Shown: positions 1-50,341 of the stretch, one piece after another | How positions within the stretch are numbered: the stretch's first letter is position 1 | Layout: the number at the start of each line of letters is the position of its first letter | Assembly: GCA_041165905.1 (NCBI GenBank) | Contig: JBEAMP010000052.1 | Span: 1-50,341, forward strand | Reading direction: 5' to 3' | Origin: Actinomycetota bacterium | GTDB lineage: Bacteria > Actinomycetota > Actinomycetes > Nanopelagicales > Nanopelagicaceae | DNA: 50,341 nucleotides | The notes under the pieces: model-generated | What the model was told of the DNA's origin: nothing | The model's database searches: none | Seen by the model: the letters and a program-made list of their open reading frames with translations, nothing else | Position numbers and translations under genes: made by a program

Positions 1-207
<207 letters not shown>

Positions 208-307
208 AAAGTTGCTACGCGTCCACTGTGTAGCTCTCGAGATACGGTCGAGAGCTACGAAACGAAAATGAAAAACTTTTCGATTTAAGCTAAGACATCT
301 CAATAGT
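208..307 (+). other. 23S-5S internal transcribed spacer with a perfect 11-bp hairpin (GTAGCTCTCGA 230-240 / TCGAGAGCTAC 248-258)
   Basis: Lies between the two rRNA genes. I read the hairpin directly; it is plausibly a processing stem. Confidence 0.6.
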
Positions 308-426
308 GTTTCGGCGGCCATATCGAGAGGGAAACACCCGGTCCCATTCCGAACCCGGAAGTTAAGCCTCTCAGAGTCGATGGTACTGCAAGGGGGACCT
401 TGTGGGAGAGTAGAACGCCGCCGGAC
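308..426 (+). rRNA. rrf: 5S rRNA (about 119 nt)
   Basis: GTTTCGGCGGCCATA...CCCGGTCCCATTCCGAACCCGGAAGTTAAGCC...GGGAGAGTAGAACGCCGCCGGAC. This is the typical actinobacterial 5S pattern, and the 5' and 3' ends pair. Confidence 0.92.
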
Positions 427-435
427 TTCTTTTAT

Positions 436-476
436 AAAAAGGGGATATCTTCACTGATATCCCCTTTTTTATTTTT
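436..476 (+). terminator. Rho-independent terminator of the rRNA operon
   Basis: Stem GGGGATATC (441-449), loop TTCACT, stem GATATCCCC (456-464), then a T-run. An A-run sits upstream. Confidence 0.85.
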
Positions 477-484
477 CAAACTAG

Positions 485-521
485 GAAAATAAATTAAGAA
501 AATAAATTAATAAAATTAAAT
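485..521. repeat. Tandem 13-bp AT-rich repeat: GAAAATAAATTAA twice, plus a degenerate third copy
   Basis: Identical copies at 485-497 and 498-510, followed by TAAAATTAAAT at 511-521. Located between the 5S terminator and the first CDS. Confidence 0.7.
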
Positions 522-547
522 AGCGTGAAGAGTTAAAGGAAAAGAAA

Positions 548-1474
548 ATGGAAAATTCAAATCGTCGTTCAGGCGGATCATCAGGTTCTTCAGATCGTCC
601 ACGACGAAATTCCGGAGGTTCTAATAATTCAAAGAGAAACTCTTCACGACCTGCGCGTGATGGTGAATTTAAGCCACGTCGTCCACGCCCAGAAGGTAAA
701 GATGGTGAAAAACGTTCATTTTCACGCTCAAATAACGCTGCTTTTAAGCCAAAAGGAGAGCGTCGCGGTGATCGTTCATTAGATAATAGAAAGAAAGACG
801 ATCGTCGTCCAATTAATAAAGATTTTTCAAAAGATCCGATTATTCCTGATGGAATTACAGGAGAAGAGTTAGATAAAGTCACGCGCGGAGATTTATTAAC
901 GTTAAGCGCTGAAAATGCAAAGGTAGTTTCACAGCACTTAGTTTGCGTAAATGCATATTCAGAGAGCGAACCAGAATTAGCGCACGAACACGCACAAGCT
1001 GCTGTACGTCACGCAGGCCGCGTTGCGGTAGTTCGTGAAACAGCAGGATACGCTGCATATCGAGTTGGTAAATATGAGATTGCAATTAAGGATTTGAAAG
1101 CTGCATTTCGTATCAATGGTGATGTTTCTATCTGGCCAGTTCTTGCAGATTGCGAACGAGGGTTAGGTAAACCAAGAAAAGCTCTGGAATTAGCTGGAGC
1201 AGCTGAAGCGAAAAAACTTCAAAAAGAGCAGGCTATCGAACTACGAATTGTTGCCGCTGGCGCACGTCGTGATCTTGGGGAATTTGAAGCTGCAGTGGTT
1301 ACTTTGCAAACTAATGACTTAAATACAGAGAATGACTCTTGGGCTATCAGACTTCGCTATGCGTATGCAGATGCGCTAGATGCAGCAGGGCGAAAAGAGG
1401 AAGCGCGAAAATGGTTTGCAAAATGTGCAGCTATTGATACAAATGAAGTAACCGACGCAGCCGAACGTTCCTAA
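548..1474 (+). CDS. Helical-repeat (TPR-like) protein with an N-terminal Arg/Ser/Gly/Lys-rich disordered region of about 100 aa
   Basis: 308-aa ORF with a purine-rich stretch (AAAGGAAAAG) just upstream of the ATG. The C-terminal 200 aa are alanine-rich helical repeats. By position it corresponds to the TPR protein upstream of tlyA in mycobacteria (Rv1691-like, from memory). Confidence 0.7.
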   Translation: MENSNRRSGGSSGSSDRPRRNSGGSNNSKRNSSRPARDGEFKPRRPRPEGKDGEKRSFSRSNNAAFKPKGERRGDRSLDNRKKDDRRPINKDFSKDPIIPDGITGEELDKVTRGDLLTLSAENAKVVSQHLVCVNAYSESEPELAHEHAQAAVRHAGRVAVVRETAGYAAYRVGKYEIAIKDLKAAFRINGDVSIWPVLADCERGLGKPRKALELAGAAEAKKLQKEQAIELRIVAAGARRDLGEFEAAVVTLQTNDLNTENDSWAIRLRYAYADALDAAGRKEEARKWFAKCAAIDTNEVTDAAERS

Positions 1475-1560
1475 CTCTGTTAATAACTATATAACTCTGT
1501 CCTCGCTCTATTCCAAGATTGCTCCAATAAGGCAATTGAGCAGATGGAGGTCTAATAGAA

Positions 1561-1887
1561 ATGGCAGAGCAGAGCACAGTAGAAGAGATCGATTACTCGT
1601 TAAATGATGTTGCGCTAAGGGGTTGGGTCACAACAATCGCAACTGAGCGTGAGCTACCTAGCGGCGATGTTGTAGTGCAATTTCGAATTGCAATCACCCG
1701 AAGTGAAGGTGGCGTTGACACCATAGACCTGGAAAGTTGGAGCGCTAAAACAAGGCGAACCGCGCTCTCTTTAAAAGATGGAGAATGGGTAGAGATTTCC
1801 GGCTCTATTAGGCGGCGTTTCTGGAAAAGCGCTTCAGGACTTGCAAGCCGTTGGCAGGTTGTAACTAACGAAATTAAGCGTATTTAG
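1561..1887 (+). CDS. Small OB-fold, SSB-like protein lacking the acidic C-terminal tail
   Basis: 108-aa ORF. The pattern V.L.G.V....REL.SG..V..F.I......D..DL..W.......L..G..V.I.G....R.W resembles SSB/PriB OB folds. This is a sequence impression only. Confidence 0.55.
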   Translation: MAEQSTVEEIDYSLNDVALRGWVTTIATERELPSGDVVVQFRIAITRSEGGVDTIDLESWSAKTRRTALSLKDGEWVEISGSIRRRFWKSASGLASRWQVVTNEIKRI

Positions 1888-1925
1888 GTAAATTCATAGA
1901 GCAGCTAAGGCGGTAAAGTTATCGC

Positions 1926-2294
1926 GTGGCTATTAAAGATCTACGCGATAACTTAAAGCGTTTAAAGGATTCAGATCCAGTTGAACTTGCAGGTCAAGTC
2001 AACAATTGGATTCAAGAAAGTGGCGAAGCGCTCCGTCTTCGTATTGAAGATGAAGTCGAAAAGGCTGTCACCAAAAGAGGCTTTGTTAAAAAAACAGATT
2101 TTCAGAAGTTAGAAGCTCGTATAGCAGCTTTAGAAGGAAAACCAGTTAACAAATCCAAAAGTGGCAAGAGCGGCAAGAGTGGACAGAGTGGCAAATCCGG
2201 AAAGTCGGGTAAAGCCGGATCAAATAAAATTGTTAAAAAGCGCGCAACAAGCAGGACAAGCAGGACAGGAAAGTCAGGGAGGTCAGGAAAATGA
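1926..2294 (+). CDS. Coiled-coil protein with a basic (K-S-G)n repeat tail
   Basis: 122-aa ORF with a GTG start. The N-terminal 70 aa are helical with heptad-like character. The C-terminus reads KSKSGKSGKSGQSGKSGKSGKAGS ... TSRTSRTGKSGRSGK. Confidence 0.6.
   Translation: MAIKDLRDNLKRLKDSDPVELAGQVNNWIQESGEALRLRIEDEVEKAVTKRGFVKKTDFQKLEARIAALEGKPVNKSKSGKSGKSGQSGKSGKSGKAGSNKIVKKRATSRTSRTGKSGRSGK
2151..2291 (+). repeat. In-frame 9-nt periodic coding repeat (AAR-WSN-GGN)n encoding the K-S-G tail
   Basis: aaaagtggcaagagcggcaagagtggacagagtggcaaatccggaaagtcgggtaaagccgga, then caggacaagcaggacaggaaagtcagggaggtcaggaaaa. Confidence 0.7.
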
Positions 2295-2428
2295 GCCAAA
2301 TTAATTTAGATGAAATTCGCGCAGAGCTCTCATCAATTGAAGGTTCTGATCTGCCAGAGCATGTTGCACGATATGAAGCTCTTCATGCCAAATTAACTGA
2401 AGCGCTAAAGAGTATTGACGAAATCTAA
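2291..2428 (+). CDS. Small 45-aa helical protein (MSQINLDEIRAELSSIEGSDLPEHVARYEALHAKLTEALKSIDEI). It is below the 60-aa cutoff of the ORF track.
   Basis: I translated it by hand. Its ATG overlaps the upstream stop (ATGA at 2291-2294), which suggests translational coupling. It sits where the small conserved ORF upstream of tlyA lies in mycobacteria (Rv1693-like, from memory). Confidence 0.5.
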   Translation: MSQINLDEIRAELSSIEGSDLPEHVARYEALHAKLTEALKSIDEI

Positions 2429-2434
2429 TTTGTA

Positions 2435-3223
2435 ATGAAAAATCGATTAGATTCTGAATTAGTTCGCCGCGGTCTTGCACGTTCGCGTGAAAATGCGGCG
2501 GATTTAATTGAATCTAGATCAGTTCTAGTAAATGGAATTCCTGCCACTAAATCTGCATCGCAAGTAGATGCCGAAACATCAATAGTAATTCAAGGAGAAC
2601 GTGATGATTTCGTATCTAGAGGTGGCCACAAATTAGCCGGAGCTCTCGATGCTTTCCCAGAGATTAAGGTTGAAGGTAAGCGTGCACTAGATGCTGGTGC
2701 ATCTACAGGAGGCTTTACAGATGTGCTACTTCGTCGTGGCGCAACTGAGGTAGTTGCAGTTGATGTTGGCTATGGGCAGTTGGCTTGGGAATTGCGTCAA
2801 GATCCCCGAGTAAAAATTCTAGATCGAACCAACATTCGCCACTTAACTGGCGAACAGGTTGGTCAACCAGTTGATTTAATAGTTGCAGATCTCTCATTTA
2901 TATCTTTGACCCTGGTGCTTCCTGCACTTGCAGCCGTCTCTAAACCAGAGGCTGATTATTTATTAATGGTTAAACCGCAATTTGAAGTTGGGCGTGAACA
3001 ATTAGGTGCAGGTGGCGTAGTTCGTGATTCAGCGCTTAGAAAAGCTGCAGTCTTAGATGTAGCAGATAGCGCTTTTGATGTCGGTCTTGGCACATTAGGA
3101 ATTGTCGCATCTTCGCTACCAGGACCTGCTGGAAATGTTGAATATTTCTTATGGTTACGTCGTGGAGCAGGAGAGATCAATGAATCTGATTTGGATGCAG
3201 CAATAGCGATCGGACCGCAATGA
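2435..3223 (+). CDS. tlyA: TlyA-family 16S/23S rRNA (cytidine-2'-O)-methyltransferase
   Basis: S4 domain N-terminus (RLDSELVRRGLARSRENAADLI) plus an FtsJ-like SAM fold (LDAGASTGGFTDVLL). Synteny with nadK-recN. Confidence 0.9.
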   Translation: MKNRLDSELVRRGLARSRENAADLIESRSVLVNGIPATKSASQVDAETSIVIQGERDDFVSRGGHKLAGALDAFPEIKVEGKRALDAGASTGGFTDVLLRRGATEVVAVDVGYGQLAWELRQDPRVKILDRTNIRHLTGEQVGQPVDLIVADLSFISLTLVLPALAAVSKPEADYLLMVKPQFEVGREQLGAGGVVRDSALRKAAVLDVADSAFDVGLGTLGIVASSLPGPAGNVEYFLWLRRGAGEINESDLDAAIAIGPQ

Positions 3224-4009
3224 TGGCAAGCCAAAAACGAAAAGCTATTTTTATAGTTAATAGAAATCGCCAAGAAGCGATTGATGCAGAGAGCAAAATT
3301 AAATCCTTTTTAACGGAGTTTGAATTCGTTGAAGATGCTGACGCAGAGATTGTTATCGTTTTAGGTGGCGATGGAACGATATTGCGTGGCGCAGTAGTAG
3401 CCAGACGTTTAGGTGTTCCATTGCTTGGCATAAATCTTGGTCGTGTTGGTTTTATGGCTGAAGTTGAAAAGAGCTCTTACGAAGAGATTGCAGAAGCAAT
3501 CATTAAAAAAACCTATGTTATTGAACCTCGTTTAATTCTTGAGTATGAAATCGAACGTGGTGGAAAAAGTACCGCTAGCGGATGGGCGCTAAATGAAGTA
3601 ACCATCGAATGCGAACAAGGAACGATGATCGAACTTCTTTTGCAGATAGATGGTCGACCAATTAGTAGCTGGTGGGCAGATGGTTTGATTGTGGCAACTC
3701 CTACAGGTTCAACTGCATATGCTTTTAGTGTAGGCGGCCCGATAATTTGGCCACAAACAGATGCGCTAGTCGTAACCCCAATTGCTGCTCATGCACTTTT
3801 TACTCGACCATTAGTGATTCCACCATCATCAGATATCGCGATAGATATTCTTTCAGAGGATGGAATTGTTAAGGCAGATGCGCTCAGATTCGATGGCTTG
3901 TTAGTTGGAGATCGTGTAAAAGTTAAACGTGCTAACGATCCAATTAAATTAGCTCACGTTAGAAGTTCGAATTTCAGTGATCGTTTAGTGGCTAAATTTA
4001 AATTACCAA

Positions 4010-4032
<23 letters not shown>
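3220..4032 (+). CDS. nadK: NAD kinase
   Basis: GGDGT motif (VIVLGGDGTILRGA) and NEV...TPTGSTAY motifs. 4-nt ATGA overlap with tlyA. Confidence 0.93.
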
Positions 4033-7383
<3,351 letters not shown>

Positions 7384-7387
7384 CCTA

Positions 7388-8491
7388 ATGATTATTGGCG
7401 TACCAAAGGAAATCAAAACTTTAGAGGCCCGTGTTGCGCTAACTCCTGCAGGTGTTCGTGAATTCATCAAAAACGGCCATAAGGTAATTATCGAAAGCGA
7501 TGCAGGTTTAGGTTCTGCGATTACAAACGCTGATTTCATTGCCGAAGGTGCGGAGATTGCACCAGATGCACATAGCGTTTGGGAAAAAGCCGAAATGATC
7601 ATGAAAGTTAAGGAACCGCTTCCTGCAGAGTACCCGTTGATGAAGAAGGGGCAGATTCTTTATACCTACTTACATCTTGCCGCATCAAAAGAGTGCACTG
7701 ATGCGCTAATCAAAGCAGGGAATATTGCAATCGCATATGAAACTGTTGAAGTAAATGGACAACTGCCACTTCTTGCACCAATGTCTGAAGTAGCCGGTCG
7801 TCTATCAACTCAGGTTGGTGCAACCGCGCTACAAAAGCCAAATGGTGGTCGAGGCGTACTTCTAGGTGGAGTTCCTGGTGTACGTCCAGGAAAAGTAGTG
7901 GTTATCGGTGGCGGAGTAGCTGGATTAAATGCAGCGGTAATGGCCAGAGGTTTAGGTGCTGATGTAACAATTCTTGATCGCAGCATCAATCGCTTGCAGT
8001 ATATAGATTCACTATATAGTGGCAATATAAAAACTTTAATGTCTACTGATCATGCAATTGAACAGGAAGTTATTGCCGCTGATCTAGTAATCGGAGCCGT
8101 ATTGATTCATGGTGCGAAAGCTCCCAAATTAGTAAGTAATTCACTAGTTGCAAAGATGAAGCACGGTTCAGTTTTAGTCGATATTGCAATTGATCAAGGT
8201 GGTTGTTTTGAGGATTCCCGACCAACAACTCACGCCGAGCCAACTTATAAAGTACATAATTCAATTTTTTACTGTGTTGCAAATATGCCAGGTGCAGTCC
8301 CAGTTGCCTCAACTTACGCGCTTACAAATGCAACTCTGCCATATGCGATTACGATTGCGAATAAGGGCTGGAAGAAGGCGCTGAGCGAAAATAATGATTT
8401 AGCGAAGGGCTTAAATGTTTGCGAAGGTAAAGTTGTTTACGAAGCGGTAGCAACGGCCCATGGATATCCATACACTCAATTCATTTATTGA
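7388..8491 (+). CDS. ald: Alanine dehydrogenase
   Basis: [21 protein letters not shown]-terminus and a Rossmann motif ([14 protein letters not shown]). Confidence 0.93.
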
Positions 8492-9338
8492 TTATCTGCG
8501 TGTAGAAAAAGGCGCAGCTGCAAATACAATTGCGGCCTATCGCCGTGATTTAACTAGATATCTAAATTGGCGGGTTAATAACCCAGAAAGCCCTATTAAA
8601 GAGTACGCATTCTCTCTTAAAGATTTAGCTCCATCTTCTTTGGAACGAAATTACAGTGCAGTTAGATCTTTTCATAAATATTTAAATCGAGAATTTAACA
8701 TATCCGATCCAACTGATGATTTGCCAGAGACCGGGAAAAGGCAGCGTTTGCCTAAAGCTTTGACAGTTGAAGAGACCACTAAATTAATAGAAGCCGGGAA
8801 AGATCCAAGTCAATCTATTTCATTAAGAGATTATTTGCTCCTCGAACTTCTCTACAGTACTGGTGCCCGAGTTTCTGAAGTAGTCGGAATAAATCTCTCT
8901 GATATTTCGGAAAATGTCGTAAATGGCGAGTCGATTTGGGTTTTAAAGCTTCGCGGGAAAGGTGGAAAAGAGCGGATCGTTCCACTGGGTACGTACGCTA
9001 AGAGCGCAATTGATGATTATTTAGTTCGAACCAGGCCTTCACTTTTAAAGAAATTAAATGAGAATGCGCTCTTTTTAAATAACCGCGGAACTAGATTATC
9101 TAGAGTAAGTGCATGGGAGATAGTTAAAAGTGCTGCTGAGAAGTCAGGACTTACGTCAAAGGTAACTCCGCACGTATTTAGACATTCATATGCAACCCAT
9201 CTATTAGATGGTGGGGCAGATATTAGAGTGGTCCAAGAGCTCCTAGGACACGCATCAGTAACAACTACTCAGATATATACATTGATAACAATAGATAAGG
9301 TGCGCGAGTCATATCGACTAGCGCACCCTAGAGCTTAG
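8460..9338 (+). CDS. xerD: Tyrosine site-specific recombinase, XerD by synteny
   Basis: N-terminal SAM-like domain and a C-terminal catalytic R..HxxR..Y region ([37 protein letters not shown]). Overlaps ald by 32 nt. The XerC versus XerD assignment rests on synteny only. Confidence 0.85.
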
Positions 9339-9351
9339 TTAAATTATTTTT

Positions 9352-9747
9352 TTACAAACCGCGAAGACGACGAGCAAGAATTGAGTTTTCGCCCTTGGCC
9401 TCTAAGTCAGAGATTATTACTGCAAGAGATTCGCGAACAATGCGTCCGCGATCTGCTGCTAATCCAAGATCTCCTCGAAGCAAGATTCTTGCTTGATCTA
9501 AATCGAAAAGTTCATCTGGTGATAAGTAGACTGTAATTTTTTCATCATGGCGTTCGCGACCTGATGGAGTGCGAGCGGTAGTTGCGCGGCGACGTTGCGT
9601 CTGACGCACTGCACCACTTTTCTTTGCAGGCTTTGTTGCTTCAATCGGCATCACTGCATCTTCTGTTGCAACCACATCAGGAACTGAAACTAATGGTTTA
9701 GCTCTAAATAATTCATCTGCACCTGGCAGGGAAGCGCGGCGGCTCAT
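9352..9747 (-). CDS. Small basic protein with a C-terminal ribbon-helix-helix-like segment, coupled to the ParA-like gene
   Basis: 131-aa ORF whose start overlaps the upstream stop (ATGA). The N-terminal half is disordered and Arg-rich. The C-terminus (KITVYLSPDELFDLDQARILL....RGRIVRESLAVIISDL) has a beta-alpha-alpha look. Confidence 0.6.
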   Translation of the reverse strand: MSRRASLPGADELFRAKPLVSVPDVVATEDAVMPIEATKPAKKSGAVRQTQRRRATTARTPSGRERHDEKITVYLSPDELFDLDQARILLRGDLGLAADRGRIVRESLAVIISDLEAKGENSILARRLRGL

Positions 9748-10625
9748 TTAGCTCCTCCTCGAGAGATAAGTTCGCGTGCTAAGCGACGATAAGCATTGGC
9801 TGCACCAGAATTCTGCGCATATTGAACGATAGGTTCGCCTTTGACTGAACTCTCAGAGAAGCGAATTGTTTTAGCAATGATAGTTTCAAAGGTATCCTCT
9901 GGAAATTGTTCGACAATTCGCGCTAATACTTCGCGATTATGAACAGCACGTCGATCATACATAGTTGCCAGAATTCCAGAGAGCTTCAAATCAGGATTTA
10001 GCGCTTGACGCACCTTATTTAAATTGTTATTTAATTCAATGAATCCATGAAGTGAGAACCATTCACATTGCAAAGGTACGATAACTTCATCTGAAGCAAC
10101 CAACGCGTTAATTGCCAATTGACCCATAGTTGGTTGGCAATCAATTAAAATCACATCGTAGAAATCTTTTAACGGATTAAGTACTCGTTTTAAGAAAAAT
10201 TGCGAACCGATCTCTGCACCTAACACTGTTTCGGCGGTAGCTAATTCACGGTTGGCAGGTAGAAAATCTAAGCCGGGCATTGAACTTTTAAGAACAATAT
10301 CTTCAGGATTATGCGATGGATCCATAATCGCGTAATAAACAGTCTCTTCTTTAGGTAATTCATTGCCTCGCACCCCAAGGCCAAGTGTCATGCCGCCCTG
10401 CGGATCGAAATCCACTAATAGAACTCGGCGACCTAGTTCAACTAGCGCTGCACCTAAGTTGATAGTAGTTGTGGTTTTACCAACTCCACCTTTTTGATTA
10501 AAGATTGAGATGACCTTTGCGCCACCATGAGTTGTAAGTGGCGTTGGATTAGGAAGAGTCTTTGCTTCTGAATCTGTTAAAGATGCAGTTGTTACAACCT
10601 CTTCAAATGTCGATTTAGCGTTCAA
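9744..10625 (-). CDS. ParA/MinD-family ATPase (orphan chromosomal ParA-like, PldP/Rv1708-type)
   Basis: Deviant Walker A (NQKGGVGKTTTTINLGAAL) and FDPQG. TTG start with an N-terminal extension of about 35 aa; the start is uncertain. Confidence 0.88.
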   Translation of the reverse strand: MNAKSTFEEVVTTASLTDSEAKTLPNPTPLTTHGGAKVISIFNQKGGVGKTTTTINLGAALVELGRRVLLVDFDPQGGMTLGLGVRGNELPKEETVYYAIMDPSHNPEDIVLKSSMPGLDFLPANRELATAETVLGAEIGSQFFLKRVLNPLKDFYDVILIDCQPTMGQLAINALVASDEVIVPLQCEWFSLHGFIELNNNLNKVRQALNPDLKLSGILATMYDRRAVHNREVLARIVEQFPEDTFETIIAKTIRFSESSVKGEPIVQYAQNSGAANAYRRLARELISRGGAK

Positions 10626-10714
10626 GCGTTAAACCTGCCTTTCAAGGTTGAAACCTAGGCGTAAGAGTGCCAATAGGCAAGTTTCTACACGTAATTGCGA
10701 TAGGTTTTGTCGCT

Positions 10715-11602
10715 ATGGAGCTTCTCGAGAATTCTGCTAAAGAGCAGGAAGGTATCGAGAATTCAGGTTTCGCCGTTCATTTAGAGAACTTCGATGGCCC
10801 ATTTGACCTGCTACTTCAATTAATTTCACGTCACAAGATGGATGTGACAGAAGTTGCGCTCTCCATAGTCACAGATGAATTCATCGGCTACATCAGAAAA
10901 CTTGAAGAGAGTGGCAAAGGTTGGCAGCTAGATCAAGCAACCGAATTTTTGGTTATTGCCGCGACCTTGTTAGATCTAAAGGCTGCGAAATTATTACCTC
11001 AAGGTGAAGTTGAGGATGAGGCTGATCTTGCCCTTCTTGAAGCGCGCGATCTGCTCTTTGCGCGCTTACTTCAGTACAGAGCGTTTAAAGAGATTGCGGC
11101 AACTTTTGCAGAACGGATAGCTCTAGCAGAGAAGAGTTTCCCTCGAACCACAGCCTTAGAGGCGCATTTTGCAACTTTGCTTCCAGAAGTTTTAATCGGA
11201 GTTGGCCCCGAGCGTTTTGCGGTTTTAGCTGATCGGGTGCTCTATCCAAAAGCGCCTCCAGTAGTTTCTGTCGAACACATTCATCGCCCTCTTGTTAATG
11301 TTGCCGAACAGACCAAGTTCGTAGCTGCTGCGCTACGTCTTGCAAAATCTCTCTCTTTCCGAGCTCTAATTCACGATGCGGAAGAACCGATGGTTATCGT
11401 CGCTCGCTTTCTTGCTTTGCTAGATCTCTACCGTTCAGGAGCGCTCAGATTTGAGCAATTAGAGGCCTTTACTGACCTCCAGATAAGTTGGGTAGGGCCA
11501 GCTGATGGCGAAATCATCATCTCGGAAGAATTCGATATCCCAGTGGTTTTAGAGAGCGAAAACGGCGAGATTATTGAGAGCAAGGAAAACCCAAATGAAT
11601 GA
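10715..11602 (+). CDS. scpA: Segregation and condensation protein A
   Basis: FDGPFDLLLQLI..HK.D motif. Followed by overlapping scpB. I prefer the ATG at 10715 over the GTG at 10667. Confidence 0.88.
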   Translation: MELLENSAKEQEGIENSGFAVHLENFDGPFDLLLQLISRHKMDVTEVALSIVTDEFIGYIRKLEESGKGWQLDQATEFLVIAATLLDLKAAKLLPQGEVEDEADLALLEARDLLFARLLQYRAFKEIAATFAERIALAEKSFPRTTALEAHFATLLPEVLIGVGPERFAVLADRVLYPKAPPVVSVEHIHRPLVNVAEQTKFVAAALRLAKSLSFRALIHDAEEPMVIVARFLALLDLYRSGALRFEQLEAFTDLQISWVGPADGEIIISEEFDIPVVLESENGEIIESKENPNE

Positions 11603-12140
11603 ATTACACCGTTCTATTGAAGCGATACTCATGGTTGTCGACGAACCAGTAACTGAGACAACCCTGGCTACCATCCTTGAACAGCCGGTAGATGCAATTG
11701 AAGGCGCAATTTCAGAATTGGTTAATAGCTTTGAAGGTCGAGGCTTTGAGCTTAAGAAGATCAACGGGGGATGGCGTTTCTACAGCCATCCAGATCAATC
11801 GAGCGTTGTTGAACGCTTTGTCCTTGATGGCCAGCAGAACCGGCTAACTCAAGCTGCACTTGAGACTTTAGCGGTCATTGCTTACCGCCAACCAATTTCA
11901 AGGGCCAGGGTCTCAGCGATCCGTGGAGTTAATGTAGAGGCAGTTATGAAGACCCTAGTAAATCGCGGCCTTGTAGAGGAATCTGGCCTGGAACATGAAT
12001 CTGGTGCCATTCTCTATAAAACAACTAGCTACTTCCTTGAAAGACTTGGCCTCAATTCAATTGAAGATCTACCAGCGCTGGCCCCTTATCTACCGGATTT
12101 AGCTGCCTTAGACGAGGTATTAGATTCTTTAACCGATTAG
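11595..12140 (+). CDS. scpB: Segregation and condensation protein B
   Basis: IEAILMV.DEP, GGWRF and AALETLAVIAYRQPI.R..V..IRGV motifs. The ATG at 11595 overlaps the scpA stop. Confidence 0.9.
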   Translation: MNELHRSIEAILMVVDEPVTETTLATILEQPVDAIEGAISELVNSFEGRGFELKKINGGWRFYSHPDQSSVVERFVLDGQQNRLTQAALETLAVIAYRQPISRARVSAIRGVNVEAVMKTLVNRGLVEESGLEHESGAILYKTTSYFLERLGLNSIEDLPALAPYLPDLAALDEVLDSLTD

Positions 12141-12221
12141 TTCAAGCAGTGACCTTACGATAAAATATGCCCATCCTCTGGAGCTCTCTCCAGAGATTCG
12201 AAAGATGGGAATCTTGCGGTT

Positions 12222-12929
12222 ATGGCTATTCGCTTAAATAAATATATCGCCGATGCTGGTGTAACTAGCCGTCGCGGTGCCGATTCATTGATTGAGGCTG
12301 GCCGCGTAAAGGTAAATGGCAAACGAATTACCGAATTGGGCTATAAAGTTGATGAAAAGTCTAAAGTAGAGGTTGATGGTGAGACAATCACAACCTCTTC
12401 ATCTAAAACTTATTTAGCACTTTATAAGCCGCGAGGTGTTTTATCTACTATGTTCGACCCAGATGGTCGTCCATCTTTAGCTGAGTTGGTGGATTTTCGA
12501 AAAGAACGACTTTTTCATGTCGGCCGCCTAGATAAGGACTCAGAAGGTCTAATTCTTTTAACTAACGATGGGGATGTAACTTTTAGGGCCACCCACCCAA
12601 GCTATGGACTTGAGAAGACCTATTTAGTTCAGTTCGAGGGTGAACTTCCGAGAGATGCTAAATCCATCCTGACAAAGGGGGTCGAATTAGAAGATGGGAT
12701 CGCACGAGTTACAGGATATAAAGAGCTACCAAATAATTGGGTTGAACTTAAAATCCATGAGGGTAGATATCACATTATTCGTCGATTAATGGATGCGATC
12801 GGAGTGAAGGTTCTTCGATTAGTAAGAAGTCAGTTTGGCCCGATCCTATTGGGTGATTTAAAAGAGGGGCGTTGGCGGGACCTAAATGACGTTGAAGTGG
12901 CTAATTTATATAAGGCTTTAGCTCTTTAA
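12222..12929 (+). CDS. rluB: 23S rRNA pseudouridine synthase, RluB/RsuA family
   Basis: S4 domain (RLNKYIADAGVTSRRGADSLI..GRVKVNG) and catalytic HVGRLDKDSEGLILLTNDG. Confidence 0.92.
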   Translation: MAIRLNKYIADAGVTSRRGADSLIEAGRVKVNGKRITELGYKVDEKSKVEVDGETITTSSSKTYLALYKPRGVLSTMFDPDGRPSLAELVDFRKERLFHVGRLDKDSEGLILLTNDGDVTFRATHPSYGLEKTYLVQFEGELPRDAKSILTKGVELEDGIARVTGYKELPNNWVELKIHEGRYHIIRRLMDAIGVKVLRLVRSQFGPILLGDLKEGRWRDLNDVEVANLYKALAL

Positions 12930-13192
12930 CTTTTTGTTTATATATCCCTTTTATCCGAAAATTAATATATCGATAAATCGTTACGAATTAAAATCGAAAA
13001 CATATTTATCGACATTTAGAGGCGTAAAAACATCCACAAATATAAATTTATCGATATTTGTCAGAATCGATTTTACGAAGAATCATAGAGAAGGATTGGA
13101 AGAGAATTCCGATTTGTCGATAAAACAAGAAGTCGGAATAACGTTAATAGTAAATCCAACGAATTGTGGAAAAGGAAAGGTAAACTCTCGAC
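12930..13192. promoter_or_regulatory. AT-rich non-coding region carrying a nested array of TCGA-core repeats and DnaA-box-like 9-mers
   Basis: Largest intergenic gap in the window. Direct repeat ATTTATCGA(C/T)ATTT at 13004-13017 and 13046-13059. Inverted repeats at 12968-12989 / 13105-13122 and at 12990-12997 / 13067-13074. See findings. Confidence 0.6.
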
Positions 13193-13546
13193 ATGAACTT
13201 GAGAGCTATTAGAGGGGCGATTCAAGTAGAGGCTAATACTCCCGAGGAGATCGCATCAGGAGTTAAAGAGCTACTGCCTGCCATTTTGCAGGCTAATAAT
13301 CTAACCGCAGATGATGTTATCTCAGTGATTCTTACCTGCACGCCTGATCTAAATGCTGCCTTTCCTGCTGCCTTTGCCAGAGAGATTGGTTTTGGCGCCG
13401 TGCCACTTTTATGTGCGGTCGAGATGGATGTCCCCGGCGCATTACCGCTGGTTATTCGTGTGATGCTTCATGCGCAGCTTAAATCGGTTGCCAATCATGT
13501 TTATCTTCGAGGGGCCACTTCGCTACGTAAAGATTTAGCCCAATAA
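13193..13546 (+). CDS. aroH: Chorismate mutase, AroH class
   Basis: RAIRGAI N-terminus, TPDLNAAFPA and MDVPGALP..IRVM, closely resembling B. subtilis AroH. Confidence 0.9.
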   Translation: MNLRAIRGAIQVEANTPEEIASGVKELLPAILQANNLTADDVISVILTCTPDLNAAFPAAFAREIGFGAVPLLCAVEMDVPGALPLVIRVMLHAQLKSVANHVYLRGATSLRKDLAQ

Positions 13547-13570
13547 GGTTGCAAGGTTGTATCTGAATCT

Positions 13571-14611
13571 ATGAAAATTGTAGTTATTGGAGCCGGTCTA
13601 ATCGGCACATCAATTGCCTTGGGCGCAAAGCGGGCTGGAGCAGAGGTCCAACTTTTTGATGAAGATGGCCGCGCACAGAATTTAGCTAACGACTTAGTCG
13701 AATCAGTTGTAATTGAAGATCCTACTATTGTGGTCATTGCGACGCCGACAAGTGCGCTTTCGGGTGTAGTAAATAGATACAAAAATCTGTATCCAAAGTC
13801 AACGTTTATAGATATAGGTAGCACAAAAACTAAAGTTAAAGTAGAAGTACAAACAGATAAAGCGCTATCTAAACGTTTTTGTCCTACCCATCCAATGGCA
13901 GGAAGAGAGCTTGATGGGGCAGAGGCGGCGCAATCTGATCTCTTTGTAGGAAAGAGTTGGATCATTACTCCACTTCCCGAAACATCTGGAGAATCTATAG
14001 CGTTGGTAAAAGAGCTAATCGAAAAGCTAGGCGCCAGAGTTATAGCTATGAGCCCAGAAGATCATGATTCTGCGGTAGCTTCGGTAAGCCATCTCCCACA
14101 GATAATTTCATCGCTATTAGCTGCCCAATTAGAGAATAAAAGTCCGGAATTCCTTGCTCTTGCAGGTTCTGGGGTTATGGATACCACGCGGATCGCCGGT
14201 TCTAATCCCGATCTTTGGCGGGAGATACTTCGTTTGAATCGTGAGGCAATCGAACCCCTTTTAAAAGATTTCCAAAAAGATTTATCGACATTAATCGACA
14301 ATTACGATGTCGAAAACGTTTTACACCGTGGCCGTAAAGGTCGCCACCTATTGCCAGGAAAGCATAGAAGCGCTTCTCGTAATTACACCTACTTGCCTGT
14401 AGTGCTCGAAGATAAGCCAAATCAGTTGGCTCTGTTATTTGATGAATGTGCAAAAGCTAATGTAAACGTGGAAGATATCACTATTGAACATTCACCAGAG
14501 CAAGAGACAGGTTTAGTTTTGTTAGCTTTAAGCGCACCAAATGCAGAGTTGTTACAGAAACATTTAGCAACTTCAGGTTGGCGCGTGCATCCTCCACGAT
14601 CGGAGAAGTAA
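13571..14611 (+). CDS. tyrA: Prephenate dehydrogenase
   Basis: Rossmann MKIVVIGAGLIGTSIA, HPMAG motif and a C-terminal ACT-like segment. Confidence 0.9.
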   Translation: MKIVVIGAGLIGTSIALGAKRAGAEVQLFDEDGRAQNLANDLVESVVIEDPTIVVIATPTSALSGVVNRYKNLYPKSTFIDIGSTKTKVKVEVQTDKALSKRFCPTHPMAGRELDGAEAAQSDLFVGKSWIITPLPETSGESIALVKELIEKLGARVIAMSPEDHDSAVASVSHLPQIISSLLAAQLENKSPEFLALAGSGVMDTTRIAGSNPDLWREILRLNREAIEPLLKDFQKDLSTLIDNYDVENVLHRGRKGRHLLPGKHRSASRNYTYLPVVLEDKPNQLALLFDECAKANVNVEDITIEHSPEQETGLVLLALSAPNAELLQKHLATSGWRVHPPRSEK

Positions 14612-16564
14612 ATGCCAATCATTGTTGCAATGGATGGTCCGAGCGGAGCAGGCAAATCCAGTTCGTCTAAAGCATTAGCTAAAAGAGCAAATTGGAATTA
14701 TTTGGATACCGGTGCGTTGTATCGCGGCGCAACCTGGCTGGCGTTAAATAAGAAAATTACTAATCAAACCGAACTGGTTTTAGCACTTCGGGATGAAAAA
14801 TTAACTTTTAATCCTGATCCAAATAAGCCAAATTTAAAATGCGGCAAAGTTGATATTACTGAAGCTATCAGAAGTGAAGAGATAACTTCGAACGTATCTA
14901 CTTTTGCGGCCATGCCAGAAGTTCGCGCAGAATTATTGACCTTGCAAAGAAAAATAATTGAAGAAGCTCAACGAGGAATTGTTGTGGAGGGTCGCGATAT
15001 CGGCACTGTAGTTGCGCCACAATCGCAACTAAAGATTTTTTTAACCGCAGATTTACAAGCGCGAGCTAAGCGTCGAGAAGCAGAGTTAAATACTGATAAG
15101 GATCTAGCGGAATCTTTAGCGCTTAGAGATGAAAAAGATTCAACTCGGCAAACATCGCCTCTTGAAAAAGCCGTTGATGCAGTTGAGGTTGATTCGACTG
15201 AAATTAATTTAGAAGAAACAGTTGAGTTGATATGGGAACTTTTAAAGGAGCGGCAACTGCTGGGTTTACCTATTGTGGCAATTCTTGGCAGACCTAATGT
15301 TGGAAAATCAACTTTAATTAATCGTTTTCTTGGAAGACGCGAAGCAATTGTCGAAGATGTTCCTGGTGTTACTAGAGATCGTGTTCGCTACGAATGTGAA
15401 TGGAATTCAAGAGAATTTATTTTGATGGATACAGGGGGATGGGAATCGCATCCTGATGGGATATCAATTGGTGTGAGCGCTGGTGCAGAGATAGCAATTC
15501 AAGAGGCTGATGTAATTTTGTTTGTAGTAGATGCTCAGGTAGGTGCTCAAACTGAAGATGAAGCGCTGGTTGATGCGCTTCGCAAATCCCAAAAGAAAGT
15601 CTTCTTGGTTGCCAATAAAGTTGATTCACCAAAAGAAGAAGCAGACGCTCATTCATTGTGGAATTTAGGTCTTGGAGAGCCACATTTTGTGACTGCACTT
15701 CACGGCAAGGGAAGCGCTGACTTACTTGATTTAGTTGTTGCATCTTTGCCAGAAGTGGGCAGTGGAATAGTTAAAGATAATCACCGCAAAGTGGCATTAA
15801 TCGGCAGGCCAAATGTTGGTAAATCTAGTTTGTTAAATGCAATTGCGGGAGAACAGTTGTCCTTAGTTGACGATAAAGCAGGAACTACACGTGATCCTGT
15901 GGATTCGTTAATTGAATTTGGTGGATCAACATGGCGTTTTGTAGACACTGCAGGAATTAAGAAGCGCGCAAATCAAGCAAGTGGTAGCGATTACTATTCA
16001 ACTCTAAGAACACAAGTTGCGCTAGAAAGAGCAGAAGTAGTTGCGCTTGTGCTTGATGCATCAGAGCCCATGACCGAACAAGATTTGAAAATTATTAGTA
16101 TGGTAGAAGATGCAGGTAAGGCTTTGGTATTAGTTATGAATAAGTGGGATCTAGTCGATGAAGATCGTCGCCTCGCATTAGATAAGGAACTTGACCGCCA
16201 CTTAACACATATAACCTGGGCGCAAAGGGTTAATGTTGCTGCAAAAACCGGTTGGCACCGAGATCGCTTAGCGCCGGCACTTCGAACAGCTCTTGCTTCA
16301 TGGGAAACTCGCGTTCCAACTGGAAAATTAAATTCTTTCCTTGGTGCGCTAATTGGCGCGACGCCACCTCCAGTTCGTGGCGGAAAGCAACCAAAGGTTT
16401 ATTACGCGACTCAAGCTGGCATCGCACCACCGAAGTTTGTGGTCTTTACAAATGATTGGATCGAACCGCCTTATCGACGCTTTATCGAGCGAAAGCTTCG
16501 TGAAGAGTTTGGCTTTGAAGGTAGCCCAGTTCAGGTTTCGGTAAAGATAAGAGAACGCGACTGA
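14612..16564 (+). CDS. der: Bifunctional cytidylate kinase / ribosome-biogenesis GTPase Der (EngA) fusion
   Basis: Single 650-aa ORF. The N-terminal 220 aa carry the Cmk P-loop (DGPSGAGKSS). Two GTPase domains follow (GRPNVGKSTLINR and GRPNVGKSSLLNA), then a KH-like C-terminus. Confidence 0.92.
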   Translation: MPIIVAMDGPSGAGKSSSSKALAKRANWNYLDTGALYRGATWLALNKKITNQTELVLALRDEKLTFNPDPNKPNLKCGKVDITEAIRSEEITSNVSTFAAMPEVRAELLTLQRKIIEEAQRGIVVEGRDIGTVVAPQSQLKIFLTADLQARAKRREAELNTDKDLAESLALRDEKDSTRQTSPLEKAVDAVEVDSTEINLEETVELIWELLKERQLLGLPIVAILGRPNVGKSTLINRFLGRREAIVEDVPGVTRDRVRYECEWNSREFILMDTGGWESHPDGISIGVSAGAEIAIQEADVILFVVDAQVGAQTEDEALVDALRKSQKKVFLVANKVDSPKEEADAHSLWNLGLGEPHFVTALHGKGSADLLDLVVASLPEVGSGIVKDNHRKVALIGRPNVGKSSLLNAIAGEQLSLVDDKAGTTRDPVDSLIEFGGSTWRFVDTAGIKKRANQASGSDYYSTLRTQVALERAEVVALVLDASEPMTEQDLKIISMVEDAGKALVLVMNKWDLVDEDRRLALDKELDRHLTHITWAQRVNVAAKTGWHRDRLAPALRTALASWETRVPTGKLNSFLGALIGATPPPVRGGKQPKVYYATQAGIAPPKFVVFTNDWIEPPYRRFIERKLREEFGFEGSPVQVSVKIRERD

Positions 16565-17127
16565 TGTTTACAATTCCAAATTTGCTTTCAATGCTTCGTG
16601 GCGCATTAATTCCGGTATTTCTTCTCTTGGCAGGCGATGGTCGCGACGCCTTGGCGTTGCTGGTACTTGCTATAGCTAGTTTGACGGATTACTTCGACGG
16701 AAAAGTTGCAAGGTGGTTAAATCAAGAGTCCGCACTCGGCGCCATACTTGATCCACTCTTTGATCGTTTTTACATTGCGGCCTCTTTATACGTTCTATGG
16801 GATCGCCAAATTTTCCCAACTTGGCTAGTTTTGGTTTTGATTCTTAGGGATGCCCTTCTTCTTTTTGTAAACCTGGGATTAAAACGTAGGAAATTGCCTC
16901 TTCTGGTTGTCAATTACATTGGTAAGGCTGCAACCTTTAATCTGCTCTACGCCTTCCCTCTACTCTTTCTTTCACAAAGCGAGGGATGGCTTGGCACCCT
17001 GGGATATCTTTTCGGGTGGGCATTTAGCGTTTGGGGTATCGCGCTCTATTTAATTACTGGAATTTGGTACTTTCTATCTGGCTTGAAAAGTATTAGATTT
17101 CCCAACGGATTAATCGTCAAAGATTAA
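16564..17127 (+). CDS. pgsA: CDP-alcohol phosphatidyltransferase (PgsA2 / actinobacterial cardiolipin synthase type)
   Basis: DYFDGKVAR........GAILDPLFD motif. Multi-pass membrane protein. Its position upstream of gcvH-garA matches Rv1822. Confidence 0.85.
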   Translation: MFTIPNLLSMLRGALIPVFLLLAGDGRDALALLVLAIASLTDYFDGKVARWLNQESALGAILDPLFDRFYIAASLYVLWDRQIFPTWLVLVLILRDALLLFVNLGLKRRKLPLLVVNYIGKAATFNLLYAFPLLFLSQSEGWLGTLGYLFGWAFSVWGIALYLITGIWYFLSGLKSIRFPNGLIVKD

Positions 17128-17167
17128 GAGAAGCTAAGAGAAGTTAACAGAAATAAGGAGCGCCATA

Positions 17168-17545
17168 GTGTCAAATGTGCCAGGAAATCTTCAGTACTCA
17201 AAAGATCATGAATGGGTTGAAGGTCTAGGTGGCAATCGCTACAAGATTGGCATTACAGATTACGCACAAGGCGCACTAGGTGACATTGTTTATGTGCAAC
17301 TTCCGAAAATTGGCGAATCTGTCACTGAAGGCGTAGTTTGCGGTGAAATTGAATCAACAAAGAGCGTTTCAGAATTGTTTTCACCTGTAACCGGGACCGT
17401 GGTTGCAATTAATGAGCAATTAGATTCCGCTCCAGAGACTTTAAATTCAGATCCATATGGCGCTGGATGGATTGCAGAGGTAGAAGTTTCAACACCATCG
17501 AGCTCATTGATGGATGCTGCTGGATACACCGCACTTATCGGCTAA
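17168..17545 (+). CDS. gcvH: Glycine cleavage system H protein
   Basis: Lipoyl-lysine motif (GEIESTKSVSELFSP) and YSKDHEW N-terminus. GTG start. Confidence 0.93.
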   Translation: MSNVPGNLQYSKDHEWVEGLGGNRYKIGITDYAQGALGDIVYVQLPKIGESVTEGVVCGEIESTKSVSELFSPVTGTVVAINEQLDSAPETLNSDPYGAGWIAEVEVSTPSSSLMDAAGYTALIG

Positions 17546-17628
17546 AACCTCCACTTGACGGTAACCCCTGCAACTCATTAAGTTCGCCCTCAAGGTTTAG
17601 TTAACGTAAATAGCTAAAGGGGTGAGAG

Positions 17629-18078
17629 ATGCCAGAGATTGAGTACGAGGTCACCTCTACTATCAATCTTGGACTGCGCTCAGTTGATTCTGAAGAAGCT
17701 TTAGAACAGCTAACTACTGAAGAGCGAAACGTTATTTCCCAATTAAACCCAGAATCTGCGATGTTAATTATTCATCGTGGACCAAATCGAGGAGAGCGCT
17801 TCCTTCTAGATTCCCCAGATTCATCTATTGGCCGTTCTGGCGACAATGATGTTGTTCTAGATGATGTGACTGTCTCTCGTAAGCATGCAAATATCCGAAG
17901 AGCGGGTGAACGTTTCGAATTGATTGATCTTGGAAGTCTTAATGGAACTTACGTTAATAATAATTCGATTGCTCGCGCTACTTTAACAAGTGGTGATGAA
18001 ATTCAATTCGGTAAATTTCATATGCTCTTTGTTCAAAATCTAAAAAATCAAAACAATTCTAAGAATTCAAAAAAGTAA
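17629..18078 (+). CDS. garA: FHA-domain regulator, GarA/OdhI family
   Basis: N-terminal Thr cluster (EYEVTSTI) and an FHA domain (IGRS..NDVVLDD.TVSRKHA......F.L.DLGSLNGTYVN). Synteny gcvH-garA-MerR. Confidence 0.88.
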   Translation: MPEIEYEVTSTINLGLRSVDSEEALEQLTTEERNVISQLNPESAMLIIHRGPNRGERFLLDSPDSSIGRSGDNDVVLDDVTVSRKHANIRRAGERFELIDLGSLNGTYVNNNSIARATLTSGDEIQFGKFHMLFVQNLKNQNNSKNSKK

Positions 18079-18107
18079 TCAGCGTTAGCAGAAATAGGAA
18101 AGATTAA

Positions 18108-18824
18108 ATGTCAGTTCCAGCACGTGCATACTTAAGTATCGGGGAAGTACTAGGACGTCTTCGCGGTGAATTTCCTGATGTGACTATTTCAAAGATTCGC
18201 TTTTTAGAATCTGAAGGTCTTATAGAACCACAACGAACTCCATCTGGATATCGCAAATTCACTGCCGCTGATTTGGATCGTCTGCGTTATGTCTTGCTTG
18301 CTCAAAGAGACCAATACTTACCTCTAAAAGTGATTAAAGATAATTTGGAAGCTATGGATCGTGGCCTAACTCCAGGTAACGGAAATACCGCGCCAGCGCC
18401 AAGACTTGGCGTGATTTCTACAGATTCAGATATAAGCGCAGCATCGTTTGCAGAGAGCTCTGAACTTCGGTTATCTCGAGAAGAACTTTTAAAAGCATCT
18501 GGCTTGAAGGATGAACAGCTTGTTGAAATCGAAAGCTATGGACTTATAACTTTAGTTGGTCGCTACTACGATGGTGATGCACTCGCTGTAGCTAAAGTTG
18601 TGACTGAATTAGCATCGTTTGGTATTGAAGCACGTCATCTGCGTTCATTTAAGTCTGCTTCAGACCGCGAGATTGGTTTGATCGAACAAGTAATCACACC
18701 TTTAACAAGACAAAAGAGCATCGAAGCAAAGGCGCGCGCTGAAGAGGTGCAACGCGAATTGGCATCCCTCTCGGTTAAATTGCATGCATCATTGGTGCGT
18801 TCTGGCTTAAACAGATTACGTTAA
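18108..18824 (+). CDS. MerR-family transcriptional regulator (FtsR / Rv1828-like)
   Basis: N-terminal MerR HTH (LSIGEVLGRLRGEFPDVTISKIRFLESEGLI.PQRTPSGYRKF). Conserved position after garA. Confidence 0.85.
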   Translation: MSVPARAYLSIGEVLGRLRGEFPDVTISKIRFLESEGLIEPQRTPSGYRKFTAADLDRLRYVLLAQRDQYLPLKVIKDNLEAMDRGLTPGNGNTAPAPRLGVISTDSDISAASFAESSELRLSREELLKASGLKDEQLVEIESYGLITLVGRYYDGDALAVAKVVTELASFGIEARHLRSFKSASDREIGLIEQVITPLTRQKSIEAKARAEEVQRELASLSVKLHASLVRSGLNRLR

Positions 18825-18837
18825 TCGAAGCTCAATT

Positions 18838-19311
18838 ATGATTCCGGTAGAGGTAGTGGGCGTTCGAATCGAGATGCCTTCAAATCAACCGATTGTGTTA
18901 TTAAAGGAAATCTCCGGAAGTCGATACCTACCGATTTGGGTAGGCACCGCAGAGGCGACAGCAATCGCTTTTAGCCAGCAAGGGATGATTCCTCAACGTC
19001 CACTTACCCATGATCTATTGGTAAATATTCTGGAAAATCAGAAGATTAAATTACGCTCTGTACATTTAACTGAGTTGCGTGATGGCGTTTTCTATTCAGA
19101 TTTGATCTTGGTTGATGAGCAAGGTGGAGAAGAGAAGATCTCTTCAAGACCTTCGGATGCTTTGGCTCTGGCAGTTAGAGTCGATGCTCCAATTCTCGCT
19201 CGTACTGAGCTTTTTGATGCCGCAGGTATCTCCATTCCAGAGCAGGGCGAAGATGAAATTGAGAAATTTAAAGAGTTCTTAGATGAGATTTCGCCCGAAG
19301 ATTTTGCCTAA
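18838..19311 (+). CDS. Bifunctional nuclease family protein (DUF151, Rv1829-like)
   Basis: VLLKE..G.RYLPIWVG..EA.AIA........RPLTHDL motif typical of DUF151. Confidence 0.8.
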   Translation: MIPVEVVGVRIEMPSNQPIVLLKEISGSRYLPIWVGTAEATAIAFSQQGMIPQRPLTHDLLVNILENQKIKLRSVHLTELRDGVFYSDLILVDEQGGEEKISSRPSDALALAVRVDAPILARTELFDAAGISIPEQGEDEIEKFKEFLDEISPEDFA

Positions 19312-19420
19312 TATGTACAACTCTAAACCTAAAGTAGAGGTTTTGTGCGTGTCGCTCCTTGTTGTCAGGTTAAAGGGGTCGTACATTTGGAGCCTCCCCA
19401 CAGGCAAGGATTCCTAAGTC

Positions 19421-19933
19421 ATGGCAAATATGACAACTCAAGAGCTTGAAACTATCGGTTATCGTGGCGCGACTGCATGTTCGGCTGCTGGAATTACCTA
19501 TCGCCAATTAGATTACTGGGCTCGCACTGGACTTCTTGAACCATCAATTCGCACCGCAACCGGATCGGGAAGTGCAAGACTTTATGGCTTTCGCGATATT
19601 TTGGTTTTAAAAATTATTAAGCGCCTATTAGATGCCGGGGTCTCGCTTCAAAACATCCGCACCGCAGTTGAGCACCTTCGTTCAAGGGGAATTAACGACC
19701 TTGAGAAGATGACCTTGATGTCAGATGGAGCTTCTATTTACGAATGCTCTTCTCCAGATGAAATTATCGACCTTCTACAAGGTGGCCAAGGAGTCTTTGG
19801 TATCGCGGTGGGCAAAGTGGCATCTGAAGTTGAAGGCTCTTTATCAACGTTGCAGGGCGAGGTTGATGGCCAGGTAATAGGTGGCGAAGGTAACGATGAA
19901 TTGGCCCTTCGTAGGAAAGCGCGAGGCGCTTAA
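19421..19933 (+). CDS. MerR-family transcriptional regulator (Rv1830-like)
   Basis: MerR HTH (AAGITYRQLDYWARTGLLEPS........R.Y.F.D). Conserved position before gcvP. Confidence 0.82.
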   Translation: MANMTTQELETIGYRGATACSAAGITYRQLDYWARTGLLEPSIRTATGSGSARLYGFRDILVLKIIKRLLDAGVSLQNIRTAVEHLRSRGINDLEKMTLMSDGASIYECSSPDEIIDLLQGGQGVFGIAVGKVASEVEGSLSTLQGEVDGQVIGGEGNDELALRRKARGA

Positions 19934-20014
19934 AAAGAATTAACCTTTCCCCATAAAGCTAGTTCCAAATTAGTTCGGCAGGGCTGTGGATTTAGATAGA
20001 AATGGGGAAGTGCG

Positions 20015-22843
20015 ATGACGTTTGCTTCACGTCATATAGGACCAACGCAATCTGAGATTGATTACATGCTGCAAACTCTTGGTTATAAGAGTTTGGAAGA
20101 TTTCGTATCACATGTAGTCCCGCAATCAATCGCACAGAAAACAAAATTAGTTGATGCGTTACCTAAAGCGCTCTCTGAACATGAAGCAATTGCAGCGTTA
20201 CGCGAACGTGCTGACAAGAATAAAGTTTTCCGAAGCTTAATCGGTATGGGTTACTACGGAACTATTACACCTGCTGTCGTGCTTCGAAATGTTATGGAGA
20301 ACCCGGCTTGGTATACCGCATACACTCCTTATCAACCAGAGATTTCACAAGGACGCCTTGAAGCGCTCTTTGCATTCCAAACAGCGGTAACAGATTTAAC
20401 TGCGCTAGATATTGCAAATGCGTCAATGCTAGATGAATCAACTGCAGCGGCTGAAGCGATGACATTAGCTCACCGATCATTTAAGGGAAGCGATGATGCA
20501 GTGTTTTTAGTTGATAAGAATGTGCATCCACAAACACTTGCGGTAATCGAAACGCGTGCTAATCCACTTGGTTTGAATGTAAAAACGTTTGATGTTACTA
20601 AGTATTCAGAAATCACAGATGAAGTTTTCGGTGTATTAGTTCAATATCCAAACACTTATGGCGCAGTTATTGATCATCATGAATTGGCAAAATGGGTTCA
20701 CGACAAAGGTGGAGTAGTGGTTGCAGCTGCTGACCTGCTTGCTTTGACAATGATTAAAGCGCCAGGTGAATGGGGCGCAGATGTAGCAGTAGGTTCTACT
20801 CAGAGATTTGGTGTGCCGATGGGATTCGGTGGACCACATGCTGGATATTTGGCGGTTAGAAGTGGATTAGAACGTTCTATGCCTGGACGTTTAGTTGGGC
20901 AGTCAATTGATGCACATGGCGCACCAGCTTTCCGTTTGGCGCTTCAAACTCGCGAACAACATATTCGACGTGAAAAAGCGACCTCAAATATCTGTACTGC
21001 CCAAGTTTTGTTAGCAGTCATGGCCGCGTTCTACACCATGTGGCACGGACCTAAGGGACTAAAAGAGATTGCAGAGCGAATTCATTCAATTGCTGCACGT
21101 TGGGCGGCTTCAGCGCCTAATTCAAATAAATCTTTCTTCGATACAGTTACTTTTGATGGCAATGCAGCGCAAGTTAAAGCAGCTGCAGATCTTGGCATCA
21201 ATGTACGCGTGGTAGATGCAAATCGAGTAAGTGTCTCATTTGATGAACTTTCAAATGAAGAGTTGTTAAATGATTTAGCAAAGGCATTTGGAGTAACTCT
21301 TGCAAGCAAGGGGGAGAGCAGTATCCCTGCTACGTTGATTCGTTCAAGTGCTTATTTGACAAATCCGGTTTTCAATACTTATCACAATGAAACAGCGATG
21401 ATGCGTTATATGCGCACTCTCTCTGATAGAGATTTAGCGCTGGATCGAACCATGATTCCACTTGGCTCATGTACCATGAAATTAAACGCCGCAACCGAGA
21501 TGGAGTCAGTAACTTGGCCAGAATTTGGACAGTTACATCCATTTGCGCCGGCTGATCAAAATCAGGGTTCTCGACAATTAGTTAAGGAGCTCTCTGATTG
21601 GTTGGTGGCAATTACAGGCTATGACAATGTTTCTTTGCAACCAAATTCTGGAGCTCAAGGAGAATTTGCGGGTCTATTGGCAATTCGTAAATACCTTGAT
21701 GCAAATGGTGGGGCAGAGCGAAATATCTGTTTAATTCCATCGTCTGCTCATGGCACTAATGCCGCCTCTGCAGTTATGGCAGGTATGAAAGTAGTTGTAG
21801 TTGCATGTGATGAAACTGGAAATGTTTCTGTAGACGATATTAAAGCAAAAATCGAAGCAAATGCCGGAAAATTAGCCGCTTTAATGGTCACTTATCCATC
21901 AACTCATGGTGTTTTCGAATCTGCTATTTCAGAAATTTGCGAATTAGTTCATAACGCCGGAGGACAGGTTTATGTCGATGGCGCTAATTTAAATGCGCTA
22001 GTTGGCACTGCGCAGCCTGGAAAATTCGGCGGAGATGTTTCGCATTTAAATTTACATAAAACATTTTCAATTCCGCACGGTGGTGGCGGACCTGGCGTTG
22101 GTCCAGTTATTGCAAGAGCACACCTTGCTCCATATTTACCAAACCATCCACTTGATCCAACTTGTGGGCCAGCAACTGGTCCTGGACCAATTTCGGCTGC
22201 ACCTTTTGGTTCTGCAAGTATTTTGCCAATTTCATGGTCGTACATTGCAATGATGGGTGGCGATGGTTTAACCAGAGCAACCCAAACTGCGATTCTCTCG
22301 GCAAATTACATCGCTCATGTACTAAAGAAAGATTTCCCAATTCTGTATACAGGTGCAAATGATTTGGTTGCTCATGAATGCATATTGGATATCCGAGAAA
22401 TCACTAAGGAAACTGGCGTGACTGTAGACGATATCGCTAAGCGACTTATGGATTTTGGTTTCCATGCCCCAACAATGTCGTTTCCGGTACCAGGTACATT
22501 GATGGTAGAACCAACAGAATCTGAAGATTTAACTGAGATCAATCGATTTATCGCCGCGATGCAACAGATTGCAGCTGAAATTGATGCCATCCGCAAAGGC
22601 AAGGTAAATGTGGAGGAGAGCGCACTGCGCCATGCTCCACACACCGCTCTTAGCCTGCTAGCAAGCGACTGGAACCGTCCTTATAGCCGTGAAGAGGCCG
22701 CTTTTGCAGCATCTACAACTGGTAATGGCAATCTCTTAATGGGTCGCAAAGGAAAGTATTTCCCAACGGTTGGTCGAATCGATGGGGCGCACGGGGATAG
22801 AAACCTGATCTGCAGTTGCCCGCCAGTTAGCGATTTCGAGTAG
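20015..22843 (+). CDS. gcvP: Glycine dehydrogenase (decarboxylating), single-chain P protein
   Basis: 942 aa. F..RHIGP N-terminus, [14 protein letters not shown], and the PLP-lysine region ([18 protein letters not shown]). Confidence 0.96.
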
Positions 22844-22845
22844 TT

Positions 22846-23586
22846 TTACTTAACATAATGTAACTTATCGGCGGTTGGGTTAATTCGGCGCCTAAGCCCA
22901 AGCCAAGTTACCTTAAAGATCGCCTCAAGCACGATTCGCCTGCTCATTTTCGAGCTTCCCTGGGCCCGCTCTATAAAAGTTATTGGCACTTCAATCACTT
23001 TGTATGCCGGCAAGTGATTTAGCGCAAATGCCATTTCAATTTGGTAGCAATAGCCATTTGAAGTTATCTGATCAAAATCTAATTCTTCTAGTGCAACTCT
23101 TGGATAGATACGAAATCCACCTGTTAAATCATTTATATCCATTTTGAGGGCCCATTTGGCATATCTAGTACCTGCTTTAGAAAGCCATTTACGACTTTTT
23201 GGCCAATTAACGATTTGGCCACCTGGGATCCATCTGGAACCAAGAATTATCGCTTTTGGATTCAGATTTGCTATTTCCAGCATTTTTTCCAAATCTTCGG
23301 CCCTATGTGATCCATCTGCATCCATCGAAATTAAATGTGTAAATTCTGAATTCTCTAAAATCTTTTTGATTCCAGCTTTATATGCATTTCCTAGACCATC
23401 TTTTTCGGCGCGTTTCAAAATGTCGACATTTTTATAGTTGAAAGATTTAACTAAATCCGCAGTTTTATCTGGTGAATTGTCGTCTATAACTAATATCTTT
23501 AAATTTTCAACCGTTGTTAGATTTTTTAATATGCTTCCTATGTTTTTTGTTTCATTGTAAGTTGGCATTAGAACTATAGGCTTCAT
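22846..23586 (-). CDS. ppm1: Family 2 glycosyltransferase, polyprenol-phosphate mannose synthase-like (Ppm1 catalytic domain)
   Basis: PTYNE..NI, VIDDNSPD.T and DADGSH motifs. Position corresponds to Rv2051c. Confidence 0.82.
   Translation of the reverse strand: MKPIVLMPTYNETKNIGSILKNLTTVENLKILVIDDNSPDKTADLVKSFNYKNVDILKRAEKDGLGNAYKAGIKKILENSEFTHLISMDADGSHRAEDLEKMLEIANLNPKAIILGSRWIPGGQIVNWPKSRKWLSKAGTRYAKWALKMDINDLTGGFRIYPRVALEELDFDQITSNGYCYQIEMAFALNHLPAYKVIEVPITFIERAQGSSKMSRRIVLEAIFKVTWLGLRRRINPTADKLHYVK
22848..22875 (-). other. dif: dif-like XerC/XerD recombination site (11-6-11)
   Basis: The minus strand reads ACCGCCGATAA-GTTACA-TTATGTTAAGT. E. coli dif is GGTGCGCATAA-TGTATA-TTATGTTAAAT. 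The XerD arm matches 10/11 and the inner ATAA/TTAT palindrome is kept. It lies at the plus-to-minus gene-orientation switch. Confidence 0.65.
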
Positions 23587-23602
23587 GATGATTCTCTTTG
23601 AT

Positions 23603-24505
23603 CTACCAATTTAAAGCCGATATTAATCGGTCAATTGATGCGCCCAAACCATATTGTTCTTGTAAATTTTTAATCTCATCCATTGATTTAGGTTTCTTTG
23701 GTAACTGCAATTCAATTTTTGGTAGTGGTACATCTATAGCACATGCAACTAACTTAGGCGCAAAAGATAAATAATCTTGTCCTTCAAGAATTTTTTTGCG
23801 TAAGCCGGCACTTAAATGTTCGTGTTCTGCTAAAGCACCTGCGATAGCCTCATCGGCTGTTGCATAATGCCTTGCGATAAGAGCAGCCCCTTTCTCTCCG
23901 ATTCCTTTGACGCCTGGCAGACCATCTGATGCATCACCGCGGAAAGTTGCAAATAAACCGTATCTGTCACCTGGAATGTCGTATTTCTTTGAAATCCACT
24001 CTTGGTTAACTAAATCGTGGTTGCTAATCCCCTTGGCCAAATAAATCACTTGAACATCAGGTTCGGGTTTGACTAATTGGAATAAATCTCTGTCGCCAGT
24101 AACTATACGAATCGGTCCAGATTCTGTAGCAGCATATGTTGCCATTACATCATCAGCTTCATAATCATCGGCGCCAACGACCGGAAAACCAAAGGCATCT
24201 AAGATGTCCAGCAAAATTGGTATTTGTGGAGTTAATAAATCTGGTTCTTCTTCGCCTTCTCCATCTTCTTCCAGGCGATTTGCTTTGTAATCTGGATAGA
24301 GTTCGACGCGCCAAGATGGTCTCCAATCGCCATCTAGGCACGCAACTAATCTGTTTGGTCTGTACATTGAAATTAATCTTGCCGTCATATCTAAATAGCC
24401 ACGAATAGCATTTACTGGAGTGCCATCTGGCGCCACTAAAGTGTCTGGCATTCCATAGTAAGCGCGATACCAAAGTGAACCGCTATCTAGAAGCATCAAA
24501 CTCAT
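23603..24505 (-). CDS. 5'-3' exonuclease / flap endonuclease (Rv2090-like)
   Basis: PIN-like N-terminus (LLDSGSLWYRAYY), acidic clusters (ADDYEADDV, TGDRDL) and an H3TH region (GLPGVKGIGEKGA). Confidence 0.88.
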   Translation of the reverse strand: MSLMLLDSGSLWYRAYYGMPDTLVAPDGTPVNAIRGYLDMTARLISMYRPNRLVACLDGDWRPSWRVELYPDYKANRLEEDGEGEEEPDLLTPQIPILLDILDAFGFPVVGADDYEADDVMATYAATESGPIRIVTGDRDLFQLVKPEPDVQVIYLAKGISNHDLVNQEWISKKYDIPGDRYGLFATFRGDASDGLPGVKGIGEKGAALIARHYATADEAIAGALAEHEHLSAGLRKKILEGQDYLSFAPKLVACAIDVPLPKIELQLPKKPKSMDEIKNLQEQYGLGASIDRLISALNW

Positions 24506-26862
24506 GCCACACCTCCTAAGTACACAACCACTCCCCGATCTAGCTTTTTAATAGCAGAGAGACATTTTTCTCTAAGTTCAGGTTTGGCACCTGCAACTTG
24601 ATTAAGTAAATCTATCAACTGTTTGGTTGCGCGGACAAAATCACCAACAGATAAATCTGAATTACGTAAAACGGAATTCAGACCATGACCGCCACCCCAG
24701 CGAAAAGCCATCCAACAAAAGCCAAAATCGGGTTCGCGTTGAGTCTTGACATCAAATTCACTCTCTAAGTTATGCAATTTTGACCAGATAGCAACTATCT
24801 CTTTGAGAGCATCTTGAACCTGATTATTAGGTATTTTGGGTGCTTCTGGTTTTCTGGATTCAAAGAGGAAAACAGATAATACGGAAGCTATTTCGATATC
24901 AGATAATCTACTTAATACACCGCTATTGATTGTCTCAGCAATTGAAAGATCTGATTCTGCATAGATTTTGGATAACATTTTGCCATTTGCAGTTACTTTA
25001 TCTCCATCAAGATATTTAAGATGATTTAGCACCTGAGTAATACGATCAAATGTTTTTGCAATTACATTGGTACGATTTTCAACTCTAGCAATCAATCCTT
25101 CATTTTCACGGATTAATCGATCCGCGCGTTCTGCTATCCGAGCATGCGCTTCTCTATCATTGCAAGAGTGACATGGATGTTGTCTAAGTGCTTTGCGATA
25201 ACCCGATAGTTCATTCTCTAAATGAGCTCTTTGTTTGTTATCTATTCGACTTCTCTTTGAAATAAGAACTTCTGCTTGTTTAATTTCACGACGGAGTTTT
25301 GCATAAGTGGAGAAATCTCCCAGGTGGCAGAGATTTTCAGTTGCGTAATCGTTAATGGCTTCAGTGTTCCGTCGAATTTGCTTGTCTAGTCCAACTACTG
25401 CCCTATCTGCTTGGAATTGGGCGAATGAAGATTTAAGTGAGTTTCGGGCTCTGTCTCTACCGTATCGCTCTAAGAGATTGATGGACATGTTATAAGTTGG
25501 CGAAAAAGAGCTTCGAAGCGGATAGGTGCGAGTTGCTGCAAGGCCGGCAGCAGTTGCAGAATCAACGGTTGGTGACCACATGACTACGGCATTACCTTCA
25601 ATATCAATTCCGCGTCGACCTGCTCTTCCAGTTAATTGCGTGTATTCACCCGGTGTAATTGGGACATGCCCTTCACCGTTCCACTTAGTTAATTTTTCAA
25701 GAAGTACGGTGCGAGCCGGCATATTGATTCCTAGGGCAAGAGTTTCGGTCGCGAAAATAGCTTTAAGTAAGCCTCTTTGAAATAGCTCTTCTACACAAGA
25801 TTTGAAAACCGGTAATAGGCCTGCGTGATGCGCAGCGATTCCACGTTCAAGTGCAGCTAGCCATTCATGATGCCCCAAAAGTTCTAGATCTTCCGAGCTA
25901 ATATTTGTCGTGTATTTAACTGCAGTCGCTTTAATCTCTTCTCGCTCTTCAGTGTTAGTAAGTCGCAAATTAGCAGCCAAACATTGTTTTACTGCGGAGT
26001 CACAACCTTGTCGTGAGAAAATAAAAGTGATAACTGGAAGCATCTGATTTGAATTTAATTTTTCAATGACCTGTGGTCTATCAAGTCTAGATTCGTCATC
26101 TTGACGGCCCCGATGTCTGGGTGTTCGTATTCTTCTCAACGCTTCTCTTTCGGTTCGAAAGAGCGATTGATTGACAGTCCCATCTTCATTAAAGAGATCT
26201 AAAAGTCGGTTACCGATCAATACATGTTGATATAGAGGTACTGGACGATTTTCAGAGACTATAACTTCAGTATCACCACGTACTACTTGTAGCCATTCGC
26301 CAAATTCCTCTGCATTCGAAACTGTTGCTGAGAGTGAAATGACTTGCACACTCTCCATAAGGTGTATAAGAACTTCTTCCCAAACTGCACCGCGAAACTT
26401 ATCCGCAAGGTAATGGACTTCATCCATAACTACGTACCCAAGATTGGTCAATGAATTTGAATTTGTGTAAAGCATATTTCTAAGCACTTCAGTTGTCATG
26501 ACCATAATCTCAGCATCGCTATTGATGCTGTTATCACCAGTTAATAAACCTACTTTTTCCTCACCAAAACGTTCGACAAACTCTTGATATTTCTGATTAG
26601 AGAGCGCCTTTATGGGTGTCGTATAAAAACATTTTTTACTCTGTTCTAAGGCAATGTATGCCGCAAATTCGCCGACGATGGTTTTTCCAGCGCCTGTTGG
26701 TGCAGCGACTAAAACACCTTTACCATTTTCGATTGCGTAACAGCCTTGGACCTGAAAATTGTCTAATTCAAAATCGAATGTTTCAAAGAAATTATTAGCA
26801 ATTGGATGAGTGCTCTTAGCTTTTGATGCCGCATACCTCTGGGCAGGACTTAATTCCGCCAT
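24502..26862 (-). CDS. helY: Ski2-like DEAD/DEAH-box helicase HelY
   Basis: Walker A (AAPTGAGKT), DEVH box (VVMDEVHYL), SAT, helicase C motifs (TETLALGINMPAR, QLTGRAGRRG) and a DSHCT-like C-terminus. Confidence 0.92.
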   Translation of the reverse strand: MAELSPAQRYAASKAKSTHPIANNFFETFDFELDNFQVQGCYAIENGKGVLVAAPTGAGKTIVGEFAAYIALEQSKKCFYTTPIKALSNQKYQEFVERFGEEKVGLLTGDNSINSDAEIMVMTTEVLRNMLYTNSNSLTNLGYVVMDEVHYLADKFRGAVWEEVLIHLMESVQVISLSATVSNAEEFGEWLQVVRGDTEVIVSENRPVPLYQHVLIGNRLLDLFNEDGTVNQSLFRTEREALRRIRTPRHRGRQDDESRLDRPQVIEKLNSNQMLPVITFIFSRQGCDSAVKQCLAANLRLTNTEEREEIKATAVKYTTNISSEDLELLGHHEWLAALERGIAAHHAGLLPVFKSCVEELFQRGLLKAIFATETLALGINMPARTVLLEKLTKWNGEGHVPITPGEYTQLTGRAGRRGIDIEGNAVVMWSPTVDSATAAGLAATRTYPLRSSFSPTYNMSINLLERYGRDRARNSLKSSFAQFQADRAVVGLDKQIRRNTEAINDYATENLCHLGDFSTYAKLRREIKQAEVLISKRSRIDNKQRAHLENELSGYRKALRQHPCHSCNDREAHARIAERADRLIRENEGLIARVENRTNVIAKTFDRITQVLNHLKYLDGDKVTANGKMLSKIYAESDLSIAETINSGVLSRLSDIEIASVLSVFLFESRKPEAPKIPNNQVQDALKEIVAIWSKLHNLESEFDVKTQREPDFGFCWMAFRWGGGHGLNSVLRNSDLSVGDFVRATKQLIDLLNQVAGAKPELREKCLSAIKKLDRGVVVYLGGVA

Positions 26863-27710
26863 GTAAGAAGAGCACTTTCAGATGACAAAATATGTGCAGG
26901 TAATGGTCCAATACGTTCTCCGTCGGCATAACAGATCGCATCTGCTTCAATTGTTATTGATTTTGCTCTGATAATTTCCACTTTAGGATGTTCCACGTGC
27001 TTACCTTCGTATACAGAAGGGAAAATTTGCACGAATTCTCTCTTGGAAACAGGGTTTAGAATCATTAAATCAAGTAGCCCATCATGAAGATCTGCATCAG
27101 GACATACCAACATTCCTCCTCCGTAAGACTGACCATTACCGACGGCAATTAACATTGCTTCTCGTACATAACTTTTGCCATCAATATTAAATCGGTAATT
27201 CTTTGGTTTAAATTTAGGAAGTTCTAGCGCCATTGCGACGTTATATTTAGCTGGACCTTTTGGCCATCTCATAGCGTTAGCTCGTTCATTTACCAACGAA
27301 TCAAAACCAGTAGATGCAATTGCACCAAAATATTCACCATCAATATTGCCCAAATCAATCGAAAGTGGTTCCTGATTCAAAGCGGCCCACAATGGTTCTA
27401 AAGGCTTATCTGGATTCCAACCAAGTGTACGAACAAAATCATTTCCAGTACCTGCTGGAATGGTTGCTAATGGAAGATTACTAATGGTGGCAATTTGAAT
27501 CGCCATATGTAATAACCCATCACCGCCAACTGCGATTAGTCCTGTAGCTGATGAAGCGGCTTTTCGTAAGTTCTCTTGTAACGAAATCGCATTTGCGCCA
27601 GTAATAACTTTGTATTCAATCTTCCTCTCAGTAAGGAAATTTGAAACTTGTTGCCCTACCTTAGCTCCGTTGCCGCGACCACTGGTTGGGTTAATCGCTA
27701 ATAGCCACAT
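26850..27710 (-). CDS. Diacylglycerol/lipid kinase family protein (YegS/BmrU-like)
   Basis: INPTSGRG N-terminus and the GGDGL motif (AVGGDGLLHMA). I chose the ATG at 27710, which overlaps the tatC 3' end by 20 nt. Confidence 0.82.
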   Translation of the reverse strand: MWLLAINPTSGRGNGAKVGQQVSNFLTERKIEYKVITGANAISLQENLRKAASSATGLIAVGGDGLLHMAIQIATISNLPLATIPAGTGNDFVRTLGWNPDKPLEPLWAALNQEPLSIDLGNIDGEYFGAIASTGFDSLVNERANAMRWPKGPAKYNVAMALELPKFKPKNYRFNIDGKSYVREAMLIAVGNGQSYGGGMLVCPDADLHDGLLDLMILNPVSKREFVQIFPSVYEGKHVEHPKVEIIRAKSITIEADAICYADGERIGPLPAHILSSESALLTWRN

Positions 27711-28458
27711 TACGGCGCCGATCATTAAGCAAAGCGATACCACCTGCTGCAAAGTAGAAAATATAGAGCGGCACTGCAAGTAGCAACATGGTCAATGGAT
27801 CAGCTGAAGGTGTAAATGCTGCAATAAAGAAAGTTATTCCAAAGACCCACATTCGCCATGGTTTGAGGATTGCTTTACCAGATACTGCACCCAAGAGGTT
27901 TAGGGTTACTAGAAAAACCGGAAGTTCAAAAGCCAGACCAAAGAGCAGAATCACACGAAGTACAAAATCTAAATAATCTCCGAAATTTATCAAGTTTTGC
28001 AGTTCGCTTGGTGTGAACCCAAAGAGAACACGGATTGCTACCGGAAGAATCAAATATCCAAGCGTGACACCACCTGCAAAGAAAGGAGTCGCAGCCGTTA
28101 GAAATAAGAATGCACGTTTCTTTTCATGTTTGTGCAATCCCGGTGAAACGAATGCCCATAGCTGGTATATCCATAGAGGTGCCGTGACAATTAAACCTGC
28201 GATTAAAGAAACTTTAATCTGCAAATTTATCGGTCCAAGAACACCGTTTATGTACAGCGCTCCACATTGTTCTGAATTAGTTCTTTGTGCCAATTCAAGA
28301 TTACATACCGGTTCAGCCAACTTTTGAACTATTGGGTTATAGATAAACCAGTTAGCGATGAAACCCAGACCGATAATTACGGAAGATTTAAAAACTCGTT
28401 CTCTAAATTCGGCTAGATGCTGAAGTAGCGGCATAGTGCCACTTGATGTGCTAGCCAC
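27691..28458 (-). CDS. tatC: Sec-independent protein translocase TatC
   Basis: HL.EFR.R N-terminus and six predicted TM helices. Adjacent to tatA. GTG start. Confidence 0.9.
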   Translation of the reverse strand: MASTSSGTMPLLQHLAEFRERVFKSSVIIGLGFIANWFIYNPIVQKLAEPVCNLELAQRTNSEQCGALYINGVLGPINLQIKVSLIAGLIVTAPLWIYQLWAFVSPGLHKHEKKRAFLFLTAATPFFAGGVTLGYLILPVAIRVLFGFTPSELQNLINFGDYLDFVLRVILLFGLAFELPVFLVTLNLLGAVSGKAILKPWRMWVFGITFFIAAFTPSADPLTMLLLAVPLYIFYFAAGGIALLNDRRRNVAISD

Positions 28459-28461
28459 GAT

Positions 28462-28638
28462 TTAGTTGTCTGGTGTGTTGTCCTTCTTATTATCCTCTTT
28501 GCCCTCTTTCATTTCGGACTTGAAGATACGAAGAGACTTGGCAACTGATTTAGCGGAATCAGGCAAACGCTTAGCTCCGAATAAAATTACCAGAACTAAT
28601 ACCAATAAAAGAATATGTGTAGGTTCGCGTAAAAACAT
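28462..28638 (-). CDS. tatA: Sec-independent translocase TatA/E (58 aa, below the ORF-track cutoff)
   Basis: Hand translation: MFLREPTHILLLVLVLVILFGAKRLPDSAKSVAKSLRIFKSEMKEGKEDNKKDNTPDN. It has the canonical TM helix, FG hinge and amphipathic helix. Confidence 0.88.
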   Translation of the reverse strand: MFLREPTHILLLVLVLVILFGAKRLPDSAKSVAKSLRIFKSEMKEGKEDNKKDNTPDN

Positions 28639-28647
28639 GGCTATAGA

Positions 28648-29478
28648 TTACTCGAGATATAGAGATTGGCTAGCCTTTATGCGAGTCAAAATTTGAGCGC
28701 GTAGATGTGGATCCTGAAGCTCTACTGCCCCGGCCAATGCCATTGTTTCAGAGATTAGCCACTCACCAGAGTAATAGTCGACTTGCTCACTATTGCCAAG
28801 TATCTCCCTGACCAACCGCTTCTCCCGATGGGTAGAAATTTTTGTGGATTTGGGAGTTTCATTTGATGGAACCAGATTCGGTGCCAATTCATTATTTTCG
28901 GTGATTGCTAAACTTTCGATTCTTGATATTTTAAATGTACGACGATCCTGAGCATTTTTGCAAAATGCTCTTAGATAGCTACTTCGCTCTTCTGTGTAAG
29001 TTTCAAATGGAATTACCTCCCGAGATTTACCGTTATAGACGATAGAGAGCACTCTATTTTGTTGAATTGCCTGAGAAATTTCCGATAAGTAAAGATCCGA
29101 CCTCGCCGGCTGGTATGAGATCTCAGTGCCCAATTTAGAAGTCAGTTTATTTTTAAGCGATTCCGCGCCTGCAATTCCTTGAGAGATTAATATTTCAAGG
29201 CCGATAACTAAACTTGCCAATTCAATTTGGGTAAGTGATCGAGGAGATTTCAACTCATCCGCATTGCGAACTGAAACATAACCATCTTCAAATTGAAACT
29301 CCATAAGTTCTAGCGGTGTTTGTCCTGGCAGACCACACATATAAAGTAACCAGAGATCCTTCTCAAGTTGCTCAACTGAAATCTGGAATTTCTCGGCAAG
29401 TTGCGCAATTGGTATACCTTGATGTTTAACGATAAAAGGTACCAAATCGAATAATCGCTCAAGCCTTGAATTAGCCAT
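28648..29478 (-). CDS. pafC: WYL-domain transcriptional regulator PafC
   Basis: HTH N-terminus (RLERLFDLVPFIVKHQGIPIAQLAEKF). Second gene of the pafB-pafC pair, upstream of tatA as in mycobacteria. Confidence 0.8.
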   Translation of the reverse strand: MANSRLERLFDLVPFIVKHQGIPIAQLAEKFQISVEQLEKDLWLLYMCGLPGQTPLELMEFQFEDGYVSVRNADELKSPRSLTQIELASLVIGLEILISQGIAGAESLKNKLTSKLGTEISYQPARSDLYLSEISQAIQQNRVLSIVYNGKSREVIPFETYTEERSSYLRAFCKNAQDRRTFKISRIESLAITENNELAPNLVPSNETPKSTKISTHREKRLVREILGNSEQVDYYSGEWLISETMALAGAVELQDPHLRAQILTRIKASQSLYLE

Positions 29479-30394
29479 GAATTGCCGCCAAATTACTGAG
29501 AGCTTTAGTTACTTCTGAAACTAGATTGATTGGCTGCATCACAAAAACATTAGGCGAATTTCTGAGTATTTCAGCCACCGCAACATTGAGAGAATCAAAT
29601 TGAATTTGGCAGGTGATCCAATCAGCTTCAGCGTCAATAATCTTTGATTTTGCCATTAGTGATGGTGCAAAATCTCTACGTATTTTGATAACCGCATCTA
29701 AAGTTGGAAAGTAGGTGTCTGGAAAAGCAAAACTCTCGCGTTCGAAGGCCTTGTTAGTTCGCTTGATTTCTCCAGCAAATCTATCTATTCGATAACTTCG
29801 ATGTTCGTTCTTTGAGATGTCATTAGCGTATAAATACCAACGTGAGTTACGAGAATAGAGGCCCAAAGGGGCAATTTTCTTGGTTTCGACTTGGTCTTCC
29901 TGGTTGCGGTACTGAATTTCTATGACCTTAGTTGATTCTATAGCTTCCAAAATTGCAGGAACTATCTCAGGTAGATGGGAAACAGTGGGCGCAATAGGCA
30001 ATTCAGAAAAATCTGAGTTAATTCCTAGGGATTGCAATCTTAAGGAAGTCGAAAGTGCGACGTCTTTAAGCGCACTCTCCTTCCATGCTTGTGAAGCAAC
30101 CGCCAACAATGTAATTTCTTCAGCGCTTAGCGGGCCAAGATCGAATTTGTATCTTTCTGGCAGGATTCGATAACCGATTTCATCTTCGAATAGCGGATCG
30201 ATGCTCCGCATCTCAATTTGAATTCCGAGTGAACGTAGCTCTTCTTTATCGCGTTCAAACATACGATCCGATGCCTCGGCGCTACCGTCGTACCCCGCCA
30301 CCGCCTTGAATATTTGTGTTTTAGTTAGAAATTTCTTTGTAGCTAACAAGCAAATGGTTAAATTAACTAAACGCTCATTCTTCTCCGATGCCAT
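29471..30394 (-). CDS. pafB: WYL-domain transcriptional regulator PafB
   Basis: HTH N-terminus (ERLVNLTICLLATKKFLTKTQI) and a WYL region (RWYLYAND). I chose the ATG at 30394, which overlaps the trmI 3' end by 20 nt. Confidence 0.8.
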   Translation of the reverse strand: MASEKNERLVNLTICLLATKKFLTKTQIFKAVAGYDGSAEASDRMFERDKEELRSLGIQIEMRSIDPLFEDEIGYRILPERYKFDLGPLSAEEITLLAVASQAWKESALKDVALSTSLRLQSLGINSDFSELPIAPTVSHLPEIVPAILEAIESTKVIEIQYRNQEDQVETKKIAPLGLYSRNSRWYLYANDISKNEHRSYRIDRFAGEIKRTNKAFERESFAFPDTYFPTLDAVIKIRRDFAPSLMAKSKIIDAEADWITCQIQFDSLNVAVAEILRNSPNVFVMQPINLVSEVTKALSNLAAIHG

Positions 30395-31241
30395 ATGCAC
30401 CTTTCGATGGCCGACGTCGGCGAGGTAATAATTCAGTCCCAGGAGCAATTCGGCGAGCAAAGATTAGAAAACCGGTATGCCCAATCATTCTATGCTCGGG
30501 TCTAACGGCTAGTCCGTCATGGTGCCATGGTCTTACTAGGGATTCGAAACTTTCTGGTTCGGTAAAACGTCCATCTTTTCTAAGAGTTTCAGCTACATTT
30601 GAAAGTTGTGTAGTTGTAGCTACATACGCCATATACACCCCTCCCGGAACTAAAACCTTTGCCGCTATGTCAACACATTCCCAGGGCATCAACATATCTA
30701 GAATTACGCGATCGTATTGCTCGGTTAATTCTTGTTCTTCTAAACTACCAATAGTAAGTTTCCAATTTTCAGGAATCCCAGCGAAATAATGTTCGACATT
30801 TGATGATGCATTCGCAGCAAATTCATCTCTACGTTCTACTGAGTGCACGAGTCCATCTGGACCAACCGCTCTTAATAAAGAAAGCGTTAAAGCACCAGAT
30901 CCAACTCCAGCTTCAAGTACTTTTGCACCTGGAAAAATATCTGCAAAACCAACAATTAACGCTGAATCTTTAGGATAAACAATTGTCGCGCTTCTAGGCA
31001 TAGTTAATACATAGTCAGTTAGTAAAGGTTTAAAGGCCATAAACTTCTGGGCAACTCCAGTTGTCGAATTGATACTCACAACACTACCTTCAGGCATTCC
31101 TATTAGATCATCATGTTTAATAAAACCTTGATGCGTGTGAAATTCTTTTCCAGGAGTGATATTGAACGAATATTGACGACCCTTATTATCAGTCAATTGA
31201 ATTCGATCACCGCTTGAAAAAAACCCGCTCTTTTTAGCCAC
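30375..31241 (-). CDS. trmI: tRNA (adenine58-N1)-methyltransferase TrmI
   Basis: SAM motif (VLEAGVGSGALTLSLLRAVG). Rv2118c-like in length and position. Confidence 0.88.
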   Translation of the reverse strand: MAKKSGFFSSGDRIQLTDNKGRQYSFNITPGKEFHTHQGFIKHDDLIGMPEGSVVSINSTTGVAQKFMAFKPLLTDYVLTMPRSATIVYPKDSALIVGFADIFPGAKVLEAGVGSGALTLSLLRAVGPDGLVHSVERRDEFAANASSNVEHYFAGIPENWKLTIGSLEEQELTEQYDRVILDMLMPWECVDIAAKVLVPGGVYMAYVATTTQLSNVAETLRKDGRFTEPESFESLVRPWHHDGLAVRPEHRMIGHTGFLIFARRIAPGTELLPRRRRPSKGAYGIGEE

Positions 31242-31288
31242 GCGCCTATCCTAAGGTGTCTTCCCTCTAAGATAAATTACAGCCAATT

Positions 31289-32044
31289 ATGGATGTGATT
31301 AGACTTTCTCCAAGCAGAATTAGCGAATATCAGCAATGCCCACAGCTATACAACTATCGCGTTATTCAGAAACTTCCAGAGCCCATTTCATTAGATGCGG
31401 CGCGTGGCACATTGGTTCACACAATTCTAGAAGAGCTGATGGCTATGCCTGCCTCCGAACGTACTTTGGAAAATGCGGTATTAAGAGCTCCGCATCATTG
31501 GCAAGTACAAAAGGAAGCAGATAATTTATTGGCCAGTGCAGTATCAGATGATAAAGAATGGCTTGATCGAGTTAATGCATTATTAGCTTCTTATTTCCAA
31601 TTGGAAAACCCACAGAGTTTTCAGCCAACTCACATCGAGGAACATCTCGAACTTCCTGAAATTGATCAATTATTACTGCATGGCTTTGTGGACCGAATTG
31701 ATGTTGCTCCAACCGGTGAAGTTAGAATTGTTGATTACAAAACTGGTAAGGCTCCTAAGGCAGGTTATGAGGAGAAAGCTCTTTTTCAACTTCGATTTTA
31801 TGGACTCCTCTGGTTTCGAAAATATGGTGTAATCCCAAAGTTATTGCAGCTTCTTTATCTAGGTGACCAACAAATAATAAAGAGTAACCCAACTGAAAAT
31901 GATTTGCTGATCGCTGAGAAGAAAGCTCTGCAGACCGGAAGTGATATCAAAATATCAATCAAAGAAGATTACTGGCCAACTCAGAAAAGTCGCTTATGTG
32001 ACTGGTGTAGCTTTAAAAGTATTTGTCCTGCATTTACCAATTAA
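31289..32044 (+). CDS. RecB-family PD-(D/E)XK exonuclease with a Cas4/AddB-like Cys cluster (Rv2119-like)
   Basis: N-terminal CPQ and C-terminal CDWCSFKSIC cysteines. Central G.VDRID.....V.IVDYKTGK nuclease motif. Confidence 0.82.
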   Translation: MDVIRLSPSRISEYQQCPQLYNYRVIQKLPEPISLDAARGTLVHTILEELMAMPASERTLENAVLRAPHHWQVQKEADNLLASAVSDDKEWLDRVNALLASYFQLENPQSFQPTHIEEHLELPEIDQLLLHGFVDRIDVAPTGEVRIVDYKTGKAPKAGYEEKALFQLRFYGLLWFRKYGVIPKLLQLLYLGDQQIIKSNPTENDLLIAEKKALQTGSDIKISIKEDYWPTQKSRLCDWCSFKSICPAFTN

Positions 32045-32696
32045 TAAACCATTCTCGTAAAAGATCGACTGAAAGTTCCTCCAAGGAATTTATAACTTTC
32101 GTCTGATGGTCGGCCTCGATTTCAACTAAATGTGGAACTGCAATAACGCGAGCACCGCTAGCTCTCGCCGCGGCTACACCCGTTGCGGAATCTTCTAGAA
32201 TTAATGAATTTCGAATATCCACATCGAGCATTCGTGCTGCTTTTAAATATCCTTCAGGATCTGGTTTAGTATTAAGAACATCGTCTGACGAAATAGTTGC
32301 CTTGAATGGTATTGGTTTTACATGGCTTAATGCCGCATCAACGAGAGCTCTTGGACTAGCTGAAACAAGAGCCATAGGAACTCCAGCAAAATGCAGATTT
32401 CTAATTAATTCTCTCGCACCAGGCATAAATGAAGCACTAATCGTAATTTTCTCTGTCATTAAATCTACAAGTTTCTTGTGGAAATAATCTCCTGGCTCTG
32501 AACTGTTCGTAACTTTCGACATGTATTCGCCAACCTTATGCAAAGGACCACCAAGGCAATGGGCCTGATCTTCTTTGGTCCATGTGTACCCAAAGGAAGC
32601 TGTTACTTCTCTTTCAGCTTCTAACCATTCAGGTTCGGAGTTGATAGTTAAGCCATCCATATCAAATAAAACTGATTCAAAGAATTGGCTCGCCAT
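32034..32696 (-). CDS. HAD-superfamily hydrolase, subfamily IA (beta-phosphoglucomutase-like)
   Basis: DMDGL motif I, S(A)S motif II and EDS..G motif IV. Confidence 0.8.
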   Translation of the reverse strand: MASQFFESVLFDMDGLTINSEPEWLEAEREVTASFGYTWTKEDQAHCLGGPLHKVGEYMSKVTNSSEPGDYFHKKLVDLMTEKITISASFMPGARELIRNLHFAGVPMALVSASPRALVDAALSHVKPIPFKATISSDDVLNTKPDPEGYLKAARMLDVDIRNSLILEDSATGVAAARASGARVIAVPHLVEIEADHQTKVINSLEELSVDLLREWFINW

Positions 32697-32724
32697 GCGT
32701 CAAAGGTTACCGTAAGGTGTTCTC

Positions 32725-33576
32725 ATGCAGATTCACGAGATTCCTCATCTTCGTAATCCAGTTGCAGTTCTTGCATTTAATGGCTGGAATGATGCTGGCG
32801 AAGCTGCCTCTGGCGCTATTACTCATTTACTAAATTCTTGGGGAAATCAAGAGAATGTCATTGCCGAGTTTGATTCAGAAGAATTCTATGATTTCCAACA
32901 GATTAGGCCAATGGTATTTATAGATAACTCCCAAATTCGACAATTGAAATGGCCGAAAACTGTTGTCTACGCACTGAACACTCCACATTTAGATTTTGAT
33001 TTCATTCTAATTATTGGACCAGAACCTTCTTTCAAATGGCAATCTTTCACAAATGAATTGCTAGATCTTTTAGATGATTTGGAAGTTGATTTGGTTGTAA
33101 GCCTTGGAGCTTTGCTGGCTGATACTCCTCACACTCGACCAATAACTGTCACGGGGACTAGCTCCAATCCTGATCTTGCTAAACGTATTGGATTTGAAGT
33201 AAGCCGCTATGAGGGGCCAACTGGAATACTCGGTGTTATTCAAGATTTCTGTAAGCGCAGAGAAATGGACGCTTTCTCATTGTGGGCTGCGTTACCTCAT
33301 TATGCATCGGCCGCTCCCTCACCAAAAGCTACTCTTGCTCTAATTGATGAACTTTCTGATTTTTTTGAAATCACAATTCCATCTGGAGATTTAACTCAAG
33401 CTGCGAAAGCTTGGGAGATAGCAGTTTCACAATTAGCAGAGGAAGATGCTGAAATCGGTGAATACGTAAAACAACTAGAGGCAGACAAAGACGACACTGA
33501 TTTTGAAGAAACTACAGGAGATGAAATAGCTAAAGAATTGGAACGTTTTTTACGCAGGCAGGATGATTCCCAATAA
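32725..33576 (+). CDS. PAC2 (proteasome assembly chaperone 2-like) family protein (Rv2125-like)
   Basis: L.NPV.V.AF.GWNDAG.A N-terminus, typical of the actinobacterial PAC2 family. Acidic C-terminus. Confidence 0.78.
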   Translation: MQIHEIPHLRNPVAVLAFNGWNDAGEAASGAITHLLNSWGNQENVIAEFDSEEFYDFQQIRPMVFIDNSQIRQLKWPKTVVYALNTPHLDFDFILIIGPEPSFKWQSFTNELLDLLDDLEVDLVVSLGALLADTPHTRPITVTGTSSNPDLAKRIGFEVSRYEGPTGILGVIQDFCKRREMDAFSLWAALPHYASAAPSPKATLALIDELSDFFEITIPSGDLTQAAKAWEIAVSQLAEEDAEIGEYVKQLEADKDDTDFEETTGDEIAKELERFLRRQDDSQ

Positions 33577-34776
33577 CGCATCAATTACATTACGTAAGGC
33601 CTTTGCATCTCCTCCACTACCGCCACTTGCTACCCAATTATTAATTGCAGCAATAGCCTCAGCGCTCCTTAAATTATTTGATAACAAATCATAGATTCTG
33701 GCTATTAATTCTTCTGTTGGAGGGATGCTTAAACCTTGTAATTTATTTGTTAATGCGTCTAATTCGACTTGAGCAATATTGGTTTCATTGCGCTGCCACA
33801 TATATTCCTCACCGTACGGCCGTTTAAGTAAAGCCCAACGTATTGCCATTGGCTGCACACCAGCCTCAATTAATTTGGAAACAAAGATTAAATTTCCTTT
33901 TGATTTACTCATCTTTTCGCCATCAAGACCGATAAGGGCTGCATGCACATAGGCTCTAGCGAAGTTCTTTCCGGTTAAAACTTTAATTTGAGAAGCTGAC
34001 ATTTCATGGTGAGGGAAAATCAAATCCTTTCCTCCGCCTTGAATATCAATTACGAAATCCTCGGAAGGTTCGGCAAATTTGAGTGCAATTGCTGCACATT
34101 CAATATGCCAGCCTGGTCGCCCGTTGCCATATATCGATTCCCAATAAGGTTCGCCATCTCGATGCGACAACCATAAAAGGGCATCGAGTGGATCCCTTTT
34201 GCCCTTTCGTTGTGGATCTCCGCCTCGTTCGGCAAAAATTGAGAGCATCTCTTGACGTGAAAGGTGTGATTCATTGCCAAAATCAGGATCGCATTGCACC
34301 GCAAAATATTTATCCGATTCAATATCATAAACAGCGCTTTTTTCATCTAATAAGCTGATCGCTTTCACCACATCGGGAATAGCATCTACCGCTCCTTCGT
34401 AGTGTGCTGGAGGCAAAATACGTAGTAATTCCATATCTGAACGGAAAAGTTCGATCTGAGAATGAGCTAAATCTTTCCAATCAACTCCGTCTCGATTGGC
34501 TCTTTCAAGCAAAGGATCATCTATATCAGTAATGTTTTGGATGAAATTTACTGATGCACCTTGCGCCAACCAATATCGATGTATTAAATCAAATGTTAAA
34601 TAAGTCGCCGCATGCCCTAGATGGGTAGCATCATATGGAGTAATTCCACAAACATACATCTGGTATCTATTCTTGATGGGAATTTCTACCAAACCTTGCT
34701 GCTCGGTAGAGTGAATAAATAGCGGTTTAGTTGCCTTAACAACAGCAGGAATTGGTGTCGTTGGCCAGCTTTTCAT
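33550..34776 (-). CDS. mshC: Cysteine:1D-myo-inosityl 2-amino-2-deoxy-alpha-D-glucopyranoside ligase (mycothiol ligase)
   Basis: Class I CysRS-like fold: MYVCGITPYDATHLGHA (HIGH-like) and KMSKSKGN (KMSKS). There is no tRNA anticodon-binding extension. About 408 aa. Confidence 0.88.
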   Translation of the reverse strand: MKSWPTTPIPAVVKATKPLFIHSTEQQGLVEIPIKNRYQMYVCGITPYDATHLGHAATYLTFDLIHRYWLAQGASVNFIQNITDIDDPLLERANRDGVDWKDLAHSQIELFRSDMELLRILPPAHYEGAVDAIPDVVKAISLLDEKSAVYDIESDKYFAVQCDPDFGNESHLSRQEMLSIFAERGGDPQRKGKRDPLDALLWLSHRDGEPYWESIYGNGRPGWHIECAAIALKFAEPSEDFVIDIQGGGKDLIFPHHEMSASQIKVLTGKNFARAYVHAALIGLDGEKMSKSKGNLIFVSKLIEAGVQPMAIRWALLKRPYGEEYMWQRNETNIAQVELDALTNKLQGLSIPPTEELIARIYDLLSNNLRSAEAIAAINNWVASGGSGGDAKALRNVIDALLGIILPA

Positions 34777-34811
34777 TGGGAAATCCTAACTTAATTATCT
34801 ACTTTATTACT

Positions 34812-35477
34812 CTAAAAAGGTGGCCATGGAATGGCTGGCCAATCAGTAGGTGGTAGCGGAAAGCGATTTTCTTGCAAGAGCTTTGCAACTCTCATTTGAG
34901 TAGCTTCTATTTCATTTTCAGTAAGTAAATTGGATAGATCAATGTCCAATTTCTCAAGTGAAGTTCGCTCCGATTCAGTAAGTGATAAATCAGCAAATTG
35001 CCAAAGCACAGTTCGTAATTTGTAGTCTTGGTGGAAAGTTACACCATGGTCACAACCAAAAATCTGACCCTCTTTATAAAGTAGATGACCGATTTTTCTA
35101 TCAGTATTATTTATCACTGCATCAAGTAGGGCTATTTTGCGTAATTCTTCACTTTTTTCTAAGTACCGCTCACCTACTTCTTCGCAATCATCAATCCAAA
35201 GTTGTAACGAACCTTCCCCGAAAGGCCCTTCTCTGAGAATAGTTGGTGGCACACAATTAAGTTTTAATGCTTCGCTCATCTGGTAAGCAGCAACCTCACG
35301 CCACGCAAGATTTCCATCTGGAAAATCCCATAATGGTCTCTCACCTGCAATTGGTTTGTAGATTGCATTGACGTTACCAACTTTACAAAAAAGTGAGGCG
35401 TTGGATGCATCTACTAATCGACCCACAATTTCTACAGGACCCGTAACTAGTTGATCAAAACTATCTTCGATATCCAT
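34812..35477 (-). CDS. SCO1664-family protein (PI3/4-kinase-like fold, function unknown)
   Basis: GRL.DASNASL....G and N.DRK.GH motifs. Conserved neighbour of DUF3090 and mshC. I chose the ATG at 35477. Confidence 0.72.
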   Translation of the reverse strand: MDIEDSFDQLVTGPVEIVGRLVDASNASLFCKVGNVNAIYKPIAGERPLWDFPDGNLAWREVAAYQMSEALKLNCVPPTILREGPFGEGSLQLWIDDCEEVGERYLEKSEELRKIALLDAVINNTDRKIGHLLYKEGQIFGCDHGVTFHQDYKLRTVLWQFADLSLTESERTSLEKLDIDLSNLLTENEIEATQMRVAKLLQENRFPLPPTDWPAIPWPPF

Positions 35478-35982
35478 TAGCTCTTGGACACAAATGTCCA
35501 TCCTTGTTAATGGGTAAGCCACAAAAAGGGCATGGTGCCCGCCCTGCAGCGACAACCTTTCTAGATTGACCTATAAAAGCATTAGCAATGTCCGGTGACA
35601 TCATGATTCGAAAAACTGCCGGACCCTCTTTGCTTTCCAGATCTAAATCGTTATCCCCTTCAGTAATTTCCTGAATATCCAATGAAACCTGTTCGCTTTC
35701 ACCTAACCAAACTATTCCAATTACTCCAATCTGAAATTCTGGAATTAATGGAACTTCTAGATTAACAGCAACTACATTTTCAAAACGGTAATCTGCCGCT
35801 TTTAACTCTCCTATGAGCATGGCTATTCGATCGGCCAAAGCGATTACTTGACTCTTATCGATTGCAAAACTATGTATTGCACCATGGTACTTAGCTTGTA
35901 AATAGAATTCCCGTTCACCCGGATGACCAATCGTGCCTACGATAAAACTTTCAACAGGATCTAATCTGCGGATTCGGCTCAT
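35461..35982 (-). CDS. DUF3090-family protein (Rv2134c-like)
   Basis: GEREFYLQA N-terminal region and the C-terminal zinc-ribbon-like CPFCG.P....H.CPR motif. Confidence 0.75.
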   Translation of the reverse strand: MSRIRRLDPVESFIVGTIGHPGEREFYLQAKYHGAIHSFAIDKSQVIALADRIAMLIGELKAADYRFENVVAVNLEVPLIPEFQIGVIGIVWLGESEQVSLDIQEITEGDNDLDLESKEGPAVFRIMMSPDIANAFIGQSRKVVAAGRAPCPFCGLPINKDGHLCPRANGYRR

Positions 35983-36581
35983 TTGAGAAAATCTTTCACA
36001 TTTGCTGAGGTGTCATTTACTTTTATTACTCTGAAACCATCTTTTGTTCGATCGATAATTGAGATGCTAGCGTTATCCACACTTATCTTGTCTATGTTAT
36101 TCAAATGAGTCCCTAAGGCATGCAAGACCAAAACTTTAACCACGTCAGCGTGAGTCGATATCAATATATTTTTGGATCTTTTATTTACATATTTGTCGAT
36201 GCCAAGTAAAGCTCGAGTTTGCACCTCTGGGAGCGTTTCTCCGTTTGGAAATCTAACTGAGGCTGGGTTTTTATGGATTTCTCTCCAAGCTGCATTCCTC
36301 ATCAAAGTTGAGGTTTTCTTTCCAGTCCAATCACCATAATGCACTTCTTGAAATTCCTCTGCGATATCTACATTCAGAGTTAATTTACCTAGGGTCTCTA
36401 TGCATCTTTGGATTGGAGATGAGAGCACCTGATCAAAAGTTGCTCCATTTAATCGTGTGGCCAGAAGAGTTCTCTGGGTTTGTCCCTCTTTAGAAAGGGG
36501 AATGTTCTCCATTCGACCTGCCAAAATCCCTTTGGCATTGGCTACTGAATGTGCGTGACGTAACAAGAATATTCGAGACAT
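35979..36581 (-). CDS. Histidine phosphatase family protein (MSMEG_4193/Rv2135c-type putative phosphomutase)
   Basis: RHG-type catalytic start (LLRHAHS.AN) and a downstream H (STHADV). 4-nt overlap with the DUF3090 gene. Confidence 0.78.
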   Translation of the reverse strand: MSRIFLLRHAHSVANAKGILAGRMENIPLSKEGQTQRTLLATRLNGATFDQVLSSPIQRCIETLGKLTLNVDIAEEFQEVHYGDWTGKKTSTLMRNAAWREIHKNPASVRFPNGETLPEVQTRALLGIDKYVNKRSKNILISTHADVVKVLVLHALGTHLNNIDKISVDNASISIIDRTKDGFRVIKVNDTSANVKDFLK

Positions 36582-36630
36582 GAGAGTTAAAGGTTAATGC
36601 AATTATCCGGAATTCGTCTAAGTTCTCGCT

Positions 36631-37566
36631 ATGGAATTACGCAAAGCTGGCAACACTGGACTCTCGCTTTCGCGCCTTGGCCTTGGAACAATGACTTGGG
36701 GCCGAGATACGGATGAACACGAGGCTGCTGATCAAGCAAGAGCGTTTCTCGATGCCGGTGGTAATTTCTTTGACACGGCTGCAGTTTATGGTGCTGGCGA
36801 TTCTGAGAAAGTAATCGGCGGTTTAGTAGGTTCACTATTTAAACGCGAAGATGCAATTATCGCTACAAAAGCAGGAATAGTTTTTATCGATGGTGTACGG
36901 ACTGTTAATACATCTCGTGGTGCGTTGCTCTCTGAATTAGATAGTTCATTAAAACGCTTAGGGACAGATTACGTTGATTTATGGCAAGTTCATACTTGGG
37001 ATGATGAGACTCCTCTGGATGACACTCTTGCCGCCCTCGAAACTGCTTATCAATCAGGACGCGCACGTTATGTAGGCATTAGTAATTATTCTGGATGGCA
37101 GACTGCAAGAGCGATAACCAAACAAGAATTAAGAGCTCCTATAGCAACTACTCAAAATGAATACTCTCTTCTAAATAGGCAAATTGAAAATGAAGTGCTA
37201 CCTTGCGTAACAGAATTGAATGTCGGGCTCCTTGCATGGTCGCCTCTAGGGCGTGGTGTGTTAACCGGAAAATATAGAAATGGAATCCCATCAGATTCTC
37301 GTGGCGCGAGTCCACATTTCGCTGGCTTTATCGAACCATTTTTGGATGATCGTTCAAAACGAATTGTTGAAGCAGTACAGGTTGCAGCTGATGGATTGGG
37401 TTATTCGCCACTTGAAGTTTCACTTGCATGGGTACGTGATTCAATTGGTGTAACCAGCGCAATAGTTGGTGCCCGAACAGGGGCTCAACTCAGAGGAATA
37501 TTAAGAAGCGAAGAAATTTCACTTCCCGAAGTTGTCAGGCAAGCTCTAAATGAAGTTAGCAGTTGA
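36631..37566 (+). CDS. Aldo/keto reductase family oxidoreductase
   Basis: G.SLSRLGLGTMTWG, D.A..YG and GISNYSGWQ motifs. Confidence 0.85.
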   Translation: MELRKAGNTGLSLSRLGLGTMTWGRDTDEHEAADQARAFLDAGGNFFDTAAVYGAGDSEKVIGGLVGSLFKREDAIIATKAGIVFIDGVRTVNTSRGALLSELDSSLKRLGTDYVDLWQVHTWDDETPLDDTLAALETAYQSGRARYVGISNYSGWQTARAITKQELRAPIATTQNEYSLLNRQIENEVLPCVTELNVGLLAWSPLGRGVLTGKYRNGIPSDSRGASPHFAGFIEPFLDDRSKRIVEAVQVAADGLGYSPLEVSLAWVRDSIGVTSAIVGARTGAQLRGILRSEEISLPEVVRQALNEVSS

Positions 37567-38854
37567 GTAAGAAATCTTCTAGAGCTTTTACGCCGAATTC
37601 AAGTGATTCAAGCGGTATCCGTTCATCTACTCCATGGAATAACGCCATAAAATCAAGGTCTGCTGGTAATCGCAATGGTGAGAAACCATAACCTACGATT
37701 CCCAATTCACTTAAAGCCTTATTATCAGTTCCGCCACTCATCAGATACGGAACTGGAATTCCTTCCGGATCTAATTTCAAAATCGCAGATTTCATTGCCT
37801 CAACTAATTCGCCTTCAAACGGCACTTCTAGGGCGATATCGTGCGTAACTGTTTCAATCTTAATTTCTGGTCCAACGATTTCCGCAATTGTGCGATTTAA
37901 TGCATCTTCATGTCCAGGTAGGAAACGACCATCAATTACGGCGCTTGCTTCCTTAGGAATTACATTTGCTTTGTAGCCTGCATCTAGCATCGTTGGGTTT
38001 GCAGTATTTTGCAGTGTAGCTGCAATCATTCTGGCCACTGATGGAATTTCAACTAAGAATTCGCGATAGTCATCACCTAAAGGCCTTTCAAGCGCATCTG
38101 CAATCGCAGTGAATAATTCCTTCACCGCTTTTGTATATGTTTGAGGCCATTCGTAATTTCCGATTTTTGTGACCGCTTCACTCAAGGCAGTCACTGGATT
38201 CTGATTATTAATAAATGAACCATGTCCAGCTTGTCCATGTGCGGTCAATTTAACCCAATGAATACCTTTTTGGGCTGCTTCAATCATGTAAAGACGTTTA
38301 CCATTTGCAAGAGTTACAGAGAATCCACCAACTTCTGAAACTGCTTGGGAACAATTTTTAAAAACTTCAGGGTGTTCTTTGGCCATCCATCTTGAACCAA
38401 AGGTTGAACCTGCCTCTTCATCTGCGAAGAAAGCAAGAACAATATTACGAGGAGGTTTGATTTTATTTCTTGCCCAATATCTGACAATTGCCAGAATCAT
38501 TGCATCGACATTTTTCATGTCGACGGCACCACGTCCCCAAATAGCTCCATCTTTAATAATTGCGCTAAAAGGATCTACTTGCCACTCTTCAGCAGCTGCG
38601 GGAACAACATCTATATGTCCATGTAACACTAAACCAGGTCTTGTCTGATCCTGCCCTTCGATGTTGGCGATAACGTTGCAACGATTTGGGGCTGATTCAT
38701 AAATCTTTGCTTCGATGCCAACTTCAGCAAGTGAGGCGACAACGTAATCCGCTACTGCCTTTTCATCGCCTTTTCCTTCCCCATAATTGACACTTGGAAT
38801 TCGGATTAGATCTTGGCAAATACGTATTGCATCTTCGATAATCGCATTACTCAT
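37556..38854 (-). CDS. M20-family metallopeptidase/dipeptidase (Rv2141c-like)
   Basis: LIRIPSVN, HGHIDVVP, GRGAVDMK and FFADEE metal-ligand motifs. Confidence 0.85.
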   Translation of the reverse strand: MSNAIIEDAIRICQDLIRIPSVNYGEGKGDEKAVADYVVASLAEVGIEAKIYESAPNRCNVIANIEGQDQTRPGLVLHGHIDVVPAAAEEWQVDPFSAIIKDGAIWGRGAVDMKNVDAMILAIVRYWARNKIKPPRNIVLAFFADEEAGSTFGSRWMAKEHPEVFKNCSQAVSEVGGFSVTLANGKRLYMIEAAQKGIHWVKLTAHGQAGHGSFINNQNPVTALSEAVTKIGNYEWPQTYTKAVKELFTAIADALERPLGDDYREFLVEIPSVARMIAATLQNTANPTMLDAGYKANVIPKEASAVIDGRFLPGHEDALNRTIAEIVGPEIKIETVTHDIALEVPFEGELVEAMKSAILKLDPEGIPVPYLMSGGTDNKALSELGIVGYGFSPLRLPADLDFMALFHGVDERIPLESLEFGVKALEDFLLNC

Positions 38855-38950
38855 AAGATAGATTCTCTCGCCTAACTGAGCTTTTGTCTTGTCATTAGGT
38901 AATTTTGTGGCAGAAATACCTTTTAAGTTAAGGTAGGCAGTGCAACTTTA

Positions 38951-39034
38951 GTCCGGGTGGCGAAATTGGTAGACGCGCAAGCTTGAGGTGCTTGTGGCCG
39001 CAAGGCCTTAGGGGTTCAAGTCCCCTTTCGGACA
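38951..39034 (+). tRNA. tRNA-Leu (anticodon GAG), long variable arm, CCA not encoded
   Basis: I folded the cloverleaf by hand. Acceptor GTCCGGG/TTCGGAC, anticodon stem CAAGC/GCTTG with loop TTGAGGT, variable arm GGCCGCAAGGCC and T arm AGGGG-TTCAAGT-CCCCT. Confidence 0.88.
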
Positions 39035-39105
39035 CGTTTTCAAATAGGCTTTTTAAGTTTGGCTGTTATGGATAAAAATTTTACAACTTTATATAAGGTA
39101 ACCCC

Positions 39106-39633
39106 ATGAACAAGGACGAACTACGTGCTCTAATTCGTGACATTCCCGATTATCCTTCACCGGGAATTCTCTTTAGAGATATCACGCCACTATTAAGAGA
39201 TGGTAATGCATTAACTGCAGTTGCGGAGTTGATGAGCGCAGAAGATAAATCTGCAAATCTAATTGCTGGAATTGAAGCGCGTGGTTTCTTCTTTGCTGCC
39301 GCTATAGGTGTTCAAAGCAAACGTGGTGTAATTCCTATTCGCAAAAAAGGAAAGTTGCCGCATGATGTCCATAGACAAGAATATGGATTGGAATATGGAC
39401 AAGATGTTATTGAAATTCATAAGGATGCCGCTCACCCTGGTGAAAGCGTACTTTTAGTTGACGATGTTCTGGCAACTGGTGGCACTTTAGCGGCCGCAAT
39501 TAAGTTGATCAGAGCTACGGGCGCACAAGTTACAAGTATCGGGGTACTTCTTGAGATTGCTGCTCTTGGCGGAAGAGAGAAACTTAAAGCTGAATTCCCT
39601 GATTTAGAAATTCACGCAATCTTCATCGTTTAG
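39106..39633 (+). CDS. apt: Adenine phosphoribosyltransferase
   Basis: I.DYP.PGI.FRDITPLL N-terminus and the PRPP motif (VLLVDDVLATGGT). Confidence 0.93.
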   Translation: MNKDELRALIRDIPDYPSPGILFRDITPLLRDGNALTAVAELMSAEDKSANLIAGIEARGFFFAAAIGVQSKRGVIPIRKKGKLPHDVHRQEYGLEYGQDVIEIHKDAAHPGESVLLVDDVLATGGTLAAAIKLIRATGAQVTSIGVLLEIAALGGREKLKAEFPDLEIHAIFIV

Positions 39634-41372
39634 TGCTTCGTTCTAAAGAAATTCAGGGCTTACGCGCCCTAGCGGTCACCCTAGTTCTGTTTTTCCATGC
39701 TGGCTGGTTACCAGGCGGTTATATCGGTGTAGATGTATTTTATGTAATATCTGGATTTCTAATTACCTCAATAATAATTAACGATCAAAATTTCTCGTTC
39801 AAGAAATTCTATTTAAGACGTGCCAAAAGATTACTCCCCGCAGCATTCTTAGTTTTAGCCGCCACTTCATTGGCATACTGGTTTATCGCTCCAACTGGCG
39901 CCAGAGCTCAATTTGCAAAAGAATTACTTGCAGGTACCTGGTATCTATCAAACTATTTTCTTGCCTATTGGGAGAATGATTATCAAAATCTAGGAGCAGC
40001 TCCCTCGCCTTTAGTTCACTTTTGGTCTCTAGCGGTTGAAGAGCAGTTCTATATCTTTTGGCCACTGTTATTGATGATCTTTAAAAAAAATCGGAAACAT
40101 CTAGTAATCGCTCTAACGCTTGGAAGCTTCTTATTTTCAATCTACTTAATTAATGTAGATCCAATTTTTGCCTTTTACTTTCTTCCAACTAGAGCCTTTG
40201 AATTGGGATTGGGTGCGTTACTTGCACTTTATCGAATTAGAGCGAAACTTATGAACCTTGGTATTGCTACTATCGCAACAGGTGCCCTGATTTTCGATGA
40301 GTCAACTAAATTTCCAGGTGCACCGGCATTGATTCCAATTTTTGGTGCGGCAATGATTATCATTTCTATAAACAATAGTAATTATGATAAAGGATATGGA
40401 GTAGAAGGTGTTTTAAATAGCAAAATTGCTCAATTAATGGGTAATTGGAGTTATTCGATATATCTGTGGCATTGGCCGCTTTTGGTAATACCTCCCGTCT
40501 ACCTAAAAAGAGAGCTAGGCGATAAAGAAAAGGCCCTCATACTTATATTGTGTATTGCGATTGCGGCACTGACCTATAAATTTGTTGAAGATCCATTGCG
40601 CAGAAAGCAGAACCGAGATAGAACTTTGATAGTCGGGCTCGTCGCTTCTGCGCTACTGCTTACAGCAACAGCATTTGCATTTGATAGTACTTCTTCAAAG
40701 ATAAATTATTCTTTATCGAAACCAATTATTTACGACAACGGATGCCATCAAGGTTACGAAGGTAATAGCATTGAAGAAAAATGCGTTTTTGGTGATACAA
40801 GAGCAAATCGATCTATTGTGCTCTTGGGAGACTCGCATGCTGCACAATGGTTCCCTGCTTTAGATATTTGGGCCACGCGAAATCATTTTAAATTGCATGT
40901 CTTTACCAAATCGAGTTGTCCCGCATTATCACTTCCGCTTAAAGATAATGGCGGCTTCAAGGCAGAAAATTGTCGAAAATTCAAAGAAAACGCATTTAAA
41001 GAGATTGAAAAAATTGAACCTGAATTAGTGGTTGTGGGCAACTTTGAACATTACAAAGTCGAAACCTCTGATTATCTACGAGGGGAAGATTTCAATTTTG
41101 ACTATCTATTAATCAGAGATACGCCATATCCGAATCGGGATATTCCGATTTGCCTTACTTCAGAAGATGATTGTGATACTCGCCTTCCAGAAAGAATTCC
41201 TTTCAAAGCGAAGAATGTGTTTGATCCGATTCCATATCTTTGCACAGATAAGTGTCCAGCGCTGGTCGATGGTTTGCTTGCATATCGTGATCGCACCCAC
41301 ATAACGGTTGATATGGCTCTTCATCTAGAACCTAGATTGAGTGAAAAACTTGATTCACTCGTGGCAAGATAA
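39633..41372 (+). CDS. Acyltransferase-3 family membrane O-acyltransferase with a C-terminal SGNH-like domain (OafA/YrhL-like)
   Basis: I.GLRALAV..V..FH, VDVFFVISGFLIT-like motif, about 10 TM helices, and a C-terminal GDSHA motif (VLLGDSHAAQW). GTG start overlapping the apt stop. Confidence 0.82.
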   Translation: MLRSKEIQGLRALAVTLVLFFHAGWLPGGYIGVDVFYVISGFLITSIIINDQNFSFKKFYLRRAKRLLPAAFLVLAATSLAYWFIAPTGARAQFAKELLAGTWYLSNYFLAYWENDYQNLGAAPSPLVHFWSLAVEEQFYIFWPLLLMIFKKNRKHLVIALTLGSFLFSIYLINVDPIFAFYFLPTRAFELGLGALLALYRIRAKLMNLGIATIATGALIFDESTKFPGAPALIPIFGAAMIIISINNSNYDKGYGVEGVLNSKIAQLMGNWSYSIYLWHWPLLVIPPVYLKRELGDKEKALILILCIAIAALTYKFVEDPLRRKQNRDRTLIVGLVASALLLTATAFAFDSTSSKINYSLSKPIIYDNGCHQGYEGNSIEEKCVFGDTRANRSIVLLGDSHAAQWFPALDIWATRNHFKLHVFTKSSCPALSLPLKDNGGFKAENCRKFKENAFKEIEKIEPELVVVGNFEHYKVETSDYLRGEDFNFDYLLIRDTPYPNRDIPICLTSEDDCDTRLPERIPFKAKNVFDPIPYLCTDKCPALVDGLLAYRDRTHITVDMALHLEPRLSEKLDSLVAR

Positions 41373-41376
41373 CGCC

Positions 41377-42021
41377 ATGGCGGAGCTGATTTACTACTGC
41401 GGGACTATGGATTCCGGAAAATCCACCCTTGCCCTTCAGACCGCGCACAATCATGAAACTCGCGGAAGAAATGGTCTAGTTTTTACCAATCGCGATCGAG
41501 CCGGAGAGGGATTGATTTCCTCAAGACTAGGTTTGCAAAAGAGCGCTATTGAAGTTGATTCAGATCTAAATATTCATCGATTGACAATTGAACGGATGTC
41601 TCTCGGCGAGAGAATAGATTTCATTATCTGCGACGAAGCTCAGTTTTACACTGAGCGACAAATCGAAGAGTTGGCCATGATTGTTGATGGACTCGGCATT
41701 GATGTTTATGCCTTTGGAATTTTGGCCGACTTTAGAACTAAATTGTTTCCGGGTTCTCAACGCTTAGTTGAATTAGCCGATCGAGTGGAGACACTTCAGG
41801 TACGTGCACTCTGTTGGTGCGGCGAACCTGCCACACATAATGCGCGCGTTATCAATGGAAATATGGTGACCGAGGGTGAACAAGTTGTAGTCGGAGATAC
41901 CAATTCCAAAGATGAAGTGGCCTACGAAGTTTTATGTCGAAGACATCACATGCGCAAAATTAATGCGCGAGCGTCGCAAGCTACTCACATCTCTCCTCCA
42001 ACCCTTCCATTCCAGGATTAA
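41377..42021 (+). CDS. tdk: Thymidine kinase
   Basis: G.MDSGKST P-loop, CDEAQF and the C-terminal Zn motif (C.CG..A....R ... Y..LCRRH). I chose the ATG at 41377. Confidence 0.9.
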   Translation: MAELIYYCGTMDSGKSTLALQTAHNHETRGRNGLVFTNRDRAGEGLISSRLGLQKSAIEVDSDLNIHRLTIERMSLGERIDFIICDEAQFYTERQIEELAMIVDGLGIDVYAFGILADFRTKLFPGSQRLVELADRVETLQVRALCWCGEPATHNARVINGNMVTEGEQVVVGDTNSKDEVAYEVLCRRHHMRKINARASQATHISPPTLPFQD

Positions 42022-42058
42022 CGGAATTAACAGAATCAAATAATTAAAGGGGCTATTA

Positions 42059-43099
42059 ATGAAAGTTAAAGGATTGGCAGCGCTAAAGGCAGGCGGTCCT
42101 CTCGAGAGCTTTGAGTTCGAACGTAGGTCTCCTTCAGCAACAGATGTTGTCTTCACAATTACACATGCTGGAATTTGCCACTCAGATATTCATCAGGTTC
42201 GCGAAGAGTGGGGTCCAGCGCTATTTCCCATGGTGCCAGGGCACGAAATCGTTGGAGTCGTAACTGAAATTGGTAGCTCGGTTTCGAAATTCAAAATTGG
42301 AGATCGAATCGGAGTTGGCGTCTTTATCGATTCATGTCGTATTTGTGAACCATGCAATTCTGGTTTACAACAATATTGCGATGAAGGAATGACTGGCACT
42401 TACAATGGCTATGAAAGAGATGGTAAAACCATCGCATTTGGTGGCTATTCAAATGGATTTGTAATTGATCAGGATTATGCGGTCACCATTCCAAGTAATT
42501 TGGATATGGCTGGCGTGGCACCGCTTTTATGCGCCGGAATTACCCTCTATTCACCTATTAAGCATTTCAAAGTAACCAGAGGATCAAAGGTTGCGGTGAT
42601 GGGCTTAGGTGGACTTGGGCACATGGGAGTTAAGTTTGCAGCCGCAATGGGAGCTGAGGTGACAGTACTTTCACATAGTGCAAACAAAAGAGAAGATGCG
42701 CTCCGAATGGGAGCAAAAGAATTTGTAGTTGTACGTAGTGATGAAGATTTAAAGCCGCTTAAGCGCAAATTTGATCTGATTTTAAATACGGTTTCGGCAA
42801 TGGTTGATATCAATCAATATCTAGCTACCTTAAAAATTGATGGAACATTGGTCATCATCGGGCTACCTGATAGTCCGTATGCAGTAAGTGCAGGTGCGAT
42901 GTTAAATGGTCGTAAGTCACTTACCGGCTCAATGATTGGTGGCTTGCCAGAGTTACAAGAGATGTTGGATTTCGCAGGCCTACATAACATTGTCAGCGAT
43001 ATTGAACTTATTAATGCAGACTACGTTGAAGAGGCTTATCGCAGAACGGTGGCAAGTGATGTTAAGTATCGATTCGTAATAGACGCTAGCACCTTTTAA
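42059..43099 (+). CDS. Zinc-dependent NAD(P)-alcohol dehydrogenase (cinnamyl-alcohol dehydrogenase / AdhC-YahK group)
   Basis: GICHSD.H, PGHEIVG, structural-zinc Cys cluster (C..C..C........C) and GLGGLGH Rossmann motif. Confidence 0.88.
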   Translation: MKVKGLAALKAGGPLESFEFERRSPSATDVVFTITHAGICHSDIHQVREEWGPALFPMVPGHEIVGVVTEIGSSVSKFKIGDRIGVGVFIDSCRICEPCNSGLQQYCDEGMTGTYNGYERDGKTIAFGGYSNGFVIDQDYAVTIPSNLDMAGVAPLLCAGITLYSPIKHFKVTRGSKVAVMGLGGLGHMGVKFAAAMGAEVTVLSHSANKREDALRMGAKEFVVVRSDEDLKPLKRKFDLILNTVSAMVDINQYLATLKIDGTLVIIGLPDSPYAVSAGAMLNGRKSLTGSMIGGLPELQEMLDFAGLHNIVSDIELINADYVEEAYRRTVASDVKYRFVIDASTF

Positions 43100-43121
43100 C
43101 CACTTAACATTTCTTGATTCA

Positions 43122-43853
43122 TCAAAGAAATGAATTGAAAAGCAAGGCAATTATTGGAGCAAGAAACAGGGCAGGCAAAAGATTTCCGACCGCCACGTTC
43201 TTCACTTTTAGCAGTCTTAATCCGATACCCAACAAAAGAATACCTCCAGTAATGGTCATGGCATCCAATTGATAATCGGCCATTACATTGCCCAAAGCCA
43301 AACCGATAAGCGTCCAAAATCCTTGGTAAATTCCAACCGGTATCGCAGATGCAGCTACTCCCCAACCTAATGAAGAAGCGAATGCCATCGCAGCAAATCC
43401 ATCAAGAATAGATTTCAAAGTTAACTGGTCGATTCCACCTCCGATTCCATCACTTATTGAACCCATGATTGCTAATGGTCCAATTGCAAACAGTAGAGAA
43501 GAATCTAAGAAACCTTCGACAAAAGAGCCCTCTTCGGATTTGAATTTCTTTCTAAGTGATTCGCCTAAATGTTCAACACGCTGTTCCAAATTCAAGGCAG
43601 ATCCAATAAAGGATCCAAGAAGTAGCGCAATTAAAATCGGCATGGTACTCCAGCCATTTGGAATCTTATCTAAATAGCGCTGATTAAAAAGAGGAATGAC
43701 CGCTGAAGCTGCTCCGAGAATTGTAATCATGCCCAAGACATCGGTAATTAAATTGCGTGCACTCTCTTTTAGTCGCTCTCCGATAAAGATTCCTATTACC
43801 GAACCGATCAGAATTGTGGCAATATTTAGAAGAGTTCCTGCTCCTGTGAACAT
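43122..43853 (-). CDS. DUF554-family integral membrane protein (YqgA-like)
   Basis: The start MFTGAGTLLNIATILIGSVIG matches the family N-terminus. Multi-pass hydrophobic profile. The ORF-track TTG start at 43883 is probably too far upstream. Confidence 0.7.
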   Translation of the reverse strand: MFTGAGTLLNIATILIGSVIGIFIGERLKESARNLITDVLGMITILGAASAVIPLFNQRYLDKIPNGWSTMPILIALLLGSFIGSALNLEQRVEHLGESLRKKFKSEEGSFVEGFLDSSLLFAIGPLAIMGSISDGIGGGIDQLTLKSILDGFAAMAFASSLGWGVAASAIPVGIYQGFWTLIGLALGNVMADYQLDAMTITGGILLLGIGLRLLKVKNVAVGNLLPALFLAPIIALLFNSFL

Positions 43854-43882
43854 GACTAAAGGGTAACTGATATGGTTATTCA

Positions 43883-44545
43883 ATGTCTTGGCTAATGAAT
43901 TTTCTTAGGCCTCATCGGACTATTCCGAATACCCCATGGACAGGTACTGGCCGTTGGGATCTTGCACCAAAAAGAGTTGCAATCCTTATCTTTGGGTTGA
44001 CTATTTTTGGATTTGGAGATGCATTGCTAGTTAATTCACTTACCGGAAATGCTCCTTGGTCAGTACTTGCGCAAGGATTATCTTTCAAACTTGGCATAAA
44101 TATGGGAACTGCCACTTTTTTAATTTCAGCTGTAGTTCTATTTTTCTGGTGGCCACTTGGCGAGAGACCAGGATTCGGAACTATCGCAAATATCGTTATC
44201 ATTGCGATTGCGATCCAATTTGGTGTTAGCAACTTTCCAGAAGCTAGCAACTTAGTAATCGGTATAATTTATGATTTTCTTGGAGTTGCCCTAGTTGGAA
44301 TTGGCTCTGCCCTCTATATAACTTGCGGGCTTGGCCCTGGTCCACGTGATGGATTAATGACTTCACTACATAAATTGTCTGGGATTCGAGTAGGCCGTAT
44401 CAGATTATCTATTGAAAGTTGCGCCTTTCTGGGTGGTTGGGCTCTAGGAGGTCGAATTGGCCTTGGCACAGCGATATTTGCGCTCTTTATAGGCCAATCA
44501 GTAGCCATAAGTCTCGGTGTCGTATCCCGCTTTACCTCTAAGTAG
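43883..44545 (+). CDS. Integral membrane protein, YczE/YitT-like (assignment uncertain)
   Basis: 220-aa ORF with 5-6 hydrophobic helices and a G.G.ALYI..GLGPGPRDGLM motif. The start is uncertain. Confidence 0.6.
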   Translation: MSWLMNFLRPHRTIPNTPWTGTGRWDLAPKRVAILIFGLTIFGFGDALLVNSLTGNAPWSVLAQGLSFKLGINMGTATFLISAVVLFFWWPLGERPGFGTIANIVIIAIAIQFGVSNFPEASNLVIGIIYDFLGVALVGIGSALYITCGLGPGPRDGLMTSLHKLSGIRVGRIRLSIESCAFLGGWALGGRIGLGTAIFALFIGQSVAISLGVVSRFTSK

Positions 44546-44617
44546 CCTTTAAGGTGAGTTGTACACCTTCCCTCCGGGTCGAAAACACCCCGGTCACCAA
44601 AACAGTAAAGGAAGAGA

Positions 44618-46051
44618 ATGCTCGAAAAATTATTTAAAATTTCAGAGCGCGGATCTACAGTCGGTCGAGAAGTTCGTGGCGGTCTTGTCACTTTCTTCAC
44701 CATGGCTTACATAGTCGCGCTAAATCCACTTATCCTCGGATTCGTCAAAGATGGTGATGGCAAGTTTTTAGGCGGCGGCGACGCACCTAACCTGCCACTT
44801 ATCGCTGCAGCAACTGCATTGGTTGCAGGTGTTATGACAATTCTTATGGGCGTTGTTGGTAATTTTCCACTAGCTCTAGCAACAGGTCTTGGTTTAAATA
44901 GCTTCGTCGCCTACGGCATCGCAACCAAAATGACTTGGGCAGATGCTATGGGACTTGTGGTGTTGGAAGGTTTAATCATCACAGTTTTGGTTTTAACTGG
45001 TTTCCGCCAAGCAGTTTTTAGAGCGGTTCCGCAACAACTTAAGTATGCAATTTCAGTAGGTATTGGACTATTTATTGCACTCATTGGTCTAGTAGATGCT
45101 GGATTCGTTCGTCGCACCGGAACAGGGCCAGTACCTGTACAGCTAGGTGACGGTGGCAATCTTGTTGGTTGGCCAATTGTGGTCTTCGTAATCGGTTTAC
45201 TTCTAATTGTTGCCCTTATGGTTAAGAAAACCAAAGGAGCAATACTTATTGGAATTGTAAGTGCGACAGTATTAGCAATCATTATTGAGAGTGCATTTAA
45301 AATTGGACCAAATTTTGTTGCACCAGACAAAGTTAATCCAAAGGGTTGGGGGCTAAATGTTCCTGCACTTCCTGAAAAATTAATTGCAACTCCAGATTTC
45401 TCATTACTTGGTTCGTTTAATTTGCTCGGATCTTTTAGCAGAATTTCAGCAGTAGCGGCAATTCTTTTGGTCTTTACACTTTTGTTATCAGACTTCTTCG
45501 ATACAGTTGGAACTGTCACTGCAATTGGTCATGAAGCTGATTTGATTGGTCGCGATGGCGAAGTTCCTAATAATGACAAGATTCTTTTGGTTGACTCATT
45601 AGCAGCTGTTGCTGGTGGTGCTTCTGGAATCTCATCTAACACTTCTTACATCGAATCAGCTTCAGGTGTTGGAGAAGGAGCACGCACTGGTCTTGCATCT
45701 GTTGTCACAGGAATTTGCTTCTTATTAACAACATTCTTGTCGCCATTAGTTGCAGTTATACCTTATGAAGCTGCGACACCAGCACTTGTTATCGTTGGTT
45801 TCTTAATGATGACACAAATCAAAGATATTGATTGGAACGATTTAGGTATTGCAATCCCTGCATTCTTAACAATGATCTTGATGCCATTTACCTATAACAT
45901 TTCAGTAGGTATTGGAGCAGGTTTCGTTTCACATATCGTAATTCGCTTTGTACAAGGTCGTCGCAAGGATGTCCATCCTCTGCTTCTACTTGTAGGAGCG
46001 CTATTTATGGTCTATTTCTTATCTTCACCAATTAACATCTGGGTAGGCTAG
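44618..46051 (+). CDS. NCS2/AzgA-family purine permease (adenine/guanine/hypoxanthine)
   Basis: F...ERG.T...E...G..TF.TM.YI...NP N-terminus, about 12 TM helices and ESASGV..G.RTGL. Confidence 0.88.
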   Translation: MLEKLFKISERGSTVGREVRGGLVTFFTMAYIVALNPLILGFVKDGDGKFLGGGDAPNLPLIAAATALVAGVMTILMGVVGNFPLALATGLGLNSFVAYGIATKMTWADAMGLVVLEGLIITVLVLTGFRQAVFRAVPQQLKYAISVGIGLFIALIGLVDAGFVRRTGTGPVPVQLGDGGNLVGWPIVVFVIGLLLIVALMVKKTKGAILIGIVSATVLAIIIESAFKIGPNFVAPDKVNPKGWGLNVPALPEKLIATPDFSLLGSFNLLGSFSRISAVAAILLVFTLLLSDFFDTVGTVTAIGHEADLIGRDGEVPNNDKILLVDSLAAVAGGASGISSNTSYIESASGVGEGARTGLASVVTGICFLLTTFLSPLVAVIPYEAATPALVIVGFLMMTQIKDIDWNDLGIAIPAFLTMILMPFTYNISVGIGAGFVSHIVIRFVQGRRKDVHPLLLLVGALFMVYFLSSPINIWVG

Positions 46052-46068
46052 TAAATAGATAGTTCTAA

Positions 46069-46100
46069 AAAGGGCGCTCACTATCCTGTGGGCGCCCTTT
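46069..46100. terminator. Bidirectional hairpin terminator between the convergent permease and ung genes
   Basis: AAAGGGCGC (46069-46077) pairs with GCGCCCTTT (46092-46100) around a 14-nt loop. The A and T runs on the two flanks allow function in both directions. Confidence 0.75.
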
Positions 46101-46116
46101 CAACATTTACCAAGAT

Positions 46117-46737
46117 TTACCATTTGATTGGTTTATCTAATAAGTTGTTTATCTTCGAGAAAGGTTTGGAACCTAAAAATCCACGGTGAGCACTTAGTGG
46201 ACTTGGATGAGCGGTTACTACTTTCTTCTCAAAATATTTAGCCATTTCTTGAGCGCTTTTTCCCATCAGTAGCGCCACTTTGCCAATACTTCCCAAATAA
46301 CCAATTATCTCTTCAGTGAACTCTTCCCAGCCAATGTTTTTATGTCCTAAAGAACGGCCAGTTGGAACAGTCAAAATTCGATTGATTAAAAAAATCCCTT
46401 GGGTTTGCCAATCAGTTAGATTGCCGTCACTTCGTTGTATTCCTAAATCATCTTTTAACTCTTTGAAAATATTGGTAAGTGATTTTGGTAATGGTCTATT
46501 TGGATTGATGGAGAATGCCAAACCCATTGCATCACCCGATTTTGGGTATGGATCTTGACCTACTACTACTAGATTTATCTCTTCGGGTGAAATCTCAAAA
46601 GCTCTAAATACTTCACTTGTTTGAGGTTGGTAATCATCTAATTTAGAGAGTAATTTAAAAGCTTTAGCGAAGCTATCTGGAAAGAGTTCAAACCACTTTG
46701 GGTGAATATTAAATGGCTCTTGCAAAATAGCGACCAT
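46117..46737 (-). CDS. ung: Uracil-DNA glycosylase, family 1
   Basis: GQDPYP (water-activating loop), GIFLINRILTV and HPSPLSA motifs. The start is uncertain because the ORF overlaps the upstream ATPase gene by 29 nt. Confidence 0.88.
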   Translation of the reverse strand: MVAILQEPFNIHPKWFELFPDSFAKAFKLLSKLDDYQPQTSEVFRAFEISPEEINLVVVGQDPYPKSGDAMGLAFSINPNRPLPKSLTNIFKELKDDLGIQRSDGNLTDWQTQGIFLINRILTVPTGRSLGHKNIGWEEFTEEIIGYLGSIGKVALLMGKSAQEMAKYFEKKVVTAHPSPLSAHRGFLGSKPFSKINNLLDKPIKW

Positions 46738-47491
46738 TTTGTGAGGTTACATCCATTTGGATTCCAAAAACTGCGCTGACGTGTTGCGAAGTTATTACTT
46801 GATTAACAGGACCACTAACAGCAACTTTTCCATCCTTAAGTAAGAGCGCATGTGTAGTGCCGACAGGAATTTCCTCAATGTGATGAGTGACAGTGACAGT
46901 AACTGGAGCCCTAAAGTCATCTGCAAAATTCGCGAACCTAGACAACAAATCTTCGCGCCCACCTAGATCTAAACCAGCTGTAGGTTCGTCCAAAAGCAGT
47001 AATTCAGGGTCAATCATTAACGCTCTTGCGATCTGAACTCTCTTGCGTTCGCCGTCGCTTAAAGTTCCATATAGGCGATCTGCTAGATCACGAACACCAA
47101 ATGTGGTTAAAAGTGCCGAAGCTCGAGACTCATCCCATAAATCGTAGTTTTCTGTCCAACGACCTAGCACCGCATATGCAGAGGTGAGCACGACATCCTT
47201 TACATTCTCATCATTTGGAATTTGTTCATGCTTCATCGATGCACAAATTCCTATACGGGTACGCAATTCGAAAACATCCACTCTGCCTAATTTTTGCCCT
47301 AGAAGTGAAATTTCACCTGATGTTGGGTGCATTTCAGTAGCTAGTAATCTCAATAAGGTCGATTTTCCGGCGCCATTAGGCCCAAGAATTACCCACCTCT
47401 CCCCTTCAGATAAAGTGAAAGAAATAGGGCCCAAAATATCTTTACCGGAACGAGTTACCACTACATTCGCGAAAGAAGCTACATGTGCCAT
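46709..47491 (-). CDS. ABC-type ATPase with no adjacent permease or substrate-binding gene
   Basis: Walker A (GPNGAGKST), signature (LSDGERKRV) and Walker B (LLLLDEP). None of the neighbouring genes looks like an ABC permease or substrate-binding partner. Confidence 0.85.
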   Translation of the reverse strand: MAHVASFANVVVTRSGKDILGPISFTLSEGERWVILGPNGAGKSTLLRLLATEMHPTSGEISLLGQKLGRVDVFELRTRIGICASMKHEQIPNDENVKDVVLTSAYAVLGRWTENYDLWDESRASALLTTFGVRDLADRLYGTLSDGERKRVQIARALMIDPELLLLDEPTAGLDLGGREDLLSRFANFADDFRAPVTVTVTHHIEEIPVGTTHALLLKDGKVAVSGPVNQVITSQHVSAVFGIQMDVTSQNGRYFARAI

Positions 47492-47533
47492 AGGTTGGCA
47501 AGATTACCTCAAGCGCTACCCTAAAATTGCTCT

Positions 47534-47782
47534 ATGCACTCAAATTTCACTGGATTACTTTTGGTAACCGGTGAAAGCGCTCCAAATATTGAGAGCGAAA
47601 TCTTGGAAACACTCTCCCCTTTTGTGATAACAATTCTAGATAAACAGAGTATGGATATCCGTGGGCGATATTTCTTAGCCATCCATTTCTCCCTAGATAA
47701 AGCACATACAAAAGCGATCGAAAAGGATTTACTAAACACCGCTGCGAAACTTGGTGTTGATTTAGTTGTTGATTACCAATGA
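47534..47782 (+). CDS. Stand-alone ACT-like regulatory domain protein, equivalent to the N-terminal domain of long SerB enzymes
   Basis: 82-aa ORF with a beta-alpha-beta-beta-alpha-beta-like pattern. Its stop overlaps the serB ATG (ATGA at 47779-47782). Confidence 0.6.
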   Translation: MHSNFTGLLLVTGESAPNIESEILETLSPFVITILDKQSMDIRGRYFLAIHFSLDKAHTKAIEKDLLNTAAKLGVDLVVDYQ

Positions 47783-48396
47783 GCCGGTTATTTCTCTTTG
47801 ATGTCGATTCAACTCTAATTAACGAAGAAGTAATTGACTTGCTTGCTGCTTATGCCAACGTAGCAGATGAAGTTCAAAAAATTACTGAATTGGCGATGAA
47901 CGGTACAATAGATTTTCGAGATGCACTTCGAAAGCGAGTCTCTTTGCTTGAAGGATTGCCAGCATCTGTTTTGTTAGAAGTTGGTAAACAGATCACTCTC
48001 ACAAATGGAGCCTCTGAATTAATCTCTAATCTGCAATCAAATGGAGATGAAGTAGCTGTAGTTTCTGGAGGCTTCACGGAGGTGATAACCTCTCTGATGG
48101 AAAAACTTAAAATCAAACACTATCGAGCAAATAATTTACAAATTATTGATAATAGATTGACAGGATTAACTGAAGGACCGATTATTGATCGTGTCGCTAA
48201 GGGCTCTTTCCTTGTAGAATTAAAGTTGAAGATTCAACCTACTCAGATAATTGCTATAGGTGATGGAGCTAATGATGTTGAAATGATCAAATTAGCAGAC
48301 GTTGGGATCGCATTTTGTGCTAAACCAGCGCTAAGAGGCGCGGCTGATATTGTGATTGATAAACGAGATCTTCGAGAGATTTTTAAATATTTATAG
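47779..48396 (+). CDS. serB: Phosphoserine phosphatase, HAD catalytic domain only
   Basis: FDVDSTLI motif I, VSGGF motif II and GDGANDV motif IV. Confidence 0.88.
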   Translation: MSRLFLFDVDSTLINEEVIDLLAAYANVADEVQKITELAMNGTIDFRDALRKRVSLLEGLPASVLLEVGKQITLTNGASELISNLQSNGDEVAVVSGGFTEVITSLMEKLKIKHYRANNLQIIDNRLTGLTEGPIIDRVAKGSFLVELKLKIQPTQIIAIGDGANDVEMIKLADVGIAFCAKPALRGAADIVIDKRDLREIFKYL

Positions 48397-48400
48397 CGTT

Positions 48401-49243
48401 TTATAAACGGCAAGCATGGATGTCAGTAACCAAAATACCTCTTGCTCCAATCGCCCAAAGTTCATCCATGACGCGATTAGTCTCTTTTCTTAGCACCATT
48501 GCGCGAATCGCGACCCAATCTTCCTTGGCTAAAGGAGAGATTGTCGGTGACTCCAACCCCGGCGTGAGCGCACAGGCTTTAGTTAATGCTTCTTTCTTAA
48601 TATCGTAATCTAAAAGTACATACTGTCTTGCGATTACAACTCCCGAAAGTCGACGTCGAAGTGTTTCTAACTCAGCAGAAACATTCGAGCCTCTACGCTT
48701 AATTAAGATTGCTTCACTCTTAAGTATCGGCTCTCCAAACATCTCTAGACCAGCCTGTCTTAGAGTATTACCTGTACTAACAACATCAGCTATTAAATCT
48801 GCTACACCTAAGCGTATGGATGATTCCACAGCACCATCTAGGCGGACTATTTGCGCTGTCACGCCATTTGTTTTTAGGTAACTATCAACTAGACCCGGAT
48901 AGGCAGATGCGATCCTCTTGCCAGCTATGTCTTTTAGAGTTAAATTCTGTCCTACTGGGGCAGCAAAACGAAATGTAGAAGCGCCAAAATCAAGCGACAT
49001 GACTTCTTCAGCGCCAGCGCCAGAATCAATTAAAAGATCCCTCCCGGTGATTCCAGCCTGCAACTCTCCTGAACCAACGTATAAAGCGATATCTCTTGGA
49101 CGCAAGTAATAAAACTCAACATTATTTTCGGTATCCGCCAAAACTAAATCACGAGAATCTGTTCTTTGACGATACCCAGCTTCTTTTAATATCTGAGCGC
49201 TTGCTTCTGCCAATGATCCTTTATTTGGTACAGCGATTTTCAT
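48401..49243 (-). CDS. hisG: ATP phosphoribosyltransferase, long form
   Basis: MKIAVPNKGSL N-terminus. 280 aa with a C-terminal regulatory domain. Coupled to hisE. Confidence 0.93.
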   Translation of the reverse strand: MKIAVPNKGSLAEASAQILKEAGYRQRTDSRDLVLADTENNVEFYYLRPRDIALYVGSGELQAGITGRDLLIDSGAGAEEVMSLDFGASTFRFAAPVGQNLTLKDIAGKRIASAYPGLVDSYLKTNGVTAQIVRLDGAVESSIRLGVADLIADVVSTGNTLRQAGLEMFGEPILKSEAILIKRRGSNVSAELETLRRRLSGVVIARQYVLLDYDIKKEALTKACALTPGLESPTISPLAKEDWVAIRAMVLRKETNRVMDELWAIGARGILVTDIHACRL

Positions 49244-49506
49244 TAAAGTTCCTTATAGATCTCTTCAAGAGAAATGCCACGCGCCTTTGCTAGCACTTGT
49301 AAGTAATAAAGTAGTTGAGAAATTTCTAGCGCTAGCTGTTCGTTAGATTGATATTCGGCAGCAATCCAAACTTCGCCGGCTTCTTCCATAATCTTCTTGC
49401 CAATGGAGTGAATACCAGAATTGATAAGTGAAACCGTTCCAGAATCAACTTGGCCAGATTCTATTTTTTGACCAATTTCTACCCATAACTCATCGAACGA
49501 TTTCAT
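49243..49506 (-). CDS. hisE: Phosphoribosyl-ATP pyrophosphatase
   Basis: 87 aa. F..L...I and K..EE..E...A motifs. 1-nt stop/start overlap with hisG. Confidence 0.9.
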   Translation of the reverse strand: MKSFDELWVEIGQKIESGQVDSGTVSLINSGIHSIGKKIMEEAGEVWIAAEYQSNEQLALEISQLLYYLQVLAKARGISLEEIYKEL

Positions 49507-49531
49507 AACGTAATTTTACTTTACAAAGTAG

Positions 49532-50185
49532 TTACTTCGTTGCCAATTTCCGAAGCTGCTTGACCATCGCAGCCGGGTCTAACGCTTTAAATACTGCACT
49601 CCCAGCAACAAAAGTGTCTGCACCGGCATCCCTTGCGATTTCTATTGTTTCCAATGAAATACCACCATCAACTTGAAGCCAAATGTCAGCATCTCCAATA
49701 AATTCTCGTGATTTACTGATTTTTCCCATCATCTCTTGCATAAATTTTTGTCCACCAAACCCAGGCTCTACGGTCATGATTAAAATCATGTCCAGTTCAG
49801 ATTTAAAATCTCTTAAGACTTCAAAGTCTGTATTCGGCTTGATAGCCAATGCGGCCCTTGCTCCCTCTTTTCGTATCGCCTGTAGCGTTGCCCTTACATT
49901 CTGCGCTGCTTCAAAATGAATAGTGACGCTGGCGCAACCAATTTCAGCATACTTAGGTGCCTGAGTATCGGGATCCTCAATCATTAAATGAGCATCTACC
50001 GGTAGTGGACTTTTCTTAATAATTTTTGATGCGGCCTCAAAATTCCAAGTTAAATTTGGGACAAATTTATTGTCCATAATATCTAAATGCAGCAAATCGG
50101 AAACTGAAGAAATTTTCGAAATCTCTGATTCAAGATTATTTAAATCGGCATTCAAAATACTAGGGGTAATACGAACGTGAGCCAT
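49532..50185 (-). CDS. rpe: Ribulose-phosphate 3-epimerase
   Basis: I.PSIL.AD, HLDIMD..FVPN and MTV.PGFGGQKF motifs. Confidence 0.94.
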   Translation of the reverse strand: MAHVRITPSILNADLNNLESEISKISSVSDLLHLDIMDNKFVPNLTWNFEAASKIIKKSPLPVDAHLMIEDPDTQAPKYAEIGCASVTIHFEAAQNVRATLQAIRKEGARAALAIKPNTDFEVLRDFKSELDMILIMTVEPGFGGQKFMQEMMGKISKSREFIGDADIWLQVDGGISLETIEIARDAGADTFVAGSAVFKALDPAAMVKQLRKLATK

Positions 50186-50201
50186 GTTTAATTATCCCCT
50201 A

Positions 50202-50341
50202 GTCATCGCTTGCGATAGAGTGCCAAGAACATTGCATCGGTGTCGTGTCGGTGTGGCCATAGTTGCATAAATCCATCTGACGTTGCGTTCTTTAAATTCT
50301 GTGGCAAGAATGGCGTAACATCGATAGGCTCCACATCTAAT
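50202..50341 (-). CDS. rsmB: 3' end of 16S rRNA (cytosine-C5)-methyltransferase RsmB/Sun; the 5' part lies outside the window
   Basis: Hand translation of the minus strand: ...LDVEPIDVTPFLPQNLKNATSDGFMQLWPHRHDTDAMFLALYRKR-stop. The WPH.H.TD..F.A.L ending is typical of RsmB, and rsmB-rpe synteny is common in actinobacteria. Confidence 0.7.

Follow-up and report, generated by a model that had tools for sequence, protein, structure and literature searches.

Introduction

The closest described systems to the locus studied here are looping repressors, the TyrR regulator, Lrp/AsnC proteins, DnaA-box clusters and type Ib centromeres. Repressors such as LacI (O1/O2/O3), GalR (OE/OI) and DeoR occupy two or three short palindromes with a central CpG, distributed across some 200 bp of DNA before the promoter, and the half sites of the LacI family are of the TGnAAnC type. 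Additional copies lie within genes; examples are the lac O2 site of lacZ and the gal OI site of galE. The TyrR box, TGTAAA-N6-TTTACA, occurs as multiple palindromes in the E. coli aroF-tyrA promoter and in related ones. The sites of Lrp/AsnC proteins are A/T-rich palindromes of 12–15 bp with an A/T centre, about three helical turns apart and upstream of amino-acid genes. DnaA-box clusters, including datA and the DBCs of B. subtilis, consist of asymmetric 9–10-mers in both orientations with a defining C at position 6. Type Ib centromeres (parH of TP228 and the omega sites of pSM19035) consist of short boxes that recur in both orientations in the vicinity of a ParA gene, which is followed by the gene of a small protein with a basic N-terminal tail.

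The present analysis concerns the DNA between rluB and aroH in a stretch of 50,341 nucleotides from an Actinomycetota bacterium, the whole of which is referred to as the window. The window belongs to a genome of the Nanopelagicaceae (acI). Relatives of its RluB were encoded by metagenome-assembled genomes named Candidatus Nanopelagicaceae or Nanopelagicales (acI freshwater Actinobacteria), and the exact AroH protein recurred in metagenome assemblies, in over 300 blocks. Bacteria of the acI/Nanopelagicaceae lineage are among the most abundant in fresh water, and their streamlined genomes contain very few regulators and hardly any intergenic DNA. The genes of the locus are ordered tlyA-nadK-recN-pyrG-ald-xerD, followed on the minus strand by the genes of a ParA-like ATPase and a 131-aa protein, then by scpA-scpB-rluB, a gap of 263 bp, aroH-tyrA-cmk/der-clsA-gcvH-garA and two MerR genes. 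The whole block is a conserved actinobacterial arrangement. A dif-like site lies about 9.7 kb from the locus, and the description of the locus as terminus-proximal in an earlier note on this DNA was correct.

Sequences and Motif Model

The rluB-aroH region was compared with that of 13 further Nanopelagicaceae species, whose RluB proteins were 71–97% identical. One more distant genus (L331, GC 0.515) was added later, which gave 14 related species in all. A position weight matrix (PWM) was built from 40 aligned boxes; its consensus was rwTTTRTCGAYAww and its information content was about 15 bits. The RNA sample comprised the assembled contigs of riverine metatranscriptomes from 14 runs. One contig that carried rluB without aroH (L019) had GC-rich DNA 3' of rluB, unrelated to the spacer, and was uninformative since the contig is probably chimeric.

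Composition and Repeats of the rluB-aroH Spacer

The GC content of the spacer was 0.30, compared with approximately 0.42 for the window. The strings and coordinates of the earlier note all matched the sequence exactly, including four DnaA-like 9-mers and six TCGA-core sites. The spacer and these sites are as follows.

12930–13192, plus strand: rluB-aroH spacer, 263 bp, GC 0.30; the length is conserved and the bulk sequence is not
12968–12980: TCGA-core site TATCGATAAATCG
12990–13000: TCGA-core site AAAATCGAAAA
13004–13017: TCGA-core site ATTTATCGACATTT
13046–13059: TCGA-core site ATTTATCGATATTT
13064–13074: TCGA-core site GAATCGATTTT
13110–13122: TCGA-core site CGATTTGTCGATA

The repeats described in the note were recovered by a repeat search: the direct repeat with 42-bp spacing at 12997–13017 and 13039–13059 (81%), the outer inverted repeat at 12968–12980 and 13110–13122 (92%), and the inner inverted repeat at 12989–12997 and 13067–13075 (100%). 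The clustering of TCGA was equally evident. The gap contained seven copies, six of which fell within 155 bp, the densest 155-bp stretch of the 50 kb; this density was reached at only eight positions of the window. The remaining intergenic gaps of the window held zero or one TCGA each, and no boxes were found in its other intergenic regions. TTTATCGAYA occurred five times on the two strands of the window, with four of the five copies inside the gap, and 18 matches with at most one mismatch were counted against 9.0 ± 2.7 in shuffled sequences. The gap is AT-rich and non-coding as had been claimed, but it may not be the only large one: a rough gene list leaves two other stretches of about 287 bp (47492–47778 and 49244–49531) near the end of the window. 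These have ordinary GC, no boxes and possibly small ORFs.

The 92-aa ORF at 12934–13212, whose conservation would have spoken for a coding function, had no family match and was not conserved. The longest frames of the relatives covered 49–81 codons and changed both frame and strand.

Conserved Boxes at Fixed Positions

The length of the spacer varied only from 263 to 291 bp across the 14 related species. In the 12-species alignment, the mean pairwise column identity between the conserved islands was 0.37–0.46, whereas it was 0.78 at 13003–13016, 0.73 at 13045–13058 and 0.71 at 13111–13126. The box region at 12966–12979 had a value of 0.59, and the highest value, 0.89, was obtained for 13151–13161. 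The last 23 nt before and over the aroH ATG had an identity of 0.84. In other words, the length and the islands were kept in the relatives, whereas the bulk of the sequence was free to vary. The elements of the spacer are listed below; centres are given relative to the aroH ATG.

12939–12952, plus strand: box a, at +13 counted from the end of rluB; its sequence in the window, TATATATCCCTTTT, is degenerate
12966–12979, minus strand: box b, read as GATTTATCGATATA, with its TCGA centred at about -221.5
13003–13016, plus strand: box d, TATTTATCGACATT, 19.1 bits, centre at about -182.5
13045–13058, plus strand: box e, AATTTATCGATATT, 18.7 bits, centre at about -140.5
13064–13074, plus strand: semi-conserved element (G/A)TCCGAWWT / ATCGATTT, 10–12 nt 3' of box e, read from the alignment
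13111–13126, both strands: box f, GATTTGTCGATAAAAC, a true palindrome with 18.1 bits on each strand, centre at about -74.5
13151–13161, plus strand: 11-mer TAAATCCAACG, the most conserved island of the spacer
13181–13186, plus strand: TAAACT, predicted -10 element, 6 nt before the aroH ATG
13187–13195, plus strand: CTCGAC-ATG, predicted transcription start coinciding with the start codon

PWM matches occurred at the same offsets after rluB in the 13 relatives, namely +13, +32 on the minus strand or +46 on the plus strand, +77, +119 and +186/+188. Box d was located at +77 in all 13 close relatives, and box e, 42 bp further on at +119, in 11 of the 13 at a cut-off of 12 bits. Box f was located at +186 or +188 in most species. 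Box b scored 19.4 bits on the minus strand and 14.9 bits on the plus strand; in other species, its place was taken by a box at +32 on the minus strand or at +46 on the plus strand. The position of box a scored as a box in seven related species, and TATCGC stood there in L001, which is nearly identical to the window, as well as in most RNA-run contigs, which carry the variant C12947G. Strong boxes were still present at +45 and +117 in the distant genus, despite its GC content of 0.515. Furthermore, PWM scores above 14 bits were confined within the 50-kb window to the gap and a single site in tyrA.

The TTTRTCGAYA array is a real and strongly conserved cis element. The spacing of its boxes was rigid, with no indels across about 190 bp of otherwise unconstrained sequence, which is what a nucleoprotein complex of fixed geometry would impose. 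The R and Y positions within a box varied independently among the 40 aligned boxes. Moreover, the flanks of the motif were directional, with TTT on the left and A followed by W W on the right; hence, a monomeric reader fits as well as a dimer.

Predicted Promoter of aroH and RNA Evidence

Leaderless starts are common in Actinobacteria, and transcription from a leaderless actinobacterial promoter begins at the A of the start codon. A conserved island GGTAAACT-N6-ATG was found at the start of aroH, with GGTAAACT at 13179–13186, and the TAAACT within it was the only TANNNT of the spacer that was conserved in all species. TANNNT-N6-ATG was present in 15 of 15 loci. The divergent lineages kept the geometry with other letters, which were TAAAAT in L020, TAGCCT in L025 and TACCCT in L331. 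The TANNNT ended exactly 6 nt before the start codon, within the 6–7 nt expected of a leaderless promoter, and no Shine-Dalgarno sequence was located 5–10 nt upstream; a GAAAGG lay 12 nt from the ATG, too far for this function, and L331 had no purine run at all. We infer that aroH is read from a leaderless promoter with +1 at the A of the ATG (13193), and this geometry would explain why GAAAGG lies 12 nt away. With this start point, the centres of boxes f, e, d and b would all lie in untranscribed DNA. The pattern TANNNT-N5-7-start was present in 11 of 53 genes of the window, several of which had GGTAnnnT. The 11-mer TAAATCCAACG would span -42 to -32, the place of a -35 element or of a promoter-proximal activator site. 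The start of aroH itself, TCGAYATG, includes the half box TCGAYA, which alternates between C and T just as the boxes do.

The boxes themselves were also considered as -35 or -10 elements of sigma-70. This possibility was rejected; none of them had a partner hexamer at a suitable distance, and the other promoters of the window were free of boxes.

The contigs joined to aroH in the metatranscriptomes started anywhere from 12957 to 13216, and one run covered the entire gap. The contig ends followed strain variants and hence are not transcript ends. Four runs had a break in the assembly graph close to the 3' end of the spacer, and in these the depth of the spacer was two- to threefold below that of aroH (7.9 vs. 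23.9 in X3, 4.9 vs. 10 in X8, approximately 3.4 vs. 10.1 in X11, and 5.6 vs. 12.6 in X12). No contig of run X7 covered 13017–13215. The step in depth is compatible with a main start at the ATG, or close to it, together with weaker transcription through the spacer. The contigs of most runs reached 12957–13128, so either a part of the array is also present in RNA or the libraries carry DNA. If the array is transcribed, its RNA would come from read-through or from an upstream promoter.

Sites Outside the Spacer

Two sites outside the gap resembled the boxes.

14264–14296, plus strand: intragenic island of tyrA, AAAGATTTCCAAAAAGATTTATCGACATTAATC, with a box at 14279–14292 (GATTTATCGACATT, 20.3 bits)
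10606–10619, minus strand: box-like GCTAAATCGACATT, 11.6 bits, at about codons 3–7 of the ParA-like gene

The tyrA box had the best PWM score of the window and was found in 12 of 13 close relatives, and it was absent in the distant genus L331. The synonymous sites of its codons GAT TTA TCG ACA and of the preceding five codons were invariant in ten species, whereas neighbouring leucine codons used five different triplets. The box formed the strongest island of synonymous constraint of the gene (0.89 vs. a gene mean of 0.47). It is located about 1.09 kb from the predicted aroH start and 320 bp before cmk/der, and may serve either as an auxiliary operator in looping or within an internal control region of cmk/der.

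The site in the ParA-like gene, AAATCGACATTT at codons 4–7, lies within a stretch of DNA that was invariant in 11 species, and the site was also kept in the distant genus. Its membership in the box system is uncertain, and its presence raises the possibility that such sites are not confined to aroH.

Alternative Explanations

The metatranscriptome contigs cover much of the spacer in most runs, and they raise the question of whether the motif acts in RNA. In such a case, a long 5' leader would carry UUUAUCGAYA motifs that are bound by an RNA-binding protein or pair with one another and thereby control aroH. The mostly sense orientation of the boxes agrees with this explanation, as do the box-like sequences located over or close to two start codons, those of aroH and of the ParA-like gene. 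However, no Rfam family matched the gap at the gathering score, and the best E-values (0.26–9) belonged to unrelated miRNA and sRNA models. The RNAalifold consensus of 13 species reached only -1.59 kcal/mol with a covariation term of -0.02, and its single long helix was the trivial one between box e and the inverted box f and showed no real covariation; the R and Y of a box do not co-vary either. The minimum free energy was no better than that of shuffled sequences (z-score -1.56). The long structured RNA that the earlier note had listed was not borne out, given that neither an Rfam match nor a conserved fold was obtained. Moreover, one strong site is on the minus strand only in 6 of 13 relatives and is replaced in five others by a plus-strand site 16 bp away. 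Such a switch of strand is easy for a protein that binds duplex DNA and awkward for an RNA motif, which argues for action at the level of DNA. The conserved TANNNT-N6-ATG also puts the main start downstream of all boxes, and the depth of the spacer was lower than that of aroH wherever the contig graph allowed the comparison. An RNA-level element is thus very unlikely. Much the same holds, at a slightly lower level still, for a lineage-specific cluster of DnaA boxes that titrates DnaA or lets it regulate the operon. TTRTCGACA is one position away from TTATCCACA / TTGTCCACA, and an asymmetric motif arrayed in both orientations resembles DnaA boxes. Nevertheless, position 6 was G in about 94% of the 40 aligned boxes, where TTWTNCACA requires C, and position 8 was C in 44% and T in 54%. 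The best canonical 9-mers, ACATCCACA at 13030 and TTTTCCACA at 13165 on the minus strand, fell in columns with an identity of 0.37–0.40 and were absent from the other species, and the box was not enriched elsewhere in the 50 kb. The DnaA-box cluster listed in the note was not supported, as its two best canonical 9-mers were unconserved and the conserved boxes carry G for C and Y at position 8. The least probable explanation is an epigenetic switch, in which methylation of TCGA or ATCGAT, alone or in competition with a binding protein, would set expression. The TCGA core is invariant and three sites are full ATCGAT palindromes, but TCGA was not avoided in the window (242 observed vs. about 187 expected from base composition), and no methyltransferase was seen in the annotated part of the window. 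The 10–12 conserved bp, with TTT on the left and A on the right, also exceed the need of a TCGA or ATCGAT methyltransferase.

The neighbouring ParA-like pair offers another explanation, in which the boxes are the DNA target of the 131-aa protein behind the ParA-like ATPase (PldP type) and form a terminus-proximal anchor instead of an aroH operator. The 131-aa protein (9352–9747, minus strand) had relatives in 603 representative clusters. Its basic N-terminal peptide, MSRRASLPGADELFR, is invariant, and a variable linker joins this peptide to a C-terminal domain that is conserved, includes EKITVYLSPDELFDLDQAR and begins with HDEKITVY. MetJ reads 8-bp palindromes with a central CG, and the KITV strand of the 131-aa protein resembles that of MetJ, although the alignment was not significant. 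The pair is 2.3 kb from the array, the architecture of the small protein is ParG-like, and its C-terminus resembles the strand plus helix of a ribbon-helix-helix (RHH) protein. The box-like site occupies the invariant 5' end of the ParA-like gene, in the distant genus as well, and the dif-like site is in the vicinity. In addition, no partner is known for PldP of C. glutamicum (bioRxiv 10.1101/2025.07.02.662783), the ParA-like protein encoded at this type of locus. Against the RHH fold, the protein of the window had no Pfam match, and RHH_3 was reached with an E-value of 0.06 in only 2 of 55 relatives; there was no PDB match, hhalign probabilities were below 1%, and the AF2 monomer was poor. 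The geometry does not agree either. In type Ib centromeres, the repeats adjoin one another immediately upstream of parA, whereas the sites here are 31–67 bp apart and separated from the ParA-like gene by scpA, scpB and rluB. In Propionibacteriales, the pair is found in a scpA-scpB-rluB operon with neither aroH nor a comparable array, and no box arrays were present upstream of the ParA-like gene in that order. The positions of the boxes are fixed relative to the aroH promoter, and the invariant intergenic element between parA and scpA has a different repeat, AGGTTTnAAC. A centromere-like function, which depends on proximity and one weak site, is hence unlikely, though it keeps a small share of the probability. 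Slightly less probable is the union of the spacer array, the tyrA site and the site of the ParA-like gene in one terminus-proximal anchor of a PldP-type system. If this were true, the anchor would adjoin xerD, scpAB and dif and tie the handling of the chromosome end or the placement of the division site to one locus, with the control of aroH as a by-product. If the site belongs to the ParA-like system, the 'orphan' ATPase would gain a partner and a DNA address.

Proposed Control of the aroH Operon

The spacer is read here as a phased multi-operator or upstream-regulatory array, through which a DNA-binding protein would control aroH-tyrA(-cmk/der); a probability of roughly 0.55 was assigned to this reading. 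An operator array for a dimeric regulator of the aroH operon had been among the proposals of the earlier note, and the footprints at rigid positions upstream of the predicted leaderless promoter favour it over the other proposals. Footprints at fixed positions, together with a selected site inside a coding region (tyrA), are the findings that place the array among multi-operator regions.

The five to six near-palindromes of 10–12 bp, TTTRTCGAYA(ww) with a central CpG, would be the putative sites of one protein; box a, centred at about -246, adds another position upstream of the rest. The binder is probably a dimer that reads a palindrome. Several sites are separated by approximately whole helical turns (33, 31 and 42 bp), and for this reason a cooperative assembly on one face of the DNA is proposed, which may build a complex of higher order and thereby determine how active the promoter is. 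With spacings of 42 and 67 bp, however, the sites form no simple regular lattice. The complex possibly loops to the tyrA site 1.1 kb downstream and to the half site over the start point. Tyrosine or prephenate would be the obvious guess for the signal that is sensed.

No regulator gene was seen adjoining the aroH operon, and the only regulators recognised in the annotated part of the window were the two MerR-family proteins and PafBC. FtsR/Rv1828, a MerR protein in the window, was rejected as the binder; its motif is a 25-bp inverted repeat, AACCCTAAAGTAAAGGTTGAGGGTA (PMC6683498), and bears no likeness to TTTRTCGAYA. For the PafBC / RecA-NDp motif, the initial six letters (TTGTCR) agree, and the remainder and its 8-nt distance to a TANNNT do not. 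The consensus sites of LexA, TyrR, IHF and parS/NBS/matS gave no fit beyond the central CG. The Xer half sites have only CGATAA in common with the boxes, in the XerC arm of the local dif-like site. Searches of the literature for the box strings returned only primers and the eukaryotic DRE. A two-box pattern was found in at least 119 stretches of viral contigs, a selection-biased sample in which a phage iteron array and a freshwater phage family were among the matches listed. A three-box pattern gave at least 120 matches in metagenome contigs, and among the matches listed were tandem repeats of every GC content, unrelated to acI.

A lineage with streamlined genomes would thus spend scarce sequence on elaborate control of one operon, as suggested by the 263-bp spacer of fixed length, its rigid sites and the constrained tyrA site. 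With the motif and the fragment defined, a handle is available for fishing out the regulator.

Comparison With Known Systems

The array probably belongs to a class of features that is already known, the multi-operator control regions, and its motif is new. It shares with the DnaA-box clusters an asymmetric 9–10-mer that occurs in both orientations and is one letter from the consensus. However, the defining C at position 6 is G here, followed by C or T at position 8, and canonical boxes are not conserved in this spacer. Short boxes that recur on both strands close to a ParA gene, and a small protein with a basic N-terminal tail encoded behind it, are in common with type Ib centromeres; in the present locus, the sites are neither contiguous nor upstream of parA, and the small protein is no more than a candidate for the RHH fold.

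Lrp/AsnC arrays are similar in the size and A/T-richness of the palindromes, in a separation of about three helical turns (33 and 31 bp for three of the sites here), in rigid spacing and in their location upstream of amino-acid genes. The centre of Lrp-type sites is A/T, whereas it is CG here; the spacings of 42 and 67 bp misfit the wrap of an octamer, and no gene of this family was seen nearby. With TyrR, the array shares multiple palindromes upstream of a chorismate mutase / prephenate dehydrogenase operon and the proposed logic of cooperative occupancy by an oligomerising regulator. In contrast, the sequence of the box differs, TyrR is proteobacterial, and the array extends much further upstream.

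The looping repressors resemble the locus in several respects, including short palindromes centred on CpG, the presence of several copies in the 200 bp or so before the promoter and a weak half site over the start point; the tyrA copy is comparable to lac O2 and gal OI. The differences are half sites that read TTTRTC, five to six sites in place of two or three, the lack of a LacI- or DeoR-family gene among the annotated genes of the window, and a target that is an amino-acid biosynthesis operon, for which binding and looping would be predictions. Hence, the array is reminiscent of the LacI/GalR/DeoR and Lrp systems, and the resemblance would be a likeness in possible working rather than membership in either group.

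Replication terminus and rRNA operon end

The peak of the cumulative GC skew and the flip in gene orientation coincided at the convergent gene junction 22843/22846, and a dif-like Xer site was located exactly there:

22848-22875, dif-like Xer site, reverse complement ACCGCCGATAAGTTACATTATGTTAAGT

The XerD arm of this site, TTATGTTAAGT, shared 10 of its 11 positions with E. coli dif. Because a dif-like site occupied a convergent junction that carried both the GC-skew peak and the orientation flip, the replication terminus is contained in the window. The site was overlapped by the final codons of the glycosyltransferase gene on the minus strand.

At the rRNA operon, a strong hairpin with a T-run lay directly 3' of the 5S rRNA gene (437-470, AAAAAGGGGATATC-TTCACT-GATATCCCCTTTTTT), which is likely the operon terminator.

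Box variants and the rluB flanks

The nucleotide at 12947 was C in the window and G in the near-identical contig L001 and in most of the assembled metatranscriptome contigs. The G restores the TATCG core of the box at position +13 after rluB; hence, the first box was weakened in the window's strain. Two related species had an additional strong box, TCTTTATCGAYATT, within the cmk portion of cmk/der:

L017, +2177 after rluB, minus strand, extra cmk/der box, 17 bits
L020, +2258 after rluB, minus strand, extra cmk/der box, 17 bits

The tyrA box was missing from L017.

Synonymous variation was strongly reduced in the final codons of rluB (GTTGAAGTGGCTAATTTATATAAGGCTTTA, 12885-12926; 0.88 vs. a mean of 0.49). 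This constrained end may represent a signal that overlaps the end of the gene and is part of the control region. A nested hairpin (CCCATC-CTCTGGAG-CTCT-CTCCAGAG-ATTCGAAA-GATGGG) was observed in the scpB-rluB gap at 12170-12209, immediately ahead of rluB.

Box-like motifs in viral contigs

In a family of IMG/VR viral contigs (L095, L099, L125, L170, L100 and L139; GC 0.43-0.48), two or three boxes with high scores (TTTGTCGATAAAT, TATGTCGATAAATCGATAAT) were located about 300 bp 5' of a terminase-like ORF (622 aa). These contigs were retrieved by searching for the box motif itself, and the boxes may therefore be due to chance. In the phage contig L210 (IMG/VR 3300028048_000134), approximately 25 tandem copies of ATATCGATAA were spaced every 13-20 bp in a gene-free stretch (2050-2460), probably an array of iterons or packaging sites. 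This contig has no apparent relation to acI.

ParA-like ATPase and the adjacent small-protein gene

Upstream of scpA (10690-10717), TAGGTT was kept 8 nt ahead of the ATG and a conserved GGCAAGTT was located farther upstream; these elements are probably another leaderless or near-leaderless promoter. Between the ParA-like gene and scpA, TTAAACCTGCCTTTCAAGGTTGAAACCTAGG (10626-10660) was invariant in 11 species. It contained inverted repeats (AACCT/AGGTT) and a direct repeat (AGGTTTnAAC), and loosely resembled the FtsR motif (AACCCT...AGGTTGAGGGT).

The ParA-like ATPase (PldP type) and the small protein were encoded at three compared loci:

Window, 9352-10625, minus strand, ParA-like ATPase and small protein
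L332, 7159-8477, ParA-like ATPase and small protein
L333, 7096-8414, ParA-like ATPase and small protein

The small protein gene was always the next gene after the ParA-like ATPase. The N-terminal sequence MSRRxSLPGAxELFR of its product was invariant, and the C-terminal domain read HDEKITVY...DRGRIVRE; relatives of this protein formed 603 representative clusters. In Propionibacteriales, scpA-scpB-rluB belonged to the same operon as both genes. This small protein is a candidate for the missing partner of PldP, the "orphan" ParA-like protein of C. glutamicum.

Follow-up and report, generated by a model that had tools for sequence, protein, structure and literature searches.

A Probable Chromosomal dif Site Embedded in the Last Codons of a Glycosyltransferase Gene in Nanopelagicaceae

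Organization of the Locus

The window analyzed here is a stretch of 50,341 nucleotides (~50 kb) from a Nanopelagicaceae actinobacterium, and all coordinates are positions within it. Two convergent genes meet within it. The gene gcvP (glycine dehydrogenase; 20015–22843, plus strand; TIGR00461, 1302.7 bits) ends with a TAG stop codon at 22841–22843. The opposing gene (22846–23586, minus strand; PF00535, 91 bits) encodes a GT2 glycosyltransferase of 246 amino acids, a Ppm1-like polyprenol-phosphate sugar transferase, and ends with a TAA stop codon at 22848–22846. In relatives, lnt (TIGR00546) directly precedes GT2, which is the order of mycobacterial Ppm2 and Ppm1. The exact GT2 protein of the window matched metagenome contigs only (the longest being 104 kb), and the window is consequently without a chromosomal coordinate.

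A 28-bp sequence, predicted to be dif (22848–22875, minus strand), lies at the junction of these genes. The minus strand reads ACCGCCGATAA-GTTACA-TTATGTTAAGT, exactly as in the original prediction. Direct reading of the sequence reveals a 6-bp spacer between two arms of 11 bp, whose inner ends carry the inverted motifs ATAA and TTAT. The left arm, ACCGCCGATAA (22875–22865, minus strand), is predicted to bind XerC and the right arm, TTATGTTAAGT (22858–22848, minus strand), to bind XerD; between them is the central region, GTTACA (22864–22859, minus strand; 6 bp). The XerD arm and the gcvP stop codon are 4 nucleotides apart. The last nine GT2 codons and the first base of the GT2 stop codon coincide with the 28-mer, whose last base is that first stop base. 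Both the overlap with the GT2 end (...PTADKLHYVK) and the 2-nucleotide separation of the two stop codons had been pointed out earlier; this spacing is at the minimum for the 70 related loci of GT2 type (those with the stop at dif position 28) that were measured.

Gene orientation switches at the site, as had also been described. Open reading frames in 548–22843 are all on the plus strand, except for a pair at 9352–10625, and those in 22846–31241 are all on the minus strand. On the left, a co-oriented block (10667–22843, plus strand) comprising scpA, scpB, rluB, aroH, tyrA, cmk-der, clsA, gcvH, odhI, further genes, merR, and gcvP reads towards the site. On the right, a block of eight genes (22846–31241, minus strand) encoding GT2, a 5'-3' exonuclease, a HelY-like helicase, a lipid kinase, TatC, PafC, PafB, and TrmI reads towards it as well. 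Synteny of the right block extends to every Nanopelagicaceae locus examined, and the left block is syntenic in relatives.

Match to Actinobacterial dif Sites

Kono et al. (2011; PMC3025954) predicted chromosomal dif in 66 actinobacterial genomes, and we built a weight matrix from 39 distinct actinobacterial sequences in supplement 2 of that work. The 28-mer scores 31.9 bits on this matrix, within the range of the training sequences themselves (27.9–41.4 bits). The runner-up in the window reaches only 1.6 bits, and the best scores in 200 random sequences of 50 kb have a mean of 5.6 and a maximum of 20.5 bits. A match of this quality goes far beyond what chance would give. The actinobacterial arms cited in the original prediction, CCGATAA and TTATGTCAAGT, agree with the entries tabulated by Kono et al. 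(PMC3025954). That prediction had also called for a uniqueness check; run on the 50-kb window, it finds a single copy of the 28-mer, even with up to 3 mismatches allowed.

XerD Recombinase

The window encodes a XerD orthologue (xerD, 8460–9338, plus strand) located 13.5 kb from the site. The protein matches NF001399 with 307 bits (cut-off 279) and scores higher as XerD (TIGR02225, 299.6 bits) than as XerC (TIGR02224, 268.3 bits). Over nearly its full length (residues 2–284 of its 292) it aligns with E. coli XerD (1A0P; E = 1.2e-52), and it retains the complete catalytic set (R, K, HxxR, H, and Y). The orthologue is thus intact and is expected to bind the right dif arm. The surrounding gene order, recN-pyrG-...-xerD-parA-scpAB, corresponds to Rv1696–Rv1710 of M. 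tuberculosis. XerC and FtsK are absent from the window, in which the XerD-like protein is the sole recombinase-family match among the scanned open reading frames. The asymmetric arms nevertheless imply a second, putative recombinase, as in two-recombinase systems.

Conservation of the Site and Its Surroundings

Twenty genome loci of relatives were retrieved through the GT2 protein rather than through the site. The 28-mer occurs at the same place in all 20, and positions 4–23 and 25–28 (24 of the 28) are invariant, including the GTTACA center. The sole variable core position is 24 (T or A), which also varies (C, T, or A) among the actinobacterial dif entries of Kono et al.

We considered that the sequence might derive from dif and now serve mainly as something else, or be an unused, decaying relic. 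Where the gcvP and GT2 transcripts collide, for instance, it could act as a protein-bound roadblock or stand in for a terminator. No terminator-like site (a G+C-rich hairpin with a T run after it) was found in 22300–23400, and thus no intrinsic terminator is predicted between gcvP and GT2 in the window, whereas clades with a spacer of at least 23 nucleotides carry a short hairpin and T run there. This would fit a substitute role. However, the site sequence is the same with or without such a hairpin, and the positions it conserves are exactly the ones that dif conserves throughout the phylum, both outer arms included. Invariance of 24 of 28 positions across the family is unlike a relic, and an intact xerD is retained. 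Either reading is very unlikely.

Other features of the spacer were also evaluated. A C-rich element located 13 nucleotides beyond dif is conserved in other clades and absent from the window. In 16 spacers of these other clades, the E. coli KOPS octamer occurs on the gcvP strand; the element was rejected as a KOPS, the octamer being the 5' half of the short hairpin that precedes the T run. Folding energies of the C-rich element are not significant. The only inverted repeat touching the site pairs the dif center (22856–22866) with 22905–22915; it is not conserved in relatives and was therefore taken as chance.

Position Relative to the Replication Terminus

The original prediction placed the replication terminus at the site. 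Evidence on this point comes mainly from relatives, in every one of whose loci genes converge on the site (e.g., 8:0 versus 0–1:8–11). In two complete genomes with chromosomes of ~1.46–1.48 Mb, the site is close to mid-chromosome, at 720,252 of 1,475,422 (48.8%) in OZ254162.1 and at 727,708 of 1,464,932 (49.7%) in OZ254141.1, positions that are meaningful if these records start near oriC.

Local GC skew is weakly informative on the terminus. Bulk GC skew in the window flips at 22–23 kb; regression by codon position attributes this mostly to a coding-strand effect at first positions (0.32), which follows gene orientation, and we did not retain bulk skew as decisive evidence. At third codon positions in the window, the skew has a side effect (0.056 +/- 0.017) that does not depend on gene strand, and the strand-corrected maximum and sign change falls at ~26.8 kb (2-log-likelihood interval 25.5–28.2 kb), ~4 kb to the right of the site at 22.86 kb. 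Third-position skew in the 20 related loci was set aside: gene orientation there is completely confounded with side, which leaves the skew uninformative, and in Planktophila-like loci it even has the opposite sign.

In the pooled loci, 53 copies of the octamer GGGNAGGG point towards dif and 7 point away from it. G-rich octamers used as controls show an equally strong skew, as the genes are co-oriented, and the window holds a single copy of GGGNAGGG, which gives no power for a KOPS test. KOPS-type polarity was thus not demonstrable from GGGNAGGG and the G-rich controls in the pooled loci or the window.

The original prediction further stated that the M. tuberculosis orthologues gcvB (Rv1832) and ppm1 (Rv2051c) lie on opposite flanks of the terminus region. 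This is plausible, as Rv1832 and Rv2051c presumably flank the H37Rv dif position. That position is given as 2,232,640 in the list of Kono et al. (PMC3025954). From the two mid-chromosome positions, gene convergence, and terminus synteny with M. tuberculosis, we infer that the terminus coincides with the site or is no more than a few kb away. Support for the terminus claim is indirect.

Gene Content Next to the Site

The contexts of the site were surveyed in 120 metagenome contigs picked by an exact 25-mer of the site, which therefore show its surroundings and not its rate of change. The 25-mer always adjoins gcvP in these contigs, and gcvP borders dif in every related locus with enough sequence. 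The side of the XerC arm is variable. A long GT2-frame open reading frame runs through the site in 66 of 113 metagenome contigs, and GT2 is missing in about a third of the 120. In 25 loci, the TAA within the XerC arm serves as the lnt stop codon; in 20 loci, lnt ends at the outer border of the site; and in two loci (L046 and L049) the site is intergenic. The same dif sequence persists without an overlapping GT2, and GT2 is dispensable beside an unchanged dif.

This polymorphism of gene content, exo53-(lnt)-(GT2)-dif, is what might be seen if the 28-mer were the Xer site of a mobile or cassette element (an IMEX scar or a GT2/lnt dif module), with the main dif elsewhere. One locus, L027, even has a dif-like stretch (19 of 26 positions) exactly at the lnt/GT2 junction. 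That stretch is only marginally beyond chance and is missing in the closest relatives of L027, and a GT2 cassette bracketed by two Xer sites was accordingly rejected. Also opposed to a mobile origin is that 141 distinct related loci, scanned as loci and not as whole chromosomes, each have a single high-scoring site. The flanks are housekeeping genes, and their conserved synteny spans the family and reaches a Micrococcales outgroup; in this outgroup, a metagenome-assembled genome (MAG), helY-lnt-GT2 is kept and an intergenic dif of 32.1 bits lies 2.3 kb downstream. No integrase, phage, or plasmid genes are nearby, and the two complete genomes have the site at mid-chromosome, assuming that their records start near oriC. 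We regard a mobile site as highly improbable. It is also conceivable, though unlikely, that the side of the XerC arm is a hotspot of lnt and GT2 gain and loss, with Xer-mediated events as a possible cause.

Constraint on the DNA and on the Encoded Peptide

The codon test set consisted of 19 full-length GT2 sequences, the window and 18 Nanopelagicaceae relatives, which are 53–83% identical. A single codon is used at seven of eight invariant residues inside the site and at two of 67 elsewhere in GT2 (Fisher p = 1.4e-7). Pairwise identity at third positions is 0.99 inside the site and 0.53 outside. The original prediction had proposed asking whether synonymous positions within the 28-mer are frozen, and across Nanopelagicaceae they are. 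With third positions frozen, protein-level selection cannot explain conservation of the site; the constraint acts on the DNA and not on the peptide.

The ADKLHYVK tail is invariant in 21 of 21 GT2 sequences, as would be expected if this peptide mattered for the glycosyltransferase and the likeness to dif were coincidental or secondary to coding. Outgroup GT2 homologues lack the tail and end differently or earlier, with a faint likeness of GKLPF or GRLPF to DKLHY. A primary role for the peptide is largely refuted already and has next to no chance of being correct, given the frozen third positions, the unchanged DNA where GT2 is absent or where the site is in another frame or unread, the divergent outgroup ends, and the match to dif of organisms in which dif is intergenic. 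The dual constraint, coding and recombinational, that had been proposed for the site is not supported in that form: constraint is demonstrated for the DNA, conservation of the GT2 tail stops at the family boundary, and loci with an unchanged dif can lack GT2. For these reasons, the coding use appears to have followed passively from genome compaction, and the tail looks like a passenger or by-product with no second function.

Discussion

The 28-mer is very probably the chromosomal dif of this Nanopelagicaceae (acI) actinobacterium. This was the core of the original prediction, and it is borne out by the match to the phylum consensus, the frozen synonymous sites, the persistence of the sequence without an overlapping gene, and the intact xerD nearby. 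By homology with E. coli and mycobacteria, XerC would bind the left arm, ACCGCCGATAA, and XerD (8460–9338) the right arm, TTATGTTAAGT. After dimerization of sister chromosomes, FtsK would pair two dif copies at the division septum, and strand exchange by XerD and then XerC across the 6-bp GTTACA would yield monomers. Because this reaction is conservative and takes place between identical sister sites, the sequence would be restored exactly and an overlap with a gene would be harmless.

The 28-mer is the fixed point of the locus, with selection demonstrably acting on its DNA. In these streamlined genomes, the intergenic space around dif has been deleted, such that whichever gene sits on the side of the XerC arm runs into dif. 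The GT2 frame meets no stop codon on its way through dif and so acquires the ADKLHYVK tail, its stop codon beginning with the final base of dif. Elsewhere in the family's relatives, lnt ends instead on the TAA within CCGATAA. In the most compacted lineages, including that of the window, the hairpin terminator between dif and gcvP may have been deleted as well. XerCD bound at dif might in these lineages double as a barrier that ends or separates the GT2 and gcvP transcripts. We consider this unlikely; if true, a recombination site would have gained a second role, in gene expression.

For Nanopelagicaceae, abundant freshwater bacteria known mostly through metagenomes, the finding provides a precise sequence marker of where dimers are resolved and, probably, of where replication terminates. 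Such a marker could be used in orienting and closing MAGs and as an anchor for growth rates estimated from coverage (peak-to-trough ratio). The locus is also a clean natural case of extreme streamlining, in which an essential cis-acting site is the only "intergenic" sequence left and neighboring genes borrow its bases as last codons or as a stop codon. Knowledge of Xer recombination itself is unchanged. The element is ordinary in kind and unusual only in being fitted into a gene's nine final codons. A limited literature search returned no report of dif in Nanopelagicales or of conserved overlaps between dif and genes.

The closest known counterparts are other actinobacterial dif sites. The window site equals N. 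farcinica dif, TACGCCGATAATCTACATTATGTTAAGT, at 24 of 28 positions and M. tuberculosis dif, TAAGCCGATAAGCGACATTATGTCAAGT, at 22 of 28. It shares with actinobacterial dif the 11-6-11 layout, the conserved GCCGATAA ... ACATTATGTnAAGT core, and probably a location near the terminus, and with dif hosts of the phylum the xerD neighborhood recN-pyrG-xerD-parA-scpAB. Mycobacterial dif of this type serves as an experimental tool for XerCD-dependent excision (Xer-cise; bioRxiv 10.1101/758037). The window site differs in its central GTTACA, absent from 52 actinobacterial entries of Kono et al., in a host G+C content of ~42% versus 54–74% for most Actinobacteria in that list, and in being embedded in coding sequence rather than lying between genes. 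Location of dif inside coding regions is itself not new, accounting for ~6% of the predictions reported by Kono et al. (PMC3025954), more than half of them in hypothetical open reading frames. Unlike these cases, the overlap in the window involves a well-supported gene and is kept across the whole family, and natural variants exist in which lnt, in another frame, overlaps the site, or in which no gene does.

With E. coli dif, the window site shares the length of 28 bp and asymmetric arms, which imply two recombinases. The XerD arm matches at 10 of 11 positions and the XerC arm keeps the inner ATAA, within CxxATAA, in agreement with the original prediction; the XerC arm as a whole matches at only 6 of 11 positions, and the spacer differs. 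Counterparts of the FtsK, KOPS, and Tus/Ter-type features of the E. coli system could not be established for the window. The single-recombinase systems difSL/XerS, difH/XerH, and archaeal dif/XerA serve the function assigned to the window site, chromosome dimer resolution, and their sites are terminus-proximal. Their sites have other lengths or symmetry and are often directly linked to the recombinase gene, whereas the window site has the arm pattern of XerC and XerD, and its recombinase scores best as XerD.

A dif-like site at a convergent gene junction

The minus strand of positions 22848–22875 reads ACCGCCGATAA-GTTACA-TTATGTTAAGT and is located where two convergent genes end. These are gcvP (20015–22843, plus strand; TIGR00461, 1302.7 bits), with its TAG stop codon at 22841–22843, and a GT2 glycosyltransferase ORF (22846–23586, minus strand; PF00535), with the C-terminus ...PTADKLHYVK. 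The TAA stop codon of GT2 occupies 22848–22846, such that the 28-mer covers its first base together with the nine preceding codons. The stop codons are 2 nt apart, confirming the 2-bp convergent junction of the original prediction; the numerical statements on the site made there were all correct, and the gene orientation around it was as described.

The window has a G+C content of 42% and is actinobacterial in both the genes it carries and their arrangement. To the left of the site are tlyA, ppnK, recN, pyrG, ald, xerD, parA-like, scpA, scpB, rluB, aroH, tyrA, cmk-der, clsA, gcvH, odhI, merR, and gcvP; to the right are GT2 and genes for a 5'-3' exonuclease, a helY-like helicase, and a lipid kinase, followed by tatC, pafC, pafB, and trmI. 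Within the left 22 kb, the minus strand carries just two genes (9352–10625), one for a ParA-family ATPase and the other a 131-aa ORF having no match in an NCBIfam scan; they follow xerD directly and diverge from scpA.

By sequence, the site belongs to the dif family. On a weight matrix of 25 positions, constructed from 39 distinct aligned actinobacterial dif entries (Kono et al. 2011, PMC3025954, supplement 2), it scored 31.9 bits, within the training range of 27.9–41.4 (median 36.5). The runner-up in the window scored 1.6 bits, and the best score per sequence in 200 first-order Markov 50-kb random sequences averaged 5.6 (sd 3.4, maximum 20.5). No second copy of the 28-mer was found in the window, even with three mismatches allowed. 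Sites of this kind are known and predicted across Actinobacteria, and ~6% of predicted dif sites overlap annotated coding regions (Kono et al. 2011, PMC3025954). In experiments, a mycobacterial dif of this type has served to excise markers in an XerCD-dependent manner (10.1101/758037). A literature search for dif in Nanopelagicales found no paper.

Conservation at the DNA level

A scan with the GT2 protein, limited to one genome per species, identified 28 loci, the close ones being from two complete chromosomes and from MAGs of Nanopelagicaceae/"Candidatus Planktophila" (acI). A GT2 protein identical to that of the window was found on metagenome contigs only. Twenty Nanopelagicaceae loci were thus retrieved by way of the protein rather than the site (GT2 53–83% identical to the query), and the 28-mer is at the same place, the very end of GT2, in all 20. 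Only positions 1–3 and 24 vary; position 24 is also variable (C/T/A) among the actinobacterial dif entries of Kono et al. 2011.

The original prediction proposed testing whether synonymous positions are frozen. In a codon alignment of 19 full-length GT2 genes, restricted to columns whose amino acid is both invariant and degenerate, a single codon was used in seven of eight columns inside the site and in two of 67 outside it (Fisher p = 1.4e-7), with third-position pairwise identities of 0.99 and 0.53, respectively. The constraint on the 28-mer clearly acts at the DNA level.

The site with and without the overlapping gene

Exact copies of GCCGATAAGTTACATTATGTWAAGT occur in at least 120 metagenome contigs, with one match each. 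Among the matches listed, the convergent neighbor is gcvP wherever contig sequence suffices, a long GT2-frame ORF runs through the site in only 66 of 113 contigs, and in 38 of these 113 the GT2 frame stays open over less than 50 codons. The end of the gene on the XerC-arm side was classified in 141 distinct loci: GT2 with its stop codon starting at dif position 28 (78 loci) or two codons later (11 loci); lnt (apolipoprotein N-acyltransferase, TIGR00546) with the TAA of CCGATAA within the XerC arm as its stop codon (25 loci) or with its stop codon at the site's outer edge (20 loci); and a truly intergenic site in two loci (L046, where the exonuclease gene stops 24 nt before the site, and L049). 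These classes therefore define four architectures among the loci compared, exo-GT2-dif (as in the window), exo-lnt-GT2-dif, exo-lnt-dif, and exo-dif, with gcvP next in all. The XerC-arm side is thus polymorphic within the family, as exonuclease-(lnt)-(GT2)-dif (e.g., L046, 2650–2700), and the gcvP side is constant.

The loci in which lnt ends on the XerC-arm TAA (L035, 3277–4650; L041; L061; L064; and 21 others) are from lineages without GT2, and the site is in a different frame. In nine loci of this type, the last XerD-arm base is also part of the gcvP stop codon, and in at least one of the nine, L041, lnt and gcvP converge to stop codons separated by just 16 nt, all of them inside dif. GT2 is absent even from a close relative with a gcvP 88% identical. 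Spacing of convergent stop codons ranges from 2 to 59 nt in the 70 loci of the GT2 type (stop codon starting at dif position 28) that were measured, the window having the minimum.

GT2 homologues outside the family have different or earlier C-terminal ends. Two outgroup tails (L019, 3685–4440, and L020, about 9992–10730) faintly resemble ADKLHYVK (..RGKLPFPV.. and ..TGRLPFVV..), with no dif-like DNA present at either. In L019, a high-G+C Micrococcales MAG, an intergenic dif (32.1 bits) lies 2.3 kb past helY-lnt-GT2.

In clades having a dif–gcvP spacer of at least 23 nt (L009–L016, L027, L043, L050, and others), a short C-rich hairpin with a T run (CCCTG...CAGGG or CCCC...GGGG) occurs 13–40 nt beyond the XerD arm and looks like a terminator. 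A purely transcriptional role for the site is not supported, as the site is retained with or without a hairpin after it; the element is lost in the window's clade, and no terminator features were found around the site in the window. A secondary role as a roadblock may exist. The KOPS octamer of E. coli, GGGNAGGG, occurs in 16 distinct spacers, where it lies on the gcvP strand and points at dif.

The site is unlikely to belong to a mobile element or cassette, there being one site per locus, flanks of syntenic housekeeping genes, and no mobile-element genes. The lnt/GT2 junction of L027 (9984–10009) does read CGACGAAGAGTTACATTATGAAAAAA, matching dif at 19 of 26 positions, including the whole central region, and if real this stretch would mark where a GT2 cassette begins on its left; but the closest relatives lack it and, at a rough multiple-test p of 0.01–0.05, it is probably due to chance. 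Selection on the GT2 peptide is excluded as what keeps the 28-mer, since synonymous sites are frozen and the site is retained in contexts without GT2.

Read most simply, dif is an immovable element from around which streamlining removed DNA, leaving neighboring ORFs to end within it or immediately beyond. The dual coding and recombination constraint originally proposed is therefore not supported, and the GT2-encoding use of the site is a passenger. The appeal of the site is that gene ends contain it across the whole family, natural variants serving as controls.

Probable position at the terminus

The position of the site is compatible with the terminus. In the two complete chromosomes of relatives it lies at 720,252 of 1,475,422 bp (48.8%) and 727,708 of 1,464,932 bp (49.7%), as expected for a terminus if both records begin near oriC, and genes converge on it in every locus examined.

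Bulk GC skew changes sign at 22–23 kb of the window. Regression by codon position attributed most of this flip to a coding-strand effect at first positions (0.32 ± 0.02), which tracks gene orientation; a strand-independent effect of side occurs at third positions only (0.056 ± 0.017). Cumulative third-position skew peaks at ~26.8 kb (2-log-likelihood interval 25.5–28.2 kb), with the site ~4 kb to its left. The helY-like helicase (24502–26862, minus strand; +0.14) and the 5'-3' exonuclease (23603–24505, minus strand; +0.09) have third-position skew of the "wrong" sign, which explains the offset, and we therefore do not count it against a terminus. Gene orientation and side are fully confounded in the skew of relatives. 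Position and synteny are better evidence for the terminus than skew.

The left flank of the window presumably corresponds to M. tuberculosis Rv1694–Rv1832 and the right flank to Rv2051c–Rv2130c. We take the H37Rv dif to fall between these blocks, and the terminus position therefore appears ancestral. The coordinate of the H37Rv dif is 2,232,640 (Kono et al. 2011, PMC3025954).

Recombinase and proposed reaction

An intact XerD orthologue is encoded 13.5 kb from dif (8460–9338, plus strand; NF001399, 307 bits against a cut-off of 279). The ORF scores 299.6 as XerD against 268.3 as XerC, aligns through residues 2–284 of its 292 with E. coli XerD (1A0P; E = 1.2e-52), and has all of the catalytic residues (Arg, Lys, His-x-x-Arg, His, and Tyr). 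Its neighborhood, recN-pyrG-...-xerD-parA-scpA-scpB, is presumably the M. tuberculosis arrangement. No other scanned ORF in the window had a recombinase-family match. The two arms of the site diverge as much as those of E. coli dif, which suggests that a partner XerC is encoded outside the window. In L021, another freshwater actinobacterial MAG, an XerC-like gene (5678–6559; TIGR02224, 326 bits) is immediately upstream of the GT2 homologue, and no dif occurs in the 219 nt between that homologue and the contig end.

By homology, XerC and XerD would each bind one arm, FtsK would bring sister sites together at the septum, and dimers would be resolved by sequential strand exchanges across GTTACA. 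The embedded codons would be restored exactly, since the reaction is conservative and the sites are identical.

Comparison with other actinobacterial dif sites

The window site is identical to the N. farcinica dif at 24 of 28 positions and to those of F. alni and M. tuberculosis at 22 of 28 each. In M. tuberculosis, gcvB and ppm1 are separated by roughly 230 kb; only 2 nt separate their equivalents in the window.
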